A DNA stretch of 64,000 nucleotides from a bacterium. Its GTDB lineage: Bacteria > SZUA-182 > DTGQ01. Shown piece after piece: positions 1 to 64,000 of the stretch. Position 1 is the first letter of the stretch, and each line of letters begins with the position of its first letter. The notes beneath the pieces were generated by a model. That model was not told the origin of the DNA, did no database searches, and saw only the letters and a program-made list of their open reading frames with translations. Location of the stretch: NCBI GenBank assembly GCA_040755755.1, contig JBFLZW010000002.1, forward strand, positions 66,397-130,396, written 5' to 3'. Position numbers and translations under genes: made by a program.

Positions 1-465
1 GTCGTACTTTTCCACTTTTGGCTTTTCATGCTCATCGTATTCAACCCAAAGGTCCGCTTTCCCATCTTTGTTGCTATCCCTGCTGGTGGCGGCCACTTTT
101 TCGTTCTTTCCCAGTTGAACCCAGAGGTCAACGATACCGTTGGCATCCTGGTCCTGCTCCTGCCTTGCCCTGATTCCCTGCTCAAAATAGTCCCAGGTAT
201 CTTTTTTCCCATCAAAATTGGTATCCCGGATCATGGTCAGTATCTTCCCTGACTGGTAGGTCTGCCAGGTATCGATCCTGCCATCGAAATTATCATCAAT
301 CTCGACTCTTTGCAGATTCCCCTGCTCGCTGTAATAGCCCCAGAGGTCAGGCTTCCCATCGTTATTCTTGTCTTCAGTGTGGGGTTTGGCCAGCAGCACG
401 GCGGGATGCAGAAGAATAATCAGCCCAAAGGCCATAAGCCAGGCAAGAGCACGCATTTTTTTCAT
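1..465 (-). CDS. Secreted repeat protein (partial, runs off window start) with six DxDG-type calcium-binding-like repeats
   Basis: Minus-strand ATG at 463-465 and open to position 1. Translation begins MKKMRALAWLMAFGLIILL (signal peptide), followed by NDGKPDLW / FDGRIDTW / FDGKKDTW / KDGKADLW repeats. It is absent from the ORF track only because it has no stop inside the window. Confidence 0.55.
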   Translation of the reverse strand, partial: MKKMRALAWLMAFGLIILLHPAVLLAKPHTEDKNNDGKPDLWGYYSEQGNLQRVEIDDNFDGRIDTWQTYQSGKILTMIRDTNFDGKKDTWDYFEQGIRARQEQDQDANGIVDLWVQLGKNEKVAATSRDSNKDGKADLWVEYDEHEKPKVEKYD

Positions 466-510
466 CTTTCTTAATTCTCCCGAAAGTCGAAACTTACGCT
501 GTCCTGGAAA

Positions 511-580
511 TAAAAAAGCCATGAATCTTCTCTCCGGCCTTTTCTTGCCGGAAGAAGCCTTCATGGCTTCAGCTTTTTTC
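511..580. terminator. Imperfect hairpin flanked by an A-run and a T-run (bidirectional terminator-like)
   Basis: aaaaaagccatgaatcttctctccggcc ... ccggaagaagccttcatggct ... tcagctttttt. Confidence 0.3.
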
Positions 581-799
581 TCGTTTTGTACGGCAGCCAC
601 CCATTTTTTCACCCCAGGTGAGCTGCCGGGAAATCAGACCAGCTTTTTATAAGCGGTAATTTATTGCCAGACGGTGCTTTTCCCGACCATCAAGGTTGTA
701 ATGTAATCTTCCTGATTACAGACAATGACCAATACCAGAGATAAATTATGTTTTAACAATACCAGGAGACAGCCATTTTGTCAAGACCAGTTTTTTTAG

Positions 800-867
800 T
801 GGTCAGTGATCAGTGATCAGTGGTCAGAAAAAAAGAAAGTCTTTATTCTGGCTCCTGGCTCCTGATT
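800..867. repeat. Heptamer-based intergenic repeat, family A (CAGTGAT / CTGGCTC-CTCCTGA modules)
   Basis: ggtcagtgatcagtgatcagtggtcag - A-run - ctggctcctggctcctga. Related mosaic copies lie at 9488-9612 and 15868-15963. Confidence 0.6.
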
Positions 868-953
868 AAAATTTTATGATTTTCTTGAGAGCAATAAACA
901 AAATAATATGGTATACTATTTCTGGTTAATAGAATAAAAAAGGGGGGGATACT

Positions 954-2048
954 ATGGCGGGCATCAGAAAAAAGGCAGGTCTCTTGCTTGGTATGATTCT
1001 TGGCATGATTTTCCTTTTCGGCGTCTCTTCTGCACTGGCGGCTTTTCCGCCTGTCCAGCCGGCACAGGGGCCGGGAGGTGCGGACTACATTCATGGCAGG
1101 GTTATCAAAACGGTCCAGGGCTCCGGCGACCAGGCATATTATCTCTTCGAGCCGGATGAGCCAAGGCCGGATACTGCACCTTTGATTGTCTTTCTCCACG
1201 GCTGGGGAGGAACCAATCCGGACTATTACCATACCTGGATCGAACATCTGGTGAAGAAAGGTAATATCGTTGTCTTTCCGGTCTATCAATCCTGGGGTTC
1301 CCTGCTGAGCAGCAACAGGTACAACTCCAATTGCCTTGAGGCGATCACGGCGGCAATCAGGATGTTGCAGAGCGGGGACCATGTCAGGCCAGACCTTGAC
1401 CGTCTGGCCATTGTCGGGCATTCGGTTGGAGGAATCCTGGCCCTCAACATTGCAGTCCTGGCCCAACAGTCCGGATTACCTGTTCCCAAGGCGATTATGT
1501 CGGTTGAGCCCAAACGGGCTCCGATGCTCTCCCTGGAGGATGTATCCGCTATTTCCTCCCGCACCCTGCTTCTGGTGGTCACAGGCGACCAGGATGGCCT
1601 CTCGTCCGATGATGCAGCCAGGATTTTCCGCAACACGAGCCAGATACCGCTGAAGAATAAGGATTTTGTAACCCTGGTTTCCGATGATTACGGGGATCCT
1701 CCCCTGATTGCCGATCATCTGGCCCCGGTCAGCAACGCTGCCGGCGGCAGAATCTTGCTGGGCATTGTCGGCACGGCCTGCACCGATGCCCTCGACTATT
1801 ACGGCACCTGGAAGCTGTTCGATGCTCTTACCGATGCCGCTTTCTTCGGAAAGAACCGGGAATATGCCCTGGGAAATACCGTCCAGCAGCGGTACATGGG
1901 AAGGTGGAGTGACGGCAGGCCGGTAAAGGAATTGATTATTACCGATCATCCCCAGCCAAGATCACGGAACGGGTTGAGACAGCTTATTCCACGGTTAAGG
2001 TCCCGGGAGCGACAAAGTGCGGAGACTGGACATCGGGGTGGCTCCTGA
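954..2048 (+). CDS. Secreted alpha/beta-hydrolase (esterase/lipase-like)
   Basis: Signal peptide, then HGWGG and GHSVGG (GxSxG nucleophile) motifs. RBS aaaaggggggg lies upstream of the ATG. Confidence 0.75.
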   Translation: MAGIRKKAGLLLGMILGMIFLFGVSSALAAFPPVQPAQGPGGADYIHGRVIKTVQGSGDQAYYLFEPDEPRPDTAPLIVFLHGWGGTNPDYYHTWIEHLVKKGNIVVFPVYQSWGSLLSSNRYNSNCLEAITAAIRMLQSGDHVRPDLDRLAIVGHSVGGILALNIAVLAQQSGLPVPKAIMSVEPKRAPMLSLEDVSAISSRTLLLVVTGDQDGLSSDDAARIFRNTSQIPLKNKDFVTLVSDDYGDPPLIADHLAPVSNAAGGRILLGIVGTACTDALDYYGTWKLFDALTDAAFFGKNREYALGNTVQQRYMGRWSDGRPVKELIITDHPQPRSRNGLRQLIPRLRSRERQSAETGHRGGS

Positions 2049-3153
2049 GAAAGCGCTGGATATTCAGGAGATCATCCAGGTTCAGGCAGCGGTGGGACGG
2101 AGGTTTGCGGTCCAGGTACGAACCGAGCCGGACATCGTGCTCGAAAACCCTGCAGGCCGCTGGTACTTTCCAGACCGGTAATCCGCAGTATTCGAACAGT
2201 GCCTTGACCACCTCGTGAGGTCTGGCTATCAAATCCTCGTAGCGCAGGCCGATCATGGGAACACCCCGCCGGTAGAGGTCCAGGTAGCGGTGCATGACCG
2301 ACAGCCACATAATGAGGGCAATGCCCACACTGCCGAGATCTTTATAGGCCCTGGATGGGTAATCCTGAATGAGTGGAATAAGGCGGCTCATCGATTTCTT
2401 CCTCCGGGCGATGAACAACCGGAGCCAGAATCTGGCAAGGTGCGATTGCTGTGCCGCCCGGAATGTCCTGCCCCAAAATCCCTGATCACCGAAGGCGCGG
2501 ATCAGGGACTCAATCACATCCTCTGCATTCCGGTAGAGGAATATGTTCCGTGCCTGGGGAAAGATGCCGTGCATGAGGTCTCCAAGCTCGATGCCGAAAC
2601 TGCGGAACTTGATCGCCAGATTGGGCTTGCGTCCGCCTGCGCCAGGCTTGCCGAGAATGCGGGTGCAATCACGGAGCAGCCTGGAAAGCTCAGAATCGCG
2701 GCTCCCATCAGGATTTCGCAGGCCAACCACCTGAGTAAAAATATCCGGCTCGGACAGACTGACAACTCCAGGCACCTGATTGAACACCCTGCTGAGCAGC
2801 GTGGAGCCGCAACGCCCTACCGAATAGATAAGAATAAGGTTGTCAAACGGGTCGCCCATCGCCCTGGCCAGTGAGTGTATATCCTCATAGGACACGGCAA
2901 CCAGCCGGATGGCGTGCTGAAACTGAGCCTGATAATAAAAGGGTGCTTTGGAAAGGTCAATGCCGGGTGATGTTTCAACGAAAATCACCCGCTTTCCTGG
3001 ATCATCCAGACAATACGGGCTGATGTCAGGATTGCTGATAATAACTCCAGGGTCAATGCTCTCCCCCTCCTGGCAGCGAAAGTTGCTGAACCGGGCCCAG
3101 CTTTCCGGAGGAAGAGAAAGCTTTCGCTTAATATGCAAAACCTTTGCGCTCAT
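1984..3153 (-). CDS. Sulfotransferase-family protein
   Basis: YSVGRCGSTLLSRVF matches the 5'-PSB P-loop-like motif and YRNAEDVIESL is 3'-PB-like. The 389-aa size fits. Confidence 0.55.
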   Translation of the reverse strand: MSAKVLHIKRKLSLPPESWARFSNFRCQEGESIDPGVIISNPDISPYCLDDPGKRVIFVETSPGIDLSKAPFYYQAQFQHAIRLVAVSYEDIHSLARAMGDPFDNLILIYSVGRCGSTLLSRVFNQVPGVVSLSEPDIFTQVVGLRNPDGSRDSELSRLLRDCTRILGKPGAGGRKPNLAIKFRSFGIELGDLMHGIFPQARNIFLYRNAEDVIESLIRAFGDQGFWGRTFRAAQQSHLARFWLRLFIARRKKSMSRLIPLIQDYPSRAYKDLGSVGIALIMWLSVMHRYLDLYRRGVPMIGLRYEDLIARPHEVVKALFEYCGLPVWKVPAACRVFEHDVRLGSYLDRKPPSHRCLNLDDLLNIQRFLRSHPDVQSPHFVAPGTLTVE

Positions 3154-3344
3154 GGATGTATAAATTTATCTGGTTATTTGCCTGTTGCTTATCTGACTGC
3201 ATGAGGATACGGTAACTTCAACCAGCATCATTTACGACTGATGATTTTCTTTCGGTTTATCTTGCTATTTCTCATGACCCTGAAAGCAGGGAAACTGATA
3301 AAAAGGCTGGCAATTATCGAAATATTTTTCAACCGAGAGCCCGT

Positions 3345-4241
3345 TCAGACAGCATTATTCACAAAATCCCAGAATGCCTGAGCTGGCGGAGAGAGGGTTT
3401 TCGCCAGGAGGTGCACCAGATAGAAATTCCGGGTGAGCCGGACATCGGACAGAGGGACGGATTTAACCATATTGGCCCTGGTCTCGAAGGCAAGGGCGGC
3501 CTTGGGGATAAACGAAATGCCAAGACCGGCAATCACGGCCCGCTTCACCGCCTCGATGCTGCCCAGCTCAGCCACAATCTGAAGCTCGCCGCGAGAAAGG
3601 TTTATCCGGGACAACTCGTTTTCGAAAAGACGTCTGGTCCCCGATCCCTCCTCTCTCAGAATGAGGGGAAACTCCATCACCTGCGCCAGCGTGATCTTTG
3701 GCGGCATTTGAGGAAAATGGGCAGGAGAATAGGTGAGCAGAAGCTCGTCAGTACCCATAATGCAGGAGGTAAACTGCTCTTCATCGGGTGTACTGCCGAC
3801 AGCCCCAAGCTCTATTCTCCCCAGGCAGATATCGTGGAAAATACTGCCCGTATTTCCCGAGGCCATATGAACGGTGACCTTTGGGTAAGTCTTGAGAAAC
3901 CTGACAATTATTTCCGGCAGGATATAGGAGGCCGGAATCGTGCTTGCACCAAGGCCGATTGTTCCCTCGATCCTGCCCAGAAAATTGTTGACCGCACACA
4001 TGGCTTCCTTCCGGGAAGCGATGACCTTCAATCCCTGCCGGTACAGGACTTCGCCCACCGGGGTAAGATGGACCCGGCCTTTGCGGCGGTCGAAAACCTG
4101 AGCCCCGATTTCGGATTCGACCGTCTTGATATGGGTGCTGACCGTGGACTGGCTGATGCCAAGAGTCTGCGCAGCTTCCGAGAAGCTCCCCAGCTCGGCA
4201 CAGGTGCAGAAAACCTCCAGATGATGGATATCGATATTCAT
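3345..4241 (-). CDS. LysR-family transcriptional regulator
   Basis: N-terminal HTH (LEVFCTCAELGSFSEAAQTLGISQSTVSTHIKTVE) followed by a LysR substrate-binding domain. Confidence 0.9.
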   Translation of the reverse strand: MNIDIHHLEVFCTCAELGSFSEAAQTLGISQSTVSTHIKTVESEIGAQVFDRRKGRVHLTPVGEVLYRQGLKVIASRKEAMCAVNNFLGRIEGTIGLGASTIPASYILPEIIVRFLKTYPKVTVHMASGNTGSIFHDICLGRIELGAVGSTPDEEQFTSCIMGTDELLLTYSPAHFPQMPPKITLAQVMEFPLILREEGSGTRRLFENELSRINLSRGELQIVAELGSIEAVKRAVIAGLGISFIPKAALAFETRANMVKSVPLSDVRLTRNFYLVHLLAKTLSPPAQAFWDFVNNAV

Positions 4242-4277
4242 AGAGAACTATCCTTTCTTATCTCCTTATTGTGTACT

Positions 4278-4979
4278 TTACTGGATATTATTATTATACG
4301 ATAGCTCGACTACCGTGTCAGCAATTCTCTTCACCTGATCCAGGTAATGGGAAACCGTCAGGATGGTGCAATGTTCTTTAATGTTCAGCAAAAGCTCCTC
4401 AATGACAGCTCCGGCTTTGCTATCCAAAGATGAAGTGGGTTCATCGAGGAGCAGGATTTCCGGTTCCAGAACCAGTGCCCGGGCAATACAAAGGCGTTGC
4501 TGCTGCCCGCCGGATAGAGCAAGTGCACTGTCTGCCAGCCGGTTTTTAACTTCCTCCCACAGATGGGCATTCTTCAGAGCCTGTTCAACCTTGTGACCGA
4601 TGAGACTTTTGTCTTTTATTCCAGCCAGTTTTAAGGGAAAGGCGACATTTTTATAAATGCTCATCAGCAAAGGATTGGGCACCTGAAAGACCATGCCGAC
4701 CGTCCGCCGTAATTGCGGCAGGGGATAGGACCGGCTATAAATATCATGGAAATTCCCATTAAATTTAATTTCTACCATCCCCTTCATTTTAGCCCCTGGT
4801 ATGCCTTCCCACAATCGATTGAGGGTCATCAGAAAGGTCGATTTACCGACCCCTGAAGGACCGATGATGGCAGTGATGGAATTTTCGATAAACTGGACTG
4901 TAATATCGCGAAGGACATAGTGATCATGGTATGAAAAATAGAGATGCGCAGTTTTTATCTTTACCGTCTTCTCATCCAT
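4278..4979 (-). CDS. pstB: Phosphate ABC transporter ATP-binding protein PstB
   Basis: Walker A GPSGVGKST, signature LSGGQQQRL, Walker B LLLDEP. The start was taken at the internal MDEKTVKI. Confidence 0.9.
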   Translation of the reverse strand: MDEKTVKIKTAHLYFSYHDHYVLRDITVQFIENSITAIIGPSGVGKSTFLMTLNRLWEGIPGAKMKGMVEIKFNGNFHDIYSRSYPLPQLRRTVGMVFQVPNPLLMSIYKNVAFPLKLAGIKDKSLIGHKVEQALKNAHLWEEVKNRLADSALALSGGQQQRLCIARALVLEPEILLLDEPTSSLDSKAGAVIEELLLNIKEHCTILTVSHYLDQVKRIADTVVELSYNNNIQ

Positions 4980-4984
4980 AGGGC

Positions 4985-5866
4985 TCAGACGCGATAGAGG
5001 ATTTGATAGGCCAACTGCCTTTTGATGACAAAGGCAAGCAGAAAGAGAACAATGCAAATAGTCAGGAGAATGAGCGAAGCTCCATATCCGGTCAAAAGTT
5101 CCCGGGTGTTTGAATATTCGGAGGAGATGTAATAGATGTAAAATGGGAGCGCTTCATAGGGTGAAAGCAAAGACCTGGGCAATCCGGCTGTAGCCACGAC
5201 GCCGGTGAGCATGATCACGGCTGTGTCTTCTGCACAACGGCCGATGGCCAGGACAAGGCCGCTCAGGATGCCTGAGAGCGATTGAGGAATGAGGACATAA
5301 AAGATGTTCTGAAGCTTTGTGCCCCCCAGAGCCAGGGCTGTAAGGCGTGTCTTTAAAGGCAGGCTTTCCAGAGAAACCTGAGTTGCGCGAATGATATATG
5401 GCAAGACCAAAAAAGAGAGGGATAGACTGGAGATCAAAAGGGAGGGATAGATGCGCTCGGAGTAGTGTTTATGCAGGAAAACAGCCAGGGCAAATCCTGA
5501 GAGACCAATCACGATCGAAGGAATGCTGGCCAGAATATCGAAAAAGAGATTGAAAAAGGTTTTTGTTTTACCCTGAGCATACTCCGCCAGGTAGATGCCG
5601 CAAGCCAGTCCCACCGGAGCCGCCCAACTGACAGATAAGACTACGAGACAGATGGTCCCTGCCATAGCCGGAAACAGGCCGTGAAAGACCTGTTTCCGGA
5701 AAATGAGCGCTTCGAGAGGCCTGGTTTCACCAAAGACAAGCTGCATATTTACCGTGCCAATACCTTTGAAAATCAGATAACCGATAATATACGAAATAAC
5801 GCTTACCAGAGTTATTCCACATATCCACGAAAAGACTACCACCAGCTTCTCTCCTGCCCGGTTCAC
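4985..5866 (-). CDS. pstA: Phosphate ABC transporter permease PstA
   Basis: Polytopic permease adjacent to pstB and pstC. Confidence 0.85.
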   Translation of the reverse strand: MNRAGEKLVVVFSWICGITLVSVISYIIGYLIFKGIGTVNMQLVFGETRPLEALIFRKQVFHGLFPAMAGTICLVVLSVSWAAPVGLACGIYLAEYAQGKTKTFFNLFFDILASIPSIVIGLSGFALAVFLHKHYSERIYPSLLISSLSLSFLVLPYIIRATQVSLESLPLKTRLTALALGGTKLQNIFYVLIPQSLSGILSGLVLAIGRCAEDTAVIMLTGVVATAGLPRSLLSPYEALPFYIYYISSEYSNTRELLTGYGASLILLTICIVLFLLAFVIKRQLAYQILYRV

Positions 5867-6729
5867 CTTTTTTCTCTCCCATCCCCTGATCCTGACAACG
5901 ACCGGGCTCCCAAAACAAGAATGGTCGTAAACAGATAAAGCACTATACCACAGGCAAAGATGGATTTAAATTCCAGACTTTCATAATCAGCGGCGAACAC
6001 CAGGGCGATGTGAGATGTCAAAGTTCTGGCTGAATCCAGAACCGAGCCGGGAATCTGAATTGCATTTCCGGCAAGCATCAAGGCAATAAGGGTATCGCCG
6101 AGAGATCGCCCCAGGGCAAGAATGAACCCGGTCAGGACACCCCTAAAGGCGCAGGGCAGGATGACATACAGAAATTTTTGCACTTCGGTTGCGCCTAAAG
6201 CGTCAGCAGCATCACGGTAGGATTTTGGCACATGATCAAAGCTATCGGTGAAAAACAGGATCATGGTCGGAGAAATAAGGACCGCCAGCATCAATGAAGC
6301 GGAGAGGATGCACATTCCTGAACCGCTCTGGAACATTTCCCTGATTCTGGGAACCAGAAGGAACACGCCTACAAACCCATACACAACCGTGGGTATGCCT
6401 GTCATAAGCTGAACCGCTTTTCGCAGGAACCGGCTGAATATTGCGGGACCAAGAACACTGATCAGTGCGGAACACCCCAAACTCAGCGGAAAAGCGAAGA
6501 CCAGGCTCAAACCGGCAATAGTCAGCGTGCCCGCGATCATGGGATAAATACCGTATGAACCGGAAGCGGGTTCCCACGGCTGAGCCAGGAGGTCAAAAAA
6601 ATGTCCCCCTCTGATGAGAGGGAGACCCAGGAACACCATGAATCCCAAAATGATAATAGTTAGAGAAACACTGACCACTGCCGAGAGGAGAAACAGTTTC
6701 TCGGCGATCTTTTCACGGATGGTAACCAT
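5863..6729 (-). CDS. pstC: Phosphate ABC transporter permease PstC
   Basis: Polytopic permease with 4-nt overlap onto pstA. Confidence 0.85.
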   Translation of the reverse strand: MVTIREKIAEKLFLLSAVVSVSLTIIILGFMVFLGLPLIRGGHFFDLLAQPWEPASGSYGIYPMIAGTLTIAGLSLVFAFPLSLGCSALISVLGPAIFSRFLRKAVQLMTGIPTVVYGFVGVFLLVPRIREMFQSGSGMCILSASLMLAVLISPTMILFFTDSFDHVPKSYRDAADALGATEVQKFLYVILPCAFRGVLTGFILALGRSLGDTLIALMLAGNAIQIPGSVLDSARTLTSHIALVFAADYESLEFKSIFACGIVLYLFTTILVLGARSLSGSGDGREKR

Positions 6730-6744
6730 GTGAATGGGCTGTAA

Positions 6745-7581
6745 TCATTTGACCGGGATAAAGCCATTGCTTTCAACGATCTTCTGACCTTCGGGCGTGA
6801 AAAGATAATCGATGAACTTTTTCGTCAGACCTGAAGGCTGGCCTTTGGTATTGCTGTACAACCCTCGACTGACGGTGTACTTGCCCTGTTTTACGTTATC
6901 CAGAGTTGGCAATACCCCATCGAAAGCTACCGGGGCCACCGTCTCATCGATATGGCCCACAGAGACATAGCCTATGCCATAAGGATCCTTTGCTATGGCT
7001 GATTTCATTGCTCCGTTGGAGGCGACAAAATTGGCTTTGGGAGTGATCGCCCCCTTGTCGAGGGCCTTTTCCCAGAAGACTTCACGGGTACCGCTTGCCT
7101 CGTCTCTTGTATAGACATTAATTCCCTTATCTGCTCCGCCAAGGAGTTTCCAGTTGTCGATCTTCCCTGAGAAGATATCAATAACCTGAGCTTTGGTCAG
7201 CTTTTTCACTTTGTTATCCGGATGATTAATGATACCTACACCGTCAATGGCCCACTGGAATATCGTGAGATTATACCTGGTAATTTCCTCATCGGTGGGT
7301 TTGCGTCCGGAATTCCCTATCTGGACCAGACCTTCCCCTACCTGCTTGATTCCAACCCCCGAACCACCACCGGCAATGGTTATCTGAATATCCGGATTGA
7401 CCTCCATAATCTTTTTGGCCGCCTCCTGCATCACCGGAATATGAGCTGTACCTCCGGCTATTTTCAAGGTTCCCTTTTCATCCCTGAAGGAGTCCAGTTC
7501 TCCAGCCTGTAAACTCATACCTGCGCCAATGATTAAACAAATCGTCATCGACAATGCAATCAGAATATACTTTCGCTTCAT
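6745..7581 (-). CDS. pstS: Phosphate-binding protein PstS
   Basis: Signal peptide followed by a PBP-like domain. RBS aggtaaggagag. Confidence 0.85.
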   Translation of the reverse strand: MKRKYILIALSMTICLIIGAGMSLQAGELDSFRDEKGTLKIAGGTAHIPVMQEAAKKIMEVNPDIQITIAGGGSGVGIKQVGEGLVQIGNSGRKPTDEEITRYNLTIFQWAIDGVGIINHPDNKVKKLTKAQVIDIFSGKIDNWKLLGGADKGINVYTRDEASGTREVFWEKALDKGAITPKANFVASNGAMKSAIAKDPYGIGYVSVGHIDETVAPVAFDGVLPTLDNVKQGKYTVSRGLYSNTKGQPSGLTKKFIDYLFTPEGQKIVESNGFIPVK

Positions 7582-7633
7582 GACACTCTCTCCTTACCTG
7601 ATGGTGATAATCGTAGAACTGGCAATACCAGTT

Positions 7634-8779
7634 TTAACTGTTATTTCTCATATAAGACTTCAGGACCTTGATGGCAATATCGATCTCCCGCTCGGTGTTA
7701 AAGTAGGAGAGGGAGAACCGGACCGTGCCGTGGGGAAAGGTGCCCAGGGTCTGGTGCGCCAGAGGCGCGCAGTGCAGGCCCGGCCTGGTGCATATTTCCC
7801 ACTCGCGGTCAAGGTAATGGGAAACCTCGGAAGCCATTGCCCCTTTCAGATTGAACGATACTACAGCCACCCGGTCGGCTTCGGGAGCATAAACCTGAGC
7901 TTCATCGATTTGCTTCAGCTTATCGAGCAGATAGTGTGTCAACTGATGCTCCCGGTCGATGATCTGCTCAAGCCCTTCGGCCAAAATGAATTCAATGCCG
8001 GCTGCAAGACCCGCGAATCCCGGAGTATTGACTGTCCCGGCCTCGAATTTATCCGGTGGAAAGTCCGGCTGGACGGTCTTTTCCGACAGGCTGCCGGTGC
8101 CGCCGCACAGAAAAGGCTCCAAGGTATCAGTATCCCTGATGATCAGAGCCCCGGTTCCCTGCGGTCCGAAAAGATGCTTATGCCCGGTTATGGCCAGAAA
8201 ATCGAATGGGGTCCTGGCCAGATCGATCTGTATTGCCCCGGCACCCTGGGCAGCATCGACCAGAAGCTTCACCCCCCTGGACCGGCTTACCTGGTATATC
8301 CCATCCAGGTCAAGCTTTGTGCCGCATACATTGGAAGCGGCGGTAACCGCAATGAGCCTGGTGTCAGCACTGATGGCTGCTTCGATCTTTTCCGCAGATA
8401 CCAGGCCGTTTCTGTCTCCCTCGACAATGGTGAGCCTGATCAGGCCCTTGTCTTTCAGGCGGTTGAGCGGCCTCAGAACGGAATTATGCTCCATCGAGGT
8501 GGCTATCGCCTCACCCCCTCCCGATGCCAGCGTCCCGTAAATAGCCAGATTCAATGCCTCGGTCGCATTTTTGGTCAGGATGATTTTTTCCGTTTCGGGA
8601 AAGTTGAAAAGCTCACCAATGGCCTCACGTGCCCGATAGATAATCTCGGCAGCCCTGATGGACAGAGAATGCGAAGACCTGCCCGGATTGGCATTGGCAT
8701 GCTTCAGACAATCGACCATAGCCTCGATCACTGATGGAGGCTTGGTGCCCGAAGTGGCTGCATGGTCAAAATAAATCAT
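7634..8779 (-). CDS. Cysteine desulfurase (aminotransferase class V, NifS/SufS-like; possible selenocysteine lyase)
   Basis: MIYFDHAATSGTKP, and the PLP-lysine context ITGHKHLFGPQGTGAL. Confidence 0.85.
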   Translation of the reverse strand: MIYFDHAATSGTKPPSVIEAMVDCLKHANANPGRSSHSLSIRAAEIIYRAREAIGELFNFPETEKIILTKNATEALNLAIYGTLASGGGEAIATSMEHNSVLRPLNRLKDKGLIRLTIVEGDRNGLVSAEKIEAAISADTRLIAVTAASNVCGTKLDLDGIYQVSRSRGVKLLVDAAQGAGAIQIDLARTPFDFLAITGHKHLFGPQGTGALIIRDTDTLEPFLCGGTGSLSEKTVQPDFPPDKFEAGTVNTPGFAGLAAGIEFILAEGLEQIIDREHQLTHYLLDKLKQIDEAQVYAPEADRVAVVSFNLKGAMASEVSHYLDREWEICTRPGLHCAPLAHQTLGTFPHGTVRFSLSYFNTEREIDIAIKVLKSYMRNNS

Positions 8780-8819
8780 GGCTGGTTCTCTGTTTGTGTT
8801 CTTTGCTGAAAGTGGGTAC

Positions 8820-9467
8820 CTAAATCGTAATCACTTTGGCTGATTTGAGCAAAGTTTCGGAAATATCGTACATGTTGGAAATCCTGCCAGCGCCAAGCTC
8901 CTGGGTGAGATTGAAGTAATTCAGGCAGGTTCCGCAGACCAGAAGCTCAATCCCTTTCTCTTCAAGCTCCTGCAGGCAGGACAGGGTCGGGGCTCCTTTA
9001 ACCGCCAGTTTCACTCCGCTGTTCATGAAACAGATGGTTTTCGGCTGGACGGACAGATCCCGGAGAGTAGCGACAAACGCATCGAGAAGGTTCATGCCCA
9101 GCTCATCACTGCCGGACCCGATCCGGTCCCTGGTGATAAAAACCGCCGTCCCGGTTCCGGAAGGATGATCGGTGCAGGAGTAATCTTCAGGCGCAAGCTC
9201 CACGGCTGACAGAGCGGTTTCCCGGCCAGCAGCCGGACTCTTTTGATCAGAGCCGCCCCTGGTATAAATGTGAAATTCGTTCCCTCGCTCTTCCACCCGG
9301 TCAATTTCAACCCCATTGCGCGTAAGAAACCGGGTGACATTCTCCTTCGAGGCCGCGCTGCTGACCATCACCACAAGAGGCTGACCAGCCGCCTGCTCGA
9401 AAGCTTCCTTTGTTTTCACTACTGGTTTGGGACAATCCAAACCCCGTGCATCAACCGTTATAGCCAT
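8820..9467 (-). CDS. YedF-like selenium/sulfur-metabolism protein (TusA-like N-domain with CPxP, fused to a DsrE/DsrF-like C-domain)
   Basis: N-terminal ARGLDCPKPVVKTKEAF (TusA CPxP motif). The C-terminal ~120 aa are DsrE-like. Confidence 0.7.
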   Translation of the reverse strand: MAITVDARGLDCPKPVVKTKEAFEQAAGQPLVVMVSSAASKENVTRFLTRNGVEIDRVEERGNEFHIYTRGGSDQKSPAAGRETALSAVELAPEDYSCTDHPSGTGTAVFITRDRIGSGSDELGMNLLDAFVATLRDLSVQPKTICFMNSGVKLAVKGAPTLSCLQELEEKGIELLVCGTCLNYFNLTQELGAGRISNMYDISETLLKSAKVITI

Positions 9468-9487
9468 GCGAAATCTCCTTATGTTCC

Positions 9488-9612
9488 TGCTGACTCCCAG
9501 CTCCTGACTTCTGACTACTCTTCACTGGCCACTGATCACTGGCCACTGGTCACTCTCTCCTGACTCCTGGCTTCTGGCTTCTGGCTCCCGACTCCTGACT
9601 CCTGACTCCTGC
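9488..9612. repeat. Heptamer repeat, family A copy (overlaps the 3' end of the activase ORF)
   Basis: ctcctgacttctgact...cactggccactgatcactggccactggtcact...ctcctgactcctggcttctggcttctggctcccgactcctgactcctgactcctg. Confidence 0.6.
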
Positions 9613-10370
9613 TTTAAAGCATACACTGCCGCACCAAGCGCGCCGATAATCTGGGGATTTTCCGGCACAATCAGGTTTCCTCCCAGCCGATCCTCCAGAA
9701 GTTTTACCAGACAGGGATTCAGGGCTCCGCCACCGGCAAAGAGTATTGGCCGCCTGCGGCCAAGCCGGTTGATCATGGTCTCTATCCGCTCGACTACGGA
9801 TTGATGAACCCCCAGGGCAATGCTTTGAGGGTCTTCGCCTTTAGCCAGCAGTGAAATCACTTCAGATTCAGCAAAAACCGTGCACATGCTGGTAACCTTG
9901 ATCAAACCGCCAGCCGTAAGAGCGAAAGCTCCAAACTGGCCGATGTCAATCTCGAACGAATGAGCCATGATCTCCAGAAACCGGCCGGTTCCGGCAGCAC
10001 AGCGGTCATTGATGCCGAAATTGTCAAAGGAACCATTCCCGTCCAGAGCAATGACCTTGGTGTCCTGCCCCCCGATATCGATCACCATCCGGACATCCGG
10101 GTACAGGTAATGCGCACCCAGGGCAAAGGCTTTGATCTCGGTTATGGTCTGATCAGCCAGGTCTTTCCGGGCAAGATGCCGTCCATATCCTGTGGCCACA
10201 ATGCCGGGCCGCCCGGCCGCTTTCATAATGCCTTCTTTTTCCAGGGCGCGGCGAAGCTTTTCCAGAGGATGAACACCGCCATCCATAACCTGAAAGGCAA
10301 CCAGGCCACTCTGGTTCAAAATTACATACTTGGCCGTCCGGGAACCAAGATCAATGCCTATGGAAGTCAT
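9522..10370 (-). CDS. BadF/BadG/BcrA/BcrD-type ATPase (CoA-substrate-specific enzyme activase, HgdC-like)
   Basis: MTSIGIDLGSRTAKYV and VIDIGGQDTKVI actin-fold ATPase motifs. The last ~30 codons are encoded by the family-A repeat. Confidence 0.8.
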   Translation of the reverse strand: MTSIGIDLGSRTAKYVILNQSGLVAFQVMDGGVHPLEKLRRALEKEGIMKAAGRPGIVATGYGRHLARKDLADQTITEIKAFALGAHYLYPDVRMVIDIGGQDTKVIALDGNGSFDNFGINDRCAAGTGRFLEIMAHSFEIDIGQFGAFALTAGGLIKVTSMCTVFAESEVISLLAKGEDPQSIALGVHQSVVERIETMINRLGRRRPILFAGGGALNPCLVKLLEDRLGGNLIVPENPQIIGALGAAVYALKQESGVRSREPEARSQESGESDQWPVISGQ

Positions 10371-10398
10371 ACACTGTGGCATTGTATCATATCTTATC

Positions 10399-11673
10399 TT
10401 ACGGTTTAATCCGCTCCAGAAATGCCTCGATCCTTGTCTGAATCTGCCCCGCGTCTTCGGCGGTGTAGTCAGTCTCGATCTTCAGGACCGGAAAGCCTGC
10501 CTCTTTCAGCGCCTTTTCAACCCTGGCGTACTCCACGTTATAGGTATGGCAGAACTGAAGGGTGTTATAGATCACGCCATCGGCATGATACTCCTGAGCA
10601 TACTGGATTATCTGTTCGGTTCGCTCATGGTTCGGAGTAAAACAGGAGCAGTTTATCGACAGGTATCTCTGAGCCAGAGCATCCAGTTGGGCATTCAAAT
10701 CCGCCGCCGACTCATCGACCAGGGTTTCGAAATAGCGGGTCCCCGTGCAGGCTTCCTCGACCACTACCGCTGCCCCCAGGCTTTCGATGATATGATGCAG
10801 TTTCCAGTTGGGCACCACACTCGGACAGCCGGAAAGCATAATGCGGGGGGCATCCTTGGCAAACGGGCTGATGCCTTGTGCAATCCGGCCGGTCAGCTCT
10901 CCGGTCAGTTTATCCACCGAAGCGGTAAACCGGGCAACATCATCGTAAAACGCAACCTGTGAAATCAGCAGGGCATCTTTTCCACTGATGGGTGAGGGCT
11001 GACACTTTCGGGTTTCATACAGCCTGGCCAGGGCCCTCCTTTTATTGTTCATGAGCTCGATGGCTTTTTTCACCGCATCAAAGCTGATTTTCGTCCTTCC
11101 CGCCTCCTCCAGCATTTTCACCAGCCTGTCAAGCTCTGCGCGATATACTCCCCGGCCTGCATCATCCTTCCTGTGGGGGACCTGCACGACCCTGGTGGGA
11201 ACGAAATCGTTTAAAATTTCCCAGGCTTTCTTTTTGCCGTCGCAGGTGGTTTCTCCGAGCAGAAAGTCAGCGGATTCAAAATAGGGGCAGATTTTCGCCA
11301 GCTTAAACCCGACCGATGACTTTATCAGCGGGCAGATGTTTCTCGGCAGGTATTCTTCCGCCTTGGAGATGGTGAGGTCCGCCCCGCCGCACAGGCCGAT
11401 CGGAAGACCTCCAGCCGCAAGGATCAACTCATCGGGGATGAAAAGACAAAAAGCTCCGGCAATGAATCCTCCCCTGGCCTTGTGCTCCAGGAGCTCCCTG
11501 ATACGAAGACCATGAACCTCGCTCAGGACAAAGTCAAAATACTCCATAGCTTCGGGCCGGTTATCCTGCTTCAGGTAAATGTCAGAATAGACCTGCCCAA
11601 GAACGTTCAGAAGGTTGCAATGCGGATCAAGATCAATATTCAGGCTTCTCCACATATCGTCGTAATTACTCAT
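10399..11673 (-). CDS. 2-hydroxyacyl-CoA dehydratase family protein (HgdA/HgdB-like component)
   Basis: A 424-aa protein with dehydratase-family Cys-containing regions, directly upstream of the activase. Confidence 0.7.
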   Translation of the reverse strand: MSNYDDMWRSLNIDLDPHCNLLNVLGQVYSDIYLKQDNRPEAMEYFDFVLSEVHGLRIRELLEHKARGGFIAGAFCLFIPDELILAAGGLPIGLCGGADLTISKAEEYLPRNICPLIKSSVGFKLAKICPYFESADFLLGETTCDGKKKAWEILNDFVPTRVVQVPHRKDDAGRGVYRAELDRLVKMLEEAGRTKISFDAVKKAIELMNNKRRALARLYETRKCQPSPISGKDALLISQVAFYDDVARFTASVDKLTGELTGRIAQGISPFAKDAPRIMLSGCPSVVPNWKLHHIIESLGAAVVVEEACTGTRYFETLVDESAADLNAQLDALAQRYLSINCSCFTPNHERTEQIIQYAQEYHADGVIYNTLQFCHTYNVEYARVEKALKEAGFPVLKIETDYTAEDAGQIQTRIEAFLERIKP

Positions 11674-11690
11674 TATCTGCCCTCGTTACA

Positions 11691-11957
11691 TTAGATGAAT
11701 TTGAATTTCTTCTTCTTTTCCGCCTCATCATCCCTCTCCCACCGAAAAATCTGATCGATCTCCACCTGGCTGTCGGTGAGGATTTTTTCAATCTCTTCCC
11801 TTTCCGGCCAGGGCACCTTGCAGCAAAAACCGCAGTTGGAGCTGAATTCCCTCGGCACCGGGATCATTTCCGGTTTTCTGCCGCTCTTGTCAAGCACCCG
11901 TTTGGCCTTCAGGGCAAAATGGGTGGTGTGAAAGGTGATGATTGCATAGACTGCCAT
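11691..11957 (-). CDS. DUF3343 (putative Se/S carrier-like) small protein
   Basis: MAVYAIITFHTTHFALKAKRVLDKSGRKPEMIPVPREFSSNCGFC fits the DUF3343 pattern. Start taken at the ATG with GAGG 8 nt upstream. Confidence 0.65.
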   Translation of the reverse strand: MAVYAIITFHTTHFALKAKRVLDKSGRKPEMIPVPREFSSNCGFCCKVPWPEREEIEKILTDSQVEIDQIFRWERDDEAEKKKKFKFI

Positions 11958-12099
11958 ATACAAGCCTCGGAATGAGGAAAAATCAAAGCTGCACCAGGAT
12001 ATTGCTAATACTCGATAATACCCAATAGTTTTGGGAAGTCAAGGGCATTATTGAAGAAATCTATAATGCCTATAGATGTATTCAATATCACGGTGGTGC

Positions 12100-12855
12100 T
12101 TATTTCCGTTCCGCGGCAGAATCGCCGGTGATGGATAGAACTACAGAGATAACCACCTCCGGTGTGGTTTTACTGTCTGTTTTAACAACTACCTGACCAC
12201 TCGTAAGGGAGCTGTTGTCCATTGCTTTTGCTGACACAATAATCGTCAGGGATTCGTTCGGTTTGAGACTTGCCGGCAGTTTGGTCTGCTCCGATGCTGC
12301 TTTGGCTGTAACAGCAGCGGCAGGAGTGGTTTCAATCGATAAAATCGACATGCTCTCCTGGCCGATATTCTTCAGCACAACCTCCTGAGTGGCATCCTGG
12401 TCCTTTGCTGCCCGGTTGAAATAAACATTGGCAGGAGTGGCTTCCAGATCGACTTTGACTAATGCTTCAATAGTTATTTGCGTAATTGGATTAACCGGGT
12501 CATTGGAATGGACATAGATGACTTTCTGTTGTTTCCCCTTGCGATGGGCGGAATTGAAAGTGACTTTAATCTGCCCGGTCTCACCCGGATTGATTGTTTT
12601 TTGAGAAAGCACAGCAGCGGTGCATCCGCAGGATGTCTTTACTTGTTCGATGTTCAGCGCCTGGTCTCCGGTATTCTGAAAGGTAAAAACATGGGTAACC
12701 GCTTTATTCTGGTAAATTTGCCCAAAATCGAACGAGGCATTGGAGAATGCGATACGGGGGGCGGCTGCGGCAGGTGCCGGACAGAATACGGACAACACTA
12801 TGGGAAAACTTATCAGGAGGACTGATAAGACTATTAAGGTTCTATTCTTTTTCAT
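12100..12855 (-). CDS. Secreted DUF1573-domain protein (two copies)
   Basis: Signal peptide, then the hallmark SCGCT motif (VKTSCGCTAA). Confidence 0.7.
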   Translation of the reverse strand: MKKNRTLIVLSVLLISFPIVLSVFCPAPAAAAPRIAFSNASFDFGQIYQNKAVTHVFTFQNTGDQALNIEQVKTSCGCTAAVLSQKTINPGETGQIKVTFNSAHRKGKQQKVIYVHSNDPVNPITQITIEALVKVDLEATPANVYFNRAAKDQDATQEVVLKNIGQESMSILSIETTPAAAVTAKAASEQTKLPASLKPNESLTIIVSAKAMDNSSLTSGQVVVKTDSKTTPEVVISVVLSITGDSAAERK

Positions 12856-14806
12856 GGTTTATCTCTCCTTTACTTTTTGGGCCTTTACTTTTCGGGCCTC
12901 TCAGTATCCGAATATCGCCGATCCGCATGGTGAAACCAATGGAATCGAAGTATTCCAGAATCTGAATGGTTTTTATTCGGCCCAGATCCATTACTCTATC
13001 ACGAAAATCGATAACGGTAAGACTCCCTTCCTTTTGGATATATGCCTTCACCATCTCCCTGAGCTCATGGAGAGGTTGGCTATGGATGATGGTATTTGGT
13101 GCGATTCGAATGACAACACTCTGATCTATGAGCATCTTTAATAATCTGTCCACCTCCTCCCCGGCGCAATTGATATTTTGATAAAGTTGACTTATGGGCA
13201 GCGGTCTGTAACCGCTGGATAGAAGCGCCCTTTCAATTTCGCTGATAACCTTCTTCTGCCATGAACTGAACGACAGGCTATGATTGGCAAGCCTGATAGC
13301 GGGACCGTCGATCGCTATTGTCTGCCTCATCTCAAGGTCCCTGAGCAGGTGATGGAAAAGCCGGCTGTCCATTTCCCCTGCTGTCTTTGACTTGAGCAGT
13401 TCTCTCCCCATACCTTTTTCAAGAGGGTTTTGGCTGTGAAAGTCTTTCAGGGCAGCGATAATTTTTTCTTTGATATGTGTTACCTGCCTGGTGGCAATAA
13501 AGAATTCCTCATCATCAAGACAGTAAATAACGCCTTCACTCTTTAACCGGGCAAGGATATCGACGAGTTCTGACCGAGTAAGGGCGGTCTTTCGTAACAG
13601 TTCACTCTGACTGCAAGGATGGAATTGGTATCGTGAAAGTGTCTCGATGATGAAGTCCCTGAATTTTCCCTGTTCCAGGTGCTCGATCCGAGTGACTCTG
13701 CTTTTACCTTCTGAGGCACTGTACCGCCTGGGGTAAGTATCCAGGATAACTCCTCCGCCAATGGTACGGGAAGGGCTGAGAGACCGGATAATATATCTGT
13801 CGAATACCCGAGGCGAAGCCTTTTCTTCCAGCCTGAACTGGACAACAGCCATTTCACCGGGTTGAATCTTATCCCTGTCCATGCAGATCACCCTGGCTAT
13901 AATCTCGGTAGTACCGGTATGGAGGCGTACCCTGGCTTTCGTGGACAAAGGAGATGCGTTCGATTCCAGGTATCGGAGTCTGGCATCCAGTATGCCGGTG
14001 GGCATGAGGGATTCCGGCGGGGCGATGACATCTCCTCTCTTGACCTGGGAGGTGGCGATACCGGCCAGGTTAAAGCCGACCCGCTGTCCGGCATGGGCTT
14101 CTTCGACCCACTGGTTATGCACCTGAAGTCCACGGATTTTGACTTTATAACCTTCGGGATATACCATTGCTATGGCTCCGGAACTTACAGCACCATTTAC
14201 CAACGTGCCGGTAGCTATTGTGCCGTAGCCTGCTACTGAAAAAACCCGATCCACGGGAAGCCGGAATTCGCCCCTCTCAAGTTTGGTTTTCTCAACCTTG
14301 CCGGTAAGCTCCATCAGGGCCGTCTTCAATTGATCGATTCCCTCTCCGGTCCGGCATGAGCAATCGATTACCGCTGCCTCCCGGAGGAAACTCGGCTCAA
14401 CAAGCCGGGCGATTTCCCCGTGAATCAACTCCAGCCAGTCCCTGTCCACCAGATCGATCTTGTTGACTGCCACAAGGCCGTGTCTGATTCCCAGCAGGGA
14501 AAGAATATCAAGATGCTCGCTGGTCTGGGGCATGGGGCCGTCATCGGCTGCAATAACCAGTATGGCCATATCGACGCCGGATATGCCTCTGAGCATATTC
14601 TTGATAAATTTTTCGTGACCCGGACAATCGACAATACTCACCACCTGTCCATTGGGAAGCCGGCAGGGTGCAAAACCTGATTCTATCGATATTCCCCGGA
14701 CCTTTTCCTCTTTCAGCCGATCGGTGTCTATACCAGTGATGGCCTTGGTCAGAGCGGTCTTGCCATGGTCAATATGCCCGGCCAAGCCTATAACCAGATT
14801 TTTCAA
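12842..14806 (-). CDS. selB: Selenocysteine-specific elongation factor SelB
   Basis: GTPase motifs GHIDHGKT, DCPGH, NKID, then winged-helix C-terminal domains in a 654-aa protein. TTG start. The C-terminal GPKSKGPKSKG comes from a short tandem repeat. Confidence 0.9.
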   Translation of the reverse strand: MKNLVIGLAGHIDHGKTALTKAITGIDTDRLKEEKVRGISIESGFAPCRLPNGQVVSIVDCPGHEKFIKNMLRGISGVDMAILVIAADDGPMPQTSEHLDILSLLGIRHGLVAVNKIDLVDRDWLELIHGEIARLVEPSFLREAAVIDCSCRTGEGIDQLKTALMELTGKVEKTKLERGEFRLPVDRVFSVAGYGTIATGTLVNGAVSSGAIAMVYPEGYKVKIRGLQVHNQWVEEAHAGQRVGFNLAGIATSQVKRGDVIAPPESLMPTGILDARLRYLESNASPLSTKARVRLHTGTTEIIARVICMDRDKIQPGEMAVVQFRLEEKASPRVFDRYIIRSLSPSRTIGGGVILDTYPRRYSASEGKSRVTRIEHLEQGKFRDFIIETLSRYQFHPCSQSELLRKTALTRSELVDILARLKSEGVIYCLDDEEFFIATRQVTHIKEKIIAALKDFHSQNPLEKGMGRELLKSKTAGEMDSRLFHHLLRDLEMRQTIAIDGPAIRLANHSLSFSSWQKKVISEIERALLSSGYRPLPISQLYQNINCAGEEVDRLLKMLIDQSVVIRIAPNTIIHSQPLHELREMVKAYIQKEGSLTVIDFRDRVMDLGRIKTIQILEYFDSIGFTMRIGDIRILRGPKSKGPKSKGEINHEKE

Positions 14807-14863
14807 TGGAAGGTCACCCGACTTTTTATCATCTCTACTCTTGTGTCATAGGGAGAGAGGTAA

Positions 14864-14954
14864 AGAGGGTAAGGGGAATCGAACCTCCTACGGCCCTTGC
14901 ACAGGCCGACCAGCGGATTTGAAGTCCGTGGGGCACACCAGTACCATTACCCTC
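14864..14954 (-). tRNA. selC: tRNA-Sec (anticodon UCA)
   Basis: 91 nt. The 8-bp acceptor stem GAGGGTAA/TTACCCTC, the anticodon loop cUUCAaa, a long variable arm and the GGTTCGATTCC T-arm are all present. It sits immediately upstream of selB. Confidence 0.75.
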
Positions 14955-15505
14955 GGTCATTCTCGATCATGACAGCTCGACAGCGTAAACAGTGTAAAAA
15001 CTTTGGAAAATGATAAGTAATATTAAATATATCAGAAACTTACCGTGACCGGGTGATATAAGGAAACATGCTCGAAGTGGAGTGAGGATTGGAAGATGCA
15101 TGCAGTTGCGGACCGGATCGAATATAGCCGACCTGCATTCAGGGATTGAAAAACGGATGGAATTTAAAAATGAAGTCTGATTTTTTTGAAAAGATTGCAC
15201 TATAGGTAAAGATAGATATGAGAAAAGCATAATGGGTTTCCTGTTATTGCCCCGACCACCGGTCAGAGTTACCTGATACAGAGTCAATATTGTCCAACAA
15301 ATCCGTGTAAGTGAACCTTTTTCAAGTACATAATTGTTCCTCTCTTAAAATTTGGAATCAATTTATGGAAACTACCGCTTCTTTACCCTACCGACATTCA
15401 TTAATGAATACAATTAAACCTGTTAATAGAGATTCCTTAAAAATATAGGGGATATTTTTACCATAACCTGGATTATACGTCAATAAGGAATTTTCAATTT
15501 TCATC

Positions 15506-15534
15506 TTGACATCGAAAATGCATGGAATTAAAAT
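15506..15534 (+). promoter_or_regulatory. Sigma70-type promoter (TTGACA-17-TAAAAT)
   Basis: ttgacatcgaaaatgcatggaattaaaat, located about 35 nt upstream of the riboswitch aptamer. Confidence 0.6.
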
Positions 15535-15567
15535 GAGCCCAAAAGCCGAAATTGCTGATAATTGCAT

Positions 15568-15630
15568 AAAGGCGAGGGAGTTCCGCCATAAACCGTTCCG
15601 GCCAGGGCCGGAGCTAATGACTCCTACGAG
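15568..15630 (+). promoter_or_regulatory. Fluoride riboswitch (crcB RNA motif)
   Basis: GGCGAGGGAGUUCCGCCAUAAAC...GGAGCUAAUGACUCCUAC. The B. cereus crcB aptamer is GGCGAUGGAGUUCGCCAUAAACGC...AGCUAAUGACUCCUAC, with the pseudoknot GGAGU/ACUCC. Confidence 0.85.
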
Positions 15631-15682
15631 CAGGTAAATATACCCTTGGGAGGAGTTATACAGTTGCTGGCAATCAAACTTT

Positions 15683-15723
15683 GAGCTCTTACCAGGGCCT
15701 AGTACCTGGTGAGAGCTTTTTTT
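15683..15723 (+). terminator. Rho-independent terminator (riboswitch expression platform)
   Basis: gagctcttaccagg-gcctagta-cctggtgagagc followed by ttttttt. Confidence 0.7.
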
Positions 15724-15785
15724 ACCCCGTAGCAGGAAGAACCTGTAACGGTAGGGGGGATTTATCTCAAAGGGAGGAACAAGAA

Positions 15786-15929
15786 ATGGCAGAAATCAAA
15801 GAAGTGAAGGCAAGAGAGATGTTATACCATTTCTCACCTGAAATTGAGCATAAACCGGCCAAAGGAGTCAGAATACAGAATACAGAAGTCAGAAGTCAGG
15901 AGAAACGAAAGCCTTATTCTGAATTCTGA
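15786..15929 (+). CDS. Small ORF (47 aa) downstream of the fluoride riboswitch; its 3' end runs into the family-A repeat
   Basis: Strong RBS aaagggagga then ATG. Translation MAEIKEVKAREMLYHFSPEIEHK..., with no recognisable family. Confidence 0.3.
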   Translation: MAEIKEVKAREMLYHFSPEIEHKPAKGVRIQNTEVRSQEKRKPYSEF

Positions 15930-15963
15930 CTCCTGAATTCTGACTCCTGACTCCTGAATTCTC
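15868..15963. repeat. Heptamer repeat, family A-like (CAGAATA / CAGAAGT / CTGACTC / CTGAATT units)
   Basis: cagaatacagaatacagaagtcagaagtcaggag ... ctgaattctgactcctgaattctgactcctgactcctgaattctc. Confidence 0.6.
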
Positions 15964-16202
15964 TACTTATGCTGCAGTTGAATGTCGAAAAATGGTATTA
16001 GCTCAGGGGGAAACATACGACTTGTCCTGGATTCAGGCGATGAATTTCCATAATGCGTTCTTGTTCACTTCGGTTAATGAAGCCCTTCGCAGCCTGGTGG
16101 CAATTATCAAGAGGCAAAGCAAGGCCGAACAGGGGCGTGGAGAGGGGCGCTCGTAAACTGGAGAAAAGAAGAAAAGAGAAGAAAACGGTAATTCACTTGA
16201 GA

Positions 16203-16619
16203 TTATTTTTCGGTCTCATTTTTCAGCATGGCCTCGGCAAAATCGAGGAAATCCTGCAAATGTTCCTCTACAATCCGCCTGACAATGTCAAGGTTCAGTG
16301 CCTGATAGTCGTGAACAGCAATGTTTCGGAACCCTGTCATGGCCATCATGCGTTCTGCCAGCCCTTTGGTTATCAGACCGACCCGCTGAAGCAAAGTGAA
16401 TGCATCCCTGCTTTCCTGGGGAATTCCCAGCCGGCGGAGGCGGATCTCATGCATGGCCAGGTCTATGGCTGCCTCACAGGCCCTCTGGATATTTAAAATT
16501 ATCGAGTCCTGTTTGGTATAATTCTCATAGAGGTTTTTCTCGTCTTCTCCATATTCTTCACGTATGCGGGCTATGCATCGCTCAATGGTGGCTGCTTTAT
16601 TGAGTTTTACGTCGTCCAT
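16203..16619 (-). CDS. HepT-like HEPN toxin (DUF86)
   Basis: Rx4-6H motif FRNIAVHDY. Start taken at MDDVKLNK. Overlaps the end of the upstream NTase gene. Confidence 0.75.
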   Translation of the reverse strand: MDDVKLNKAATIERCIARIREEYGEDEKNLYENYTKQDSIILNIQRACEAAIDLAMHEIRLRRLGIPQESRDAFTLLQRVGLITKGLAERMMAMTGFRNIAVHDYQALNLDIVRRIVEEHLQDFLDFAEAMLKNETEK

Positions 16620-17019
16620 AAACTGTTCCCCGGCTCTGGATATCCTGAATAATCTCCCGGCGCTCCTCATTCAGACGAGCGTAGGCACTGTAAACGTAAT
16701 CTTCAAAGCGTTCTCTCTGTCCCGGATCCCCCTCGTACCAGCACTGTCCTGTAGAAACGACCTGCATCCGCAATACGGTGGAAGCCTTTCGCAGGTCAAC
16801 GAGATCAACCTCCCGCCTGAGCGCTCCGGCCAGGTGCCGGGCCATCGACCATCTCTCCCAGGGGTCCAGGGGGTGCCGGGGAAGGATCGCCAGGTCGATG
16901 TCACTCTCCGGCATCATCTCCCCTTGCCCCGCTGACCCGAATACATAGATGGCCACAAGATCCGGGTATTTCTCCCGAAGGAGTCGAACGATAAGTTCCT
17001 GTTGAGTTTCTTTGACCAT
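16597..17019 (-). CDS. MntA-like nucleotidyltransferase antitoxin
   Basis: FGSAGQGEMMPESDIDL (GSx10DxD) NTase motif. Confidence 0.75.
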   Translation of the reverse strand: MVKETQQELIVRLLREKYPDLVAIYVFGSAGQGEMMPESDIDLAILPRHPLDPWERWSMARHLAGALRREVDLVDLRKASTVLRMQVVSTGQCWYEGDPGQRERFEDYVYSAYARLNEERREIIQDIQSRGTVYGRRKTQ

Positions 17020-17059
17020 GATTACCCTTAATTAATCACAGAGTTTTTCACCCTCCCCC

Positions 17060-17145
17060 GCTCTCACTCCTCTGCTTTTCTCTGTATACCTCTGTGCCTC
17101 AGTGTCTCTGTGGTGTCCTTTGTTTTGTCTTGTCTTTGTCTTTAC
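17060..17145. repeat. Heptamer repeat, family B (CTCTGTG units plus GTGTCCTTTGT / TTTGT tail)
   Basis: ctcactcctctgcttttctctgtatacctctgtgcctcagtgtctctgtggtgtcctttgttttgtc. Near-identical copies at 47550-47625 and 30970-31032 (reverse complement). Confidence 0.65.
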
Positions 17146-19202
17146 AGCCTCCGGTACAGGGCCTCCGGGATATAGTAATTTTTGCGGTTCAGTATCACAC
17201 CCATGATCGGCACTGATCCGCTCAGCATTCCCTTGACTCTTCGGACGGATTCCATGCTGGTCCTGCCTGCATGGACCACCAGGATGAGGCCATCCAGGTG
17301 CGCTCCCAGCAGGATCGGATCGGAATAGGCGTTCAGGGCGCAGCAATCGAATAAGATATAGTCGAAGTGTTCTTTAAACTCCTGGATTGTTTTCTCCAGA
17401 GTGGCGGATTTCAGCAGATACAGAGGATTGATCGCCGGCTCCCCGGCGGTGATGATTGAAAGATTGGGAATTTTGCAGGACCGCAAAACATCCTTCCATC
17501 CGACCTTTTCCCGGATTACTTCCCCCAGCCCTTCTGATTTTGGCAGGCCGAAAAGGCTGTGGAGCTTCGGGCTCCGGAAGTTGGCATCCACCAGGAGCAC
17601 CCTGGCCTCTTCGGTCAGCGCAGAGGTAAGCGCGAAGTTGGCGGCCACGCTGGAAGTGCCCTCACCGGAGTTTGAGCTTGCAAACATCAATGCCTGGAGC
17701 CTGCTGCCCGGATTGGCCAGGTAAAGGTTATTCTTGATCCTCTGATACTCCTCGATGATTTTTGACGGCGGGGAGTAAATTTTCTGCTCCAGCCCCAAAA
17801 GACGGCGACTGCGCTGTATCAGGAAGCGGGGAAGAAACAGCAGCCACCCTTTCAGCCCTTCTCCCTGTTCCCTCCCCGAAGGGAGAAGGTTCAACGATTC
17901 AAACCGTTTGATATATTCCGGGGAAAGAGGTTTCGGTCTGGCTGGTTCTGCTGTCCTGAAATTTTCTGAAGGCTGATCATTCTGAAGAAGGGAGCCCTCC
18001 TTCTCCTGTCCAGGGGGGGTGCTCTGCTGCCTGGTGGCCTCGAAGGCTTTCTGCTGGCGGGCTGTCCTGCTGGCCGGCGGCAGTCCGCGGGGCGGACCCG
18101 GACTGACCATGAAGTCCTTTTCTCCTGCGGCATGTTCTCCCGGTTTTCTTTCCTGCTGCTGTTCCTGCCCATACTGCCCCAGAATTGCCCGCAGACCATC
18201 CCGCAGAAATCTTTGAGCTTCATCTTCCTCCCCTGCTGCTCCTGATGTCCGCCAGGGATACATCCTTTTGCCTGAATTGATAAGCCGGTATCGATAGTCT
18301 GGCATCTGAAACCAGTAAGCTCTCGCTTCTGCGGGTGAACCGGCAGCAGGCAGATGACTTCTGCTTCGCTGAACGAGGCGCGACTGGTCAGGTTGTATCT
18401 CCGGGCTTTCGAAGAGTGAGGAAAGATCCTGAATGATATCCTGATCGATAAGCTGCTGCTGGCGGCTGAACCCCAGGAGCAGTGCCTTGTCGCATATATT
18501 ATTGATGAGCCTTGGAATTCCCTGGGACCGATAGTAAATTTCCAGCAGCGCTTCATAGGAGAAAATATCCTGCTGGTCCCGTCCTGCGCTTTGCAGGCGG
18601 TATTCAACATAGTGGAAGCTTTCCGATTCGGTCAAAGGATCGATCCGGCAGCTCAAATCTACCCGCTGCTTGAGCTGCTGGAACGCGGGCTGGTTCAATT
18701 TGGTTTGCAGCTCCGGTTGCCCCGCCAGGATGATCGACAGGAGTTTCTGGTCAGCCGTCTCCAGATTGAGCAGCAGCCTGATTTGCTCCAGTTGCCGCCA
18801 ATCCAGGTTTTGTGCCTCATCGATAACCAGGACCACTGATATCCCCTGCTGGAGCTGGTGCAGCAGTCCCTCCCGAAGGAGCCCGAAGCTGTCTCTGGAT
18901 GCCCCTATGCCGGTAACTCCGAGCTTTTCCAGGAGATGGCCAATGAGTGCGTTGTTCCCTGACCCGGTATCGAGGAAAAAGATCATCTTAACCGCCTGGC
19001 CGATCTCCTTTTGAATGACCTGGAGAAGGGCTGTCTTCCCGGTACCTGCCTTGCCGGTAACCGTGATCAGCCCCTTCTTTTCCCGGATGGCATACAGAAG
19101 GAAAAGGAGTGTGCGCTGATGGCCGGAGCTCATGAAGAAGAAATCAGGATCAGGGGTATTGTTAAAAGGAGGACCGGTAAGCCCGTAGAATGTGGTGTAC
19201 AT
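17142..19202 (-). CDS. ExeA/GspA-like AAA+ ATPase fused to a BY-kinase/ParA-like C-terminal domain (EPS-locus ATPase / tyrosine autokinase)
   Basis: N-terminus VTGKAGTGKTALLQV...VLVIDEAQNLD (ExeA-type AAA). A Q/P-rich linker follows. The C-terminus is a CpsD/Wzc-like P-loop domain. Confidence 0.65.
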   Translation of the reverse strand: MYTTFYGLTGPPFNNTPDPDFFFMSSGHQRTLLFLLYAIREKKGLITVTGKAGTGKTALLQVIQKEIGQAVKMIFFLDTGSGNNALIGHLLEKLGVTGIGASRDSFGLLREGLLHQLQQGISVVLVIDEAQNLDWRQLEQIRLLLNLETADQKLLSIILAGQPELQTKLNQPAFQQLKQRVDLSCRIDPLTESESFHYVEYRLQSAGRDQQDIFSYEALLEIYYRSQGIPRLINNICDKALLLGFSRQQQLIDQDIIQDLSSLFESPEIQPDQSRLVQRSRSHLPAAGSPAEARAYWFQMPDYRYRLINSGKRMYPWRTSGAAGEEDEAQRFLRDGLRAILGQYGQEQQQERKPGEHAAGEKDFMVSPGPPRGLPPASRTARQQKAFEATRQQSTPPGQEKEGSLLQNDQPSENFRTAEPARPKPLSPEYIKRFESLNLLPSGREQGEGLKGWLLFLPRFLIQRSRRLLGLEQKIYSPPSKIIEEYQRIKNNLYLANPGSRLQALMFASSNSGEGTSSVAANFALTSALTEEARVLLVDANFRSPKLHSLFGLPKSEGLGEVIREKVGWKDVLRSCKIPNLSIITAGEPAINPLYLLKSATLEKTIQEFKEHFDYILFDCCALNAYSDPILLGAHLDGLILVVHAGRTSMESVRRVKGMLSGSVPIMGVILNRKNYYIPEALYRRL

Positions 19203-19220
19203 GCTCCATCTATACCTTTT

Positions 19221-20792
19221 CTACTCTTTAATATCCGGAATCGAACCCAGGACCGGCAGGTCAATCGACGCCTCAAGCTCCTCCGCTGACTCTACCGAGT
19301 GGTCAAGCATTTCCGATATGAGGGCAACGCCCAGGCTTGCGGTAATTCCCAATATAATGGCCATAAAAATTCTGAGGAGCTTGTTGGTTTTTCGCGGCAC
19401 CAGGGGAACCAGGGCAGGTTCGATGATACTGATATTGGCAAAGCGGGCTGCATCCATAGCCTCAGAAATACGGTTTTCTTCCACTTTCTTCCGATAGAGC
19501 TGATAGTTTTCTTCATCGATTTTGAGCTGGCGCTGCAGCTGATTGAATTCCAATTCGATCTTGTTGAGATCGGCCAGTTTCTGACTGCACAGGGCCAGGT
19601 TTTTGGCGAGATTGTCCTTCCTGGCCTCAAGGGCTTCCAGATCGACCTGTTTTTTCATGATCTCTTCAGTCAGCTTGAGGTAGATATCATTGAGCCCGAC
19701 ATGCACTTCGTATTGTACCGGACTGCTCAGCTCACACAACTGCGATTCCACTTCCTCAATCTCTTTTCGAATGTCGAGGATCTTGCGCTGATTGGCATCG
19801 GCATACATATTCATCATTTGGGTTTCACGGAGTTTGAGCTGGGAAAGCTGAGAGTTTAACTGATCTTTCAGGGGATCCTGCCGGGAAATCTCGGTCAGCA
19901 GAATTCTTTCCTTCTGGGCAGCCAGTTGTTCTTTCTGCTGCCGTATCTGCTCTCTGATCCCCCTGATGGTACTCTGGGTGGCCTCCAGGCTGCTTTCATA
20001 CTCCCCCTCCTGCCTGATAAGGATATCCCGCTGTAAGCTTAACTCAGCCAGGGAGAATTGTTTTTTAAATTCTTCCAGCCTCTGTTCCGATGCATCCAGC
20101 TTTTGCTTGAATTCAATAGCCTGCTCGGAAAAGAACTGATATGCCCCCGGGGTCTTATACACATTCAGGTGCTGATCGAGATAAAAGTCCAGCAGGGTAT
20201 TGACAACATCAGCGGATACCGCGGGTTCAGGGTCGGAAAAGCTGACCATAATTACGTTGGATTGGTTTACGATACTGACCGCAAGGTTTTTTTGGATCCG
20301 AAGCACCGCTGATTTAAAAGGTGACAGGGCCTCCTGAGGTGCAGGGGCAAGGGGGAGTATATAATACAGAAGATTTTTCACCTCATGAAAAATCCTGGTC
20401 AGGGTCTGGCGTATGCCGGAGCGGGGGGGAGTTTTTCCTTTCCCGGTTTTGCCTGGCGATTTCGTGAGGTCAACACCCAGCTTTGCTACCACCTTCTCGG
20501 CCAGCACTCTGCTGCGAAGAATCTCGATTTCCGAATTGATATCTTCCAGGCGGGTAATATCCATAATCCGCTCCGGAGTAGTCATCACCGCTGTGGTGGG
20601 AATAGCGTTTTCCCTCCCCTCTTTGACCAGGATTTTTGCTGTACTTTCATAGACCGGCACCTGGTTGACGATGATGAAGACAGCCAGTGATGTCACCGCC
20701 ACGAAGGTCAGCAGGATTTTCCCTTTGTGCTTAAAGAAAATCGCGAGTAAATCCCGCAATGACCTGTTGATAGTCTTCTGCTCATCCATCAT
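19221..20792 (-). CDS. Polysaccharide chain-length determinant protein (Wzz/GumC-like)
   Basis: N-terminal TM helix, long coiled-coil periplasmic region, C-terminal TM helix (FMAIILGITASLGVALI). Confidence 0.7.
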   Translation of the reverse strand: MMDEQKTINRSLRDLLAIFFKHKGKILLTFVAVTSLAVFIIVNQVPVYESTAKILVKEGRENAIPTTAVMTTPERIMDITRLEDINSEIEILRSRVLAEKVVAKLGVDLTKSPGKTGKGKTPPRSGIRQTLTRIFHEVKNLLYYILPLAPAPQEALSPFKSAVLRIQKNLAVSIVNQSNVIMVSFSDPEPAVSADVVNTLLDFYLDQHLNVYKTPGAYQFFSEQAIEFKQKLDASEQRLEEFKKQFSLAELSLQRDILIRQEGEYESSLEATQSTIRGIREQIRQQKEQLAAQKERILLTEISRQDPLKDQLNSQLSQLKLRETQMMNMYADANQRKILDIRKEIEEVESQLCELSSPVQYEVHVGLNDIYLKLTEEIMKKQVDLEALEARKDNLAKNLALCSQKLADLNKIELEFNQLQRQLKIDEENYQLYRKKVEENRISEAMDAARFANISIIEPALVPLVPRKTNKLLRIFMAIILGITASLGVALISEMLDHSVESAEELEASIDLPVLGSIPDIKE

Positions 20793-20835
20793 TGCTTCTT
20801 CCCTTCAGAATCCCTGCGCCTGACGCTCCGCGCCA

Positions 20836-21582
20836 TCATTTCCCCCGGATCAGGTCAGTAAATACCTCACTGGGGACAATCTGGTTCATATATTGATCGA
20901 CAAACTGGTCTACCTTGCCGATCAGCGTCTTGGGCACATAAACTACATCGTTCGGCTGGAGCTGAAGGTCATTTTTCACCAGCCGCTTGCTGAGAAACAG
21001 TTTCATAAGATCGACTTTGATTACCCGAAAGCCCGGCTGTCCGATATTTCTCAGGACCAGCACACTGCGCATTTCAGCGGTATTCTTAAACCCGCCTGCC
21101 GCAAAGATGGCCTGGAGCGCTGTCTTGCCGCTGCCAAGATTGACCATCTGCGGAGTGGATACCTCTCCGCCAACGTAAACCTGATGGGAATAACTTGCGA
21201 CCGCGACCGTAACTTCAGGATCACGGAGGATTTTTGCATATTTCTCCCGAATGATCTGCTGGGCCTTTGAGGATGAAAGCCCTTTCACCTTGACATCTCC
21301 AATGAGCTGCAGGGTGATCAGTCCATCGGGCCGGATAACCGTTTTGGTGTTGAGCTCCGGATGGTAATACAGGCTGATCGCCAGCTCATCCCCGGTCTGA
21401 AGGAGGTATTCGGTTTCCGACGGCTCCCCCTGGTAATTCGAGCGCATGACCTGCATCTCACCGATGTCGTCATAGGCGTAGTGCGGGCTGCATCCCAACA
21501 GGCTATGGCATACCAGGATAATGCCAGGGACCATCAGCCACCACCACCAGCCCGATCGACGGTTCCCAGTCATCTTGTGCAT
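20836..21582 (-). CDS. Polysaccharide export outer-membrane lipoprotein (Wza/EpsE-like)
   Basis: Lipobox LLGCS, polysaccharide-export and SLBB domain pattern (PDGLITLQLIGDVKV...NDVVYVP). Start taken at the internal Met. Confidence 0.7.
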   Translation of the reverse strand: MHKMTGNRRSGWWWWLMVPGIILVCHSLLGCSPHYAYDDIGEMQVMRSNYQGEPSETEYLLQTGDELAISLYYHPELNTKTVIRPDGLITLQLIGDVKVKGLSSSKAQQIIREKYAKILRDPEVTVAVASYSHQVYVGGEVSTPQMVNLGSGKTALQAIFAAGGFKNTAEMRSVLVLRNIGQPGFRVIKVDLMKLFLSKRLVKNDLQLQPNDVVYVPKTLIGKVDQFVDQYMNQIVPSEVFTDLIRGK

Positions 21583-22049
21583 CCCTGCATCCCCATTCGA
21601 TAAGCTGTCTTTTGGATGTCCGCCGGTGGAGGTCGTTTTTGGATTTTTCTGGTCAAGTTTTTTCCACCTGCCATGATAATTGGTCATTTATCGACCACGG
21701 TCTTCACCGCTGAATCACTCTGGTTCGAAGACGCTACCCGGAATAGCGTTCAAGAATTCCTGGACCTCAGGATGGATAAGTAAGGCAGAGACCGGATATT
21801 TTCTGTACCGGGCTATGCCTTTTTTACGCAAAATTCGTACCAAAATTTGGTTCTGAGCCCTCTGCAGCCCATAAAGTACCGATAGAAGGGCTGGCCCGAA
21901 AATCAGCCTTGAGCTACCCAAACAGAGAAAAAGAAACCACATCCGCAAGGGTTACAGGAAGGACTTGGTCGCGTATATTCCCCACGCTCTTGTCTGAATT
22001 TCAACAGGTTGTTGAGATTCAGACGCTATAGTATTGAGTTATCCTCGTG

Positions 22050-22078
22050 TTGACAAGGGAGTCTAATGGTTGTAAAAT
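22050..22078 (+). promoter_or_regulatory. Sigma70-type promoter upstream of dnaJ (TTGACA-17-TAAAAT)
   Basis: ttgacaagggagtctaatggttgtaaaat. Confidence 0.5.
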
Positions 22079-22229
22079 GGTGAACCGATAAAAGTAAAAC
22101 ATCTGATAATATAATTATTAATCAAAAGGTTGATAGAGTCAATCTTTTATTTCTGAAAAAGGCCGAATAGTACCATGAAACATCAGGGGGAAACAGGAGA
22201 AAGGATAAGGCGAGGGGGTACGGTATATT

Positions 22230-24713
22230 ATGATCAAGAAGGATTACTATGAAATCTTGGAAGTCCCTCGGAATGCTGCCCCGGAAGAGATAAAGAAAGC
22301 CTATCGGAAAAAGGCGCTCCAATATCATCCGGACCGCAATCCGGGCAACCCGGAGGCGGAGGAAAAATTCAAAGAGGCTTCCGAAGCCTACGAGGTTCTG
22401 AGCGATGCCCAGAAGAGGAGCCTCTACGATCAATTCGGCCATGCAGGCCTGCAGAATTCGGGCTTTACCGGCTTTAACTTCGATGATATATTCGGGAGTG
22501 ACCTTTTCAGCAGTTTCGGTGATATTTTCGGAGATTTCTTCGGGTTCAGAACCGGAAGGTCCGGCCGTCCGCGTCCGGCACGGGGAGCGGACCTTGGGCA
22601 GGAGGTAGCGATCTCTTTTCGTGAGGCGGCCTTTGGACTGGAAACCGATATTGAAGTGGAAAGACACGAAACCTGCCCGACCTGCCAGGGGAGCGGAACA
22701 AAACCCGGCACGTCACCACAGGTCTGCCGCATCTGCGGCGGACGGGGGCAGGTGCAGCGCACCCAGGGCTTTTTAAGCATTACCACCGTTTGTCCGCAGT
22801 GCCGGGGCACCGGTCAGGTGATAGAATCCCCCTGTCCGCAGTGCCGGGCAATGGGCAAAGTACCCCAGAAGAGAAAACTGCATGTCAAGATCCCCGCTGG
22901 TGTAGATAATGGCTCCCAGCTCCGGCTGCTGGGAGAAGGAGCGCTCGGAGAGCGGGGAGGTCCCCCCGGTGATCTTTACATCACCATTCAGGTCAAAGAG
23001 GATGATTTTTTCTCCCGCAAGGATGACGATGTGCTGTGCACTGTTCCCATATCCTTTGCCCAGGCTGCCCTGGGAGCGGAAATCGAGGTTCCGACACTCT
23101 CCGGGCCGCATAAACTGGAAATCCCCCGGGGAACGCAGAGCGGTACCGTGATGCGGATTAAAAAAGCGGGCTTTCCCAATGTCTACGGCAAGGGAAAGGG
23201 AGACCAACTGGTAACGATCGTCGTGGAGGTCCCCACCAGTCTTACGCCCCGGCAGGAAGAGCTGTTGCGCAAATTCGACCAGGCAGGGGATGAAAAAAAG
23301 CCGCATCAGGAGGAGAAACAGCACAAGAAGGGTTTTTTCCATTTTCTGGGATTGTTGTCGCTGGTTTTTTTTCTGCTCCTGACTTCGACTTCCCCGGCCG
23401 GGGCATCGGCGGATGCTGCCCGTGAGGGTCGCAAGACGCCAATTGTCAAAGTGGTCGAGAAGGTGAGCCCGGCGGTAGTCAATATCAGTACCGAACGGAT
23501 TGTGCGGGAGAGAGTCAATCCTTTTGGCAATCCCTTCTTCGATAATTTTTTCGATAATTTTTTCGATACCTTTCCTCCGAGGAGCTACAAGGAGCAGAGC
23601 CTGGGATCGGGAGTTATCATTGATCCCAAAGGACACATTCTGACCAATGAGCACGTTATCCTCAAGGCCTCCAAAATCAAAATCACCCTGGCCGACAACC
23701 GCGAGTTCGAGGGGAAACTGGTCGGTTCTGATCCCCGCTCGGATCTGGCCGTCGTGAAAATAGATTCTCCGAAAAACCTGCCCTATATCACTACCGGACA
23801 ATCCGAGGATCTGATGGTGGGTGAAACGGTAGTGGCCATCGGAAACCCTTTCGGCCTCTCTCATACCGTAACCACCGGGGTGATCAGCGCTGTCAACCGC
23901 ACGGTAAAGGTTAACGAAGACCTTGTCTACCACGGTTTCATTCAGACAGACGCTTCCATCAATCCCGGAAACAGTGGAGGGCCGCTGATGAATATCACCG
24001 GGGAGTTGATCGGCATTAATACTGCCATTTACCAGAAAGCCGAGGGGATAGGTTTCGCTATTCCCATCGACCGGGCCAAAAGAATTATTGCCGACCTGAT
24101 CACCTATGGCAAGGTCCGCAAGGTCTGGCTGGGGATTCGTGTTCAAAATCTTACCAGGGACCTGGCAGGCTATTTCAACCTCAGTCATCCGGCGGCAGGG
24201 GTCATTGTCACCCGCATCATCGACGGCAGTCCGGCTGAGAAGGCAGGGCTTCAGCGGGGAGACATCATCCAGAAAATCAATAGCGATCAGATCGCTTCCC
24301 AGGAGGTTTATTCCTCGGTTGTGGCCGGATTTACCGCGGACAGTGAGATGAAAATCTCGGTGTTGCGGGAAGGAAAGCCCCTGACCATCGACATTAAACC
24401 TGCCCGGCTGACCCAGGAGATTGCTGAAAAAATTGCCAAAGACCTGCTTGGTTTGACCGTCAAGGGGTTTAGCTCTTCATTCGGGGGAATGGGCGAGCGG
24501 GACTCCGGCGTGGCTGTAAGCTCTGTCCGGGGCAGGAGCCCCGTTGCCAAGGCAGGCATCCAAAAGGGAGACATCATCCGCCGGATCAATGATAAGGAGA
24601 TACAAAACCTGAAAGATTTTCAGGAAGTTATCATTGCCAATGCCGATCGGGACAGCCTGCTCCTTCTGGTCCAAAGAGGACCTTATATTTATCCGGTCAC
24701 GATCGGTTTCTAA
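22230..24713 (+). CDS. dnaJ: Single 827-aa ORF fusing full-length DnaJ (J domain, G/F region, 4x CxxCxGxG zinc finger, C-terminal domain) in frame, through a hydrophobic segment, to a DegP/HtrA serine protease with two PDZ domains
   Basis: J domain: DYYEILEV...HPDRN. Four zinc-finger CxxCxGxG motifs. DnaJ part ends near residue 350. Hydrophobic stretch [29 protein letters not shown]. HtrA catalytic triad (TNEHVI, DLAVVKI, GNSGGPL) and two PDZ domains. No stop codon between the two parts. Confidence 0.7.
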
Positions 24714-24972
24714 GATCATACCGATAAAAAGGATGTCCTCATCTTTAACCATGACCTGTTCGATTTCCTGTCTCTTCTCCGCAGATGGAGAGCATGGATC
24801 TATTCATATATTCAATTTTGACTGCCAAAATTATCGATAACTGAAATTTATACACCGGCACAAAAGTTGCTCCTTCCGTAAAGCATATGATCGAGGCAAT
24901 CGTATGCGGCTCGCGAACATAGGCTAGATAAGAACCGTTCCCGTTGTTATCCGTTGCGGTAAGGAGATCAAG

Positions 24973-26034
24973 ATGAAGAAGTGCAATTCCCTGGGTCGGC
25001 TGCTGGTAATTTCAACCGCTTATACTGTGCTCTTATTCCTGCTGACTATGACTATCTCGCCTGGCAACTGCCAGGTACCGTCTTCCTACCCATATACCAC
25101 GTATCCTTATACAACGTATCCGACCGGCACTACGAGCGGATATCCCTACACGGTGTATCCGAGCCAATCTGCTACATCTTACTCTTACTCACCGCTGACA
25201 GGTTACACTGTTAATCCCTATACTCAGGCGACTGCCGCGGTCCCTTATGGGACCACATACGGGACTACCTATCCGCAGTATGGTACTTCCTATACTACGG
25301 TGCCATCCTACGGCACTTCGGCCTATGGCCTGCCTGTATATGGTACTTCCGGATATAATATCCTGGTGATCGCTGCTCCTTCGAATTCTTATACCAATCC
25401 CTTATCCTCGTATCCTGCCATAAGTACCTATCCAGGCACATATCCTTTTGATGGCAGAATAGCGGCCATTTATCTGCCGACGCAGAGCACCTATCCTGCG
25501 TATCCGACATACCCTGCGTATCCTGCGTATCCGACGACGCCTGCGTATTCGACCTATCCGACCTATCCTGCGTATCCGACGACGCCTGCGTATTCGACAT
25601 ACCCGACCTATCCGACATACCCGACATATTCTACGTATCCGACCTATCCGACATACCCGACGACACAGACGTATCCGACCACACCTACCTATTCAACGAG
25701 TGTATCGGGCGGGTGGAGCGGTTCCTGGGTAAGTAACGGAACCCAGGGAGGCGCTTCTCTTACCCTGACTCAGAGCGGAACCACGCTGACTGGCACGATA
25801 AACCTTACATCTTCGAATGGTCAGGCCAAATTGAACGCCAATGTCAATGGAAGCATGAGCGGTACTACCCTGCAGCTTTGGGCAACTATTAATGGAGGTA
25901 CGGATATCTTCAACCTGAGTATCATCGGAAACATTAACGGAACCGTGCTGAACGGCAATTACCGGATTACCAACAACAGCAGTATCGAGCTGGAATCCGG
26001 GACGCTTAACCTGGTCAAATCATCGCTCTATTAA
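24973..26034 (+). CDS. Secreted Tyr/Thr/Pro-rich repeat protein (TYP(A/T)YP tandem repeats) with a C-terminal Thr/Asn/Gly-rich beta-like domain
   Basis: Signal peptide, then PAYPTYPAYPAYPTTPAYSTYPTYP... encoded by tandem DNA repeats at 25490-25680. RBS ggtaaggagatcaag. Confidence 0.7.
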   Translation: MKKCNSLGRLLVISTAYTVLLFLLTMTISPGNCQVPSSYPYTTYPYTTYPTGTTSGYPYTVYPSQSATSYSYSPLTGYTVNPYTQATAAVPYGTTYGTTYPQYGTSYTTVPSYGTSAYGLPVYGTSGYNILVIAAPSNSYTNPLSSYPAISTYPGTYPFDGRIAAIYLPTQSTYPAYPTYPAYPAYPTTPAYSTYPTYPAYPTTPAYSTYPTYPTYPTYSTYPTYPTYPTTQTYPTTPTYSTSVSGGWSGSWVSNGTQGGASLTLTQSGTTLTGTINLTSSNGQAKLNANVNGSMSGTTLQLWATINGGTDIFNLSIIGNINGTVLNGNYRITNNSSIELESGTLNLVKSSLY

Positions 26035-26242
26035 CCTGAGATGAGGTAAAGCAGTATGGAGTGATTCCTGTTCACAAAACAAAACAGAGCTCCGTCTCGA
26101 AATACGACATCCTGCGCTGCTGAGGCTGCAAAAAAGGCAGGCTGGAAATCAGAATCGTCCGAAATGTATAGCTGCTTTTACTCCGGATCCGAGAGCACAA
26201 GTTCAACCAGGTATCATTCACCAGGAGAAGAGAAGGAGAATC

Positions 26243-26569
26243 ATGAATAAGGAAGAACTCTCGAAAAAGTTGAATACAAGCAAGGAAAAGCTGCAACTTC
26301 ATCTGGAAAGATTCAACTCGCTGAGGGAAGAAGGGAAAACCCAGGAGGCCCTTGAGGAACTGAAAATCGCCCTCAGTTTCGCTGCTCAAACGCTGGAATA
26401 CTCAAACTCCATACTGCAGGAGATCCATACTGATCTCACCAGTATGCCCCAGGAAACCAGGCAAAAAACCCTGCAGGCAATCGAAGGCAATTGCACCCGG
26501 ACACTCAAGATCCGTTCGGAAAATCCTTTGTTGAATATCCATGTCCCGGAGAAAAAGACCCTGCATTAG
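26243..26569 (+). CDS. Hypothetical coiled-coil protein (108 aa)
   Basis: RBS aggagaagagaaggagaatc followed by ATG. No family recognised. Confidence 0.4.
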   Translation: MNKEELSKKLNTSKEKLQLHLERFNSLREEGKTQEALEELKIALSFAAQTLEYSNSILQEIHTDLTSMPQETRQKTLQAIEGNCTRTLKIRSENPLLNIHVPEKKTLH

Positions 26570-26592
26570 TACAACGAGACATGGAAGAAGGA

Positions 26593-26668
26593 TCTCCCGC
26601 AGAGACGCAGAGGCGCAGAGAATGACCCAAAATGATATCCTCTGCGCCTTTGCGTCTCTGCGGGAGAA
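26593..26668. repeat. 76-bp palindromic element, family C (CTCCCGCAGAGACGCAGAG...CTCTGCGTCTCTGCGGGAG)
   Basis: tctcccgcagagacgcagaggcgcagagaatgacccaaaatgatatcctctgcgcctttgcgtctctgcgggaga. Second copy at 32563-32638. The arms are shared with the MITEs at 37030 and 46140. Confidence 0.7.
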
Positions 26669-26763
26669 ATACCAAACAGCACAGGAATTCCCGCTCCCGC
26701 TTAAAACCTGCGGGAACAAGCATCGCGGGAAAGAGGGGTATACAAACAGGAAAACAGCACCTG

Positions 26764-26794
26764 AAAAAAAGATACCCCTCTTTCGAGGGGTATC
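26764..26794 (-). terminator. Terminator-like hairpin plus T-run on the minus strand
   Basis: Minus strand reads gatacccctcgaaagaggggtatc then ttttttt. Confidence 0.35.
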
Positions 26795-27140
26795 ACTAAA
26801 GATGTATATATAAACTAGGGGTAGGAGGAGAGCCTTACCTTGAGTTCGTTTGTTCCTCACTCATCTGCCTTAATAGACGAGAATGAAGTGCATTCATTAC
26901 ACAAAATGGAGAAAAAATTTTACGGAACTATCAACACGGTGTATGAGTATCCCTCATTTGAGATAATCCCGTCTCCTTGATCCATATTTTCTTGCAGCAG
27001 AGGATATTTCACAGGTATATCCCTCCTTTACAAGAGCTTTTTCTTGTGCTAACATAAGGTTTTGTGCTGGTATATCAAACTGAGTAAAAATGATTGATTC
27101 AATAAAGGCTTACTGCAAATTAACGTGCGGGAGGGTAATT

Positions 27141-27410
27141 ATGCCACTTGCTAAAGAGAAAAAACAGGAAATTATCTCTTTGTTTCGTAAACATGAGAAG
27201 GATACGGGTTCTCCGGAAGTGCAGATTGCCATTTTGAGTGAGAGAATCAGCTATCTGACAGAACATTTCAAAGTCCACAAGGGAGATCATCACTCCCGGC
27301 GGGGATTGCTCAAAATGGTTGGACAGAGGAGAAGATTGCTGAATTACTTAAAAAGCAGCAGTGAGGATCGTTATCGAGAAGTCATTACCCGGCTTGGTAT
27401 CAGAAAGTAG
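27141..27410 (+). CDS. rpsO: 30S ribosomal protein S15
   Basis: [70 protein letters not shown]. Confidence 0.95.
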
Positions 27411-27522
27411 GCAATTACGCATTATTATCAAATATCTTCTCCTAAATCGACCTCTAAGAGTCAATGTTCCATGAGAGCAAGCGGATTAGAAGATTGCGGA
27501 AAAGGTGGAGGCTTACCTTATT

Positions 27523-29694
27523 ATGATTAAATCTTTACAGGTGGAGTTGGCACAAAGAACTTTCACTATTTCAACAGGATTAATGGCCAAGCAGGCTAAC
27601 GGGGCCGTTACCGTCCAATATGGAGAGACGGTGGTGCTTGTTACTGCGGTCTGCGAAGCCAAGCCGCGCGAGGGAACGGACTTTTTCCCCCTGACGGTTA
27701 ATTACCTGGAAAAATCCTATGCAGCAGGAAGAATTCCAGGCGGGTTTTACAAGCGGGAGGGCAGGCCCTCGGAAAAGGAAGTTTTAACTTCCCGCCTGAT
27801 CGATAGACCTCTGCGGCCATTATTTCCGGACGGATTCCGGAATGAAGTACAGATTATTGCCATGGTCTTATCAGCGGACCTTGAAAACGATCCGGATATT
27901 CTATCAATCATCGGGGCCTCAGCGGCTCTGGTGGTTTCGGATATTCCTTTCACGCAGCCGGTAGCGGCTGTGCGGATTGGCCTGATCAATAATGAGCTTG
28001 TTCTGAATCCCAGTAACAAAGATCTTGAGAACAGCCGGTTGAACGTTGTGGTTGCGGGAACACGGGATGCAGTGGTAATGGTGGAAGGGCAGGCGAGCGA
28101 GATTTCGGAAGAAACCATGAAAGAGGCGATCTCCTTTGCTCATCGATCTATGCTTCCGCTGCTTGATCTGCAGGATGAATTGCAGCGGCAGGTGCAAAAA
28201 CAAAAGATAGAAGTTCCCCAGAAAACTATTGATGAGGAGCTGGTAAACCAGCTGCGGGGAGCTTTTCAAGAGAAATTAAAAAAGGCTATTCTTATCCCAG
28301 GAAAAATGGATCGGCAAAAAGGGATAAACGAGGTCATCGATGAAGCTGTCGCTGCTTTTGGCCAGGAGGATGATCTTCGGGAGAAAGAAATCAAGGCTAT
28401 CCTCGAATCTTTGGAAAAAGAAGAGCTTCGTCGGTTAATCATCGAGGAAGGGATCAGGGCTGATGGCCGTACCCTGACCCAGATACGTCCGATCGATTGC
28501 CAGGTTTCCGTGCTTCCCCGTACTCACGGATCAGCTCTGTTCACCCGCGGTGAGACCCAGTCCCTGGCGATTGTCACGCTGGGAACCACTGAAGACGAAC
28601 AGCGCATGGATGAGCTGGAGGGAGAGACTTCCAAAGCCTTTATGCTGCACTATAATTTCCCTCCATTCAGTGTCGGAGAGGTCGGCATGCTGCGCTCTCC
28701 GGGCCGCAGAGAAATCGGTCACGGCCTCCTGGCGGAGCGGTCGCTGAAGGCCATTCTGCCAAAACCGGAGGATTTCCCCTATACCATCCGCATTGTTTCC
28801 GATATTCTGGAATCGAACGGCTCTTCTTCCATGGCCTCGGTCTGCGGAGGAACACTCGCCCTGATGGATGCCGGGGTGCCGATCAAATCCCCGGTGGCTG
28901 GCATTGCCATGGGACTGGTCAAAGAAGGAGACAGGGTGGCCATCCTGAGTGATATCATCGGCATGGAAGACCACAACGGAGACATGGATTTCAAGGTGGC
29001 CGGAACCAGAGAGGGAATAACCGCCTTCCAGATGGATGTAAAAATCAAGGGAATCAGTGAAGAGATCATGGAAAAAGCCCTGGCCCAGGCCAGAGCGGGG
29101 CGGCTGTATATCCTCGACCGGATGATCGAAGCCATTTCAAGCCCCCGGGAGAATATCTCAACCTATGCTCCCCGGATATTCTCGATCCAGGTCAAGAGTG
29201 ACAAGGTCGGCACGGTAATCGGTCCGGGTGGGAAGATGATCCGCAGCATTATCGATCAAACCGGCGTCAAGATTGACATCGAAGATGACGGCAAGATTAT
29301 CATCGCTTCCAGTGACGAGGCCTCGGCTAAAAAAGCCATTCAGCTTATCCAGAACCTGGTGGAGGAGCCGGAAGTAGGCAAGATCTATCAGGGGAAGGTC
29401 AAGCGGATTGTCGATTTCGGTGCCTTTGTGGAAATTATTCCGGGCACGGACGGCCTCCTGCATATCTCCCAGATTTCACAGCAGCGGCTGCGAAGAGTCG
29501 AAGATGCACTGAAAGAGGGAGATGAAATCGAGGTTAAAGTCATCGAGATCGACAAGCAGGGCAAAGTCAAGTTGAGCCATAAGGCCCTGCTGGAGAAATC
29601 GGAAGAGCACCGGGAGCACGGAGGGTACAGAGAACACCGGGAGCATAGAGAGCACCGGGAGAGAGAAGATCGGACCTACGGGAACCGGCGATGA
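27523..29694 (+). CDS. pnp: Polynucleotide phosphorylase
   Basis: Two RNase PH domains, KH and S1 domains. RBS aaaggtggagg. C-terminal EHREHGGYREHREHREHRERE tail from a short tandem DNA repeat. Confidence 0.95.
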   Translation: MIKSLQVELAQRTFTISTGLMAKQANGAVTVQYGETVVLVTAVCEAKPREGTDFFPLTVNYLEKSYAAGRIPGGFYKREGRPSEKEVLTSRLIDRPLRPLFPDGFRNEVQIIAMVLSADLENDPDILSIIGASAALVVSDIPFTQPVAAVRIGLINNELVLNPSNKDLENSRLNVVVAGTRDAVVMVEGQASEISEETMKEAISFAHRSMLPLLDLQDELQRQVQKQKIEVPQKTIDEELVNQLRGAFQEKLKKAILIPGKMDRQKGINEVIDEAVAAFGQEDDLREKEIKAILESLEKEELRRLIIEEGIRADGRTLTQIRPIDCQVSVLPRTHGSALFTRGETQSLAIVTLGTTEDEQRMDELEGETSKAFMLHYNFPPFSVGEVGMLRSPGRREIGHGLLAERSLKAILPKPEDFPYTIRIVSDILESNGSSSMASVCGGTLALMDAGVPIKSPVAGIAMGLVKEGDRVAILSDIIGMEDHNGDMDFKVAGTREGITAFQMDVKIKGISEEIMEKALAQARAGRLYILDRMIEAISSPRENISTYAPRIFSIQVKSDKVGTVIGPGGKMIRSIIDQTGVKIDIEDDGKIIIASSDEASAKKAIQLIQNLVEEPEVGKIYQGKVKRIVDFGAFVEIIPGTDGLLHISQISQQRLRRVEDALKEGDEIEVKVIEIDKQGKVKLSHKALLEKSEEHREHGGYREHREHREHREREDRTYGNRR

Positions 29695-30965
29695 CAGGTG
29701 AACCGGTCCGTAAGGTTGTCTTTGAAAACGGCCTGAGGCTGATTACCGAGCACATGCCGTCAGTGCGGTCTATTTCGGTTGGTTTCTGGATTCTGGGCGG
29801 ATCACAGATAGAGGAAGCTGCAGAAAGCGGAATTACTCACTTTATCGAGCATATGCTCTTTAAAGGGACGCCAACCAGGACCGCCTACGATATTGCCAGG
29901 GAAATGGACTCACTGGGCGGGCAGATGGATGCCTTTACCAGCCGGGAGTATACCTGCCTGTTGGCTACGGTATTGGACGAGCACCTGCCCACGGTTATCG
30001 ATATCCTGACCGATCAACTGAAAAACTCGGTATTCGACGAACAGGAGATGAACCGGGAACGGGATGTGATCCTGGAGGAGATTAAAACAATCGAAGACAG
30101 CCCCGATGAGCTGGTCCATGACATCTGCATCCAGAGCCTGTGGCCGGACCAGCCGATTGGCCGGTCCATTATCGGACGTCAGGAAAACGTCGAGGGATTT
30201 ACCCGGCAAAACCTCCTTGATTATTTCGAGCACAATTTCCTGCCGGAGAACATTATTATTACCGCCGCAGGAAACGTCGATCATGATGCTCTCATGAGGT
30301 TGATTCAGAAAGAAAATCTGCCTTCCCCGATCTCCGCCGGGGAAGAGGCGGAGACATCGGGCCGCCCGATGGTCAAACATCAAATCACCTGCATCCGGAA
30401 AAAACTGGAACAGGCCCATGTATGCCTGGCCATTGACGGCATCCCGCAAAACCATGACCTGCGCTTTGCAGGCTATCTCATGAATTCCATCCTGGGTGGG
30501 GGCATGAGCTCCCGCCTGTTTCAGAAAATCCGGGAGCAGCGGGGGCTGGCTTATTCCGTTTACTCCTCCTGTCACTCCTTCCGGAATGCCGGCCTGTTTT
30601 CCATTTATGCCGGAACCCGACCCCAATCCCTGCACGATACCGTGCAGCTCATCCTCGATGAGCTTGTCCTTCTCAAGGAACAGACGGTGACTGAAGAGGA
30701 ACTGCAACGCGCCAAAAACCAGCTCAAAGGCAGCCTCATGCTGGGGCTTGAGAGTACAGCCAACCGGATGAGCAAACTGGCACGGCAGGAGATATACTTT
30801 AACCGGAACTTCTCCCTCGACGAGATCCTGGCAAAAATCGATGGAGTAACCCAAGAAGATATACTTACGCTGGCCAGCCTGCTCTTTTGCAGCCAAAACC
30901 TGAGCATGGCTGTGCTGGGAGATGTGACAGAACCGGCATGGCCCCTTGAGGCACTGCGATGTTAG
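29691..30965 (+). CDS. M16-family zinc peptidase (insulinase-like)
   Basis: HFIEH (HxxEH) zinc motif. ATGA overlap with pnp. Confidence 0.85.
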   Translation: MTGEPVRKVVFENGLRLITEHMPSVRSISVGFWILGGSQIEEAAESGITHFIEHMLFKGTPTRTAYDIAREMDSLGGQMDAFTSREYTCLLATVLDEHLPTVIDILTDQLKNSVFDEQEMNRERDVILEEIKTIEDSPDELVHDICIQSLWPDQPIGRSIIGRQENVEGFTRQNLLDYFEHNFLPENIIITAAGNVDHDALMRLIQKENLPSPISAGEEAETSGRPMVKHQITCIRKKLEQAHVCLAIDGIPQNHDLRFAGYLMNSILGGGMSSRLFQKIREQRGLAYSVYSSCHSFRNAGLFSIYAGTRPQSLHDTVQLILDELVLLKEQTVTEEELQRAKNQLKGSLMLGLESTANRMSKLARQEIYFNRNFSLDEILAKIDGVTQEDILTLASLLFCSQNLSMAVLGDVTEPAWPLEALRC

Positions 30966-30969
30966 GATA

Positions 30970-31032
30970 AACACAAAGCAAATACAAATACAAATACAAA
31001 GGACACCACAGAGACACAGAGACACAGAGAAA
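30970..31032. repeat. Family B heptamer repeat (reverse orientation)
   Basis: aaatacaaatacaaatacaaaggacaccacagagacacagagacacagagaaaag. Confidence 0.6.
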
Positions 31033-31134
31033 AGCGGATGAGAACAGGTCATTCTGGGACGGCTCCAATTACCAATGACACCACAGAGTAATTAAATGTA
31101 GATTTATCATGCTGTGTGTTAAACGACAAACCAT

Positions 31135-31584
31135 ATGGAAAAGATAGAAATCAAGATAAAAAAAATGGCAGGCTGTGAGGATATTCCCCTTCCCGCCTAC
31201 ATGAGTGAATTGGCTGCCGGGATGGACGTTTTTGCCGCTGTCGAGGACGCGGTAAAAGTTATGCCGGGAGATTGGATGGCTGTTCCGACCGGGTTTTCCA
31301 TCGCCATACCTGCGGGGTATGAGGCCCAGATCCGACCACGCAGCGGCCTGGCCCTTCGCCACGGCATCGGCCTGATGAACAGTCCGGGGACTATCGATGC
31401 GGATTTTCGGGGTGAAGTTAAAATCATTGTCGTCAACCACGGCAAAGAGCCGTTTGTCATCAAGAGGGGAGACCGTATTGCCCAGATGGTTATCCATCGG
31501 GTCTATGCAGGCTGTTTCGAGGTGGTTGAAGACCTGCCGGAAACGAAAAGATCGGATGGAGGATTCGGCCATACCGGAGTGTGA
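31135..31584 (+). CDS. dut: dUTP diphosphatase
   Basis: dUTPase motifs AAGMDV, RSGLA, IDADFRGEVKIIVVNHG, GDRIAQMV. Confidence 0.9.
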   Translation: MEKIEIKIKKMAGCEDIPLPAYMSELAAGMDVFAAVEDAVKVMPGDWMAVPTGFSIAIPAGYEAQIRPRSGLALRHGIGLMNSPGTIDADFRGEVKIIVVNHGKEPFVIKRGDRIAQMVIHRVYAGCFEVVEDLPETKRSDGGFGHTGV

Positions 31585-31731
31585 CGGGTAATGCCACCGA
31601 CTTAAGTACATGCCGCGGGAATTAACCAACCAGGTGGCCTAGCCGCCTCTCAATTGTATTCTTTCATCTTTGTTCGTGCATCTTACACCCCTATACCGTG
31701 AGGAGGGCGAGAGATCAGTTTTCGGGTCTGT

Positions 31732-32499
31732 GTGCTAGGAAGCGGCAGTGCCGGTAATTCGATCCTGGTATGCTCGGAGAAAACCAAAATTCTGGTGGAC
31801 GCGGGCTTGAGTACCGGCGAGATTGTCAATCGGCTGGCAATGGTAGCCACCCGGCCCGATGAGCTGTGCGCGATCCTGATTTCCCATGAGCACATCGATC
31901 ATATCTGCTCAGCCGGAGTTCTGGCCCGAAGATACCGAATTCCTCTGTATCTGAATACTGCAACCTTCGAGGCAGCAAGTGTTAAGCTCGGCAAGTTGCC
32001 TCATTGGGAAATTTTTGACGCCAACCGCAGGTTTGAGCTTCAGGACCTCCTCATCGAGCCCTTCTCTGTGCCGCACGATGCTGCGGACCCGGTAAGCTTT
32101 TGCCTGCACCTGAAAAACCGCAAATTAGGGATCGCCACCGACCTTGGCAGGCCCACGACCCTGGTGCGGCAGATGCTCACGGCATGCCACGCACTGATCC
32201 TGGAATCAAACCACGATCCCGAAATGCTCCTCAGCGGCCCATACCCCTGGTGGCTCAAGCAGAGAATCCGGGGGGGATTCGGGCACCTGTCCAACGAGGG
32301 CTCACAATCCCTGCTGCGGGAAATTCTTCACCAGGAACTGAAAAATGTCATCCTCGCCCACCTGAGTGAAAAAAATAACCATGTCGCCCTGGCTCATCAG
32401 ACAGCCATGCAGGCTTTACAGGAGCGAAGCGACCTGAGCCTGAAAGTGACCCTGAGCATCGCCAGCCAGCATCGGGTCGGGGCGGTGATTGAGGTGTAG
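31732..32499 (+). CDS. MBL-fold metallo-hydrolase
   Basis: GSGSAGNS N-terminus and HEHIDH (HxHxDH) motif. GTG start is uncertain. Confidence 0.75.
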   Translation: MLGSGSAGNSILVCSEKTKILVDAGLSTGEIVNRLAMVATRPDELCAILISHEHIDHICSAGVLARRYRIPLYLNTATFEAASVKLGKLPHWEIFDANRRFELQDLLIEPFSVPHDAADPVSFCLHLKNRKLGIATDLGRPTTLVRQMLTACHALILESNHDPEMLLSGPYPWWLKQRIRGGFGHLSNEGSQSLLREILHQELKNVILAHLSEKNNHVALAHQTAMQALQERSDLSLKVTLSIASQHRVGAVIEV

Positions 32500-32562
32500 G
32501 GGGGAGGGAGACGATATAAGGAATTCGCTTTTATGGGAAAGATGACACGGCAGTGTTGTATT

Positions 32563-32638
32563 TCTCCCGCAGAGACGCTGAGACGCAGAGGATATCATTT
32601 TTGGTCATTCTCTGCGCCTCTGCGCGTCACTGCGAGAG
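32563..32638. repeat. 76-bp palindromic element, family C copy
   Basis: ctcccgcagagacgctgagacgcagaggatatcatttttggtcattctctgcgcctctgcgcgtcactgcgagag. Confidence 0.7.
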
Positions 32639-32798
32639 ATCATTCTTCTATCCTTAAATACGTGCTATCATAGCGTTTGTTAAGGATGTGCCTAAACCAA
32701 AGAAGCAATAAATCTCCAATTTTCAATATATTGGACCAGCTTTCCACTTCCATGATATCTATTACTATTTAACTATTAGAGAATATTGGTTACAGGCA

Positions 32799-33560
32799 GT
32801 GAGTTACCAAGTAATTGAAATCACAAATGAATATAATACCATTGAACAGCTTGGAACAAAGGCAAAATTCTGGTTTTATGATAAAAGCGATAACACCACA
32901 AAATCATTTAAAATTGGCAGACCTGGCACTGGAGAAAATTGGGCGGAAAAAGTTGCGTGTGAGTTAGCAAAGCTCCTGAATTTACCGTGTGCCGAGTATG
33001 AATTTGCAATCTGGAAAGGAAAAGAAGGTGTAATATCGCCATGCTTTGTTCCTCCAGATGGCAGACTTGTTCATGGGAATGAAATACTGGCGAAACTCAT
33101 TGAAAGTTATCCTAAAAAGGAACTTTATAAGGTTCATGAATACCAGCTTTCAACAGTTTTGGAGGTTATAAGTAGGGAAATACCTAATTTGCCATTAGGT
33201 TATGAAAGAGGTACAATAATTCAGAAGCCATTGGAACTTTTCGTAGGCTATTTAATGTTTGATTGTTGGATTTCCAACCCTGATCGTCACCATGAAAACT
33301 GGGGATCGGTACTTGATAATACAAGTAAAAAAATGCACCTTGCACCGACATACGATCATGCATCAGGATTGGGATGCAGAGTATCTGATACCGAAAGAAC
33401 AAAAAGACTAACTACCAAAGATACAAGGTATAATATAGAAGCGTTTGTTAGAAAAGCAAAATCTGCTTTTTACGATAAAAACTCGATACAGTTAGATACA
33501 ATCGAAGCATTTACTTATGCTGCCAAGCAAAATAGAAGGGCAGCGAACTTCATGCATTAA
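32799..33560 (+). CDS. HipA C-terminal-like Ser/Thr kinase domain protein (HipT-like, 253 aa)
   Basis: WISNPDRHHENWG matches the HipA catalytic motif (IGNTDAHAKNFS). AEKVACELAKLLNLPCAEYEF matches the HipA helix region. The segment is AT-rich. Confidence 0.55.
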   Translation: MSYQVIEITNEYNTIEQLGTKAKFWFYDKSDNTTKSFKIGRPGTGENWAEKVACELAKLLNLPCAEYEFAIWKGKEGVISPCFVPPDGRLVHGNEILAKLIESYPKKELYKVHEYQLSTVLEVISREIPNLPLGYERGTIIQKPLELFVGYLMFDCWISNPDRHHENWGSVLDNTSKKMHLAPTYDHASGLGCRVSDTERTKRLTTKDTRYNIEAFVRKAKSAFYDKNSIQLDTIEAFTYAAKQNRRAANFMH

Positions 33561-33645
33561 TTAGTGAGCCAGCAATCAATTTTGCATTGGAAATCTTGGC
33601 AGCAAACAAAAAGCGCTTATTAGACTCAAAAACAAGGTCATAAAA

Positions 33646-34434
33646 ATGGACATGACTACCGTACTTATCTTAGCCTGGCAAAACCCGCATAATCGTGGAT
33701 GGGTGCCTGTCGGAAGATTGCAGTATAAGGGTACTCGATACATCTTCCAATATACCATTGGCGCAAAACAAGCAAAAGACTTCGTGCCATTTAACCTGAT
33801 GACTGATTTAGCCAGTTCATACGAGTCAGAAGAGTTGTTTCCGATTTTTCAGAATAGGCTGCTCTCGAAATCGAGGCCGGAATATAATGACTACCTAAAT
33901 TGGCTCAGCCTGGAAAAAGATACAATTTCCCCTTTCGAAGAGCTCGCCAGGACAGGAGGAATCAGAGCCACTGATTCCCTCCAATTGTTTCCGATTCCCG
34001 AAGAGAGAAATGGAAAGTATGAAGTCATATTTTTCGCTCATGGGATCAGTCACTTGGCACCTGGCTATATTGAAAAGGTTAATCAGCTCAGTCAGGGAAC
34101 GAAGCTCTATGTAATGAGAGATATTCAAAACGAATTTGCCCCTTATGCACTTACCTTGAGAACCGGTGACACCCGGGAAATCGCAGGTTACTGTCCAAGA
34201 TTTTTTACCCGGGATTTCGGGAGGCTGATTGATATTAACGGCGCAGAAAATGTGGAAGTTACCGTTGTTAAGGTTAATGTAAACTCACCATTACAATTTA
34301 AGCTGCTCTGTAAGTTGAGCACATCCTGGCCAAGTAAATTTGTCCCTTTTGCGGATGAAATCTTTCAGCCCATCATAGACAGAGAAGACATACAAAAACC
34401 GGCAAAGGCCAAAGGCATCGACATCAAACCATGA
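33646..34434 (+). CDS. HipA N-terminal-domain-like protein (HipS-like N-region plus a ~150-aa extension)
   Basis: LILAWQNPHNRGWVPVGRLQY...FQY and LFPIFQNRLLSKSRPEY resemble HipA N-terminus (VTWMNNQRVGEL...FKY and VFNFFDNLLPDSPIVRDRI). ATGA overlap with the next gene. Confidence 0.4.
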   Translation: MDMTTVLILAWQNPHNRGWVPVGRLQYKGTRYIFQYTIGAKQAKDFVPFNLMTDLASSYESEELFPIFQNRLLSKSRPEYNDYLNWLSLEKDTISPFEELARTGGIRATDSLQLFPIPEERNGKYEVIFFAHGISHLAPGYIEKVNQLSQGTKLYVMRDIQNEFAPYALTLRTGDTREIAGYCPRFFTRDFGRLIDINGAENVEVTVVKVNVNSPLQFKLLCKLSTSWPSKFVPFADEIFQPIIDREDIQKPAKAKGIDIKP

Positions 34435-36974
34435 TCTCAGAAAAACCTCTACCTCAGACAGATCTATTCCAGTCCCTGCCGGAAGAGGCACGGAATCAAC
34501 TGAAGAGCTTCTTTACCCTCAAAAAATTTCAGGCGGGTGATGTGATCATCCGTCAGGGGAGCAGGGAGACTCAGTATTTCTATATCGTTGCATCTGGACT
34601 GGTGGAGCTTTTCGTTGATGAGGAGGATGGCTCCCGGATTCATCTGGCCTCCATAGGCCCTGGTGATTACTTTGGCGAGCGGGCACTGCTGGTGGAGGAG
34701 GACAGCTCCTGCAACGTCGTTGCCCGTGAGGATACGGAGGTCTATGTCCTCACCAGGGAGCATTTTTATCAGTTTCTGACCGCCCATCCTGAATTGAGCC
34801 GTCACTTCGTCTGGACCTTTACCCAGCGCCTTCACAGAACCAACCTGCTCCTTGAGGAAAAGGAATACAAGGAGGCCATGATCGACCTCCTTTCCGAAGA
34901 GTACAAACCGTACACCGAAGCCATTTTTATTGCCAGAAGCCGCGCCATGCGGCCGGTGCTTGAAGGTATCAGGCGGGCGGCCAGTAATTCTTCGCCTGTC
35001 CTGATCGAGGGTGAATACGGGTCCGGCAAGCAACTTTTGGCCCGCCAGATTCATGCCAAAACGGCGCGATGGAGGAAAGCCTTTATCCTGGTGGACTGCG
35101 GTGCACTGATGGAGGAGGAAAACCGGGAAGAAAGTCTCTTTGGCCGGGAGCATGGCCAGCCGTTTCACCTTTCGGAGCATGCCTTTGGGTATCTTGAGCT
35201 GGCTGAGGGCGGAACCCTGTTCCTGAAAAATATCGATCAGCTTTCTCTTGAGGTCCAGCAGCGGATCCGGGAAGTAGTTGAAACCGGGTCTTACACCCGG
35301 CTTGGGTCAACGCAGGTCCGGAAGGCTGACTTTCGGCTCATAGCCAGCACCCGCGCGAACTTACGTGAAAAGGCCGCAGCGGGGGAATTTGATTCCAGGC
35401 TCTACGGGCTTTTGAGCGCCAATCATATCCAGTTGCCCCCCTTGCGAGAGCGCAAGAACGCTATCCCCAAGCTGGTCGATTACTTTATCAAAAAATATGC
35501 CAGACTGGTCAATAAAAACGTTACCGGCGCTACGCCGGAAGCCATGCAGGCACTCCTGAAGCATGATTATAAGCTTGGCAATATCAAGGAGCTCGAACAG
35601 ATCATCGAGCGTGCCGTTGCGCTGCCGAGCGATGATAAAATCTGGCCGCGACATCTTTTCCTTGGGGCTCCGGCTGTCAGGCCGGATAGCTGGTATTTTA
35701 ACCTTTTGAAAATCAAGCCCTTTGGCCGATGGGTGATGAATAAGATCTATCCGGACAAGCTTCAGTATGCAACTGCAACCTTCTTTATGCTCCTGATTCT
35801 TCTCTGCTTTCTGGGACCGGCGAGCGCAGCACGCAACCCTGCCGCTTTTCTGGTCTGGCGGGTCTGGTGGCCGATGATGTTCCTGTCATTTTTCTGGGTT
35901 GGCCGCACCTGGTGCTCTATCTGCGCCTATGCGGCTTTTGGCCGCAAGTTTCAAAAGCTCAAGCAGTATCAGCTTCCTGTTCCCGCATTTATCCGGGACC
36001 ATGATGCCCTTCTGGTAACCCTGGCCTTTCTGACCATTCTCTGGGCTGAAGAGATCACCCACATGCGCTCCTCACCCAGGGCCACGGGTTGGCTGATGGT
36101 CACCATGCTGTCTCTGGCTATGGTCAGTGCGGTCATTTTCCGGCGGGAGAGCTGGTGTCGATACTTGTGCCCTATGGGCGGGCTGATCGGGGTCTGCTCC
36201 ATGAGCTCCATTATTGAGCTGCGCTCTGATACCACGCTCTGCGCAAACCAGTGCAAGGGGGCCGAGTGCTATAACGGGACCCCGGAAAACCCCGGCTGTC
36301 CTCTCTTTCAGCACCTGCTCTTTGTTGATAACAATCAGAATTGCAAATTATGTTTGCAGTGCATCAGAAACTGCCCCAACCATTCGGCATCCCTGAACCT
36401 TCGTCTGCCGGGGCGTGAAATATGGCTTTCCAATCAGGTTCGTGACAAAATGTCATTCTTTGTCTGTGCCCTGCTTGGATCCCTTGTGCCGGTCATTTAC
36501 CTTGAAGCCAGGAACATTACTCTGCAGGGGGGAAGGGTGAAAGCGCTCTACACCCTGGCCCATTTCCTGCTCCCGGTTATTGTAGCCGCAATACTGTATA
36601 TTCCCGGCCTGCTCAGTTCTCCCGGAACAAAATCCCTCAATTGGCTTCGCTTCTGGCATACCTCGTATGCCTATGTTCCCCTGGCCCTGGCAGCTCACCT
36701 TGCCCACCAGATGCAGTTTGTTCCCGGCGGAGAATATTTCCAATACCTCATCCGGTCAAGGGCTGGTGGAATAATCCAGGGGCCAATTGTTCAACCGCTC
36801 CAGACAATGGCTCTGATTTCGGGATTGTTATTTTCCTGGTTTTGCCTGTGGCAGATCTACCAGCATCGACGGCAGAAGAAAACCTTCGAGGCGCAATGGT
36901 GTTTCTGGCTGGGGCATGCTTTTTTGATGAGTCTTTATGCAGCTATGGTATTTCATCTGATGGTTTTTCGGTAG
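34431..36974 (+). CDS. Multidomain fusion: cNMP-binding domain, then a sigma54-interaction-type AAA+ domain with degenerate GAFTGA and no HTH, then a NapH/RdxA-like membrane polyferredoxin
   Basis: cNMP pocket GDYFGERALL. Walker A GEYGSGKQLLARQIH. ESLFGREHGQPF sits where ESLFGHEKGAFTGA is expected. More than 8 TM helices carry WCSICAYAAFG, SWCRYLCPMGG and CKLCLQCIRNCP (CxxCxxCxxxCP). Confidence 0.65.
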   Translation: MISEKPLPQTDLFQSLPEEARNQLKSFFTLKKFQAGDVIIRQGSRETQYFYIVASGLVELFVDEEDGSRIHLASIGPGDYFGERALLVEEDSSCNVVAREDTEVYVLTREHFYQFLTAHPELSRHFVWTFTQRLHRTNLLLEEKEYKEAMIDLLSEEYKPYTEAIFIARSRAMRPVLEGIRRAASNSSPVLIEGEYGSGKQLLARQIHAKTARWRKAFILVDCGALMEEENREESLFGREHGQPFHLSEHAFGYLELAEGGTLFLKNIDQLSLEVQQRIREVVETGSYTRLGSTQVRKADFRLIASTRANLREKAAAGEFDSRLYGLLSANHIQLPPLRERKNAIPKLVDYFIKKYARLVNKNVTGATPEAMQALLKHDYKLGNIKELEQIIERAVALPSDDKIWPRHLFLGAPAVRPDSWYFNLLKIKPFGRWVMNKIYPDKLQYATATFFMLLILLCFLGPASAARNPAAFLVWRVWWPMMFLSFFWVGRTWCSICAYAAFGRKFQKLKQYQLPVPAFIRDHDALLVTLAFLTILWAEEITHMRSSPRATGWLMVTMLSLAMVSAVIFRRESWCRYLCPMGGLIGVCSMSSIIELRSDTTLCANQCKGAECYNGTPENPGCPLFQHLLFVDNNQNCKLCLQCIRNCPNHSASLNLRLPGREIWLSNQVRDKMSFFVCALLGSLVPVIYLEARNITLQGGRVKALYTLAHFLLPVIVAAILYIPGLLSSPGTKSLNWLRFWHTSYAYVPLALAAHLAHQMQFVPGGEYFQYLIRSRAGGIIQGPIVQPLQTMALISGLLFSWFCLWQIYQHRRQKKTFEAQWCFWLGHAFLMSLYAAMVFHLMVFR

Positions 36975-37029
36975 ATAAAACTATGCAGGCTTGAGAAGCG
37001 AATCGCTTGCAGGCTTCCAGATTTAAACG

Positions 37030-37295
37030 GAATGTCACTTACATAAGCCAAGCTTATAATTATAGAGAGAACACAAAGCGCACAGGGAAAAACGATCTCC
37101 CGCAGAGACGCAGAGGCGCAGAGAACAACCAATCCGACAAGGCCCTGATGAAAGTCGGGATATGCCGATGTGTCAACGGCCTGGAAGCAAGCAAAAAGTA
37201 AAAAGGCACAAGGAGGAACTTATTTTACTCTTACTTTTCAATGACATCCTCTGCGTCTCAGCGTCTCTGCGGGAGAATTACTAATTCTTATGTAA
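37030..37295 (+). mobile_element. MITE-like element (266 bp) with terminal inverted repeats and a 9-bp target-site duplication
   Basis: TIR gaatgKcacttacataag. TSD atttaaacg at 37021-37029 and 37296-37304. Internal family-C palindrome arms. Near-identical inverted copy at 46140-46415. Confidence 0.75.
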
Positions 37296-37349
37296 GTGCC
37301 ATTCGATTTAAACGCCATTCAAGATAAAAAGAAGGGAGGCTTTTTGAGC

Positions 37350-38123
37350 ATGTCTGACAGTATTGACTATACAATTTACGGCGATGATATGCAGCTTGTC
37401 GAGATTGAATTAGATCCTGCTGAGGGAGTGAGAGCTGAAGCAGGGGCCATGATGTATATGGACGAAGGAATTGAGATGCAGACCTCTACCGGTGGCGGCG
37501 TATTTAAAGGACTCAAACGGATGATCACCGGAGAGAGTTTTTTTATCACCAGCTTCCTGAACAGTGGGAGAGGCAAGGCACACGTTGCCTTTGGTGCTCC
37601 CTATCCGGGGAAAATAATCCCTCTCGAATTGGATAAACTGGGAGGCAAATTCATTTGCCAGAAAGACGCTTTCCTGTGTGCAGCCCAGGGGATTGAAATT
37701 GAAATTGCTTTTACCAAAAAGATCGGTGCAGGGCTCTTTGGCGGCGAGGGGTTTATCCTGCAGCGGCTCGAAGGTGACGGCATGGCTTTTGCTCATGCAG
37801 GAGGAACGATTATCAGACGGGAGCTTCGAGAGAACGAGGTACTGCGGGTAGATACCGGCTGTCTGGTAGCCTTTTCCCCCTCGGTGGATTACGATATCCA
37901 ATTTGTTGGAGGATTCAAGAACGCTCTTTTTGGCGGGGAAGGGATATTCCTGGCCAGGATGACCGGCCCAGGGCTCGTTTACCTGCAAAGCCTTCCCTTT
38001 TCACGCCTTGCGGATCGCATTTATGCAGCCTCCCGCTTTCAGCAAAGAGATGAGCGAAAAGGCATTGCCGGTATTGGTGGTGGTGTGTTGGGTGGAATCC
38101 TGGGAGGAGACCGCTCTTTTTAG
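37350..38123 (+). CDS. AIM24-family (DUF124) protein
   Basis: Gly-rich beta-rich pattern (GEGFILQRLEGDGMAF...GGEGIFLARMTGPG). RBS gaagggagg. Confidence 0.6.
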   Translation: MSDSIDYTIYGDDMQLVEIELDPAEGVRAEAGAMMYMDEGIEMQTSTGGGVFKGLKRMITGESFFITSFLNSGRGKAHVAFGAPYPGKIIPLELDKLGGKFICQKDAFLCAAQGIEIEIAFTKKIGAGLFGGEGFILQRLEGDGMAFAHAGGTIIRRELRENEVLRVDTGCLVAFSPSVDYDIQFVGGFKNALFGGEGIFLARMTGPGLVYLQSLPFSRLADRIYAASRFQQRDERKGIAGIGGGVLGGILGGDRSF

Positions 38124-38193
38124 CGTCCTGGCAATAAGGAGTAAAAAGAGGCTGTCGCCGCTCTCTAACGCTCCTACTTAAAGAAGGATTAAT

Positions 38194-38580
38194 ATGCAGG
38201 TAGTTACTGCCGCGGTTATTGAAAAAGGTGGTAAGCTCCTGATTGCTCGAAGGAGGAAAGGGGACCACCTGGAAAATAAGTGGGAATTTCCTGGAGGCAA
38301 ATTAGAGCGGGGAGAAACTCCGGAGCAATGCCTGAGAAGAGAGCTGTTCGAAGAGTTTGGCATTGAGACGAGGATCGGAGACTTTATCTGCTCAAGCAGA
38401 TTTGTGTACAGCCACATCTCCATCGAGTTATTGGCTTACCGGGCAGAGCATCTCTCCGGAGAGTTTACCGTGCATGAACATGAAGAAATACGATGGGTAT
38501 GGCCACGCGAACTTGAAGCTTATGATTTTGCCGATGCGGATATTCCTATCGTTAAGAAATTGGTGCAGGGTTGCCCATAG
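38194..38580 (+). CDS. NUDIX hydrolase (MutT-like)
   Basis: Nudix box GGKLERGETPEQCLRRELFEEFGI. Confidence 0.85.
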   Translation: MQVVTAAVIEKGGKLLIARRRKGDHLENKWEFPGGKLERGETPEQCLRRELFEEFGIETRIGDFICSSRFVYSHISIELLAYRAEHLSGEFTVHEHEEIRWVWPRELEAYDFADADIPIVKKLVQGCP

Positions 38581-38700
38581 GGTGCGGATGGATATTGAGC
38601 GGTATGATTTCAAGGATAGGCGATTATACTGCAAAATTCCTTTATTCATATTCCTGGCATTGGAGAAATAACTGAAAGAAATCTGTGGACAAAGGGTCTC

Positions 38701-39360
38701 ATGACCTGGGATGACTTTTTGGATAACCGGCATGGGAGCGGCTTTGGGATTCAGAAAAGAGAGGCAATTTCGAAATACCCGCTCCTCTCCAAAGAGGCTC
38801 TTTCCTCTCGAGATTACCGTTTTTTTGAGGATTGCTTCCCCAATAAGGAAAAGTGGCGGTTATTCGATGAATTTAAAGGTCATGTGGCCTACCTGGACAT
38901 TGAAACCACAGGTTTATCCCCCTGGGAGGGCTCCATAACCGTCATAGGTTTGTACGATGGAGAACAAGCGAAAACCTTCGTTCAGGGAGACAATCTTCAG
39001 GCGTTTACTGATGAAATAGAACGATACAAAATGATAGTCACCTTTAATGGGGCGCGGTTTGATATACCATTTATCAAACAATCCCTCAACGCGCGACTGG
39101 ACCAGATCAATATTGATCTCATGTACCCTTTAAAGCGGCTTGGCTATTCAGGAGGCTTAAAAGCAATTGAGCAAACGCTTGGCATCTTTCGCCCGATTGA
39201 GATTGGAAATATAGATGGTCTTGAGGCTGTGAGGCTTTGGTTTGAATATCACAGAAAGGGTAATCAAAGAGCACTGGAAAGGCTCATAAAATATAATCTT
39301 GAGGATACAAGAAACCTCAAGGGGTTAATGGAACTGGTTTACGAGAGGCTCAAAGAGTGA
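38701..39360 (+). CDS. RNase H-like superfamily 3'-5' exonuclease (YprB-like)
   Basis: AYLDIETTGL DEDD-like motif and FNGARFDIPF. Confidence 0.6.
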   Translation: MTWDDFLDNRHGSGFGIQKREAISKYPLLSKEALSSRDYRFFEDCFPNKEKWRLFDEFKGHVAYLDIETTGLSPWEGSITVIGLYDGEQAKTFVQGDNLQAFTDEIERYKMIVTFNGARFDIPFIKQSLNARLDQINIDLMYPLKRLGYSGGLKAIEQTLGIFRPIEIGNIDGLEAVRLWFEYHRKGNQRALERLIKYNLEDTRNLKGLMELVYERLKE

Positions 39361-39572
39361 ACCTTTCCATTTCTTTAATCCTTTGTAAGATGAGCAGGTA
39401 TGGAAGCATGGGTTTGAGCGATAGAGAATATAAGCGCTCTTTTTTGATTTATGGGAGACGATGGAGCGTCAGCGGAAAGAGTGCGCCAGACTCAGAGGAG
39501 AGAATGTTGAGCTTGATCATTGCTTAAGTCAGCATATTACATTATAATTTAAAGATAACAAATGTTTTAACA

Positions 39573-39745
39573 GGTTTCGTTACCGGACACTTTTTTCAAT
39601 TCCTGTAATCAACCGCGAATGCACACGAATAGACGCTAATAAATTCTTTTGATTTGCATTCATTATTGAGTCCTCTTTGTTCAGTTCGCGTTCATTCGCG
39701 TTCATTTGCGGTTGTTACCTCAAAAGTGTCCGGTAGCGAATAACA
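39573..39745. repeat. Large (~170 bp) imperfect palindromic intergenic element
   Basis: ggtttcgttaccggacactttt ... aaaagtgtccggtagcgaataac, with inner arms caaccgcgaatgcacacgaat ... attcgcgttcatttgcggttg. Confidence 0.55.
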
Positions 39746-39811
39746 GATATTTAATGCCGATAACCAGATTACCGAGTATCGGTATATGACATCTATTTCG
39801 CAAGGCAAGAA

Positions 39812-40189
39812 ATGAAGGCTACAGCTATTAAAGAGCAAAGAACAGGGGCATTGATTCCTTCGGAAACGATTTCTGCTGTTATCCGGGCTATCGCTGAGAG
39901 CTTCTCCCCCCAGAAAATTATTCTCTTTGGCTCATATGCATCAGGGCATCCAACACCAGACAGTGATCTTGATCTTTTGGTCATTATGGAGAGTGACCTG
40001 CCGCGACACAAACGGGCTGTCCCGATTCGGCGGCTTTTTCGTCCGACTCCCTGCGCCATGGATATCCTGGTTTATACGCCGCAGGAGGCGGAATACTGGA
40101 ATGGGGTAGCTAACCACATTATTACCGAGGTATTCGAAACGGGAAAGGTTGTGTATGAAAGACCAAACAATGAGAGATCGAAACCGTGA
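39812..40189 (+). CDS. Nucleotidyltransferase-domain protein (MntA-like antitoxin)
   Basis: LFGSYASGHPTPDSDLDLLV. Confidence 0.75.
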   Translation: MKATAIKEQRTGALIPSETISAVIRAIAESFSPQKIILFGSYASGHPTPDSDLDLLVIMESDLPRHKRAVPIRRLFRPTPCAMDILVYTPQEAEYWNGVANHIITEVFETGKVVYERPNNERSKP

Positions 40190-40578
40190 GTTGGCCCTGC
40201 AATGGCTGAAAAAGGCAGATCACGACCTGATCACGGCCAGACAAACCCTTGCACTGCCGGATGGCCCGACCGATACTCCCTGCTTTCATGCCCAGCAGGC
40301 TGTGGAAAAAGCATTAAAGGGCTATACTGACTTTTCATCAGATTGCTTTCCCCAAGATTCATGACCTGATGAGGCTCATAGATATGGTAATCCCCTCATT
40401 GCCAGCTTTGGAAGGTTGCCGAGAGTCACTGGCTGAATTGTCGGAGTATGCAGTAGAGATCCGTTATCCAGGAGATTGGTTTGAACCCTTACGGAGTGAA
40501 GCAGAAAAAGCTTTTGCAGTTGCTGAGCAGGTTGTGAATATGGCCAGGGAGTATATGGCAGATAAAATGCAAAAATGA
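40155..40578 (+). pseudogene. HEPN-domain protein gene interrupted by a frameshift near 40325-40335
   Basis: Frame A reads ...HAQQAVEKALKGY then a stop. The +1 frame continues TFHQIAFPKIHDLMRLIDMV...EIRYP, which is HEPN. Confidence 0.6.
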
Positions 40579-40605
40579 ACCTGGCTCAACTCAACACCTG
40601 CGGGG

Positions 40606-41178
40606 TTAAGCCCGTGAAATATAGCGTACATCCCGGGTATCAATCTTGATCCTTTCCCCTTCTTTCATATAACTTGGCACCTGGAGCGTCAGGCCGGTCT
40701 CGGTCCGGGCCGTTTTGCTCTGGGCTTGAGCCGTCGCTCCCTTGATCACCGGATCGCATTCGACGATGGTTTGCTCCACAACCTGGGGGAGATCGACATT
40801 GACCACATTCCCCTTATAGATATGCAGGATAACATCCAGGCCATCCATCAGAAACAGTTTCCGGTCCCCGATAGTTTCCTCCGACAGGCTCACCTGATCA
40901 TAGGTTTCCTTATCCATAAAGACAAAATCTCTCCCGTCGGCATAGAGAAACTGGCCGCTTCGTCGCTCGAAATCGGGCTGCTCTACCTTGTCACCCCCCC
41001 GGAAGGATTTGTCGAATACCTGCCCGGTGAGTAAATTCCTGCACTTGACCTTGACAAACATATTTGCCCCGCGTGCCGAAGGGGTCTGAAAAGCCAGATC
41101 AAGGACTTCAAAGGGAGCATCATCTATCTGGAAAATTTCACCTCGCTTCAGGTCATTTACCACTATTACACCCGCCAT
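40606..41178 (-). CDS. efp: Elongation factor P
   Basis: 190 aa, recognised by overall EF-P similarity. Confidence 0.95.
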   Translation of the reverse strand: MAGVIVVNDLKRGEIFQIDDAPFEVLDLAFQTPSARGANMFVKVKCRNLLTGQVFDKSFRGGDKVEQPDFERRSGQFLYADGRDFVFMDKETYDQVSLSEETIGDRKLFLMDGLDVILHIYKGNVVNVDLPQVVEQTIVECDPVIKGATAQAQSKTARTETGLTLQVPSYMKEGERIKIDTRDVRYISRA

Positions 41179-41404
41179 CCTTCTTTCTCCTCCTTATATC
41201 ATGTGGCTACCCTTGGTAATCGTAAATTTACAGAGTTTTTTCTTCGGAGTATACTGGTATCCTGACCTTCCGTCAAGAGGTTGGTTGTCGCCAATAAATT
41301 TGTTTCCGTTTGACCTGCAAAGTATGGTATTCTACGAGCATTAGGTTATCCAAGGGCCTATTAATGTTACTGGATTCTAGCCTGAAGCTTATGGAGATCG
41401 AATT

Positions 41405-42559
41405 ATGATTGTCTCTCGCCTTATCCTCAAGAATTGGCGTAACTTCCAATCAGTAGACGTCCAATTGGGCGATCGGGTTTTTTTGGTTGGCCCGAATGCA
41501 TCGGGCAAATCGAACCTGCTCGATGTGTTCCGCTTTCTGCGAGATATTGCTACCAGGCAGGGAGGAGGTTTGCAGAAGGCAGTCAAGGACCGGGGTGGAA
41601 TATCTAAGATACGCTGCCTGGCTGCTCGGAGATTCCCGAATATTGAAATTGAAATCCACCTGGCTGAAGCTGCCGGTAAGGGGCCACTTTGGAAGTACGG
41701 CATTGGGATTACCCAGGAAACCAGTGGCTACCGCCAGCCAATTCTGGCCTACGAGCGGGTATGGGAGCGGCAGGAAGGCGACTTGCTCATCCGCCCGGAT
41801 AATCAGGATAGAAAAGACAAGGTGCGGCTGACTCAGACACACCTGGAGCAAATTAATGCTAATAAGTGCTTTAGAGGCATCGCTGAATTCTTTGAATCCG
41901 TTCTCTATCTGCATCTTGTGCCTCAACTGCTCCGCCACCCTGAAGCTTTCTCAGGGCCTGGCATTTCAGGAGACCCCTTTGGCCGGAGTTTTTTGGAACG
42001 TGTTGCCTTAATGCCTTCCAAATCCCGTACTTCACGTTTAAAGAAGATTGAGGAGGCTCTCCGCGTTGCAGTTCCACAACTAAAGCAGCTTACCTTTCAA
42101 AAAGATGAGCTCGGCATCCCGCATCTTGAGGCAATTTATGAACATTGGAGGCCCAAGGGGGCCAAGCAGCGTGAAGATCTTTTCTCCGATGGTACCTTGC
42201 GACTGATCGGCATGCTTTGGTCACTTCTTGAGGGAGATTCATTATTGCTGCTTGAGGAACCGGAGCTATCGTTAAACTCCGGTATTGTCAGCAAACTGCC
42301 CGGCCTGATGGCTAAACTGCACAGGGCAAAAAAAAGGCAGATTATTCTCAGTACTCACAGCGCTGATCTGCTTTCGGACAAGGGCATAGGCGGTGAAGAG
42401 GTTCTTCTCTTAACTCCTGACCCGGAAGGCACAAAGGTTGAAGAGGCATCCTCTATTCAGGAGATAAAGGACCTGCTTGAAGGAGGATTGAGCATAGCCG
42501 AGGCAGCCCTGCCTCGAACAGTACCCCGGGGAATAATTCAACTGGAGCTTTTTAAATGA
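41405..42559 (+). CDS. AAA_21/ABC-type ATPase (OLD/AriA-like) of a putative two-gene defence module
   Basis: Walker A GPNASGKSNLLD, Walker B LLLLEEPE, ILSTHS. 384 aa. Confidence 0.75.
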   Translation: MIVSRLILKNWRNFQSVDVQLGDRVFLVGPNASGKSNLLDVFRFLRDIATRQGGGLQKAVKDRGGISKIRCLAARRFPNIEIEIHLAEAAGKGPLWKYGIGITQETSGYRQPILAYERVWERQEGDLLIRPDNQDRKDKVRLTQTHLEQINANKCFRGIAEFFESVLYLHLVPQLLRHPEAFSGPGISGDPFGRSFLERVALMPSKSRTSRLKKIEEALRVAVPQLKQLTFQKDELGIPHLEAIYEHWRPKGAKQREDLFSDGTLRLIGMLWSLLEGDSLLLLEEPELSLNSGIVSKLPGLMAKLHRAKKRQIILSTHSADLLSDKGIGGEEVLLLTPDPEGTKVEEASSIQEIKDLLEGGLSIAEAALPRTVPRGIIQLELFK

Positions 42560-43056
42560 CAGTACCCATCTCCATCGACATTGCCGTCGAAGATTCACTC
42601 AGCGAGGCGGTTTTACGAAAAGTCATTGATCAATCAGGACGGCATTGGCAGGTTGGTACCTGCCACCAGAGGGGTGGCTTTGGCTATTTGAAGCAAAAAA
42701 TAGAAGGATTTAACTCTGCCGCCAAAGGGAAACCTTTTTTGGTGCTCACAGACCTTGACAGGGCAGATTGCCCGATTGCACTCATTCAGGAATGGCTGAC
42801 GGTTCCCAGACATCCTGACCTGCTGTTTCGAGTGGCAGTAAGGGAGGTTGAATCATGGCTTCTGGCCGACCGCACCGGGTTAGCTCAATTCCTTGGCATA
42901 CAGGAATCGCTGGTGCCGGGTGATCCTGATACGATTCCGGACCCAAAACAGTGCTTGATTAGCCTCGCAAGAAAGTCGCGATATCGGGCTTTGCGTTCGG
43001 ATATCGTTCCATTACCCGGAAGTACCGCAAAACAGGGTCGAAATTACAATGGGTGA
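42556..43056 (+). CDS. DUF4276-family (Toprim-like) partner protein
   Basis: IAVEDSLSE (the VEG-E equivalent), LVLTDLD (DxD), REVESWLLAD (EFEAWLLAD-type motif). ATGA overlap with the ATPase gene. Confidence 0.65.
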   Translation: MTVPISIDIAVEDSLSEAVLRKVIDQSGRHWQVGTCHQRGGFGYLKQKIEGFNSAAKGKPFLVLTDLDRADCPIALIQEWLTVPRHPDLLFRVAVREVESWLLADRTGLAQFLGIQESLVPGDPDTIPDPKQCLISLARKSRYRALRSDIVPLPGSTAKQGRNYNG

Positions 43057-43475
43057 CTAATCTCATTTGTCCAAAAATCCTGGGACCATTGGATAGCCAT
43101 GCATCACTCACCCAGTCTGTACCGTACAGTAAACGCCATTGCTCAATTTCAACTAAACCAGTAAAATTCATCCTGTCTTCTTCAGTGGCATGACAATTGC
43201 TATTTTATACTGCATGAGGTGAATTTTTCTTTCCCATTACCGTGCCCTTAAGGTCGCAGAAAAAAATTTTTGCGTAATCATGCCGGTCAAGTGAAGAAAA
43301 TTCCCAAGTGGATTGATTCTCAGGACGAAATCATTTATAGTAGGGTTACTTTTTTATGCCCTGTGCAACTCTGCTCTTTGCCAGTACATTTTATACTCCA
43401 CGAGAAACAGACTTCATCTCGAATAATACTTGAAATGATTTAATATGGACGATAGTAAGAGGAGATTCATTTCTT

Positions 43476-45365
43476 ATGAAAGTGAAGTTGAATTATGTTG
43501 TGCTCACCTGCCTTATTCCTTTCCTGTGTACGGCTATAATCGGATGTTCCCAGGCATTGCTGCCGACAGCGGGAAACCATTCCTCTCAGGAAGCTGACAC
43601 TTCCCAGGGCGAAGAATTTTTCGAAGAAAATAAGGAAAATCATTCTCAAAAAAAATTTTCTCCCTCACGCAGTCAGGAGGAGAATCATGCCCTGGCTGAA
43701 AAACAAATAAAAAGCTCGACCGCTTTTCAGCCCCCGGATGTGCGGGAGTCTGATCTCCAGGCAACGGATATCAACCCGGACGATCAAGCTGAAGCTCAAG
43801 AAGAAATCGATTCTTCAGAGGATTATCAGGATGCGGAGTCAGAAAATGGTGACGAAACACCCCTGGAAGAGGATGTCGAGGAAAGCTCCCCGCAGGAGAA
43901 GCTGGATGCTGCTCTTCAGCTCTGTCAGGAAGCTCAGAAGCAGTGGGAGGGAGGCAATTCGGACGGGGCTATGGAGAGTCTGGATAGTGCCTATGAGTTG
44001 CTGACGTCCGTTGATCCTGATAATGATGCTGACCTGTTGCAGCAAAAGGATGATATCCGGTTTCTGATTTCCAAACGGACGGTGGAGATATACGCCTCCC
44101 GGCAAAATGTGGTCAATGGGACACACCGTGAAATCCCCCTGGCCATGAACGAGCATGTAAAAAGAGAAGTCAATTCCTTTCTGGGAATCGAGAGAGAACA
44201 CTTTCTGGAGGCTTTCAGCCGCTCCGGGCTCTATCGCCCCATGATTGTCAAGGAACTGAGTGATGCCGGTCTTCCAACCAAGCTTTCCTGGCTGCCGCTT
44301 ATTGAAAGCTACTTTAAAGAAAAAGCCTTCTCCCGGGCCCGTGCTCTGGGTTTATGGCAATTCATTCCTTCAACCGGCTGCAAGTTCGGCCTCAAGAGGG
44401 ATAAATGGGTCGATGAGAGAATGGATCCGCAAAAATCAACCCGGGCGGCCATTGAATATCTCAGGCAACTGCATCAGATGTTTGGCGACTGGACTACGGT
44501 CCTGGCCGCTTATAACTGCGGAGAAGGGACGGTCATGCGGGTAATCCGCAATCAACATATTAATTACCTGGATAACTTCTGGGACCTTTATGATCGCCTC
44601 CCCCAGGAAACCGCCCGCTATGTTCCCCGGTTCCTGGCTGCCATTCAGATCATCGAAGATCCTAACCGGTTCGGTATCGATTTAGACCCGCCACTTCCCC
44701 CCCTTGAATACGAAACAATCACCGTAAAGCGGCAGATCCCCCTGAAAGGCCTGGCCGAGAAACTGGGGATCGGCGAAAAATTATTGACTGACCTGAACCC
44801 TGAGCTCCGCTATCAGATAACGCCAGACTACGAGTACCGGTTGAAGATTCCCCTGAATACCAGAGAACAAGTCCTCGCCTGCCTGGAGTCGATTCCTGAA
44901 ACCCCTCCGCCGGAACCTGAAGATACGCAGATTGAGCGAATCAAGCAAAAAGCCAAGAATACTCTGGCAAAAACTAAACCAAAGCCCGCACCTGAGGCAA
45001 TTACCGTCCGGCTGAGGAAGGGAGACACCCTCAATAAATTAGCCCGGAAGTACGGGACCACGGTCAAAGCAATTGCGGCAGCTAACCGCATCAAGAGCAC
45101 CAAGCGGCTTAAGGCTGGCCAGCAGCTTCGCATTCCACTCAAGCCTGACAAGGTACTCTCTCAAAATAATTCCTCTCCTGCTCAGAAAGGGAAGAAGAAG
45201 GCTGATGTCAGTCGATACCAGGTCTACTTGGTTAAAAAAGGAGACTACCCAGCAAAGATAGCCAAAAACCATAATCTGGATTTGGCTGAATTTTTAAAGC
45301 TCAATAAGCTTTCTTCCAGGAGCACCATTCGCCCTGGTCAGCGTGTCCTGGTTAAGATTGATTAG
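43476..45365 (+). CDS. Membrane-bound lytic murein transglycosylase (MltD-like lipoprotein) with two C-terminal LysM domains
   Basis: Lipobox IIGCS. SLT motifs ES.F....S.ARALGLWQF and AYNCGEG. LysM repeats with conserved GDTL and GD positions. Confidence 0.8.
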   Translation: MKVKLNYVVLTCLIPFLCTAIIGCSQALLPTAGNHSSQEADTSQGEEFFEENKENHSQKKFSPSRSQEENHALAEKQIKSSTAFQPPDVRESDLQATDINPDDQAEAQEEIDSSEDYQDAESENGDETPLEEDVEESSPQEKLDAALQLCQEAQKQWEGGNSDGAMESLDSAYELLTSVDPDNDADLLQQKDDIRFLISKRTVEIYASRQNVVNGTHREIPLAMNEHVKREVNSFLGIEREHFLEAFSRSGLYRPMIVKELSDAGLPTKLSWLPLIESYFKEKAFSRARALGLWQFIPSTGCKFGLKRDKWVDERMDPQKSTRAAIEYLRQLHQMFGDWTTVLAAYNCGEGTVMRVIRNQHINYLDNFWDLYDRLPQETARYVPRFLAAIQIIEDPNRFGIDLDPPLPPLEYETITVKRQIPLKGLAEKLGIGEKLLTDLNPELRYQITPDYEYRLKIPLNTREQVLACLESIPETPPPEPEDTQIERIKQKAKNTLAKTKPKPAPEAITVRLRKGDTLNKLARKYGTTVKAIAAANRIKSTKRLKAGQQLRIPLKPDKVLSQNNSSPAQKGKKKADVSRYQVYLVKKGDYPAKIAKNHNLDLAEFLKLNKLSSRSTIRPGQRVLVKID

Positions 45366-45377
45366 TGGCTTCACTGC

Positions 45378-45416
45378 TCTCCTCCCCCCTTGAAGGGGGA
45401 GGCTGGGTGGGGGTGA
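45378..45416. repeat. GC-rich palindrome, family E partial copy
   Basis: ctcctcccccctTGAAgggggaggctgggtgggggtg. Related to 60965-61011. Confidence 0.45.
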
Positions 45417-45499
45417 TGGTTATTTTCACCTTCCTCATTGATAAAAGGGAAATGGACAATTATCTTTACTGATAACTGAAGACTGATAGCTTCTTTTCA

Positions 45500-45883
45500 T
45501 CAGTGCCTTTTGGCATCCTCAAAATACTGCGCATAAGCGCTGTCTGACTCCCATACCCGAACCGAAGATACCCGAGCCGATGATCCCTGGAGCTCCTCGC
45601 TGGCCTGCTCGAATATATATTTGGCAATGTTTTCCGAGGAAGGATTATGCTCCTCGAAGGGAGGCAGGGTATTTAAGTTTGTGTGATCAAGGGTCTGCAG
45701 GATATCGTGCAGACACTTTTTCAGATGCTTAAAATCCAGGGCCAGCCCCACCTCGTTGACCTGTTCCGCGGTGACATAGAGCTGAACCCTCCAGTTATGC
45801 CCGTGCAGTGATTCGCATTTTCCCCTGTAGCCCCGCAACTGATGGGCTGCTGCAAAGCTTGCACTGACCATGAGTTTATACAT
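45500..45883 (-). CDS. queD: 6-carboxy-5,6,7,8-tetrahydropterin synthase QueD
   Basis: CESLHGHNW (CxxHGH) zinc motif. Start taken at MYKLMV with RBS ggaggag. Confidence 0.85.
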   Translation of the reverse strand: MYKLMVSASFAAAHQLRGYRGKCESLHGHNWRVQLYVTAEQVNEVGLALDFKHLKKCLHDILQTLDHTNLNTLPPFEEHNPSSENIAKYIFEQASEELQGSSARVSSVRVWESDSAYAQYFEDAKRH

Positions 45884-46139
45884 GCTCTCCTCCATCCGGT
45901 TGGTGATTCAATTGCTTCCTATTTTGAATATTGCCGAATGTGCATCTTTCGTTTTGAGCTATTTTATTTTAAAATGTCATTAGCTGAGCGCTATGCACCA
46001 TAATAAATCCTTCACCCCAACCCTCGCCCCTCATGGGCACATGGCTATCCCTCCAAGGCTAACGGTACGCCTCTCGGCGATGCTTTACCCGACATTCTCT
46101 TTGACCCTCCAATCTTGCGGGCACCAACAGGTCTAGGGA

Positions 46140-46415
46140 GAATGGCACTTACATAAGAATTAGTAATTCTCCCGCAGAGACGCTGAGACGCAGAGGATAT
46201 CATTGAAAAGTAAAAGTAAAACAAGTTCCTCCTTGTGCCTTTTTACTTTTTGCTTGCTTCCAGGCCGTTGACACATCGATATATCCCGACTTTCATCAGG
46301 ACCTTGCCGGATTGGTTGTTCTCTGCGTCTCTGCGTCTCTGCGGGAGATATTTTTTTCCCTGTGTGCTTTGTGTCCTCTCTATATTATAAGCTTGGCTTA
46401 TGTAAGTGCCATTCG
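46140..46415 (-). mobile_element. Second MITE copy (inverted orientation), approximate 7-8 bp target-site duplication GTCTARG
   Basis: Reverse complement is near-identical to 37030-37295. Flanks are gtctaggg and gtctaagc. Confidence 0.75.
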
Positions 46416-46436
46416 GTCTAAGCCGTTTATAGTATA

Positions 46437-47507
46437 TCACAGCTTCATCCCGGTCATCTCTTCGATCTGGGCAATCAGGGCTGGAAGCAGTTCTGCCTCA
46501 CTGCGTTTATCGACAATTTTACCGTTTCGGAAAACGACCCCGATCTGCCGGCCTCCGGCAATTCCGACATCGGCTTCTTTTGCCTCTCCGGGGCCATTTA
46601 CCACACAGCCCATAATGGCCACCTTCAGAGTTTGCGAAAGGTGGCCGATTCGCTCCCGGACCTCTGCGGCCAGCTTCTGGATATCGATTTCACAGCGGCC
46701 GCAGGCAGGGCAGGAAATAATTTCCGGCCCGCGCTGACGGATCCCCAGAGCGCGCAGGATTTCATAGCCTGCCCGCACCTCAAAAACGGGATCCGCGGTC
46801 AGAGACACCCGCATCGTATCCCCGATCCCTTCAGCGAGCAAAATTCCCAATCCGACAGCGGATTTGATTCCGCCGCAGAAGGCATCTCCGGTCTCGGTAA
46901 TGCCAAGATGGAGAGGATAATCCATTTCTTTGGCGATCAGCCGGTATGCTTCAATCGTGTCCGGTACCGAAGAGGATTTCAAGGATATTTTGATCCGGGA
47001 AAATCCCATCTCCTCAAGAAGTTCGACTTTCCGCCGGGCACTTTCCACCATAGCTTCGGCTGGTGCTCCGCCGTATTTCTGATACAGGTCCTTTTCCAGC
47101 GACCCGGCATTGACTCCGACGCGGATAACGGTACCGCGGTCGAGGGCCACCCGGATCAGCTCCTGTAAATGGGTGCGTGATCCGATATTGCCCGGATTGA
47201 TGCGAAGCCCCTCGACGCCGCCTTCCATAGCCATGATAGCCAGCCGGTAATCGAAGTGGACATCGGCAATGACCGGAATCGGGCTGTGCTGAACGATGTA
47301 GGGAATCTGCCGTGCAGCATCCCGGTCGGGCACGGCTACCCGGATGATTTCGCAGCCAGCCTGAGCCAGCCGCCTGATCTGGTCCACCGTAGCCTCACGG
47401 TTCCGGGTGTCGGTTTTGGTCATGGATTGAACCGAGATGGGGGCACCATCACCGATTTTCACCTCCCGCAGCCAGATGGACCTGGTCGTCTTTCGCTGTA
47501 TGTTCAT
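46437..47507 (-). CDS. ispG: 4-hydroxy-3-methylbut-2-enyl diphosphate synthase IspG
   Basis: APISVQSMT and CPACGRC motifs. Confidence 0.95.
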   Translation of the reverse strand: MNIQRKTTRSIWLREVKIGDGAPISVQSMTKTDTRNREATVDQIRRLAQAGCEIIRVAVPDRDAARQIPYIVQHSPIPVIADVHFDYRLAIMAMEGGVEGLRINPGNIGSRTHLQELIRVALDRGTVIRVGVNAGSLEKDLYQKYGGAPAEAMVESARRKVELLEEMGFSRIKISLKSSSVPDTIEAYRLIAKEMDYPLHLGITETGDAFCGGIKSAVGLGILLAEGIGDTMRVSLTADPVFEVRAGYEILRALGIRQRGPEIISCPACGRCEIDIQKLAAEVRERIGHLSQTLKVAIMGCVVNGPGEAKEADVGIAGGRQIGVVFRNGKIVDKRSEAELLPALIAQIEEMTGMKL

Positions 47508-47549
47508 GGTTTATGTACCTTTTGTTTGTTTTGCCTATTCATTTCTCCA

Positions 47550-47625
47550 CATTCTCACTCGTCTCCTGTGCTTTTCTCTGTGTTTCTCTGTGCCTCTGTG
47601 TCTCTGTGTTGTCCTTTGTATTTCC
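47550..47625. repeat. Family B heptamer repeat (overlaps the tsaE 3' end)
   Basis: ctcactcgtctcctgtgcttttctctgtgtttctctgtgcctctgtgtctctgtgttgtcctttgtatttcctc. Confidence 0.65.
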
Positions 47626-48133
47626 TCGAAAAGAGCCGATGCCGAAATCGCCCTAGAAGTTTCTCTGAATCTTCCCCCCGTGCAATAAAAAGTAACCGGC
47701 GGCTGTCAGTTCCAAGATACTCCAGAACCACCGTAAGGTGGTCTTCGGGCAGAAGATCTTCGATTTTCTCCGCCCATTCCACCAGGGTGACTCCCTGGCC
47801 GAAAAAATATTCCTCGTAGCCGAGCTCCTCCAGCTCTTGCGGGCTTGCGAGGCGGTAGACATCGAAGTGATAGACTGGAACGGTCCCCCCGTACTCGTTG
47901 ATGAGGGTAAAGGTAGGACTGGTCAGGTAGCGGTCCTGCACCTTCAGGCCCCGCAGGATGCCCTGGACCAGGCAGGTTTTGCCTGCTCCCAGATTGCCGG
48001 ACAGGGCAACGAGCTGGCCGCGGGATGAGGATTCACCCAGTAATTCACCCAGCACTTTTCCCAGGTCATGGGTTTCCTGCGGGCTTAAGGTGAATATGAT
48101 TAATCTCCTGATTTTCCGATCTTCCCTGTTCAT
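47555..48133 (-). CDS. tsaE: tRNA threonylcarbamoyladenosine biosynthesis protein TsaE
   Basis: LSGNLGAGKT P-loop. The C-terminal ~20 aa (KGQHRDTEAQRNTEKS) are repeat-encoded. Confidence 0.8.
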   Translation of the reverse strand: MNREDRKIRRLIIFTLSPQETHDLGKVLGELLGESSSRGQLVALSGNLGAGKTCLVQGILRGLKVQDRYLTSPTFTLINEYGGTVPVYHFDVYRLASPQELEELGYEEYFFGQGVTLVEWAEKIEDLLPEDHLTVVLEYLGTDSRRLLFIARGEDSEKLLGRFRHRLFSRKYKGQHRDTEAQRNTEKSTGDE

Positions 48134-48144
48134 CAATAATCGTA

Positions 48145-48981
48145 TCACTCAAGGCGGAAGCTGAAGGGGATAATCCCCCATTCCAGATCGCCCCTTCCTT
48201 TGCTCACCGGCTCAAACCGATACTTGCGTAAATACTCCGTAGCCACTACATCCAGCCGGGGGTCCAGTTTCTGCATCGGCACCACCCGGACGACAGACCC
48301 CTGGCTGTCTACCCAGAATTTCAGCCGAATCCGGCCCTGTGTCTGGCCCTGATAGCCTTCCGGATAGCGTGGAGGATAGGGTGGTTTATACAGGATGCGG
48401 CGGGGCTTTCCCGACCATTCAATATCAGCGCTGGCTGAAGAGAAGAGGGTCTCTTTGGCCACTTCTTCCGCTGCCTCCTCATCGCCAAAGTCCACTTCCT
48501 CCGGCACTGGCTTTGGCAGGCTCTCTTCCTTTTTGACCGCATCCTCAACCGGTTTTGGCGGCGGCTGGGGCGCTGCTGCCGGGAGCTGTTTGGGCTGGCT
48601 GGCCATCTCATCTGCCAGGGTCTGATCGATCACTTCATCCTCCAGGGTTTTGTCTGCATGGGGCAGGGGGGGCGATTCTTTCCGCTGCGGCCGGGGTGGG
48701 GGCGCAAAGGAAGGCATCTGAACATCCCGGACAGCTTTCATCCGCTCCAGGAGCTTCGGGTCAATTTCAGGGGCAGGAACATCCCCCTGAGCCTGCGGTC
48801 GGGCTTTTTTCTTCTGAACCGGCGAGAGTGCGGTCTGAATGAGATGGACCTGAGTACAGGGTGATCCGCCGATCCGCTCTTCCGGGCTTATCGGCCTGAA
48901 TTTCGGTATCAGATAGATAAGGAGTGCATGCATCAGGAGAGAGACAGCTATAAATGTGGGTAAGCTTCTATTCTCCATCAT
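48145..48981 (-). CDS. TonB-family energy transducer
   Basis: N-terminal TM helix, Pro-rich linker, TonB C-terminal domain (RIRLKFWVDSQGSV). Confidence 0.75.
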   Translation of the reverse strand: MMENRSLPTFIAVSLLMHALLIYLIPKFRPISPEERIGGSPCTQVHLIQTALSPVQKKKARPQAQGDVPAPEIDPKLLERMKAVRDVQMPSFAPPPRPQRKESPPLPHADKTLEDEVIDQTLADEMASQPKQLPAAAPQPPPKPVEDAVKKEESLPKPVPEEVDFGDEEAAEEVAKETLFSSASADIEWSGKPRRILYKPPYPPRYPEGYQGQTQGRIRLKFWVDSQGSVVRVVPMQKLDPRLDVVATEYLRKYRFEPVSKGRGDLEWGIIPFSFRLE

Positions 48982-49022
48982 AGGGACCAGTTATTCGTCG
49001 TCAAAGGTATTTATTATTATCA

Positions 49023-49436
49023 TCATTTTTCATCCTCCGGCCTGGTGGCGATAGCCAGGGTTTCAATGCCCGACTTTTTGGCTATGTCCATAACCGAAAC
49101 AACCAGTCCGTGGGGGACAACCTCATCTGCCTTGACGATCAGGACGGACTTGCTTCCCTGACTTCGGGCCTTGATCAGCCGGTCGGGCAACTCGGCCAGA
49201 GAAACCATATCTTCGTTCAGGTAAATTTTTTTCTCCCTGGTGATGGTGGCCACCAGTTCCTTTTCCTGTTGCAGGTCCTTGGTGCTGGCCTTGGGGAGCC
49301 TGACATCGATGCCGGTCTGGGCCATAAAGGAAGTGGTAATCATAAAGAAGATTACCAGCTGCAAAGTCACATCGATCAGGGGAGTGAGATTGATATCCAG
49401 TTTGGATCCACCGTCGTAGTCATTCGAAAAATTCAT
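49023..49436 (-). CDS. ExbD/TolR biopolymer transport protein
   Basis: INLTPLIDVTLQLVIFFM. Confidence 0.85.
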   Translation of the reverse strand: MNFSNDYDGGSKLDINLTPLIDVTLQLVIFFMITTSFMAQTGIDVRLPKASTKDLQQEKELVATITREKKIYLNEDMVSLAELPDRLIKARSQGSKSVLIVKADEVVPHGLVVSVMDIAKKSGIETLAIATRPEDEK

Positions 49437-49449
49437 TGTTCTTCCCCTT

Positions 49450-50091
49450 TCACCTCAAGGCATCCCGGTGGGCAAAGCTTTTTGGGCTCTCTTCTTTTTT
49501 CAGAATATCAAGAAGCTCCATGGAGGTATTTTCCATATCCGAGATGTATCCGTGGGCTTTCTTGGAGAAGTAGTTATGGGCAACCAGCGCAGGGATGCCA
49601 ATGATCAGACCCGCGGCAGTGGTAATCAACGCCTCGCCGACTCCGCCAGCCAGGTCTTTGGGATGGCCGACTCCGATGGTTGCCACTACCTCAAATGCCT
49701 TGATCATTCCGGTTACGGTCCCCAAAAGTCCGAGCAGCGGAGCGACCGTGGCCACGGTGGACAGGGGAGCGAGGTGTTTTTGCAATTTTGTCGATTCCCT
49801 TTTGCCCGCATGCTCGATGGCCTCCTTAATCTCATCGCGTGAGGCATGGATCTTTATGATTCCTGCCTCGATAATTTTCGAGATGGCAAAGGAACTGTTG
49901 CCGCAAATGGCAATAGCCTCATTCATCTTGCCCTCATGGAGCAGTTTTTTTATTTTGCTGACAAACTCAGGGGGATGGATCCTCGACTCCCGCAGACTAT
50001 AAAGCCGTTCAAGTACAATAGCCAAACCCAGCACCGAGCAGAAGAGGATAGGAACCATTACCCATCCTCCCTTAATAATATAGTCAATCAT
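49450..50091 (-). CDS. ExbB/TolQ/MotA proton-channel protein
   Basis: Three TM helices, LGLLGTVTGMIKAF. Confidence 0.85.
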   Translation of the reverse strand: MIDYIIKGGWVMVPILFCSVLGLAIVLERLYSLRESRIHPPEFVSKIKKLLHEGKMNEAIAICGNSSFAISKIIEAGIIKIHASRDEIKEAIEHAGKRESTKLQKHLAPLSTVATVAPLLGLLGTVTGMIKAFEVVATIGVGHPKDLAGGVGEALITTAAGLIIGIPALVAHNYFSKKAHGYISDMENTSMELLDILKKEESPKSFAHRDALR

Positions 50092-50131
50092 GCCTTCCTC
50101 CTTGGTTTATATCATATATGGTAAAAATATG

Positions 50132-53100
50132 CTATTTCTTTTTCTTCTTCGATGCAGAGAGCACGCTGATCCTTCGGATGGCTTCCTTCTGTAATTCAGC
50201 ATCCCGGGCACCCTTGACTACCTTCTGATAGGCACTCTTTGCCTGTTCGCTGTTTCCCTGCCGCTCATAGAGCTCCCCTACCCGGTAGTAAACCTTGATT
50301 TTCCACTCTTCCTCGTCAGGATAGAGGTAGGGGATTTTCAGGTAATCGGCGATGGCCTGTGAATAATTTCTCAACTGGGTTTTCGCCTCTCCGAGATGGA
50401 ACAGGGAATTAAGCCTCATTTCCTTGTTCGGGGATTTGGCAGAATCACTGAAGGCGCGTGCTGCATCCTCGTAGTGGGCTTCGCTGAAAAAGGCCTGGCC
50501 GAGTTTGAACTGGACCTCGTGAAAGAAGGGGCCTTCGGGAAATTTCTCAGCCAACCGAAGGTAATTCTCCCTGGCTTCAGCCTGATTTCCCAGTTTCTCA
50601 TTGGATGCTCCCCGGTAGTACAGTGCCTCATGGAGGAGAACCTCGGGTTTTTCAAATTTCAAAACAGCATCGCACTCTGCAATGGTTTTTTGAAACTGGT
50701 CCAGAGCAAAGTATGCCCTGGCCAGGCCAAGGTGAATATCCATTGCCCGTGTGGTTTGCGGAGACATCTCGATGAGTTTGATAAATTCCTCAATAGCCCG
50801 CTCATGCTCACCCGCCTGGAGATGGATTGAGGCAACCTTGTACATGGCCTCATCCAGCAGTTTTCCTTTGGGGAACTTCTGGACCAGAGTCTGGTAATTT
50901 TGAATGGCTTCCGGAAGATTTCCCCGGGTGAAAAGCGTTTCGCCAATCTGGAACTGCAGTTGCTCACTGATCGGGTTATCTTTATATTTCTCGATGAAAT
51001 TCTTGGATGTGTCCAAATACTGATCAATCATTCCCAGCCGGTCGTAGCAGAGGATCGTCCCGTATTCAGCCTCGATTCCCACCGAAGTATTGCCAAGTTT
51101 TGCACTCAGCTCCTGATAGCGCGAAAGGGCCGGTGCATATTGTCCGAGGTTATAGAGGCAATCGGCTATTCTGATCTGCGCCTGCTCGATAAAACGGCTC
51201 TTTGGGTAATCCCGCAGAAGGATCTGAAATTCCTTCATGGCCTCCTGGAATTTACTGTCCTGGAAAAAGGTCAGCCCGATGTAATACTGCGTCTGGTCCC
51301 GTAAATCGCTCTGAGGAAACTTGGTGAGCATCCGGCGGAATTGCCTGATCGCTTCCTTCGTCTCGCCCATCCGGGAATAGGTCAGGGCATAGCGGAAAGC
51401 GGCTGTATCGATGAGCGATGATGTGGGGAATCTGGCCATCAGTTCTTCGAGGCATTTCTGGGACTTGGCATATTCTTTCAGGTTATGCAGACATTCAGCC
51501 TGGCGGAAAAGGGCATCCGGTACAAGCTGGCTGTCCGGGAAACTCGTGGCCATCCGGGAAAACTCTCTGGCCGCCTGGGTCCAGTCTTCCAGCCGGTAAT
51601 AGGCCCAGCCGATCCCATGCTGTGCCGGGGCGCTCCATTTGCCTTCCGGATACTCGTCCAGGAGCTGTGAATAACTGCGAATGGCCGCCTGGTAATTCCC
51701 CTGGCGGAAATAGGATTCCCCGATCCAGTAAATCGCCTGATCGGCCAGACTGGTGCCCGGATATTCATTGAGTAATTTTTGCAGGTCCACAATAGCCCTG
51801 GCATACTGCTCAAGGAGAATGGAACAGGTTCCTGACCGGAAATAGGCAGTTTCCGTGTACTCGTTCGAAGCCGCAGGCGGAGTTAATTTGTTATACCAGG
51901 TTGCGGCTTCCGCGTACTGCTTTTGATTATAACAGGTTTCGGCCAGCATGAAAATCCCGGAGATCCGCAGGGGCTCTTCGATCCCCTGACGGTCCAGCAG
52001 GGTTTTGAGCTTCCCGGAAGCTGCCTGGTACTCCCCGGTCTTAAACAGGGACCAGGCAACCCCGAAGAGTGCCTGATTGTAAACGGGAGACGTGGGATAG
52101 TCGGCCAAAAGCTGCTCGTAGGCTTTTTGTGCCTGCGGGTAATCTTCCAGCATGAAGTAACATCGCCCCTGGCGAAACAGGACCTGAGAGATCAGGCTGC
52201 TGTTCGGGTATTTTTCCCGCAGAACCTTGAGCCGGTCAAGAGAATCCTGAAACCGGGAGGTCTTGAAGCTGATCCAGGCCAGGCCATACAGGGCAGATTC
52301 CGCCAGGCTGTGGGAGGGATATTTGGAAAGAAATTCCGTATAGAGCTTTTCACTGGTTTCAAATTCATTGAGGTTGAAAAAACACTCCGCCTGCCAGAAG
52401 ATGCATTGAGAGAGAAAAGGGCTCTGGGGAAATTCCCGGATCAACTGCTGATAGTTGCGGGCAGAATCCCGGTATTTTCCGAGGTGATAGAGATCTGCGG
52501 CCAGAAGATAATAGGCTTTTTCCCGCAGGGGGCTTAACCCGAACAGATTGATTACGGATTGAAGATGCTGGCTGGATGCCTGGAACTCTCCCCTTTGAGC
52601 GTAAATCCACCCCAGGGAGTAAAAAGCATAGTCAGCATACTGCGACTGGACGGAGCGGGCAATGACCCGCTGATAGGAGGAAATGGCCTTATCCATCTCT
52701 TTCAGGTTAAAGTAGGATTCTCCTGCCCAGTAAGCCGCCATCCCTTTGTAAGGGCTGTTCGGGTATTTTTTAATCAGCTTTTCAAAGGCTGATGCGGCCT
52801 GCCGGTAATTCCCCCGGGAATATTCATGCTTTCCGTACTCATAATAGCCATTGTCCCGCAGGACAGTCCGGGAAAAGGCTCCGCCGCACGGCATACCAAA
52901 GAGGCAGCCAAACTTGGGCTTGATCGCGGGTTTCATTTTTTCTTCCGCACCGATGACCGGCGCGATACCTGCCTTGGCCGCTTCGCTGGGAACATCCTTG
53001 ACTCCCAGGGCCGACATGGCCGGCATCTGCAAGCTGGTTTTATCCTCTTTGAATTTTAATTGATAATCCCCCGTGACCACCACTTCCGGCAGGGTAATCC

Positions 53101-53242
53101 CCGGTTTGGTCTCACCATCGGTAGCTCGAACCAATGAGGGGTGAATCCAGCAGATTATCGCCCAGCATGATACCAAAATCCAGAACCTTACCGATAAGCT
53201 TTTCTGTGCGGGGCACAGCCCCTGGTGTGTTATCCGCTTCAA
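50132..53242 (-). CDS. Very large TPR-repeat protein (1036 aa)
   Basis: About 20 TPR units (YY/LG/A patterns) after an N-terminal signal-anchor. Confidence 0.8.
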   Translation of the reverse strand: MKRITHQGLCPAQKSLSVRFWILVSCWAIICWIHPSLVRATDGETKPGITLPEVVVTGDYQLKFKEDKTSLQMPAMSALGVKDVPSEAAKAGIAPVIGAEEKMKPAIKPKFGCLFGMPCGGAFSRTVLRDNGYYEYGKHEYSRGNYRQAASAFEKLIKKYPNSPYKGMAAYWAGESYFNLKEMDKAISSYQRVIARSVQSQYADYAFYSLGWIYAQRGEFQASSQHLQSVINLFGLSPLREKAYYLLAADLYHLGKYRDSARNYQQLIREFPQSPFLSQCIFWQAECFFNLNEFETSEKLYTEFLSKYPSHSLAESALYGLAWISFKTSRFQDSLDRLKVLREKYPNSSLISQVLFRQGRCYFMLEDYPQAQKAYEQLLADYPTSPVYNQALFGVAWSLFKTGEYQAASGKLKTLLDRQGIEEPLRISGIFMLAETCYNQKQYAEAATWYNKLTPPAASNEYTETAYFRSGTCSILLEQYARAIVDLQKLLNEYPGTSLADQAIYWIGESYFRQGNYQAAIRSYSQLLDEYPEGKWSAPAQHGIGWAYYRLEDWTQAAREFSRMATSFPDSQLVPDALFRQAECLHNLKEYAKSQKCLEELMARFPTSSLIDTAAFRYALTYSRMGETKEAIRQFRRMLTKFPQSDLRDQTQYYIGLTFFQDSKFQEAMKEFQILLRDYPKSRFIEQAQIRIADCLYNLGQYAPALSRYQELSAKLGNTSVGIEAEYGTILCYDRLGMIDQYLDTSKNFIEKYKDNPISEQLQFQIGETLFTRGNLPEAIQNYQTLVQKFPKGKLLDEAMYKVASIHLQAGEHERAIEEFIKLIEMSPQTTRAMDIHLGLARAYFALDQFQKTIAECDAVLKFEKPEVLLHEALYYRGASNEKLGNQAEARENYLRLAEKFPEGPFFHEVQFKLGQAFFSEAHYEDAARAFSDSAKSPNKEMRLNSLFHLGEAKTQLRNYSQAIADYLKIPYLYPDEEEWKIKVYYRVGELYERQGNSEQAKSAYQKVVKGARDAELQKEAIRRISVLSASKKKKK

Positions 53243-53307
53243 GGGTTACTCATCCTCCCTTCACAAAGACAATGACTGTCTGAAGAAAACAAGCAAGCGA
53301 TATAAGT

Positions 53308-54804
53308 TTAAGGACTTCCTTTGATTTGAGACCGCAATTTTTCAATCCTCTGGAGGGCGGTGGGCCTGAGCTGATTTTCACTTTTACTCTTGGCCACCTT
53401 CTCGTAAAGCTCCAATGCCTTGTTAAGCTCTCCGCGATGCTCGTAAATTCCCGCTGCCCTCATTTGCGCCATAACCGCCCAATGTGCGATCCCATCATAT
53501 TGCCGGGGAATCTGCAATAAAATTTGAACAGCCTTATCGTAATTTTTCTGGCTCGCCCAGGACTCTCCCAGCCAGTAAAGGGCCTCCGCGGCCACATTCC
53601 GGTCGGCTGATCCTGAGGCGCTTTCGTAAGCCCTGACAGCCTGAGGAAACTGCCGGGACTGATAGGAAATGGCCCCCAGTTGAAGCCACGCACTGTCAGC
53701 GATCGGATTACTTTTAAATTCTCTGACAATGCGGTTCAACTGCTGCCCGGCCAGATCCTGCTTTCCCAGTTTCTGATTGCTGAGGGCAAGATAATACCAG
53801 GCTTCAGGCAAGTACATGCTTTTCCCATAGCTGTGGATAAATGCCTCCAGTCTGCCGGCGGCCAGGGAATATTTTTCCAGCTTAAACTCCATGAATCCGC
53901 TTTGAAAGGCTGCCGTTTCCGCCAAATCATCCTTCGGATATTTCTCCAGAAACTGCTGGTACATCTCCAGGGCTTTTGGAAACTGCTGAGCCTGGTAAAA
54001 TGACAGCCCCGCTCCATACAGGGCCAGCCGGATATCGGGGGAATCGGGATAATCATGCACAACTTTCTGGTAATTCTGAGCCGCCTTACCGTAATTCCCC
54101 GATCGATATTCAACATCCGCCATATTCAACCAGGCTTTGGCAACTTGTTGTTTATTTTGTGGATACCTGGTAGTCAATTCCTGAAAGGCTTTCAATGCCT
54201 GCCCCTCATCCTGCAATTTCAGATAAGCCGACCCCAGGCCATAGGCTGCATCGGCAGCATGGCTGTGATTCGGGTAATTGTTGAGGAATTGCCGGTAAGA
54301 TTGGCTTGCCTCCTTCCATTTTCCAGCCTGACTGTTCGACTCCGCTGACCAGAACAGGGCATCGCCAGCCAGCCTGCTGCCGGGACACTGGCCGAGCAGC
54401 TTCTGGTAAAAGCTGTCCGCCTTCTCATAATCTTTTTTGAAAAAATACAGTTGGCCCAGCCGGTACAGGGCTTTGTCCAGCAGGTCGCTCTTGTCTGGAT
54501 ACTGATCGAGCAGTTTTTGATACCAGGTGAGAGACTGTTCGTAATTTTTTTGCTTGAAATACGACTCTGCAATCCGAAACTGAGCATAGGGAACCTTGGG
54601 CGAGTTGGGATACAGCCGCAGCAATTGGGAAAACTGGTCAATAGCCAAATCATGGAACCCATCCTTATACGCGCCAAGGGCAACCGCATACAGACTATTC
54701 TCATCAGTGCCCTGAGCAGAGGATATCCGTGCGGATTGAAGAAACACCATACCAGCCAGCAGCACAGAGCACACAGATACGAGGAGAGCTTTCTGATCGG
54801 TCAT
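53308..54804 (-). CDS. TPR-repeat protein (YbgF-like)
   Basis: Signal peptide followed by TPR units. Start taken at the internal Met. Confidence 0.7.
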   Translation of the reverse strand: MTDQKALLVSVCSVLLAGMVFLQSARISSAQGTDENSLYAVALGAYKDGFHDLAIDQFSQLLRLYPNSPKVPYAQFRIAESYFKQKNYEQSLTWYQKLLDQYPDKSDLLDKALYRLGQLYFFKKDYEKADSFYQKLLGQCPGSRLAGDALFWSAESNSQAGKWKEASQSYRQFLNNYPNHSHAADAAYGLGSAYLKLQDEGQALKAFQELTTRYPQNKQQVAKAWLNMADVEYRSGNYGKAAQNYQKVVHDYPDSPDIRLALYGAGLSFYQAQQFPKALEMYQQFLEKYPKDDLAETAAFQSGFMEFKLEKYSLAAGRLEAFIHSYGKSMYLPEAWYYLALSNQKLGKQDLAGQQLNRIVREFKSNPIADSAWLQLGAISYQSRQFPQAVRAYESASGSADRNVAAEALYWLGESWASQKNYDKAVQILLQIPRQYDGIAHWAVMAQMRAAGIYEHRGELNKALELYEKVAKSKSENQLRPTALQRIEKLRSQIKGSP

Positions 54805-55060
54805 AAGCAGTATACCTGGTACTGTGCCGGGCACTCCATTGGGTGATAACCTGGGCATAATAACTTTAAGTTTATGTATTTCCATCGGTAAAGAACTATG
54901 CTCCTCAGTTTAACATACTTTGCTGAGAAATTCAATTTTATCAGGCAGCAGTGATAGAACCGACATTCCGCTCTGATACAATTCTCAACTACTGGGGAAA
55001 GAAGATAAGATAAAATGGGCGAGAGCAATTAAGAACCGCTCTAACATGAGAGAGCCCGCT

Positions 55061-56782
55061 CTACCTGAGGAGCGGAGAAATTGTTTCTATGGACCATTGC
55101 TGCAGCAGGGTCCCTTCGCAAATCTGGAGATCGATAAAGGCTTCGATCTGATCGATAATAGCCGTGACCTCGCGGACCCGGGCTTCGGTGAGATCCCGCT
55201 GGGCCTGAAAGACCAGCAGGTTTGTGGACCTGCCTACCCGGAATTTTTCCTGTTCGACCTTCAGTTTTTCTTCCTGTTTGCTGCGATTGGCCTGCAGGGC
55301 GAAAATCTGTTCCCGGCAGCGCTCGATTTCCCCAATTGCCTTGCGGACCTCGACCTGGATAATCTGTTTCAAGTTCTCGATGCTTTCCAGGTATTTGAGG
55401 CGGCTTAAGCCGGCCCTGCGGGACTGAGCTTTGGCCTGGGTATTTTCAAGGGGCCGTGACAGGTTCAGACCGACAATATAGTCGGAGTCATCGAATTCAC
55501 TGATGGATTGAGGAAATTCCGGGCCGGAGGCCATGTTTTTCAGGGTGATGAAAAAATCCAGCCGGGGAAGGAGCCCGTTTCGGGTCCGCACCACTTCAAG
55601 ATCCCCTTTCTGGAGATTGAGATAGGCCTGTGCAAGGTCGGGCCGAGACCGGAATGCCGTGGCCACGTGCTCCTGAACATTGCCGGTTTCCCGGTCAATG
55701 GGAGCGGGAGGTGTGGTGAGGCTGACCTTCCGGTCCCAGAGGGTATCAACATCAGGGTTGAGGAGGCGGAGAAAATCGAGGGTCCGCTGGGAGAGTGCGC
55801 TTTTGGCATCGATGACCTTTCCCTTTTCGGCAGCCACTTCGGCCTGGGCAAAGATAAGCTCTGATTCGGCCTGTTTTCCCAGTCTGATCCTCTCCTGGGT
55901 TTCATCCATCTGTCGCTCGGATAATTCCAGAGATTTTTCCCGGATATTCAGGGTCTCTTTGGCCAGCACCAGATCCCAGTAATTTTTCTGAACCCTGGCC
56001 ACCAGTTCGATGATGTATTGTTGCAGCTCATAGGCGGAAATCTGCTGATCGAATTCCGCCTGACGGACGAGTGAGAGATTGACCTTTCTCCCCACCCCCT
56101 GGAGAAGAGGCTGGGTCAGAGTCATGCTGGCGGAGGTGGAATAGCGGGTGGATGATGTCGATGATTTTTCGTTGGGTGAATCCGTTTTCCTGATCAACTG
56201 ATTTTTTTCTTCATCGGAATATTGGCTTCCCAGGTCGAATTCCAGCTTGGTGCCGGTCGAAAAGAGTTTGGAAAATCCCAGAACTCCTCCATACGATTGC
56301 GTCTCCTTATCGAGGGTCGCCTTCTGTACATCGCCAAAGTACTCATCATAGTATTGCTCGAATATGTCATCCGGCATATTGGGGTATTCATCGCGGACAT
56401 TTTTGCGGATATCCTTCCGGTTGAGGCTGGTTTCATCCGTGGTTTGTTCAGCCTGCAGTTTAATGAACGGCGAAAAGTCAAACGGGGCTTTCCGTTCTTC
56501 GACCGCGGTCTCGGCAATCTTGGGATTGACGATCTGGACCTTGAGGTCCCGGTTGCGGTTTAAAGCCAGTAAGATTGCATCTTCCAGCGTGAAAGACAAC
56601 TCCTGCGGGCCGGAGGGTCCCGGTTCTTCGGCTGGTATATCCTCCTCCGATTCCGAAGGCTCCCGGTCAGGTTCCGAAAGCTCCCGGGTTGTCCGTGGAG
56701 GCTCTTGTGCCCTGGCCTCCGGAATGAAAAAGACTGGCAGCAGGGATAGAAGTAACCAGATAACAAGCGGGCTGATCTTCAT
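55061..56782 (-). CDS. TolC-like outer-membrane efflux protein
   Basis: Signal peptide and two OEP repeats. Lies downstream of the macB-like permease. Confidence 0.75.
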   Translation of the reverse strand: MKISPLVIWLLLSLLPVFFIPEARAQEPPRTTRELSEPDREPSESEEDIPAEEPGPSGPQELSFTLEDAILLALNRNRDLKVQIVNPKIAETAVEERKAPFDFSPFIKLQAEQTTDETSLNRKDIRKNVRDEYPNMPDDIFEQYYDEYFGDVQKATLDKETQSYGGVLGFSKLFSTGTKLEFDLGSQYSDEEKNQLIRKTDSPNEKSSTSSTRYSTSASMTLTQPLLQGVGRKVNLSLVRQAEFDQQISAYELQQYIIELVARVQKNYWDLVLAKETLNIREKSLELSERQMDETQERIRLGKQAESELIFAQAEVAAEKGKVIDAKSALSQRTLDFLRLLNPDVDTLWDRKVSLTTPPAPIDRETGNVQEHVATAFRSRPDLAQAYLNLQKGDLEVVRTRNGLLPRLDFFITLKNMASGPEFPQSISEFDDSDYIVGLNLSRPLENTQAKAQSRRAGLSRLKYLESIENLKQIIQVEVRKAIGEIERCREQIFALQANRSKQEEKLKVEQEKFRVGRSTNLLVFQAQRDLTEARVREVTAIIDQIEAFIDLQICEGTLLQQWSIETISPLLR

Positions 56783-56810
56783 AGGTTCTCCTTTGCGTGG
56801 ATACAGGGGG

Positions 56811-58019
56811 TTACTCATATCGTAAAGCCTCGATCGGGTCCTGTTTGGCGGCCCGCATAGCCGGATAAAAGCCGAAAAAAGTTCCGACGGCTGCGGAAAA
56901 GGAAAAAGCGATTATTACATAGACCGGCTGGATAAAGGTAGAAAAGGAAAAAAGAGCATCGATCAGATAGCAGGCCCCGGTGCCAAGTGCGATGCCGATT
57001 CCTCCACCGATGAGGCTGATCAGGGTGGACTCGAAGAGAAACTGCCGCAGGATATCGCGGTTGCGGGCCCCCAGTGCCTTGCGGATGCCGATTTCCCGTG
57101 TTCTTTCGGTCACCGTGACCAGCATGATGTTCATGATCCCGATTCCTCCTACCAGCAGGGAGATGCTGGCAATCCCGCCAAGCAAAAGGGTCAGGGCCAT
57201 GGTGATGGAGTTGAGCGTGTCCAGAACCTCGGCCTGGCTCTGCAGGGTGAAGTCGAGGGGCATATCCGCCGGGATCCGGTGCTGATACCTCATCACGGCC
57301 GTGATTTTCTCCTTCGCTTTCTCAGGATCGACTCCCTTTTTGATCTGAAGATCGATGCCTCCCAGGTAATCAAGCCCGAAGAGCTGCTTCATGGCCGTAG
57401 TATAGGGAATGATGAGCTGATTGTCCGGATTGTACCATCCCTCGTCACCCTTAACGCTGAGAACTCCGATGATCTTGAAATTCAGGCCGTTCACCTTGAC
57501 TATCTTGCCGATGAGGTCGCGTTTTCCGAACAGGTCGTCGGCGGTCTGGGAGCCGATAACAGCTACTCTGGCCTGTTCTCTGGTTTCGGTTTCATCGAAA
57601 ATCCTCCCCTTCTGGAGGGTAAAGTTTCGGATCGGGAAATAGGTCACCGCCGCGCCGGTTATCGGCACGCGGGTGTTCTGGTTCAGGTATTTTACCTGAG
57701 CACTGCCCCGGAGTACGGGTGAAAGATGCAGAACATCAGGAACCTTGTGCAGTATGGCCTCAGCGTCTTCCAGCCTGAGCGTGTCGTAGGAGCTGTTCTG
57801 GACGCCGCGGCTCCCTTTTTGGCCGGGCCGCAGGATCATCAGATTGCTCCCCAGGGAGGAAACCTTCTGGGTAATCTGCCGCTTGGCCCCTTCTCCAAGG
57901 GCCAGCATGGCAATTACCGCCCCCACGCCGATGATGATGCCAAGGGTTGCCAGAAAAGAGCGCATCTTATTGGCCCACAGGCTTTTGATGGAAACCTTGA
58001 TCAGGGTCCACAGCAGCAT
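56811..58019 (-). CDS. ABC transporter permease (MacB/FtsX family)
   Basis: MacB periplasmic domain and FtsX C-terminal TM bundle. Start taken at [10 protein letters not shown] with RBS aggag. Confidence 0.85.
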
Positions 58020-58032
58020 TCTTTGGTTCTCC

Positions 58033-58686
58033 TTACATGATCTGGCCATCGCGGATGCGGATCTGGCGCTGGCATTTTTGGGCAATTTCCTGTTCATGGG
58101 TGACAATGATAATTGTCCGCCCCTCCTTGTTGAGGTACTGCAAAACCGCCATGATCTCTTCACTGGACTTGCTGTCCAGATTACCCGTGGGCTCATCGGC
58201 CAGAATTATGGACGGATTGGTTACCAGAGCCCGGGCAATGGCCACCCGCTGCCGCTGTCCGCCGGAGAGCTGGTTCGGCTCATGGTGCATGCGGGAAGTC
58301 AGGCCGACCTGCTCAAGTGCCCTGGCAGCTTCCATCTTGGCCGCCGGATGTCCGGAATAGAGGAGCGGAAGCTCCACGTTTTCCAGGGCGCTCATGCGGG
58401 GAAGAAGATTAAAGGTTTGAAAAACAAAGCCTATTTCGCGGTTTCGGATTTTAGCCAGCTCATCCTTCCCAAACCTTGATACATCCTTGCCATTGAGAAA
58501 ATAGCGGCCGGAGTCAGGGTGGTCCAGGCAGCCGAGAATATGCATGAGCGTGGATTTCCCGCTCCCCGAAGCACCCACGATGGCCAGCATTTCGGATTTT
58601 TCCACCGTGAGAGAAACCCTGTTGAGGGCCAGGATTTCCTGCTCGCCCATCCGGTATTTTTTGGTAACTTCATCAACCACCAGCAT
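58033..58686 (-). CDS. ABC transporter ATP-binding protein (MacB/LolD-like)
   Basis: [29 protein letters not shown]. Confidence 0.9.
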
Positions 58687-58706
58687 GAAAGACCTCGCTT
58701 ACTATC

Positions 58707-60059
58707 CTACTCCCCCCCCGAACCTCTTCTCAGACCCAAAAGGGGCCTTTTTTCTTCCTGGTCCGCATCCTTTTGCCTTCCGGTATTTGACCATTTGCTG
58801 TGAACCTGCCCTGAAATCAGGCGGACTTCTTCCCCTTCCTCCAGGCCGCTGATTACTTCGGCTGTTCCGCCGTTGTCAAGCCCCAGGGTAAGGGACCGGG
58901 TTTCAATCCTTCCGTCAGGTAAAACTACCTGGACTTTCGGGCCTTCGGATGAAAACTCGACCGCATCGTCCGGAACCAGCACCACATTGGCTTTTTCTCG
59001 TGAAACAATCTGGACATTGGCCGTCATCTCCGGCTTCAGGAGGGATTTATTCTTTCCCAGAACCTCGATCTTGACGTCAAAGGTCACAACATTGCTGATA
59101 TTGACTCCCCGGGTGGCGATTTGAACCACCTGGCCGTCAAAGTGCACATCCGGGTAGGAATCCACGGTAATCTTTGCTTTCTGACGCAGTTTGACCTTGC
59201 CGATGTCACTCTCGTCAACCGAGGCTATGACAAAAATCCGGGAAAGGTCCGACAGGGTCAGAATCGTGGTCCCGCCGCCGATATTGTTGATTCCTGATGA
59301 GATGATCTGGCCGATCTGCACATTCCTGGCGGTCACGGTCCCGTTCACGGGCGAAAGTATCCGCGTATCCTGAAGACGCTGCCTGGCGATTTCAAGATCC
59401 ACCCTGGCGGCCCGGACCCGGCTCTCCTCGAGCTGGACAGCATGCCGCCTGAGCTCGATCTCCATTTCCTGGGTCTTGAATTCTTCCTGCTTGACCAGGG
59501 CTTTTTCGTGGGCGGCTTTGGCCCGCACGGCCTCGGCTTTGCGGGTATCCAGCTCCTCCTGGCTCGACAGTTTTTTCTGAAAAAGCTGCTCCTCCCGTTT
59601 GGCTTTGTTTTCCGCATCTTCCCAGGTAGCCCTGGCGGAGGATATCTCGGCCTGAATATTCAGTTTGGTGGTTACCAGTTGATTTTCGGCAATAGCCAGA
59701 TCCTGCCTGGCATTGTTGAGCTGGGAGGTGGCCGCTTCCAGGGCGGCCTGGGCTTTTTCCAGATTCCGCTGCTCATCCGTGGGATCCAGTTCCACCAGAA
59801 GATCAGAGGCACGGACGAAGTCGCTGACATCAAAGGGGAGCTTCTTCACCTCTCCACTGGCCTTTGATTTGATTTCCACATCCTGGTTGGAAACCACCTT
59901 CCCCGTGCAGGCAACGCTTACCTGAATGGCCCCCCGTTTGATTTGAGCTATGGCAAACTCTTTCTCCTTCTCTTCTCCCTGTGAGGACAGGGTTCTTAAC
60001 CGTATGATGACCACAGACACCAGGAGAACCAGGATAATAAGGATAATCCAGCGCTTCAT
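58707..60059 (-). CDS. Efflux periplasmic adaptor (MacA/HlyD family)
   Basis: TM anchor, long coiled coil, beta-barrel domain. Confidence 0.8.
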   Translation of the reverse strand: MKRWIILIILVLLVSVVIIRLRTLSSQGEEKEKEFAIAQIKRGAIQVSVACTGKVVSNQDVEIKSKASGEVKKLPFDVSDFVRASDLLVELDPTDEQRNLEKAQAALEAATSQLNNARQDLAIAENQLVTTKLNIQAEISSARATWEDAENKAKREEQLFQKKLSSQEELDTRKAEAVRAKAAHEKALVKQEEFKTQEMEIELRRHAVQLEESRVRAARVDLEIARQRLQDTRILSPVNGTVTARNVQIGQIISSGINNIGGGTTILTLSDLSRIFVIASVDESDIGKVKLRQKAKITVDSYPDVHFDGQVVQIATRGVNISNVVTFDVKIEVLGKNKSLLKPEMTANVQIVSREKANVVLVPDDAVEFSSEGPKVQVVLPDGRIETRSLTLGLDNGGTAEVISGLEEGEEVRLISGQVHSKWSNTGRQKDADQEEKRPLLGLRRGSGGE

Positions 60060-60126
60060 AGCTTGACCTCCCATACAGCCCAAAATTATTCAGGAAAGCA
60101 TCTTATTAGTGAGAAATCATGGCATT

Positions 60127-60783
60127 TTAAAAATCATCCCTGCTCATCCTGTCCCGCAGCTCATCAAGGTGGCAGGTATCGTTCAAGCCGGTCAGGATAA
60201 ATTTTCCTGATTGATAATCCAGCATGGACAGGGCCGCAGTGTCCTGCCTGATCTGCCAGAAATGCGAATTGTCCAGGCCGAGGACGGCGCAAAACAGCAT
60301 CTTGATGACGACCCTGTGGGAAACAAGGACAAGCGGGGCCTGGTTCTCTGTCTGGTCATGCTGGATAATCAGCCTGTCCAGGAAGGTTTCAACGCGCTGT
60401 CGAACCGAGGACAGGCTCTCGCCATCCGGAATATGAACCATATGCGGGGCCTCAAGCCACTCCTGATACAGGTCCGGATACTCCTGCTGGACTTGAATGT
60501 GCCCCTTCTTCTCCCATGATCCGTAATCGATGTCGATCAGCATATCCTCCTGCATGATCGGGGGAGATTCTGACTGTTCTCCCTGAACAGCCAGGGCCGT
60601 CTCGACAGCCCGCTTGAGGGGGCTGGTATAGATGCCCTGAATCGGCTGCCCGCGAAGCCTTCGTCCCAAAAGACTGACCTGCTGACGTCCGGTTTCACTG
60701 AGGCTGATATCTACCCGGCCTCGAAAAATCTTTTCTTTGTTCCAGGAGGTTTCTCCATGACGGATAACAAGGATTCTTAACAT
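60127..60783 (-). CDS. Histidine phosphatase family protein (PGM/CobC-like)
   Basis: RHGETSWN catalytic motif. Confidence 0.85.
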   Translation of the reverse strand: MLRILVIRHGETSWNKEKIFRGRVDISLSETGRQQVSLLGRRLRGQPIQGIYTSPLKRAVETALAVQGEQSESPPIMQEDMLIDIDYGSWEKKGHIQVQQEYPDLYQEWLEAPHMVHIPDGESLSSVRQRVETFLDRLIIQHDQTENQAPLVLVSHRVVIKMLFCAVLGLDNSHFWQIRQDTAALSMLDYQSGKFILTGLNDTCHLDELRDRMSRDDF

Positions 60784-60964
60784 TGCTGGTCACCTTTCTT
60801 CTCCAGAAAAGGTAATGTTACCTTTTCGGTTAAATGTGAATTTTATCGCCAGGGCGAGAATATATTTTTTCTCGTTCTCTATCAAGATATGGATTTCCGC
60901 TCCCTGCTTAACACTACACTACATCAAGACTTTTCTGTGGTGATAGAGGAATTGCCATAATACA

Positions 60965-61011
60965 TCACCCCCACCTCACCTCCCCCCTCAAGGGGGAGGT
61001 GAGGTGGGGGT
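60965..61011. repeat. GC-rich perfect palindrome, family E
   Basis: cacccccacctcacctcccccctcaagggggaggtgaggtgggggtg. Confidence 0.6.
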
Positions 61012-61347
61012 GAATAAAACCAACGGAGTCCTCTAACCAACTCCTCTTATGTGAGGGAAAAGGAAAAAGTCTCGTTGCAATACTAAAAGCTGCGGGGACA
61101 GGCTTCGCGGGAATGACGGCAGAAGCCTCTCTATTTTTTCATAAAAGTGTCCGGCAGTAAATAATTATAATAACCATATCACCAAAAATTACAACATATC
61201 AAATACTCTCCATGCGATTGCCCTGGATTGTGAGCTTGACACTGCTCTCTTTTTTTTATATCCTTGGAATAAAGGTTTTAGTCTCTAGCACGATAAGGCA
61301 AATAGCAGGGGGCCATGATTGTCCCTTGATGATAGGAGAATGGATGC

Positions 61348-61914
61348 ATGAAAACACGAGATACTGCTCTGCATCTGGATACCAAATTCACCTATGAGGA
61401 TTATCTTCATTTTCCGGAAGATAAAAGGTATGAGATTATCGATGGGGAGGTTAGTTTGGCACCATCACCAGATAGAATCCATCAGGATATATTAAGAGAT
61501 TTGGGGTTCATTCTCTGGGAATTTGTCAAAAAAAACGATCTTGGCCTGGTGTATTATGCCCCCTTTGATGTGGTCTTATCTGATACCGATATCGTTCAGC
61601 CCGATCTTATCTTCGTCTCCAAAGAGCGAAAGCTTATCCTGACGGAGAAAAATATCCAGGGTGCTCCGGATATTGTCGTTGAAATCCTCTCTCCCTCATC
61701 ACAACACAAGGATACAGTGATTAAAGCCAAGTTGTACAAGAAATTCGGGGTAAGGGAATACTGGCTTATCGATCCACAGGAAAAGCAAATCACCCTCCAT
61801 GACTTCAGCTCATCCCAAAGGAAGCCATCCACGGCCATCTATACCTTTGATGAGATTTTCGAATCACCTCTTTTGCCCGGGCTGAAAATAAGCCTGAAAG
61901 AGCTTTTCATATAG
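61348..61914 (+). CDS. Uma2-family endonuclease (DUF820)
   Basis: EIIDGEV...PDL.FV...PDIVVEILSPS motifs. Confidence 0.8.
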   Translation: MKTRDTALHLDTKFTYEDYLHFPEDKRYEIIDGEVSLAPSPDRIHQDILRDLGFILWEFVKKNDLGLVYYAPFDVVLSDTDIVQPDLIFVSKERKLILTEKNIQGAPDIVVEILSPSSQHKDTVIKAKLYKKFGVREYWLIDPQEKQITLHDFSSSQRKPSTAIYTFDEIFESPLLPGLKISLKELFI

Positions 61915-61999
61915 CTGTTAGCTGGTATCACCAACCTGTACTTGCCTGCGGCCCTGTCTCCCTCTCCCCTCTTTTGAGGCAATTTTATTCAGTTAAGGT

Positions 62000-62110
62000 C
62001 TCCCCCACCAGTAACGCCCCTCACCCCGACCCTCTCCCCAGAGGGGCGAGGGAGAAAAATGCTACCCTGCGAATAGCATTGCCCCTTAAAGGGGGAGAGG
62101 GGCGGGGAAT
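62000..62110. repeat. GC-rich nested inverted repeats (family-E-like)
   Basis: cccgaccctctcccc...ggggagaggggcgggg and ccccttaaaggggg. Confidence 0.35.
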
Positions 62111-62165
62111 AACCGGCCGCCTATTGATTGCGCAGCGTGCAAAGCCCTCACAAGGTATAAAGCCC

Positions 62166-63626
62166 TCAACAGAGCTGATAATCGTAGGAGGAAATGATTG
62201 TGCCTTCAAGGTCAGCAGGAGGCTCTACCCCCATGATATGGAGGATAGTGGGAGTTACTTCCAGGATGTCGAAATAGCCGGGGTTTTTCACTGGAGGACC
62301 CTGGTAATCCGGATCATGCAAAATGAATATTCCCTCCTGGGCATGATTGGCATCGTCCGGGCCGGTGTCGTTCTCGAAGGTATGAATGGCGGGAAGTCCC
62401 ACACTGCCCACCGATCGCCAGTCCAGGTTGCCAAAATAAACGATCAGGTCAGGGGCGATGCCGTTGACCTTCGGATAAATTTCCTGCGGCTTGAACACCC
62501 TGGTCCCGATGTCGTTTCCCTGTTCATCGGTCAGAGCTTCCAGCCTGGCTATAAGCTCATCCCGCACTTTCTCGTAATCCTGCGGCGGAATCACCCCTTC
62601 CGGCTCCCGTCCCTGGACGTTCAGAAAGAGGCGTCCATAATAGCCGCCTTCTCCCCAGCATTTGGTTTTGGACCAGTCAACCTTTGCCTGGTCGAAGCGA
62701 ATGACCGTGGACGGCTGCTCCTTGAGCGTAAGATATCCTTCCCGCTGGAGCCACTCGTTGATGGCGATTCCACCTTCCATCTTCTTTGCGCCATGATCCG
62801 AGACTATCATGACTGCGGTCTGATCGTCGAGGAAAGAGAGAAGCTCACCGATACGCTCATCGATATACTGGTAGTATTTCCTGATGGACTGCTCGAAGGG
62901 ATTTCCCGGTTCAAACTGGCGGTGCTGCGGATCGATGAATTTCCAGAATCCATGATGAATCCGGTCCACGCCCATTTCAACCATCATGAAAAAGTCCCAC
63001 TCCTTCTGCCTCAGAAGGTAGCGGGCAGCTTTGAACCGTTTTTCAGTCATCTCGTAAATCTGGTTGAGCAGTTTTTCTTTATCGTTGGTGCGAAAGTTTT
63101 CCACATCAATAATATAACCGCCGGTCACCAGCTCGATCTCGGTCTTCAGGGTCTTGGGATGGGTATACTGACAGCTAGTATCCGGAGTGAGAAAGCAGGA
63201 TACCATGCAGCCATTGATGGGGCGAATCGGATAGGTCTGAGGAATGCCGAGCAGAATGGATTTTTTGCCCGCCTCACCGAGCATGTCCCACAACGTAGGC
63301 TCCTTGACCGTGGTTGAATTGCACATGACCATTTTGGAATACGAGTAATCAGCCCGGTTGCGGAATCCGTAGAAGCCAAGAGTGCCGGGACACTTACTGG
63401 TCATCATGGACATCCATGCCGGGCAGGTTATGGCTGGAACGGTACTTCTCATGGGGCCATAAATTCCCTTGTCTATCAGGGCGCGGATATTGGGCAGGTC
63501 ATCCTTCCACTGGTCGAAAACCAGTTGCGGGGCAGCACAATCCAGTCCGATTACCACCACCTTTTTCCCCTGGCGGGCAGGGTGGGCATGGCGGGCCGGG
63601 TGAGCCGGGTGAGATTGATAAGGCAT
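62166..63626 (-). CDS. Alkaline-phosphatase superfamily protein (type I phosphodiesterase / nucleotide pyrophosphatase family)
   Basis: VVIGLDCAAP...TCPAWMSMMT metal-site region and SDHG motif. His-rich N-terminus. Confidence 0.7.
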   Translation of the reverse strand: MPYQSHPAHPARHAHPARQGKKVVVIGLDCAAPQLVFDQWKDDLPNIRALIDKGIYGPMRSTVPAITCPAWMSMMTSKCPGTLGFYGFRNRADYSYSKMVMCNSTTVKEPTLWDMLGEAGKKSILLGIPQTYPIRPINGCMVSCFLTPDTSCQYTHPKTLKTEIELVTGGYIIDVENFRTNDKEKLLNQIYEMTEKRFKAARYLLRQKEWDFFMMVEMGVDRIHHGFWKFIDPQHRQFEPGNPFEQSIRKYYQYIDERIGELLSFLDDQTAVMIVSDHGAKKMEGGIAINEWLQREGYLTLKEQPSTVIRFDQAKVDWSKTKCWGEGGYYGRLFLNVQGREPEGVIPPQDYEKVRDELIARLEALTDEQGNDIGTRVFKPQEIYPKVNGIAPDLIVYFGNLDWRSVGSVGLPAIHTFENDTGPDDANHAQEGIFILHDPDYQGPPVKNPGYFDILEVTPTILHIMGVEPPADLEGTIISSYDYQLC

Positions 63627-64000
63627 TGCTTGTCTCCTTGTTATGATGGGATTAAAAGAATAATGGCACTTCAGGATTGACTATAACATAGTAATGATAT
63701 CGGCATCAATGACCGGGAGGGGGGACCCCAGCAATTCTAATTATGGAAATTGCATATTTTCAAAAGTATAGTTTACTTAAGCATGGAGGGCTAGCTACCT
63801 GTCAGTTTTATAGGGAATAAAAAATCTCCTCTTTCAGAGGTAAAATGGAGTAGTAACCACTAAAAGAGGAGATGATATGACTATTACTTCTGCAAACAAA
63901 GCTCTTAAAAATCTTTTACTATGCATGGTAGTCTCCCAATCGAGTGAAAACTGGGTCATGCCTTGAATTATGAGCTTGGGAGATACATTCACGATTCAAG

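Follow-up and report, generated by a model that had tools for sequence, protein, structure and literature searches.

On the minus strand of the 64,000-nucleotide stretch of DNA analyzed here (the window), two genes taken at first for a 2-hydroxyacyl-CoA-dehydratase-like enzyme and its ATP-dependent activase lie among genes of selenium and sulfur trafficking. The question raised by this locus is which reaction such a pair might carry out in that company. A first-pass annotation had proposed an ATP-dependent system for the insertion or reduction of selenium or sulfur, an interpretation that the analysis described here partly supports.

Layout of the locus

The core of the locus is a co-directional run of five genes (11957..7634, minus strand) encoding a DUF3343 protein, a PF06050 protein, a BcrAD/BadFG ATPase, YedF, and a class V desulfurase; all five open reading frames were found where the first pass had placed them. 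With their flanks, the features are as follows.

14864..14954, minus strand: tRNA-Sec (ARAGORN and Rfam RF01852)
12842..14806, minus strand: selB (TIGR00475)
12100..12855, minus strand: DUF1573/OS_HP2-like exported protein (NF041425)
12015..12042, minus strand: candidate sigma-70-like promoter, TTGACT-16-TATTAT, upstream of DUF3343 (consensus match only)
11691..11957, minus strand: DUF3343 (PF11823) protein, small putative selenium/sulfur carrier, 88 aa; first gene of the unit
10399..11673, minus strand: class I double-cubane cluster protein (DCCP), predicted [8Fe-9S] enzyme, 424 aa (NF040772)
9522..10382, minus strand: DCCP reductase (DCCP-R), ASKHA "archerase" ATPase with a predicted bridging [4Fe-4S] cluster, 286 aa (TIGR00241)
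8820..9467, minus strand: YedF-type selenium metabolism protein, TusA domain fused to a DsrE-like domain, 215 aa (TIGR03527)
7634..8779, minus strand: class V PLP cysteine desulfurase/selenocysteine lyase family, EF2568/SclA-type clade, 381 aa (TIGR01977)
4278..7581, minus strand: pstSCAB-like ABC transporter, between the desulfurase and LysR genes (family scores; PstS structure matches)
3345..4241, minus strand: selenium metabolism-associated LysR, conserved last gene of the unit (NF040786)

The gaps within the five-gene run are, in gene order, 17, 16, 54, and 40 nt, the second of these separating DCCP from the start of the ATPase gene downstream of it. pstS starts 52 nt downstream of the desulfurase gene, exactly the distance first reported. 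Upstream of the run, the promoter candidate matches 10 of 12 consensus positions and lies in the 142-nt gap before DUF3343. Both selB and tRNA-Sec had been placed 3 kb away; tRNA-Sec does lie about 2.9 kb upstream of DUF3343, but selB is nearer, as only 885 nt and a single DUF1573 gene lie between its stop codon and the start of DUF3343. No copy of SelD was found within the 64-kb window. The locus is a selenium utilization operon with a backbone of tRNA-Sec, selB, DUF1573, DUF3343, YedF, an SclA-like desulfurase/selenocysteine lyase, and a selenium-type LysR, and DCCP and DCCP-R form a two-gene cassette that is inserted between DUF3343 and YedF in this lineage.

Identity of the reductase pair

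The description of the PF06050 protein as an HgdAB-like dehydratase holds for the family, but within it the protein belongs to the class I DCCPs and not to the 2-hydroxyacyl-CoA dehydratases. It scores 478.8 bits on the DCCP model NF040772 (cut-off, 350) and matches PDB entries 7YYL_C (E value, 4.5e-135) and 6ENO_A (E value, 1.7e-134) over residues 6 to 423, including the N-terminal extension. Cys76, Cys95, Cys114, Cys144, Cys309, Cys342, and Cys375 do not vary among 27 homologues and line up with cysteines in 6ENO and 7YYL, and their spacing is close to that of the motif published by Haft and Gwadz. This seven-cysteine motif comprises six cluster ligands and a seventh cysteine beside the cluster, and Cys95 is the counterpart of Cys94, which takes the seventh position in DCCP_Ch (PMC7317905). 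The protein also bears the mark of class I, an N-terminal helical extension closing the CoA channel, which is absent from YjiM-like class II proteins. In 6ENO, this extension blocks the channel (PMC7317905), and the alignment with 6ENO begins at residue 6 in both proteins and is free of gaps in its N-terminal part. At 424 aa, the protein can be set against the short paralogues of about 360 aa that are found beside some DCCPs; neither a second PF06050 gene in the cluster nor a second DCCP-like open reading frame in the window was found. We conclude from these sequence comparisons that the PF06050 protein is a single-subunit class I DCCP with a predicted [8Fe-9S] cluster.

A dehydratase and activase acting on a CoA thioester in amino acid fermentation would agree with the PF06050 membership, with the TIGR00241 neighbor, and with the name that many database entries still carry. 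The single PF06050 gene, which leaves no alpha/beta pair, the score of only 120 bits on the HadC model NF052456 (cut-off, 700), and the full alignment of the channel-blocking N-terminal extension nevertheless effectively refute this identity. The benzoyl-CoA reductase subunit models likewise score far under their cut-offs, and no CoA-transferase or acyl-CoA genes are located nearby, so that a dehydratase function is extremely improbable.

The ATPase scores 244 bits on TIGR00241 (cut-off, 125), and its structure matches include HadI (4EHT; 1.5e-57), HgdC (1HUX; 9e-51), and DCCP-R (7YYL_E; 8e-49). Cys128 and Cys167, the predicted ligands of the bridging [4Fe-4S] cluster, align with cysteines conserved in HadI and HgdC, and the ATP motifs GIDLGS and DIGGQD are both present.

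The selenium/sulfur genes and the flanking genes

The remaining family assignments of the first pass, namely, DUF3343, YedF, the activase, and the class V enzyme, were borne out, as the cut-offs of PF11823, TIGR03527, TIGR00241, and TIGR01977 were all passed. The DUF3343 protein (75.1 bits; cut-off, 25) retains the motif P-x-P-R-x-x-S-x-x-C-G, in which Cys42-Gly43 is invariant in 31 homologues, and its AF2 model (pLDDT, 80.8) has a ferredoxin-like beta-alpha-beta-beta-alpha-beta fold; by these features it is a putative selenium/sulfur carrier. YedF (196.6 bits; cut-off, 110) contains a PF01206 domain (64 bits), which matches TusA-like structures and carries Cys12 in its CPxP motif (CPKP), and a DsrE-like PF02635 domain (31.7 bits) with C178-G-T-C181. 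The desulfurase (429.6 bits; cut-off, 377) has a PLP lysine at Lys201 (GHK) and an active-site cysteine at Cys337 (GLHCA), and on the narrow SclA model NF040779 it reaches 323 bits, against an exception-level cut-off of 525.

On the upstream side, tRNA-Sec scores 58.9 bits on RF01852, selB 349 bits on TIGR00475, and the DUF1573 protein 98.3 bits on NF041425, against a cut-off of 100; the order tRNA-Sec, selB, DUF1573 recurs in two close relatives, L081 and L090. On the downstream side, LysR scores 268.2 bits on NF040786 (cut-off, 250) and is 68 to 71% identical to the LysR proteins of L081, L082, and L090, the gene directly following the desulfurase gene in the first two and following pst in the third. 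The pst genes, whose PstS product matches solved structures, are present in L090 and absent from L081 and L082. Hence, pstSCAB is a variable cassette, and the conserved downstream partner is the selenium-type LysR at 4241..3345.

Linkage of DCCP to selenium/sulfur genes

In the close relatives L081 and L082, the five genes are arranged as in the window, and LysR comes next. In a sample of 80 DCCP loci, each from a different species, neighbors within 3 kb were compared with those in 705 kb of farther flank. DUF3343, YedF, or the desulfurase was found within 3 kb of DCCP in 52 of the 80 loci, and all DUF3343 matches (37/37) fell within this distance and on the same strand, with none in the farther flank. 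YedF occurred 20 times near DCCP versus 2 times far from it and SelD 13 versus 4 times; a selenium-type LysR lay within 3 kb in 16 loci and a DsrE-like gene in 8, and a partner ATPase gene did so in 57/80. The linkage of DCCP to selenium/sulfur-trafficking genes therefore exceeds chance, and the possibility that the reductase pair would prove independent of these genes in relatives was not borne out, either in L081 and L082 or in the larger sample.

The association was found in at least seven phyla, bacterial and archaeal, and the gene orders vary among Bacillota, Actinomycetota, Chloroflexota, WOR-3, Thermodesulfobacteriota, Bathyarchaeota, and Methanocorpusculum. In many Lachnospiraceae loci, the desulfurase gene is located immediately upstream of DCCP, and in Bacillota, DUF3343 is found between DCCP and the ATPase gene. 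SelD directly adjoins DCCP in Bathyarchaeota, Chloroflexota, and the Thermodesulfovibrionales locus L087, in which DCCP, the ATPase, SelD (with Sec at codon 16), DUF3343, YedF, and the desulfurase form one run beside selB. About a third of the loci, including that of Desulfosporosinus (L084), have no selenium/sulfur gene near DCCP. In Carboxydothermus islandicus (L083), whose DCCP is 97% identical to the characterized DCCP_Ch, DCCP and the ATPase gene are followed by glycine cleavage genes, and the upstream side is cut off by the contig end. A neighbor-joining tree places DCCP_Ch within the radiation that also contains the selenium-linked DCCPs.

The tight linkage noticed at first is thus recurrent, but it is modular rather than obligate. 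In L090, the selB-DUF1573-DUF3343-YedF-desulfurase-pst-LysR backbone is identical but DCCP and the ATPase are missing, which shows an insertion or loss exactly inside the DUF3343-YedF-desulfurase trio, and among about 15 long loci with the YedF trio, only 2 contain DCCP. Since the trio often occurs without it, DCCP is probably an accessory that would open a refractory selenium source and not a core step.

A possible role in selenide supply

DCCP and DCCP-R constitute a published ATP-dependent two-component reductase (PMC7317905, PMC9351452), and the in vivo selenium donor of SelD is still an open question (PMC13188914). Our tentative reading, to which we assign a probability of about 45%, is that DCCP serves as an accessory ATP-driven reductase that supplies the SelD pathway with selenide, a selenium substrate of DCCP being suggested by gene context only. 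In such a scheme, the PLP enzyme would strip Se(0) from selenocysteine or another donor to give an enzyme-bound perselenide, and this zero-valent selenium would be carried on cysteines of DUF3343 and of both YedF domains (TusA and DsrE). DCCP-R would spend MgATP to deliver a low-potential electron to the [8Fe-9S] cluster in DCCP. DCCP would then reduce a small selenium species, either oxidized or zero-valent, and the resulting selenide would be the substrate of SelD. Candidate substrates are carrier-delivered Se(0) or perselenide, polyselenide, and elemental selenium, and the conserved seventh cysteine (Cys95) or an exchangeable mu2 bridge position may take part. Several points weigh against this scheme, among them the DCCP loci with no selenium/sulfur gene nearby, the many YedF trios that lack DCCP, and the failure to find SelD in the window. 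Moreover, thiols can generally reduce perselenides, so that it is not obvious why ATP should be needed, and since the channels of class I DCCPs are narrow, direct access of a protein-bound perselenide is questionable. The Se(0)/HSe- potential is very negative, which would justify coupling to ATP. The recurrence of the pairing across many anaerobic phyla suggests selenium as the natural substrate of DCCP.

Other readings of the locus have to be weighed against this one. DCCP and DCCP-R might reduce an unrelated small molecule, such as an organometallic or other refractory compound, and cluster with the selenium genes either because both are accessory traits of anaerobes or because a selenoenzyme catalyzes a step that precedes or follows that of DCCP. 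That the cassette and the trio each also occur alone, that DCCPs are also associated with the selenocysteine-assisted organometallic (SAO) locus, and that glycine cleavage genes are the neighbors in Carboxydothermus would fit such co-location. We consider it unlikely, as the cassette lies inside one operon, between DUF3343 and YedF, the DUF3343 matches are confined to the immediate, same-strand vicinity of DCCP, at least seven phyla show the pairing, with gene orders that differ, and the genes involved are those of selenium donation (SelD, YedF, and desulfurase) and not selenoenzymes. A role in cofactor maturation, in which the desulfurase, YedF, and DUF3343 would supply sulfur (or selenium) for assembly or repair of the double-cubane cluster, for example, at its mu2 bridging atom, has a parallel in NifS and nitrogenase and would leave the DCCP substrate unrelated to selenium. 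The positions of the desulfurase gene in Lachnospiraceae and of DUF3343 in Bacillota are in line with it, and a selenium-bridged cluster, a formal possibility in the work of Haft and Gwadz, would explain the link to SelD. However, DCCP_Ch obtained its cluster in E. coli without DUF3343, YedF, or desulfurase partners (PMC7317905), the trio is far commoner without DCCP, beside SelD or selB, the unit has no Fe-S scaffold gene, and a role in sulfur supply leaves the adjacency of SelD and DCCP in Bathyarchaeota, Chloroflexota, and L087 unexplained, all of which makes this reading quite doubtful.

It is also conceivable that the system handles sulfur rather than selenium, either reducing persulfide or polysulfide with the help of ATP or relaying sulfur for thiolation, given that TusA, DsrE, and class V desulfurases are classical sulfur relay families and that DUF3343 also occurs in organisms without SelD (PMC5322559). 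This seems improbable in view of the selenium-specific equivalog model passed by YedF, the selenium-LysR model passed by LysR, the presence of selB and tRNA-Sec in the same gene run, and the SelD genes adjacent in many related loci. Phylogenetic profiling by Haft and Gwadz, who placed 955 of 970 high-scoring DCCPs in SelD-containing genomes, points the same way (bioRxiv 10.1101/2022.07.06.499078).

Comparison with known systems

The arrangement had been described at first pass as not belonging to a described pathway. It is correct that no pathway has been described, but in addition to the co-occurrence of DCCP and SelD, a possible selenium role of DCCP was already raised by Haft and Gwadz, in whose preprint YedF, DUF3343, and desulfurases receive no mention (bioRxiv 10.1101/2022.07.06.499078). 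Furthermore, Table 1 of Lin et al. 2015 includes an activase and a "dehydratase subunit" among the STRING partners of YedF/DUF3343 in Slackia, where the dehydratase-like and activase genes are listed without discussion (PMC5322559). DCCP in a selenium operon is a testable lead and not a new kind of system.

The window pair has the PF06050 fold in common with the 2-hydroxyacyl-CoA dehydratases and class I benzoyl-CoA reductases (HgdAB/HgdC, HadBC/HadI, and BcrABCD), and in each case an ATP-driven "archerase" donates the electrons. The dehydratases and benzoyl-CoA reductases are heterodimers in which CoA esters bind at [4Fe-4S] clusters, whereas the window DCCP is of a homodimer type encoded by one gene, its CoA channel is closed, and it carries a double-cubane motif. 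Nitrogenase (Fe protein and MoFe protein, with NifS) is similar by analogy only, in that low-potential electrons are delivered to a complex Fe-S cluster by ATP coupling and a dedicated class V desulfurase is encoded nearby; its ATPase fold is unrelated (MinD type rather than ASKHA), its scaffold genes have no counterpart here, and its substrate differs.

Closer is the DCCP_Ch/DCCP-R pair of Carboxydothermus hydrogenoformans (PDB 6ENO and 7YYL) described by Jeoung and Dobbek, which has the seven cysteines, the class I N-terminal extension, and an adjacent two-cysteine ASKHA ATPase. Unlike DCCP-R_Ch, the window ATPase has a low-complexity C-terminal tail and is somewhat nearer to HadI (1.5e-57) than to DCCP-R_Ch (8e-49), and the downstream neighbors of the C. 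islandicus DCCP are glycine cleavage genes and not selenium/sulfur carriers. The DCCPs of the SAO locus (Haft and Gwadz 2022) are likewise NF040772 proteins and show a strong co-occurrence with SelD, but the genes beside the window cluster are selB, DUF1573, pst, and LysR in place of an SAO-type transporter and lyase set, and the partners of the window DCCP are selenium donor and carrier proteins. Finally, the published DUF3343-YedF-Sec lyase neighborhood (PMC5322559; E. faecalis selD operon with SclA/EF2568) has the same three families in the same order beside selB, SelD, and selenium-type LysR genes, and the Slackia heliotrinireducens cluster (PMC5322559, Table 1) even includes an activase and "dehydratase subunits." The window desulfurase differs from SclA in its score on the narrow model (323 versus a cut-off of 525), and in the window, L081, and L082, the trio is split by the DCCP cassette between DUF3343 and YedF.

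The five-gene unit and its surroundings

The window carries five co-directional open reading frames (ORFs) on the minus strand, running from 11957 to 7634 and separated by gaps of 17, 16, 54, and 40 nt, close to the tRNA-Sec and selB genes on the same strand.

Features of the five-gene unit and its upstream region, with profile scores
14954..14864, minus strand: tRNA-Sec
14806..12842, minus strand: selB
Within the 142-nt gap 5' of the DUF3343 gene: promoter-like site TTGACT-16-TATTAT, a consensus-like candidate
11957..11691, minus strand: DUF3343 "Se/S carrier" (PF11823, 75 against a cut-off of 25)
11673..10399, minus strand: "dehydratase" gene, here assigned to the double-cubane cluster proteins (DCCPs) (PF06050, 405 bits)
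10382..9522, minus strand: activase ATPase (TIGR00241, 244 against a cut-off of 125)
9467..8820, minus strand: YedF, with TusA and DsrE domains (TIGR03527, 197 against a cut-off of 110)
8779..7634, minus strand: EF2568-type desulfurase (TIGR01977, 430 against a cut-off of 377)

The first-pass annotation, made from the sequence alone, had described this run as a selenium/sulfur cluster lying next to pstS. Both points hold, as pstS starts 52 nt past the desulfurase stop codon, and curated profiles recovered every family that had been named. On the narrow SclA selenocysteine-lyase model, the desulfurase scores 323, under the cut-off of 525. Only 885 nt separate the end of selB from the start of the DUF3343 gene, with one DUF1573/OS_HP2-like gene in between. 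This gene (12100..12855, minus strand), which encodes an exported protein, has a 14-nt overlap with the stop-codon end of selB and also follows selB in two related loci, L081 and L090; its product scores 98.3 on NF041425 (cut-off, 100) and has a C-G-C motif. Some members of the OS_HP2 family are selenoproteins.

An Rfam scan of 3000..16500 revealed no regulatory RNA in the cluster, the matches being tRNA-Sec and an unrelated fluoride riboswitch (15562..15633, plus strand; RF01734, 47.6 bits; gathering score, 34) located 5' of a short ORF (15681..15929). When all loci were translated with TGA readthrough to look for Sec at conserved Cys positions of DCCP, DUF3343, YedF, the desulfurase, and the ATPase, the matches were all spurious. 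The AF2 model of DUF3343 (pLDDT, 80.8) predicts a generic ferredoxin-like fold. A sequence search of the PDB with this protein found nothing, and since the best Foldseek match in the PDB reached only an E value of 0.015 (PII, PstA, and ACT-domain proteins), it has no specific structural homologue that would provide a mechanistic clue. Heptamer tandem repeats (CACTGGC, 4.6 copies; CTCCTGA, 7.9 copies) at the 3' terminus of this ATPase gene (9522..9611) encode a low-complexity C-terminal tail, and the window contains nine copies of the 9-mer CTCCTGACT, where 0.5 would be expected.

Identity of the PF06050 protein and its ATPase

The 424-amino-acid PF06050 protein had been labeled an HgdAB-like dehydratase, a name that has to be given up. 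It scores 478.8 bits on NF040772, the model for double-cubane-cluster-containing anaerobic reductases (cut-off, 350), whereas the HadC dehydratase model gives it just 120 (cut-off, 700), and it is the single PF06050 gene of the unit, with no alpha/beta pair; a true acyl-CoA dehydratase is thus hardly credible. From residue 6 to the C terminus, it aligns with 6ENO and 7YYL, the crystal structures of the Carboxydothermus hydrogenoformans protein DCCP_Ch (E value of about 1e-135), and the alignment includes the N-terminal extension that defines class I and closes the CoA channel in 6ENO. Cys76, 95, 114, 144, 309, 342, and 375 form the seven-cysteine motif, which is intact in the window protein and invariant across 27 diverse homologues; Cys95 corresponds to Cys94 of DCCP_Ch, the nonligand seventh cysteine beside the cluster (PMC7317905). 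The ATPase retains Cys128 and Cys167, expected to hold the bridging [4Fe-4S] cluster, together with the ASKHA nucleotide motifs, and matches the structures of HadI, HgdC, and the ATP-dependent reductase partner DCCP-R. These sequence features identify the pair as a DCCP/DCCP-R system.

Such systems are published ATP-dependent two-component reductases that reduce acetylene (at 4.3 per min), azide, and hydrazine in vitro. They are structurally well studied and use ATP to reach very low potentials in a nitrogenase-like manner, while the physiological function of DCCP is explicitly called unknown (PMC7317905, PMC9351452).

Gene neighborhoods of DCCP

A survey limited to one genome per species yielded 80 DCCP loci (49 to 59% identity) from Bacillota, Actinomycetota, Chloroflexota, WOR-3, Thermodesulfobacteriota, other deltaproteobacterial groups, Synergistaceae, Bathyarchaeota, and Methanocorpusculum. 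Neighbors were identified from six-frame ORFs with iterative HMMs and by clustering without prior labels, with 422 kb of flanking sequence sampled in the near zone (<3 kb) and 705 kb in the far zone (3 to 10 kb).

Neighbors of DCCP in the near and far zones
ATPase: 57 near, 0 far
DUF3343: 37 near (all on the same strand, 34 within 300 bp), 0 far
YedF-like: 20 near, 2 far
Desulfurase: 16 near, 6 far
LysR: 16 near, 1 far
SelD: 13 near, 4 far
DsrE-like: 8 near, 0 far

At least one member of the trio of DUF3343, YedF, and desulfurase lies within 3 kb of DCCP in 52 of the 80 loci, or in 37/55 when only loci with full flanks are counted, and the selenium-LysR model accepts the LysR representative tested. 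In WOR-3 (L001), Actinomycetes (L009), Thermoleophilia (L010), and a Eubacterium (L079), DCCP is found together with all four partners, in a different order in each. Culturable species with a linked arrangement include Clostridium sporogenes (L030), C. carboxidivorans (L031), Intestinimonas butyriciproducens (L018), and Peptoclostridium litorale (L042). The selenium-linked DCCPs do not form a clade of their own on a neighbor-joining tree: linked and unlinked proteins are interspersed, with DCCP_Ch falling within the same radiation. The locus of Carboxydothermus islandicus, consulted for the surroundings of the characterized enzyme, speaks neither for nor against a selenium context because the contig ends 320 nt upstream.

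In six Bathyarchaeota loci (L013, L014, L017, L020, L033, and L036), genes for LysR, a DsrE-like protein, a short TusA-like protein, DCCP, and SelD stand side by side, and no activase ATPase was found within 4 kb of DCCP. A second, shorter DCCP paralogue (about 355 to 365 amino acids, no N-terminal extension) adjoins the class I DCCP and ATPase genes in L002, L007, L030, L031, L044, L050, L053, L054, and L075; these short proteins form a separate clade, which may be the YjiM-like class II.

Gene neighborhoods of the trio

For the reverse survey, close relatives of DUF3343 were looked up and metagenomes were scanned with the window YedF. The commonest layout is (SelD)-DUF3343-YedF-desulfurase, frequently beside selB and without DCCP; among about 15 trio loci of at least 6 kb, only two contain DCCP or the ATPase. 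Two loci, L087 and L090, are particularly telling. L087, from a Thermodesulfovibrionales metagenome-assembled genome, encodes DCCP, ATPase, SelD, DUF3343, YedF, and desulfurase in one co-directional run beside selB (4910..10066); codon 16 of the SelD gene is an in-frame TGA (Sec). This run is followed by the gene for a protein with a CCG/ferredoxin domain and a VTT domain.

Closer to the window, the 139-kb JGI contig L090 encodes selB, DUF1573, DUF3343, YedF, desulfurase, PstSCAB, and LysR proteins that are 72 to 87% identical to those of the window, but DCCP and the ATPase are absent between DUF3343 and YedF. In L081 and L082, with DCCPs 82% and 85% identical to that of the window, the five-gene unit is followed directly by LysR, with no pst genes. 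Compared with the window, these loci therefore define a shared backbone, selB-DUF1573-DUF3343-YedF-desulfurase-LysR(Se), with the DCCP-ATPase pair and pstSCAB as cassettes that some loci have and others lack. The window LysR (4241..3345, minus strand) scores 268 bits on NF040786, the selenium metabolism-associated LysR model (cut-off, 250). The linkage proposed by the first-pass annotation is thus real and conserved in relatives, but it is modular. It is also asymmetric, a Se/S partner being present at about 65% of DCCP loci and DCCP at just about 13% of trio loci, which gives DCCP the appearance of an accessory plugged into selenium trafficking.

The pstSCAB-like ABC transporter (4278..7581, minus strand) separates the desulfurase gene from the selenium-type LysR gene, as it does in L090 (9055..12443), and scores at or under the curated cut-offs (PstS, 206.4 against 206.6; PstA, 185 against 193; PstB, 259 against 343). 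PstS aligns well with ordinary phosphate-binding PstS structures, and we do not claim it as a selenium oxyanion binder.

Proposed role of DCCP and alternative explanations

Our best reading, to which we give a probability of about 45%, is that DCCP supplies SelD, which synthesizes selenophosphate, with selenide by reducing a small selenium species, and that YedF and DUF3343 carry zero-valent selenium. The protein identities, the intact ligand and catalytic residues, the operon layout, and the conserved but modular synteny with selenium-donor genes are established; the steps of the mechanism are inferred. In this scheme, the pyridoxal phosphate enzyme would convert selenocysteine or another donor into an enzyme-bound perselenide, and YedF (Cys12 in CPxP and a CGTC motif) and DUF3343 (Cys42) would carry the zero-valent selenium. 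DCCP-R would use ATP to reduce the [8Fe-9S] cluster, and DCCP would then turn the small selenium species into selenide. The Se(0)/HSe- couple is very negative, which would make a thermodynamic case for ATP coupling. Since class I DCCP channels are narrow, we argue for a small substrate rather than a CoA ester, and the accessory distribution of DCCP suggests that it opens up a refractory selenium source. It is possible, though on balance doubtful, that class I DCCPs in general act as the ATP-driven selenium reductases still missing in anaerobes, producing selenide for SelD from Se(0) delivered by DUF3343 or YedF or from elemental or poly-selenium, perhaps with transient binding at the mu2 bridge of the [8Fe-9S] cluster.

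Co-location of DCCP with selenium genes outside any shared pathway, for which the cassette-free backbone of L090 and the unlinked DCCPs speak, is improbable beside same-strand DUF3343 genes that are confined to the near zone. Somewhat less probable still is that the trio matures the DCCP cluster, as most trio loci have no DCCP. A role in sulfur rather than selenium chemistry appears quite unlikely next to selB and the selenium-type LysR, and with SelD adjacent in many related loci. If selenide formation by DCCP fails as an explanation, cofactor maturation or co-location gains weight; if it is true, it adds a new ATP-dependent step to selenium assimilation, DCCP gains a physiological substrate, and an in vivo donor route for selenophosphate synthesis is identified.

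Other features of the window

In one 827-amino-acid ORF (22230..24713, plus strand), a complete DnaJ (residues 1 to 370) and a hydrophobic, transmembrane-like segment (about 378 to 403) precede a two-PDZ-domain Do/HtrA serine protease (405 to 818), an unusual fusion of a cytoplasmic cochaperone with a periplasmic protease. A HepT-like ribonuclease and nucleotidyltransferase (MNT) pair of the toxin-antitoxin type (16203..17019, minus strand) is flanked on one side by the tRNA-Sec region and on the other by an XrtA/PEP-CTERM exopolysaccharide gene set (17142..21687).

Comparison with known systems

YedF, DUF3343, and LysR_Se were put forward as selenium genes by Lin et al. in 2015, in whose Table 1 the STRING partners of these genes in Slackia include a "CoA-substrate-specific enzyme activase" as well as "2-hydroxyglutaryl-CoA dehydratase subunits," both left undiscussed in the text (PMC5322559). 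Haft and Gwadz, who built NF040772 in 2022, found 955 of 970 high-scoring DCCPs in SelD-containing genomes and suggested that DCCP processes selenium compounds or that its cofactor is selenium bridged; YedF, DUF3343, and desulfurases are unmentioned there (bioRxiv 10.1101/2022.07.06.499078), as is selenium in the DCCP structural papers (PMC7317905, PMC9351452). In Calderihabitans, DCCP, its reductase, and a LysR-like gene share one transcription unit. The selenium connection of DCCP is thus already published, as a correlation, and to that extent the arrangement is less novel than had been proposed; the operon architecture and the pathway are without description in the literature searched. A 2026 review regards the question of which selenium form and donor serve SelD in vivo as still unresolved (PMC13188914). 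Taken together, the window, L087, and L090 provide a hypothesis at the level of the operon, in which the partner proteins are named, for both the function of DCCP and the selenium donor of SelD. The arrangement itself is widespread and uncharacterized, the window being an example of it rather than a unique system, and with the cassette inside the trio here and SelD between both modules in another phylum, the genome-wide correlation between DCCP and SelD becomes a concrete, testable idea.

What the first reader, a model, noticed from the sequence alone, without database searches (positions are those of the whole stretch)
15506..15963. Complete fluoride riboswitch unit (promoter, crcB aptamer, terminator) with no fluoride-resistance gene downstream
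The aptamer matches the crcB consensus almost base for base (GGCGA.GGAGUUC.GCCAUAAAC ... GCUAAUGACUCCUAC). It has a consensus sigma70 promoter 35 nt upstream and a textbook intrinsic terminator 50 nt downstream. Instead of crcB, eriC-F or enolase, the only downstream ORF is a 47-aa peptide (MAEIKEVKAREMLYHF...) with a strong RBS, and its 3' end is overrun by a family-A heptamer repeat. Next come convergent HepT/MntA genes. Either a novel small fluoride-responsive protein is regulated here, or the riboswitch is a remnant whose cargo gene was displaced by the repeat insertion.
Basis: partly seen in the sequence, partly recalled or inferred. Interest (0 to 1): 0.6.

Follow-up and report, generated by a model that had tools for sequence, protein, structure and literature searches.

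The report
Fluoride riboswitch with truncated enolase cargo
This is a genuine and apparently intact fluoride-sensing RNA switch, but the gene it once controlled (a spare copy of the fluoride-sensitive enzyme enolase) was cut off after 13 codons by a repeat-filled palindromic insertion, so the "47-aa peptide" is a leftover and not a new protein.

Summary
Rfam places a fluoride (crcB-motif) aptamer at 15562-15633 (+) with 47.6 bits (threshold 34). A TTGACA-17-TAAAAT promoter sits at 15506-15534. A 14-bp intrinsic terminator with a T7 run sits at 15683-15723. A 47-codon ORF with a strong RBS follows (ATG at 15786). HepT/MntA lie convergent beyond it.

The ORF is not a new protein family, and no true homologue was found in three large searches. 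Its first 13 residues, MAEIKEVKAREML, match the N-terminus of riboswitch-controlled enolases recovered from metagenomes (MASIKSVRAREIL, MVAIKSVHAREIL and others). It ranks 1 of 3647 start-codon 13-mers in the window, with P about 3e-8. The similarity stops at 15824, which is exactly the left end of a 175-nt palindromic element (15824-15998) that carries the heptamer arrays. A 25-codon tail of an IS256/MULE-like transposase follows at 15998-16072. No enolase or crcB occurs elsewhere in the window, and three relatives lack a riboswitch at this site.

The expression platform looks intact but non-canonical. An anti-antiterminator, an antiterminator and a displaced terminator form a relay that predicts a fluoride-ON transcriptional switch.

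Verdict: an orphaned riboswitch–enolase unit. It is a known kind of element and of modest interest.

The parts
15506..15534 (+). Sigma-70-type promoter, TTGACA-17 nt-TAAAAT. The predicted transcription start is near 15541.
   Evidence: scores it 11/12. One search finds only 3 sites this good in 128 kb of both strands, against 0.8 expected.
15562..15633 (+). Fluoride riboswitch aptamer (crcB motif). P1 pairs 15571-74 with 15584-87. P3 is an 8-bp stem within about 15593-15612. The pseudoknot pairs GGAGU (15577-81) with ACUCC (15620-24).
   Evidence: RF01734, 47.6 bits against a gathering score of 34, full-length model match. There is one deviation at a conserved U (G15576) and one inserted C (15583).
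15607..15671 (+). Anti-antiterminator helix. The aptamer's 3' half (15607-25: the P3 3' arm and the pseudoknot tail) pairs with 15651-71. It forms only when the aptamer is not locked.
   Evidence: It is in the MFE of the free leader. The duplex energy is -24.0 kcal/mol, reached by 2 of 5000 dinucleotide shuffles.
15644..15697 (+). Predicted antiterminator. 15644-57 (CCUUGGGAGGAGUU) pairs with the terminator's 5' arm at 15684-97, giving 12 bp with a 2x2 internal loop.
   Evidence: It is the MFE at transcript ends 15698-15712 when the aptamer nucleotides are blocked. The energy is -18.2 kcal/mol, reached by 76 of 5000 shuffles; none of the 5000 matches both helices.
15683..15723 (+). Intrinsic terminator: a 14-pair stem (15683-96 with 15705-18) and a run of 7 T (15717-23).
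   Evidence: The stem energy is -25.7 kcal/mol. The U-run begins 88 nt after the aptamer tail, against 24 nt in the two comparators that have a classical terminator.
15664..15684 (+). Mini-ORF TTG CTG GCA ATC AAA CTT TGA (MLAIKL*). It is preceded by GGAGGAG (15650-56), and its stop codon abuts the base of the terminator stem. This belongs to the rival or auxiliary mechanism only.
   Evidence: Read directly from the sequence. The SD-like tract and the TTG both lie inside the anti-antiterminator helix. No comparative support is available.
15772..15777 (+). Shine-Dalgarno sequence GGGAGG, 8 nt before the ATG at 15786.
15786..15824 (+). Enolase N-terminal remnant, 13 codons: MAEIKEVKAREML.
   Evidence: It ranks 1 of 3647 start-codon 13-mers in the window (score 28.75, next best 14.0). 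The exact random-peptide P is 2.6e-8, or 5e-5 when the ARE positions are left out. It was the best tblastn hit of a real enolase (L084) in the region.
15786..15929 (+). The 47-codon chimeric ORF: the enolase remnant followed by a read-through into the palindromic element.
   Evidence: No homologue, Pfam match or PDB match was found.
15824..15998 (.). A 175-nt imperfect palindromic (MITE-like) element with 12-nt terminal inverted repeats (ATACCATTTCTC / GAAAAATGGTAT). The heptamer arrays (15863-15904 and 15914-15962) form its core.
   Evidence: inverted repeats I1-I5. folds it at -67.8 kcal/mol, z -6.0. describe the heptamers. No second copy of its arms was found.
15998..16072 (+). Remnant of the last 25 codons of an IS256/MULE-like transposase. 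It lies inside the 54-aa ORF at 15992-16156.
   Evidence: 76% identity to residues 331-355 of P0125 (358 aa), E 1e-7 against the whole window; 12 of the 14 DNA differences from L095 are synonymous third-position changes; cluster member P0123 is named 'MULE transposase domain-containing'; weak IS256 match, E 0.002.
16203..17019 (-). The convergent mntA (16597-17019) and hepT (16203-16670) type VII toxin-antitoxin pair. This is context and is not regulated in sense by the riboswitch.
   Evidence: HepT_toxin 162 bits, MntA_antitoxin 117 bits.
14865..14954 (-). tRNA-Sec, divergent from the riboswitch and followed by selB. It serves as the synteny anchor.
   Evidence: The same pair is found in relatives, without the riboswitch.

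Best explanation
This is a bona fide fluoride riboswitch transcription unit that has lost its cargo.

Original arrangement: a strong promoter, a fluoride aptamer and a terminator-based expression platform controlled an extra enolase gene. That is a standard fluoride-response arrangement, because enolase is inhibited by fluoride.

The truncation: the enolase gene was cut after codon 13. From 15824 the sequence is a 175-nt palindromic, heptamer-repeat element, followed by the last 25 codons of an IS256/MULE-like transposase and then a convergent HepT/MntA module. The "47-aa peptide" is therefore 13 enolase codons fused to a read-through of the inserted element. It is a relic, not a gene family.

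The switch as it now stands (inferred from thermodynamics only):
- Without fluoride, the aptamer's 3' half pairs with 15651-71 (anti-antiterminator). The 14-bp terminator then forms and transcripts end near 15723.
- With fluoride, the Mg-F-locked pseudoknot holds the aptamer tail. 15644-57 is then free to pair with the terminator's 5' arm (antiterminator), and RNA polymerase reads through into the relic ORF.

The regulatory part shows little decay, which suggests that the truncation is recent.
For: What is shown:
- Aptamer at 47.6 bits, above the gathering score.
- Promoter and terminator.
- A metagenome scan found 11 loci with the aptamer tail followed by an enolase start. Eight of them carry an Rfam-threshold aptamer immediately upstream.
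- Their enolases start M-x-x-I-K/x-x-V-x-A-R-E-I-L, in the same register from the start codon as MAEIKEVKAREML.
- The ORF's 13-mer ranks 1 of 3647 in the window. P is 2.6e-8, or 5e-5 when the ARE positions fixed by my search pattern are excluded.
- The similarity ends at 15824, which is the terminus of the palindrome.
- The transposase tail follows.
- No enolase or crcB lies elsewhere in the window.
- No homologue of the 47-aa product exists.
- An independent assembly has the same post-breakpoint sequence.

What is inferred:
- The three mutually exclusive helices rest on folding energies and shuffle tests.
Against: - Only 13 residues carry the enolase signal. The invariant DSRGNPT motif that should follow is absent, so identification rests on a short though highly significant and positionally exact match.
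- No closely related genome with an intact riboswitch–enolase allele was found. Relatives with 74%, 71% and 64% SelB identity have no riboswitch at this locus.
- The ancestral state is therefore inferred, not observed.
- The expression-platform model has no covariation support, because no homologous leaders exist.
- At full transcript length the terminator (-25.7 kcal/mol) is more stable than the antiterminator (-18.2 kcal/mol), so antitermination would have to be kinetic.
- The aptamer carries G at a position that was U in every other aptamer I inspected. It may already be impaired.
- The near-perfect preservation of the promoter, aptamer, platform and RBS could also mean the unit is kept for a new purpose.
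Confidence: 0.75

Rival explanations
1. The 47-aa ORF is a genuine, novel fluoride-induced small protein. It might be a micro-protein built on an enolase N-terminal tag and maintained by selection.
For: The RBS is strong and the ORF is open behind an intact ON-switch. A gene caller called its fragment on the Logan contig. The regulatory elements are not decayed.
Against: No homologue was found in any search. The only hit is a repeat artefact. Residues 14-47 are encoded by the left arm, the heptamer arrays and the spacer of a palindromic element. Residues 1-13 are explained by enolase ancestry.
Confidence: 0.06
2. The unit has been exapted. Fluoride-induced read-through runs unimpeded into the convergent hepT-mntA operon and produces an antisense RNA or transcriptional interference. 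This would couple fluoride stress to the toxin-antitoxin module.
For: No further terminator-like site exists on the + strand between 15724 and 17200. hepT and mntA are convergent and start 274 nt after the ORF's stop. The regulatory parts are preserved.
Against: This rests purely on geometry. The long heptamer hairpin may stop or stall transcripts. The juxtaposition is explained by mobile-element traffic, given the transposase remnant. No comparable arrangement was found elsewhere.
Confidence: 0.07
3. Read-through is gated by translation rather than, or in addition to, an RNA antiterminator. Fluoride would free the SD-like GGAGGAG and the TTG at 15664. A ribosome translating the 6-codon mini-ORF would stop at the TGA (15682-84) and physically cover the terminator's 5' arm.
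For: The SD-like tract lies 7 nt before the TTG, and both are sequestered in the fluoride-free fold. The stop codon overlaps the first stem base of the terminator.
Against: The purine tract and the TTG are fully accounted for by pairing requirements of the anti-antiterminator and antiterminator helices. TTG is a weak start codon. No homologous leader exists to test conservation of the mini-ORF.
Confidence: 0.1
4. The aptamer is already dead. The U-to-G change at the conserved GAUGG position and the extra loop nucleotide abolish fluoride binding, so the unit is a constitutively terminating fossil.
For: All the other aptamers whose P1 loop I read, 8 of the 14 seen here, have U at this position. 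Rfam's consensus shows it in upper case. A cargo-less switch is under no selection.
Against: The score is still 13.6 bits above threshold and higher than 7 of the 14 comparators. All helices, the pseudoknot and the other conserved positions are intact. Fluoride contacts Mg ions held by backbone phosphates rather than by bases (PMC8752731).
Confidence: 0.15

Closest known systems
Fluoride riboswitch (crcB motif, Rfam RF01734), e.g. the transcriptional ON switch of Bacillus cereus crcB
   Same: The aptamer architecture is the same: P1, P3, a pseudoknot and a conserved tail. The predicted logic is also the same: fluoride binding prevents formation of an intrinsic terminator.
   Different: In the classical switch the terminator's 5' arm overlaps the aptamer tail, with the U-run about 24 nt after the tail in comparators L085 and L086. 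Here the terminator is self-contained, 88 nt downstream, and is linked to the aptamer through two intermediate helices. There is one substitution at a conserved U. No intact gene follows.
Fluoride riboswitch–enolase operons (stated in PMC11139923; eight metagenomic examples here, among L084-L093)
   Same: A riboswitch is followed by an RBS and an ORF that starts with the enolase N-terminal motif M-x-x-I-x-x-V-x-A-R-E-[IVM]-L, in the same register.
   Different: Only 13 codons remain. DSRGNPT and the Enolase_N and Enolase_C domains are absent and are replaced by a palindromic repeat element.
'Tug-of-war' transcriptional riboswitches (Bushhouse et al., bioRxiv 10.64898/2026.06.17.733018)
   Same: The aptamer and the terminator do not share nucleotides.
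   Different: The tug-of-war design needs the ligand-stabilised structure immediately upstream of the terminator, where it acts sterically. Here 55 nt intervene, and they contain complementary relay helices.
Short tandemly repeated heptamer (STRR-like) and MITE-like palindromic elements, and IS256/MULE insertion sequences
   Same: There are heptamer arrays in inverted orientation, terminal inverted repeats, and a location at gene ends. There is also a transposase C-terminal remnant 76% identical to a family whose members occur mostly as fragments.
   Different: No second copy of the element's arms was found. No target-site duplication was identified. The transposase family assignment is weak (IS256 E 0.002, plus a name given by a source).

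Membership tests
Fluoride riboswitch (RF01734) | Covariance-model score at or above Rfam's gathering threshold over the full model | tested here: met
   47.6 bits against 34, model positions 1-64 of 64.
Fluoride riboswitch (RF01734) | P1 and P3 helices, plus a pseudoknot between the P1 loop and the 3' tail | tested here: met
   The alignment shows them. GGAGU (15577-81) is complementary to ACUCC (15620-24), and the P3 stem has 8 bp.
Fluoride riboswitch (RF01734) | All highly conserved nucleotides present | tested here: inconclusive
   All match except G15576, where the consensus and all 8 comparators whose P1 loop I read have U. There is also one inserted loop nucleotide.
Fluoride riboswitch (RF01734) | Binds fluoride and changes gene expression | not testable with these tools
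   This needs in-line probing, in vitro transcription, or a reporter with and without NaF.
Fluoride riboswitch (RF01734) | An expression platform that competes with the aptamer | tested here: met
   Three mutually exclusive helices are predicted, and no shuffle out of 5000 matches both relay helices. This is thermodynamic evidence only; there is no covariation.
Fluoride riboswitch (RF01734) | An intact downstream gene that mitigates fluoride toxicity | tested here: not met
   Only a 13-codon enolase remnant remains. No crcB or enolase was found in the window; CLC-F (eriC-F) was not specifically probed. No + strand gene lies within 6 kb.
Enolase (for the 47-aa ORF) | N-terminal motif M-x-x-I-x-x-V-x-A-R-E-[IV]-L in register with the start codon | tested here: met
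   Rank 1 of 3647, P 2.6e-8.
Enolase (for the 47-aa ORF) | The DSRGNPT motif and the Enolase_N and Enolase_C domains | tested here: not met
   No Pfam hit even at E up to 10. tblastn with real enolases finds nothing beyond residue 13. The ORF is therefore a remnant, not a member.
IS256/MULE transposase (for the ORF at 15992-16156) | Similarity to a transposase, with a DDE catalytic domain | tested here: not met
   Only the last 25 residues are similar, and the catalytic region is absent. The family name itself rests on a source's own name and a weak NCBIfam hit.
HepT/MntA type VII toxin-antitoxin | Adjacent HepT RNase and MntA nucleotidyltransferase genes above the curated cut-offs | tested here: met
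   HepT_toxin scores 161.9 bits (cut-off 60) and MntA_antitoxin 117.4 bits (cut-off 60).
Leader-peptide transcription attenuator (for the mini-ORF) | A translated short ORF whose ribosome position decides terminator formation, conserved among relatives | not testable with these tools
   The sequence geometry fits, but no homologous leaders exist and translation cannot be assayed here.

The most novel reading that the evidence does not exclude
The cargo-less but intact switch has been co-opted. Fluoride-induced read-through would produce a chimeric 47-aa micro-protein, an antisense transcript across the convergent hepT-mntA toxin-antitoxin operon, or both. That would link fluoride stress to toxin activation. 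In addition, the relay-type platform with a displaced terminator, possibly assisted by a 6-codon leader ORF, would represent an undescribed expression-platform variant for this riboswitch class.
Probability: 0.08. Interest if true: 0.65.

Novelty: new member of a known kind. Interest (0 to 1): 0.3.

Why it matters
- It resolves an apparent anomaly. A textbook fluoride riboswitch with no resistance gene turns out to be a riboswitch–enolase unit whose cargo was truncated by mobile or repetitive DNA. There is no evidence here for a new fluoride-response protein.
- It is a clean, datable-looking example of a regulatory RNA outliving its gene.
- It is a caution for riboswitch-guided gene discovery: short ORFs behind orphan riboswitches should be checked for N-terminal remnants of known cargo families.
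- The expression platform (aptamer, anti-antiterminator, antiterminator, displaced terminator) is a compact natural relay design. It would be easy to test in vitro and might interest riboswitch engineers.

Tried and rejected
- Homologues of the 47-aa product. The word-indexed search found none. Exact look-ups found none. Full HMMER over 1.84 billion representatives gave one hit, P0129, which is a tandem-repeat protein with 'SLYHFSPDDEKD' repeated about 20 times. I rejected it as an artefact. PDB and Pfam gave nothing, even at E up to 10.
- Synteny. The selB and tRNA-Sec anchors in relatives (L001 64%, L082 74%, L083 71% SelB identity) show no riboswitch, enolase or crcB at the site. No intact ancestral allele could be recovered.
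- Metagenome scan for M-x-EIKEVKARE: zero hits.
- Probes for enolase and CrcB written from memory found nothing in the window or the loci. I repeated the enolase search with real enolases, again with nothing.
- More enolase remnants after codon 13, including frameshifted ones, an internal-deletion alignment to residues 45-65, and 'GETYD' against the enolase SGETED motif. None was significant. The GETYD segment turned out to be a transposase tail.
- The 12-nt terminal repeat of the palindrome as a repeated MITE end. No other convincing copies were found.
- The tug-of-war architecture was considered and rejected, because the aptamer is not adjacent to the terminator.
- Ren et al. 2012 and Baker et al. 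2012 are not held in the library. The role of the substituted U could therefore not be checked.

Full report
**1. Observation**

- Rfam's fluoride model (RF01734) matches 15562-15633 on the + strand over its whole length. The score is 47.6 bits against a gathering score of 34. It is the only riboswitch in the window; the other hit is tRNA-Sec at 14865-14954 (-).
- A TTGACA-17-TAAAAT promoter lies at 15506-15534. Sites this close to consensus are rare. There are three in 128 kb of both strands, against 0.8 expected from shuffles.
- A 14-pair hairpin followed by seven T lies at 15683-15723. It is the only terminator-like site on the + strand for more than 1.4 kb downstream.
- The ORF runs 15786-15929, with its ATG at 15786 and a GGGAGG 8 nt upstream.
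- Heptamer arrays at 15863-15904 and 15914-15962 are inverted relative to each other and cover the ORF's 3' half.
- HepT and MntA are convergent and pass the curated cut-offs.

Two caveats apply to "almost base for base". The aptamer has G15576 where the consensus has U (GAUGG). All the other aptamers whose P1 loop I read also have U there; that is 8 of the 14 detected. The P1 loop also has one extra nucleotide.

**2. The 47-aa ORF is not a protein family**

- The word-indexed search of 5.8 billion clusters found no candidate.
- Exact look-ups found nothing.
- Pfam and PDB gave nothing, even at E up to 10.
- The exhaustive HMMER search of 1.84 billion representatives returned a single protein. 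It is a 1675-aa tandem-repeat sequence in which 'SLYHFSPDDEKD' recurs about twenty times. This is an artefact of repetition.

**3. What the ORF is**

Its first 13 residues looked to me like an enolase N-terminus, and I treated this only as a lead. [quoted passage not shown]

To obtain real, unbiased comparators, I scanned the metagenome collection for the aptamer tail ATGACTCCTAC, followed 66-126 nt later by codons for A-R-E-x-x-D-S-R-G-N-P-T.
- The scan gave 11 loci.
- Eight of them carry an Rfam-threshold fluoride aptamer immediately upstream of the enolase.
- Their enolases begin MVAIKSVHAREIL, MASIKSVRAREIL, MFSIKSVRAREIL, MTTIKSLHAREVL, MTEIVDVHAREIL, MPGIKTITAREIL and so on. The window ORF begins MAEIKEVKAREML, in the same register from the start codon.

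I scored the ORF's 13-mer against eight such N-termini.
- It ranks first of all 3647 start-codon-initiated open 13-mers in six frames of the window. Its score is 28.75 and the runner-up scores 14.0.
- It still ranks first when the three positions fixed by my search pattern (ARE) are ignored.
- The exact probability for a random peptide of the window's amino-acid composition is 2.6e-8, or 5e-5 without ARE.

With real full-length enolases as queries, nothing beyond residue 13 is detectable in the region in any frame, and no enolase occurs anywhere in the 64 kb. A CrcB probe also found nothing.

**4. What replaced the gene**

- The enolase similarity ends with codon 13 at 15822-15824.
- From 15824 to 15998 the sequence is a 175-nt imperfect palindrome. 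It has 12-nt terminal inverted repeats and further symmetric blocks, with the heptamer arrays at the centre. It folds at -67.8 kcal/mol, z = -6.0.
- Immediately after it, 15998-16072 encodes LAQGETYDLSWIQAMNFHNAFLFTS. This is 76% identical to residues 331-355 of a 358-aa protein (P0125), with E 1e-7 against the whole window.
- Cluster mates of P0125 include a Candidatus Magnetoglobus protein named 'MULE transposase domain-containing', and many members are 55-73-aa fragments.
- P0125 weakly matches the IS256 transposase model (E 0.002).
- At the DNA level, 12 of the 14 differences from a homologous fragment (L095) are synonymous third-position changes. The segment therefore derives from real coding sequence.

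Hence the 54-aa ORF at 15992-16156 is a transposase tail, and the 47-aa ORF is an enolase head fused to a read-through of the palindromic element.

An independent assembly of the same organism (Logan SRR25621602) is identical through the breakpoint up to 15853. It breaks there, in the palindrome's left arm, 10 nt before the heptamer arrays. The truncation is therefore not an assembly join at the repeats.

**5. Evolutionary context**

- Three relatives keep tRNA-Sec, selB and the downstream selenium-related genes. Their SelB identities are 74%, 71% and 64%. None has a fluoride riboswitch at this position.
- In the 74% relative, the polysaccharide-export genes follow LysR. In the window they lie beyond the riboswitch. 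The riboswitch region therefore sits at a rearrangement breakpoint.
- No intact riboswitch–enolase allele from this lineage could be recovered, so the ancestral state is inferred.

**6. How the switch is built (inferred)**

Unlike the classical design, the terminator does not overlap the aptamer. Its U-run starts 88 nt after the aptamer tail, against 24 nt in the two comparators that have canonical terminators.

Folding shows a relay of three mutually exclusive helices.
- In the unconstrained leader, the aptamer's 3' half (15607-25) pairs with 15651-71 and the terminator forms.
- When the aptamer nucleotides are blocked, to mimic the fluoride-locked pseudoknot, the minimum-energy structure at transcript ends 15698-15712 pairs 15644-57 with the terminator's 5' arm at 15684-97.
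- The duplex energies are -24.0 kcal/mol (anti-antiterminator, reached by 2 of 5000 dinucleotide shuffles) and -18.2 kcal/mol (antiterminator, 76 of 5000). No shuffle reaches both. The terminator stem is -25.7 kcal/mol.
- The terminator is the more stable structure, so antitermination would have to be kinetic. This is usual for transcriptional riboswitches (PMC8752731).

The purine tract GGAGGAG is followed 7 nt later by a TTG, which opens a 6-codon ORF. Its TGA touches the base of the terminator stem. This allows a translation-coupled variant of the mechanism. However, both features are already explained by base-pairing needs, and no relatives exist to test conservation of the mini-ORF. I keep this as a low-probability rival.

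**7. Comparison with known systems**

- The aptamer is a member of RF01734.
- The riboswitch–enolase pairing is known.
- The relic status is ordinary genome decay driven by repeats and mobile elements.
- The relay platform is a variant within known principles.
- It is not a 'tug-of-war' riboswitch, because the aptamer is not adjacent to the terminator.

**8. Verdict**

- The 'novel small protein' alternative is not supported.
- Three things remain open: whether the aptamer still binds fluoride given the U-to-G change, whether the relay works as predicted, and whether read-through has acquired a secondary role such as antisense transcription into hepT-mntA.
- Interest is modest at 0.3. The finding is a new member of a known kind.

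Noticed in passing
window 15824-15998: A 175-nt imperfect palindrome with 12-nt terminal inverted repeats and the heptamer arrays at its core (z -6.0). Its two ends coincide exactly with the end of the enolase remnant and the start of the transposase remnant. This is what adjacent deletions from both ends of a mobile element would leave. No second copy of its arms was found.
   Followed up: partly
window 798-864, 9500-9611, 15863-15962: STRR-like heptamer tandem arrays (AGTGATC, CTGGCTC, CACTGGC, CTCCTGA, AGTCAGA). The array at 9523-9611 also overruns the 3' end of an ORF (9522-10382, -).
   Followed up: no
window 26598/26639, 32568/32610, 37101/37249, 46173/46320, 31007, 47577: Short octamer arrays CGCAGAGA and TCTCTGCG occur as inverted pairs in several places. 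They appear to be a second repeat family.
   Followed up: no
window 25477-25680: Nested 9-, 18-, 27- and 45-nt tandem repeats lie inside ORF 24973-26034 (+).
   Followed up: no
window 3345-14954; L081, L082: A selenium-related cluster: tRNA-Sec, selB, DUF1573, Se_S_carrier, HGD-D/BcrAD, TusA/DsrE, a class V aminotransferase, an ABC transporter and LysR. It is conserved in a relative with 74% SelB identity. The polysaccharide-export genes lie on the opposite side in the two genomes, so there is a rearrangement breakpoint next to tRNA-Sec.
   Followed up: partly
L085, L087, L088, L091 (metagenome loci): Each carries two or three Rfam-threshold fluoride aptamers within a few kb (L091 has three). 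These look like multi-riboswitch fluoride-response islands. In L084, L091 and L093 the leaders show a second hairpin (CUCUGCGA...UCGCAGAG) next to the SD, which suggests relay-type translational platforms.
   Followed up: no
window 14955-15505: About 550 nt of AT-rich sequence with no convincing ORF lies between tRNA-Sec and the riboswitch promoter.
   Followed up: no
window 15551-15564 and 15661-15674: In the fluoride-free MFE, the 5' leader upstream of the aptamer pairs with the segment just after the SD-like tract. This encloses the whole aptamer region in a long-range helix and could reinforce the OFF state.
   Followed up: no

Follow-up and report, generated by a model that had tools for sequence, protein, structure and literature searches.

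In bacteria, the DnaJ/DnaK system looks after protein quality in the cytoplasm and HtrA/DegP proteases look after it in the periplasm; these systems are normally treated as separate, linked only via stress regulons. HtrAs of the DegP/DegQ type, with two PDZ domains, work as soluble cages of 6 to 24 subunits. In DegS and the anchored HtrAs of Gram-positive bacteria and mycobacteria, an N-terminal transmembrane (TM) segment keeps the protease at the outer face of the cytoplasmic membrane; DegS has a single PDZ domain and exposes only a few residues to the cytoplasm. We know of no chaperone that forms the cytoplasmic part of DegS or of any other membrane-anchored HtrA, and to our knowledge all known bacterial membrane J-proteins belong to the minimal class C. 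In E. coli, DjlA (with an N-terminal TM segment) and the tail-anchored DjlB and DjlC are J-domain proteins of the inner membrane that bring Hsp70 there (PMC8215388).

The gene described here lies in a 64,000-nt stretch of DNA (the window) from an uncultured sediment bacterium, and its 827-aa product joins a class A DnaJ (aa 1 to ~368), a hydrophobic helix (aa 369-385) and an HtrA of the Do/DegQ type with two PDZ domains. With class A DnaJ proteins, such as E. coli DnaJ and the solved full-length chain 6jzb_A, it has in common the J domain, the Gly/Phe-rich (G/F) region, the zinc finger, two C-terminal beta domains and the dimerisation helix, but canonical DnaJ is soluble and ends after ~375 aa, whereas here the DnaJ tail leads on to a membrane segment followed by a second protein. 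The H-D-S protease and the two PDZ domains are shared with DegP/DegQ (4a8a, 3pv2, 1ky9), in which the signal peptide is N-terminal and cleavable; in the fusion the putative export signal comes ~370 residues in, behind a folded cytoplasmic chaperone. DjlA, DjlB and DjlC, being class C proteins, have only the J domain in common with it; DjlB and DjlC partner HscC, none of the three is a full class A protein or is fused to an exported one, and the likeness is in localisation only. The DnaJ-HtrA protein is a new domain architecture built from known families.

One reading frame for DnaJ and HtrA

The chance of an open frame of 827 codons is (61/64)^827, or ~1e-17. An earlier note, made from the letters of the window alone, had described a full DnaJ fused in frame to a complete HtrA with two PDZ domains, and Pfam and NCBIfam models as well as the conserved motifs agree with this. 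On the DnaJ side, PRK10767 scores 477 against a cutoff of 338 and spans aa 1-370, corresponding to 362 of 374 model positions, and TIGR02349 (DnaJ_bact) reaches 444 bits against 377; the closest solved chain is the full-length DnaJ 6jzb_A, aligned over aa 5-371. All eight zinc-finger cysteines (C149, C152, C166, C169, C188, C191, C202 and C205) are invariant in the 10 fusion proteins compared, as are K366 and G368 of the KKG tail, while K367 is nearly so. The AF2 model places a helix at aa 340-352, followed by pLDDT values below 50 over aa 353-370; aa 81-115, inside the G/F region, likewise have low pLDDT and are predicted to be disordered. Judged by its sequence, with the J domain and its HPD motif, the G/F region, the zinc finger, the C-terminal domains and the helix, the DnaJ half is a class A (type I) protein, and the class C architecture (J domain plus TM segment, no client-binding domains) does not describe it. 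Its solubility is doubtful because of the C-terminal membrane segment.

Table 1. Features of the dnaJ-htrA fusion gene and its surroundings (positions in the window)
Feature	Nucleotides	Residues	Strand	Basis or remark
Sigma-70-like promoter candidate	22050-22078		+	TTGACA-17-TAAAAT, 11/12 matches; consensus match only
DnaJ-hydrophobic segment-HtrA ORF	22230-24713	827 aa	+	ATG start, no internal stop
J domain	22242-22430	5-67	+	Pfam PF00226, 1.5e-28
HPD motif of J domain	22326-22334	H33, P34, D35	+	Invariant in 10 fusion proteins
Gly/Phe-rich region	22431-22589	~68-120	+	Read from translation
DnaJ C-terminal substrate-binding domains	22602-23234	125-335	+	PF01556 DnaJ_C, 3.1e-49
Zinc-finger domain, four CxxCxGxG	22674-22850	149-207	+	PF00684, 2.9e-14; enclosed by DnaJ_C
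DnaJ dimerisation helix and charged flexible tail ending KKG	23247-23333	helix 340-352	+	AF2, conservation
A_AAA_AAG heptamer, in frame	23294-23300		+	Within A7 run 23293-23299; judged non-functional
Junction peptide	23325-23411	366-394	+	DnaJ tail end through c-region-like stretch
Hydrophobic segment	23334-23384	369-385	+	Hydropathy; AF2 helix 370-385 between disordered linkers
c-region-like stretch STSPAGASA	23385-23411	386-394	+	Pro at -6, Ala-Ser-Ala at -3 to -1
Predicted signal peptidase I site	23411/23412	A394/D395	+	Motif inference
HtrA trypsin-like protease domain	23430-24107	401-626	+	PF13365, 1.3e-34
Catalytic triad	23652-23654, 23742-23744, 23973-23975	H475, D505, S582	+	Invariant in 10 fusion proteins
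PDZ domain 1	24129-24398	634-723	+	PF13180, PF00595
PDZ domain 2	24516-24677	763-816	+	PF17820, PF13180

On the HtrA side, the Do-family model TIGR02037 covers aa 405-818 with 445 bits against a cutoff of 416; the Trypsin_2 Pfam match takes in aa 459-596, PF00089 also matches the protease domain, and AF2 confidence is good across that domain. The closest solved chains are those of DegQ and peptidase Do (8kic_D, 4a8a_A). The triad of the trypsin fold, the two PDZ domains and the whole-protein score point to the Do/DegQ type, with one departure: the N-terminal cleavable signal peptide of that family is missing, and the apparent export signal (aa 369-394) lies inside the chain, where 368 aa of DnaJ precede it. 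The protein does not fit the DegS type, as it has two PDZ domains and a full chaperone as its cytoplasmic part, and the DegS model TIGR02038 stays below its cutoff (251 against 423).

The organism is a diderm and so has a periplasm: the window holds TolC and BamD/YbgF-like genes. The promoter candidate lies ~150 nt upstream of the start codon of the fusion; no CIRCE heat-shock operator was found in the window, and the 64 kb contain no paralogue of either half. The PNPase encoded in the window has relatives at 78-100% identity, after which identity drops to 64% or less, the entries below this gap being labelled 'bacterium', Nitrospirota and Thermodesulfobacteriota.

Conservation, rarity and origin of the fusion

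The ORF is a genuine gene fusion that is selectively maintained. Two Logan assemblies, independent of each other, encode the identical protein, and the same architecture is found in ten clusters at 90% identity, comprising ~23 sequences from NCBI, ENA, JGI and Logan that are 67-100% identical and 815-857 aa long. The fusion is kept in every close relative found, and no unfused relative above 58% identity was detected, nor was any hidden stop or frameshift between the halves. In the seven loci for which DNA was compared, the frame is continuous despite saturated synonymous sites (pS 0.64-0.92), and in every locus stops interrupt both remaining frames within the junction window. The linker occurs in at least four different lengths, all of which differ by multiples of three. 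Both halves are under strong purifying selection: pN/pS is 0.02-0.44 over their whole length and does not exceed 0.28 in the DnaJ domains or in the protease core; it is 0.02-0.23 in the HtrA protease domain, compared with 0.6-0.86 in the linker.

The architecture is rare. An exhaustive profile search of 1.84 billion representative proteins returned one cluster with DnaJ followed by HtrA, and neither there nor among ~15 billion public proteins was another such fusion found, the remaining top matches each covering a single half. Three long matches were set aside as candidates for further fusions: a match in several stretches is a tandem protease (P0174), and the two on the DnaJ side (P0038, P0073) turned out to be a DnaJ in duplicate and one that carries an unusual extension. 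Among the matches listed from the GTDB genome scan there is no member of the fusion clade. Three gammaproteobacterial 'full-length' matches from that scan (L005, L036, L062) proved to be separate genes, in which a cbpA-like (class B) gene stands directly upstream of degQ on the same strand; unlike the fusion, these are ORFs 18-90 nt apart and the J-protein lacks the zinc finger. Compared with the window protein, the halves of L005 and L062 reach only 31-41% identity, and the cbpA-degQ adjacency is therefore probably independent in origin. Among the matches listed from the JGI metagenome scan we found stand-alone DnaJ loci and one locus with htrA followed by dnaJ (L124). In the literature, no paper naming a dnaJ-htrA or DnaJ-DegP pairing was found, and the main text of a survey of ~280,000 J-domain proteins names no trypsin, PDZ or protease partners (PMC10410713).

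The origin of the fusion can be read from two sister loci, L090 (GCA_049472395.1, a MAG from mangrove/mudflat sediment) and L091 (GCA_016934595.1), which carry the halves closest to the fusion (~60% identity for DnaJ, ~58% for HtrA). Gene order and orientation are as in the fusion, the DnaJ tail is similar and the signal peptide stands where the fusion has its hydrophobic segment, but dnaJ and htrA are two ORFs: the DnaJ is soluble and ends with a stop after 368-370 aa, and the HtrA has its own start and a normal N-terminal signal peptide. The genes overlap in different frames, by 19 nt in L090 and by 50 nt in L091, and the free DnaJ tail of L091, RKGVFNLFS followed by a stop, resembles that of the fusion. 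Neighbour-joining trees of the two halves are congruent, with the fusion clade monophyletic and the overlapping-gene lineages as its sister. As the sister genes are separate and overlap out of frame, we conclude that the fusion arose once, by merging of the frames at the dnaJ stop. The ancestor had dnaJ followed at once by htrA, with ORFs overlapping by a few codons in different frames, an arrangement that points to translational coupling. The frames were then merged in one lineage, through a small indel where dnaJ had its stop, so that a complete class A DnaJ now reads straight into the former HtrA signal peptide. The earlier note had offered a lost stop codon as an alternative to a true fusion, pointing to the A7 run; as an evolutionary event the loss is borne out by the overlapping genes of the sister loci, but as a sequencing error it is contradicted by the assemblies and the relatives (and the run lies at 23293-23299, not at 23288-23294 as first given).

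The junction and the fate of the protein

In 10 of 10 fusion proteins, only the hydrophobic segment is membrane-competent. Its Kyte-Doolittle value is the best of any 19-mer (2.03, the next best being 1.24), and an approximate Hessa sum comes to about -0.2, compared with +5.3 or more for other 19-mers in all 10 proteins. These values suggest an internal signal or signal-anchor sequence. It coincides in position with the N-terminal signal peptides of the stand-alone sister HtrAs P0013 and P0011, and it descends from a former HtrA signal peptide. Of the wording 'HtrA signal peptide or TM anchor' in the earlier note, the descent from a signal peptide is thereby upheld by the sister HtrAs; whether it is now cut or serves as an anchor is a matter of balance, which in our estimate tips towards cutting.

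We thus favour, with slightly more than even confidence, a reading in which signal peptidase cleaves the protein to give a tail-anchored DnaJ and a free periplasmic HtrA; a permanent tether is no more likely than cleavage. One 827-aa chain would leave the ribosome, its DnaJ portion remaining in the cytoplasm, and the emerging hydrophobic segment (aa 369-385) would act as an internal N-in/C-out signal sequence, with the Sec machinery threading the HtrA portion of ~430 aa into the periplasm. Signal peptidase I would most likely cut after A392-S393-A394 and before D395, behind a Pro...small-x-small pattern. An ordinary soluble DegQ-like HtrA would be set free, and the DnaJ would be left tail-anchored in the inner membrane, able to recruit DnaK to the membrane surface.

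A proline and small residues at -3 and -1 are typical of signal peptidase I sites. All ten cluster representatives have such small residues (ASA, ANA, ACA, VRA, VRA, SRA, VNG, ASA, VRA and SQA), and in 9 of the 10 a proline stands 4-7 residues upstream; the pattern persists even in a stretch where the protein is otherwise under the least constraint. It is because this motif is kept that we favour cleavage, though small-x-small is expected by chance at an estimated ~0.3-0.6 per sequence in Ala/Ser-rich linkers and the representatives are related by descent, which makes ten out of ten suggestive and not decisive. With the conserved DnaJ-tail FFH included, the hydrophobic stretch measures 16-23 residues, a considerable length for a signal peptide that is cleaved; this counts against cleavage and fits a permanent anchor.

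A protein that stays whole is accordingly the most serious competitor, which we consider possible but less probable: a bitopic inner-membrane protein with one TM helix, carrying a dimer-forming DnaJ in the cytoplasm and a trimer-forming HtrA in the periplasm. The DegS-like anchored HtrAs would be its model (the solved DegS structures matched here are without the anchor). The approximate insertion free energy of the 16-23-residue segment is zero or below in all members, AF2 models it as a helix, and the Lys before this helix agrees with an N-in orientation. A spacer of 10-42 aa, comparable in length with the DegS tether, separates the TM segment from the first conserved HtrA residue, and everything that shows the fusion to be real and conserved holds equally for an uncleaved protein. 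On the other hand, the conserved Pro and the small residues at -3 and -1 are needed by a cleaved signal peptide and not by a permanent anchor, a two-PDZ HtrA of the cage-forming DegP/DegQ type is hard to square with a tether, and the orthologues in the sister lineages are ordinary secreted HtrAs. The bolder proposal that the intact protein is the main or only class A DnaJ of the organism, spanning the inner membrane with one side that recruits ATP-driven DnaK and a protease side that works in the ATP-free periplasm, we regard as unlikely.

Far less probable still is the production of two proteins without proteolysis, either by internal initiation of HtrA or by a -1 frameshift at A_AAA_AAG as in dnaX tau/gamma. 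A -1 shift at this heptamer would add a 41-aa tail and then meet a stop, but frameshifting alone cannot yield an exported HtrA. Moreover, the heptamer is seen in the window and in L089, is absent from L085 and L087 and elsewhere sits at other positions; it is therefore not a conserved frameshift site, and a programmed shift of the dnaX type was rejected for want of positional conservation. As to internal initiation, the earlier note had seen no in-frame ATG for a separate htrA, and indeed between codons 310 and 528 the frame has none. Near the junction, canonical starts in frame are limited to TTG codons at 346, 375 and 376. The first, in the DnaJ C-terminal region, is preceded by a weak AGGA only; the other two fall within the hydrophobic segment with no Shine-Dalgarno-like motif upstream, and a product begun there would have a signal peptide that lacks its n-region. 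An AGGAGG at ~23310 is followed by no start codon at a usable distance. Across the fusion loci there is no conserved in-frame start ahead of the hydrophobic segment, and in L083 and L086 the whole interval from the DnaJ C-terminal domain to the end of this segment is free of canonical starts. An independent htrA start was rejected on this basis, as no ATG, GTG or TTG with a Shine-Dalgarno sequence is conserved, and with neither a conserved internal start nor a frameshift site the HtrA half would reach the periplasm only within the fusion.

Finally, it is scarcely credible that the fusion reflects faulty sequencing or assembly, or that a pseudogenising mutation has recently produced it, for example through a homopolymer error removing the dnaJ stop: homopolymers do flank the junction (the A7 run, with T6 and T8 nearby) and the A-rich dnaJ/htrA overlap of L090 suggests that such indels are mechanistically easy, but the same open frame recurs in independent assemblies and in ~23 diverged sequences obtained in separate projects, which show saturated synonymous sites, strong purifying selection on both halves and in-frame indels only, with no unfused close relative.

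Implications for quality control at the inner membrane

Translational coupling followed by welding of the two genes, kept through long divergence, makes a 'Rosetta-stone' argument, according to which both activities would be needed together, in fixed proportion and at the inner membrane. If the protein is cleaved as we favour, the outcome would be a full class A DnaJ anchored at the membrane. If it is not cleaved, it would be a trans-membrane chaperone-protease, tethered much as DegS is, and a physical link between Hsp70 and an envelope protease. Should it further serve intact as the main or only DnaJ, both ends of one client might come within reach, for instance of precursors jammed in the Sec translocon; clients could also include misassembled membrane or exopolysaccharide-export proteins encoded next door. 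Such a protein could relay information on envelope stress across the membrane, and the mismatch between a dimeric DnaJ and a trimeric HtrA could drive higher-order membrane arrays.

The fusion would also be a natural example of how an N-terminal signal peptide came to direct export from inside a chain, downstream of a folded 40-kDa domain, a case that may be useful for studies of Sec/SRP targeting. In NCBI the window protein is entered as MEW6378292.1 and annotated only as 'molecular chaperone DnaJ', a public name that hides the protease half of the fusion proteins.

The dnaJ-htrA gene and its conservation

The fusion gene is a single ORF encoding DnaJ followed by an HtrA protease with two PDZ domains, as the earlier note had read it; the Pfam and NCBIfam matches agree (see table), and the HPD motif, the four CxxCxGxG motifs and the catalytic residues H475, D505 and S582 are visible in the protein sequence itself. 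That note also saw no in-frame ATG for a separate htrA, and there is indeed none between codons 310 and 528; the A7 run it described lies five bases further downstream than it had placed it. A long antisense ORF sits entirely within the gene, and we assume it to be a non-coding shadow ORF opposite a strongly conserved sense-strand gene.

Independent copies establish that the fusion is real. The identical 827-aa protein is found on contigs of two independent assemblies from different sequencing runs, and is deposited at NCBI as MEW6378292.1. Among 5.8 billion protein clusters searched, ten share this architecture from end to end (815-856 aa, 67-100% identity, 100% query coverage); these come from NCBI, ENA, JGI and Logan and hold about 23 sequences, full length apart from one fragment. 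The next-best matches were stand-alone HtrAs at no more than 58% identity and stand-alone DnaJs at no more than 57%, and the search found no close relative that is unfused.

At the DNA level, seven loci were compared: the window and six loci of other clade members (L083, L085, L086, L087, L088 and L089). The frame is continuous through the gene in 7/7, synonymous differences among them being saturated (pS 0.64-0.92). Across both halves pN/pS is 0.02-0.44, with the highest values in the PDZ region and none above 0.28 in the DnaJ domains or the protease core; the linker (aa 369-398) alone reaches 0.6-0.86. Between the conserved KKGFF and RKTP anchors the spacing varies from 32 to 65 codons, with at least four lengths among the loci, in frame every time, and both alternative frames hit stops inside the junction window in every locus; the chance that about 45 codons free of constraint would remain open in all seven saturated lineages can be estimated, as (61/64)^n, at about 1e-6 to 1e-7. 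A sequencing or assembly artefact is thus refuted by the independent assemblies, by ten diverged clusters under purifying selection and by the continuous frame. Every fusion protein compared keeps the HPD motif, the eight cysteines of the zinc finger and the protease triad unchanged, which, together with the frame and selection data, shows that both halves are functional and that the joint is kept by selection.

In an exhaustive HMMER search of a fusion profile against all 1.84 billion sequences that represent about 15 billion proteins, one cluster only matched both halves (1629 bits); all other matches in the top 150 covered one half, at no more than 540 bits. A literature search found no paper describing a DnaJ-HtrA fusion protein, and the bacterial membrane J-proteins in reviews are class C only, namely DjlA and the tail-anchored DjlB and DjlC (PMC8215388). 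The fusion is a new architecture made from two well-known families and confined to one uncultured lineage, and in public annotation it is hidden under the name 'DnaJ': MEW6378292.1, MEW5801025.1, MGA1876012.1 and MCL6583005.1 (818-846 aa) are all annotated by NCBI as 'molecular chaperone DnaJ', with the protease half invisible in the product names.

Features of the fusion gene and its surroundings (positions in the window unless a locus is named; aa, residues of the fusion protein)
Feature	Position	Strand	Basis or detail
Fusion gene, single ORF	22230-24713	+	ATG start, 827 codons
J domain	aa 5-67		Pfam
DnaJ zinc-finger domain	aa 149-207		Pfam
DnaJ C-terminal domains	aa 125-335		Pfam
Bacterial DnaJ equivalog, TIGR02349			NCBIfam, 444 bits (cutoff 377)
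PRK10767 subfamily model	aa 1-370		NCBIfam, 362/374 model positions
Junction peptide	aa 366-394
Do-family, TIGR02037	aa 405-818		NCBIfam, 445 bits (cutoff 416)
Trypsin-like protease domain	aa 459-596		Pfam
PDZ domain 1	aa 634-723		Pfam
PDZ domain 2	aa 763-816		Pfam
A7 run	23293-23299
A_AAA_AAG heptamer, in frame	23294-23300	+	inside A7 run
Antisense ORF	22773-24188	-	471 aa
Predicted sigma-70-type promoter	22050-22078		near-consensus; consensus match
Exopolysaccharide genes (Poly_export/Wza-like, Wzz/GNVR chain-length determinant, AAA ATPase)	17142-21687	-	upstream, divergent
Gene directly downstream of fusion	24973-26034	+	306-393 aa across clade
Downstream-gene copies	L083 12830-14011; L085 12758-13882; L087 4072-5079; L088 3197-4258; L089 3002-3922
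dnaJ/htrA overlap, sister lineage	L090 5990-6020		A-rich homopolymer tract
cbpA-like (class B) then degQ	L005 8001-10397; L036 8001-10373; L062 8001-10289		gap 18-90 nt
tRNA-Sec gene	14865-14954	-	Rfam RF01852, 58.9 bits
selB	12842-14806	-	TIGR00475, 349 bits
Fluoride riboswitch (crcB motif)	15562-15633	+	RF01734, 47.6 bits
Two very large TPR proteins (1036 and 525 aa)	50132-54885; 55061-60083	-; -

Anatomy and origin of the junction

In an AF2 model of the fusion protein (mean pLDDT 75), DnaJ homology finishes at the dimerisation helix (aa 340-352), followed by a low-confidence charged linker (aa 353-370), a helix (aa 370-385) and a second low-confidence linker (aa 388-398), after which the HtrA fold starts. 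The helix at aa 370-385 is the sole membrane-competent stretch of the protein: its Kyte-Doolittle 19-mer value is 2.0-2.6, compared with at most 1.7 in the rest, and in all ten proteins a rough Hessa-scale sum is -3.2 to +0.4, compared with at least +5.3 elsewhere. Lysines (KK or KKK) lie directly ahead of it; a Pro follows it in nine of the ten cluster representatives, and all ten carry a small-x-small triplet 3-5 residues beyond the Pro position (ASA, ANA, ACA, VRA, VRA, SRA, VNG, ASA, VRA and SQA), a pattern that reads as the classical c-region of a signal peptidase I substrate.

The closest stand-alone HtrAs, P0013 and P0011 (57% and 56% identity), are located in loci L090 and L091 of sister lineages. 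There, a class A dnaJ of 368-370 aa lies directly upstream of htrA, the two ORFs overlapping by 19 and 50 nt in differing frames, and its products are the closest stand-alone relatives of the DnaJ half (~60% identity). The L091 DnaJ tail, …RKGVFNLFS and stop, matches …KKGFFHLLG of the fusion; the sister HtrAs start with ordinary signal peptides (MEYSFLIILFFIIISPPSLSA/EAP…RKTPVVEVVEKV), which line up with the fusion's hydrophobic segment and with RKTPVVKVVEKV; and NJ trees built from each half agree with one another, the fusion clade being monophyletic with the L090 and L091 lineages as sister. From these overlaps, alignments and trees we conclude that the fusion has a single origin, in which the dnaJ stop codon was hit by an indel that merged two overlapping frames, and that the 'TM segment' is the former HtrA signal peptide. 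The lost stop codon suspected in the earlier note holds as such an evolutionary indel and fails as an artefact, given the independent copies, and its 'HtrA signal peptide or TM anchor' proves to be one membrane-competent segment of signal-peptide ancestry.

The L090 overlap is an A-rich homopolymer tract, GGAAAAAAGAAAAAATGG, where a 1-nt slip would join both frames, so that a fusion could arise easily. Elsewhere direct dnaJ-then-htrA adjacency is rare: among the 160 other loci listed, the only cases are three gammaproteobacterial MAGs (Competibacteraceae and Methylophaga among them) in which a cbpA-like gene and degQ are separate ORFs, the reverse order being found in one further locus. The cbpA-like/degQ pairs are apparently a second, independent link between J-protein and HtrA genes.

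Export and processing of the HtrA half

The gene is one ORF whose two halves are intact and under selection; it has a single membrane-competent segment and no independent htrA start. We suggest that the chain would be made in one piece, with DnaJ folding in the cytoplasm, the hydrophobic segment engaging SRP/Sec as an internal N-in/C-out signal and the HtrA part being translocated, and we lean towards subsequent cutting by signal peptidase I. Cleavage is favoured because the Pro and the -3/-1 motif are kept in all lineages despite lying in the least-constrained stretch, because the protease belongs to the two-PDZ DegP/DegQ type, whose members act as soluble cages, and because the ancestral HtrA orthologue was a secreted enzyme. 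The products would be an ordinary periplasmic HtrA and, in a 1:1 ratio to it, a class A DnaJ anchored by its tail. Against this, the hydrophobic stretch is long (16-23 residues counting the conserved FFH), and linkers rich in Ala and Ser often contain small-x-small motifs; an uncut chain would be a tethered protease resembling DegS, with the difference that its cytoplasmic stub is a complete Hsp40. In view of the same retained motif, soluble-cage type and secreted ancestor, we hold this outcome to be the less likely of the two.

Separate production of HtrA finds no place in the seven loci, where the sequence ahead of the hydrophobic segment lacks any conserved in-frame start codon that comes with a Shine-Dalgarno motif. 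In the window the sole candidates are two TTG codons, aa 375 and aa 376, neither with such a motif, and in L083 and L086 canonical starts are missing altogether from the DnaJ C-terminal domain to the end of the hydrophobic stretch; we thus reject an internal htrA start, and the HtrA half, lacking one, would depend on the fused segment for export. A -1 slip at the A_AAA_AAG heptamer, which matches the dnaX slippery sequence exactly, would add a 41-aa alternative tail and then end DnaJ; a programmed frameshift is rejected, as slippery heptamers are absent in L085 and L087 and the position is not conserved in the other fusion loci, and for this reason the heptamer is probably a by-product of Lys codons.

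Host and gene neighbourhood

Judged from its gene content, the host is a diderm bacterium; the window encodes TolC, MacAB-type efflux genes and YbgF/BamD-like TPR proteins. Its PNPase falls in a clade at 78-100% identity, after which matches drop to 64% or less and are labelled 'bacterium', Nitrospirota or Thermodesulfobacteriota. The fusion-bearing MAG JBLIRT is part of a mangrove and mudflat sediment catalogue, and the accession of the sister MAG JBLIRR lies inside the range deposited by that study (PMC13280167).

Gene neighbours of the fusion are conserved across the clade. The exopolysaccharide cluster is syntenic with it in the window, L083, L085 and L086, with at least the Poly_export gene in L087, and is missing from L090 and L091. 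The E. coli membrane J-protein DjlA affects capsule (Rcs) signalling, and the exopolysaccharide neighbourhood may or may not be meaningful. The gene directly downstream, which has no Pfam match, is clade-specific and does not follow the unfused pairs of L090 and L091; in its window copy the N-terminus resembles a signal peptide, there are long repeats of Tyr, Thr and Pro ('TYPTYP'), and the C-terminal part, of Gly, Asn and Thr, is beta-rich. This predicted secreted protein may serve the protease as a client or partner, or have no connection with it. A near-consensus promoter is predicted upstream of the fusion gene, and the window holds no CIRCE operator.

The window also carries a tRNA-Sec gene adjoined by selB, so the organism uses selenocysteine, and a fluoride riboswitch. 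Both large TPR proteins are built of repeated YbgF/CpoB- and BamD-like units, and their genes adjoin those for TolC-like, MacB-like permease and membrane-fusion proteins.
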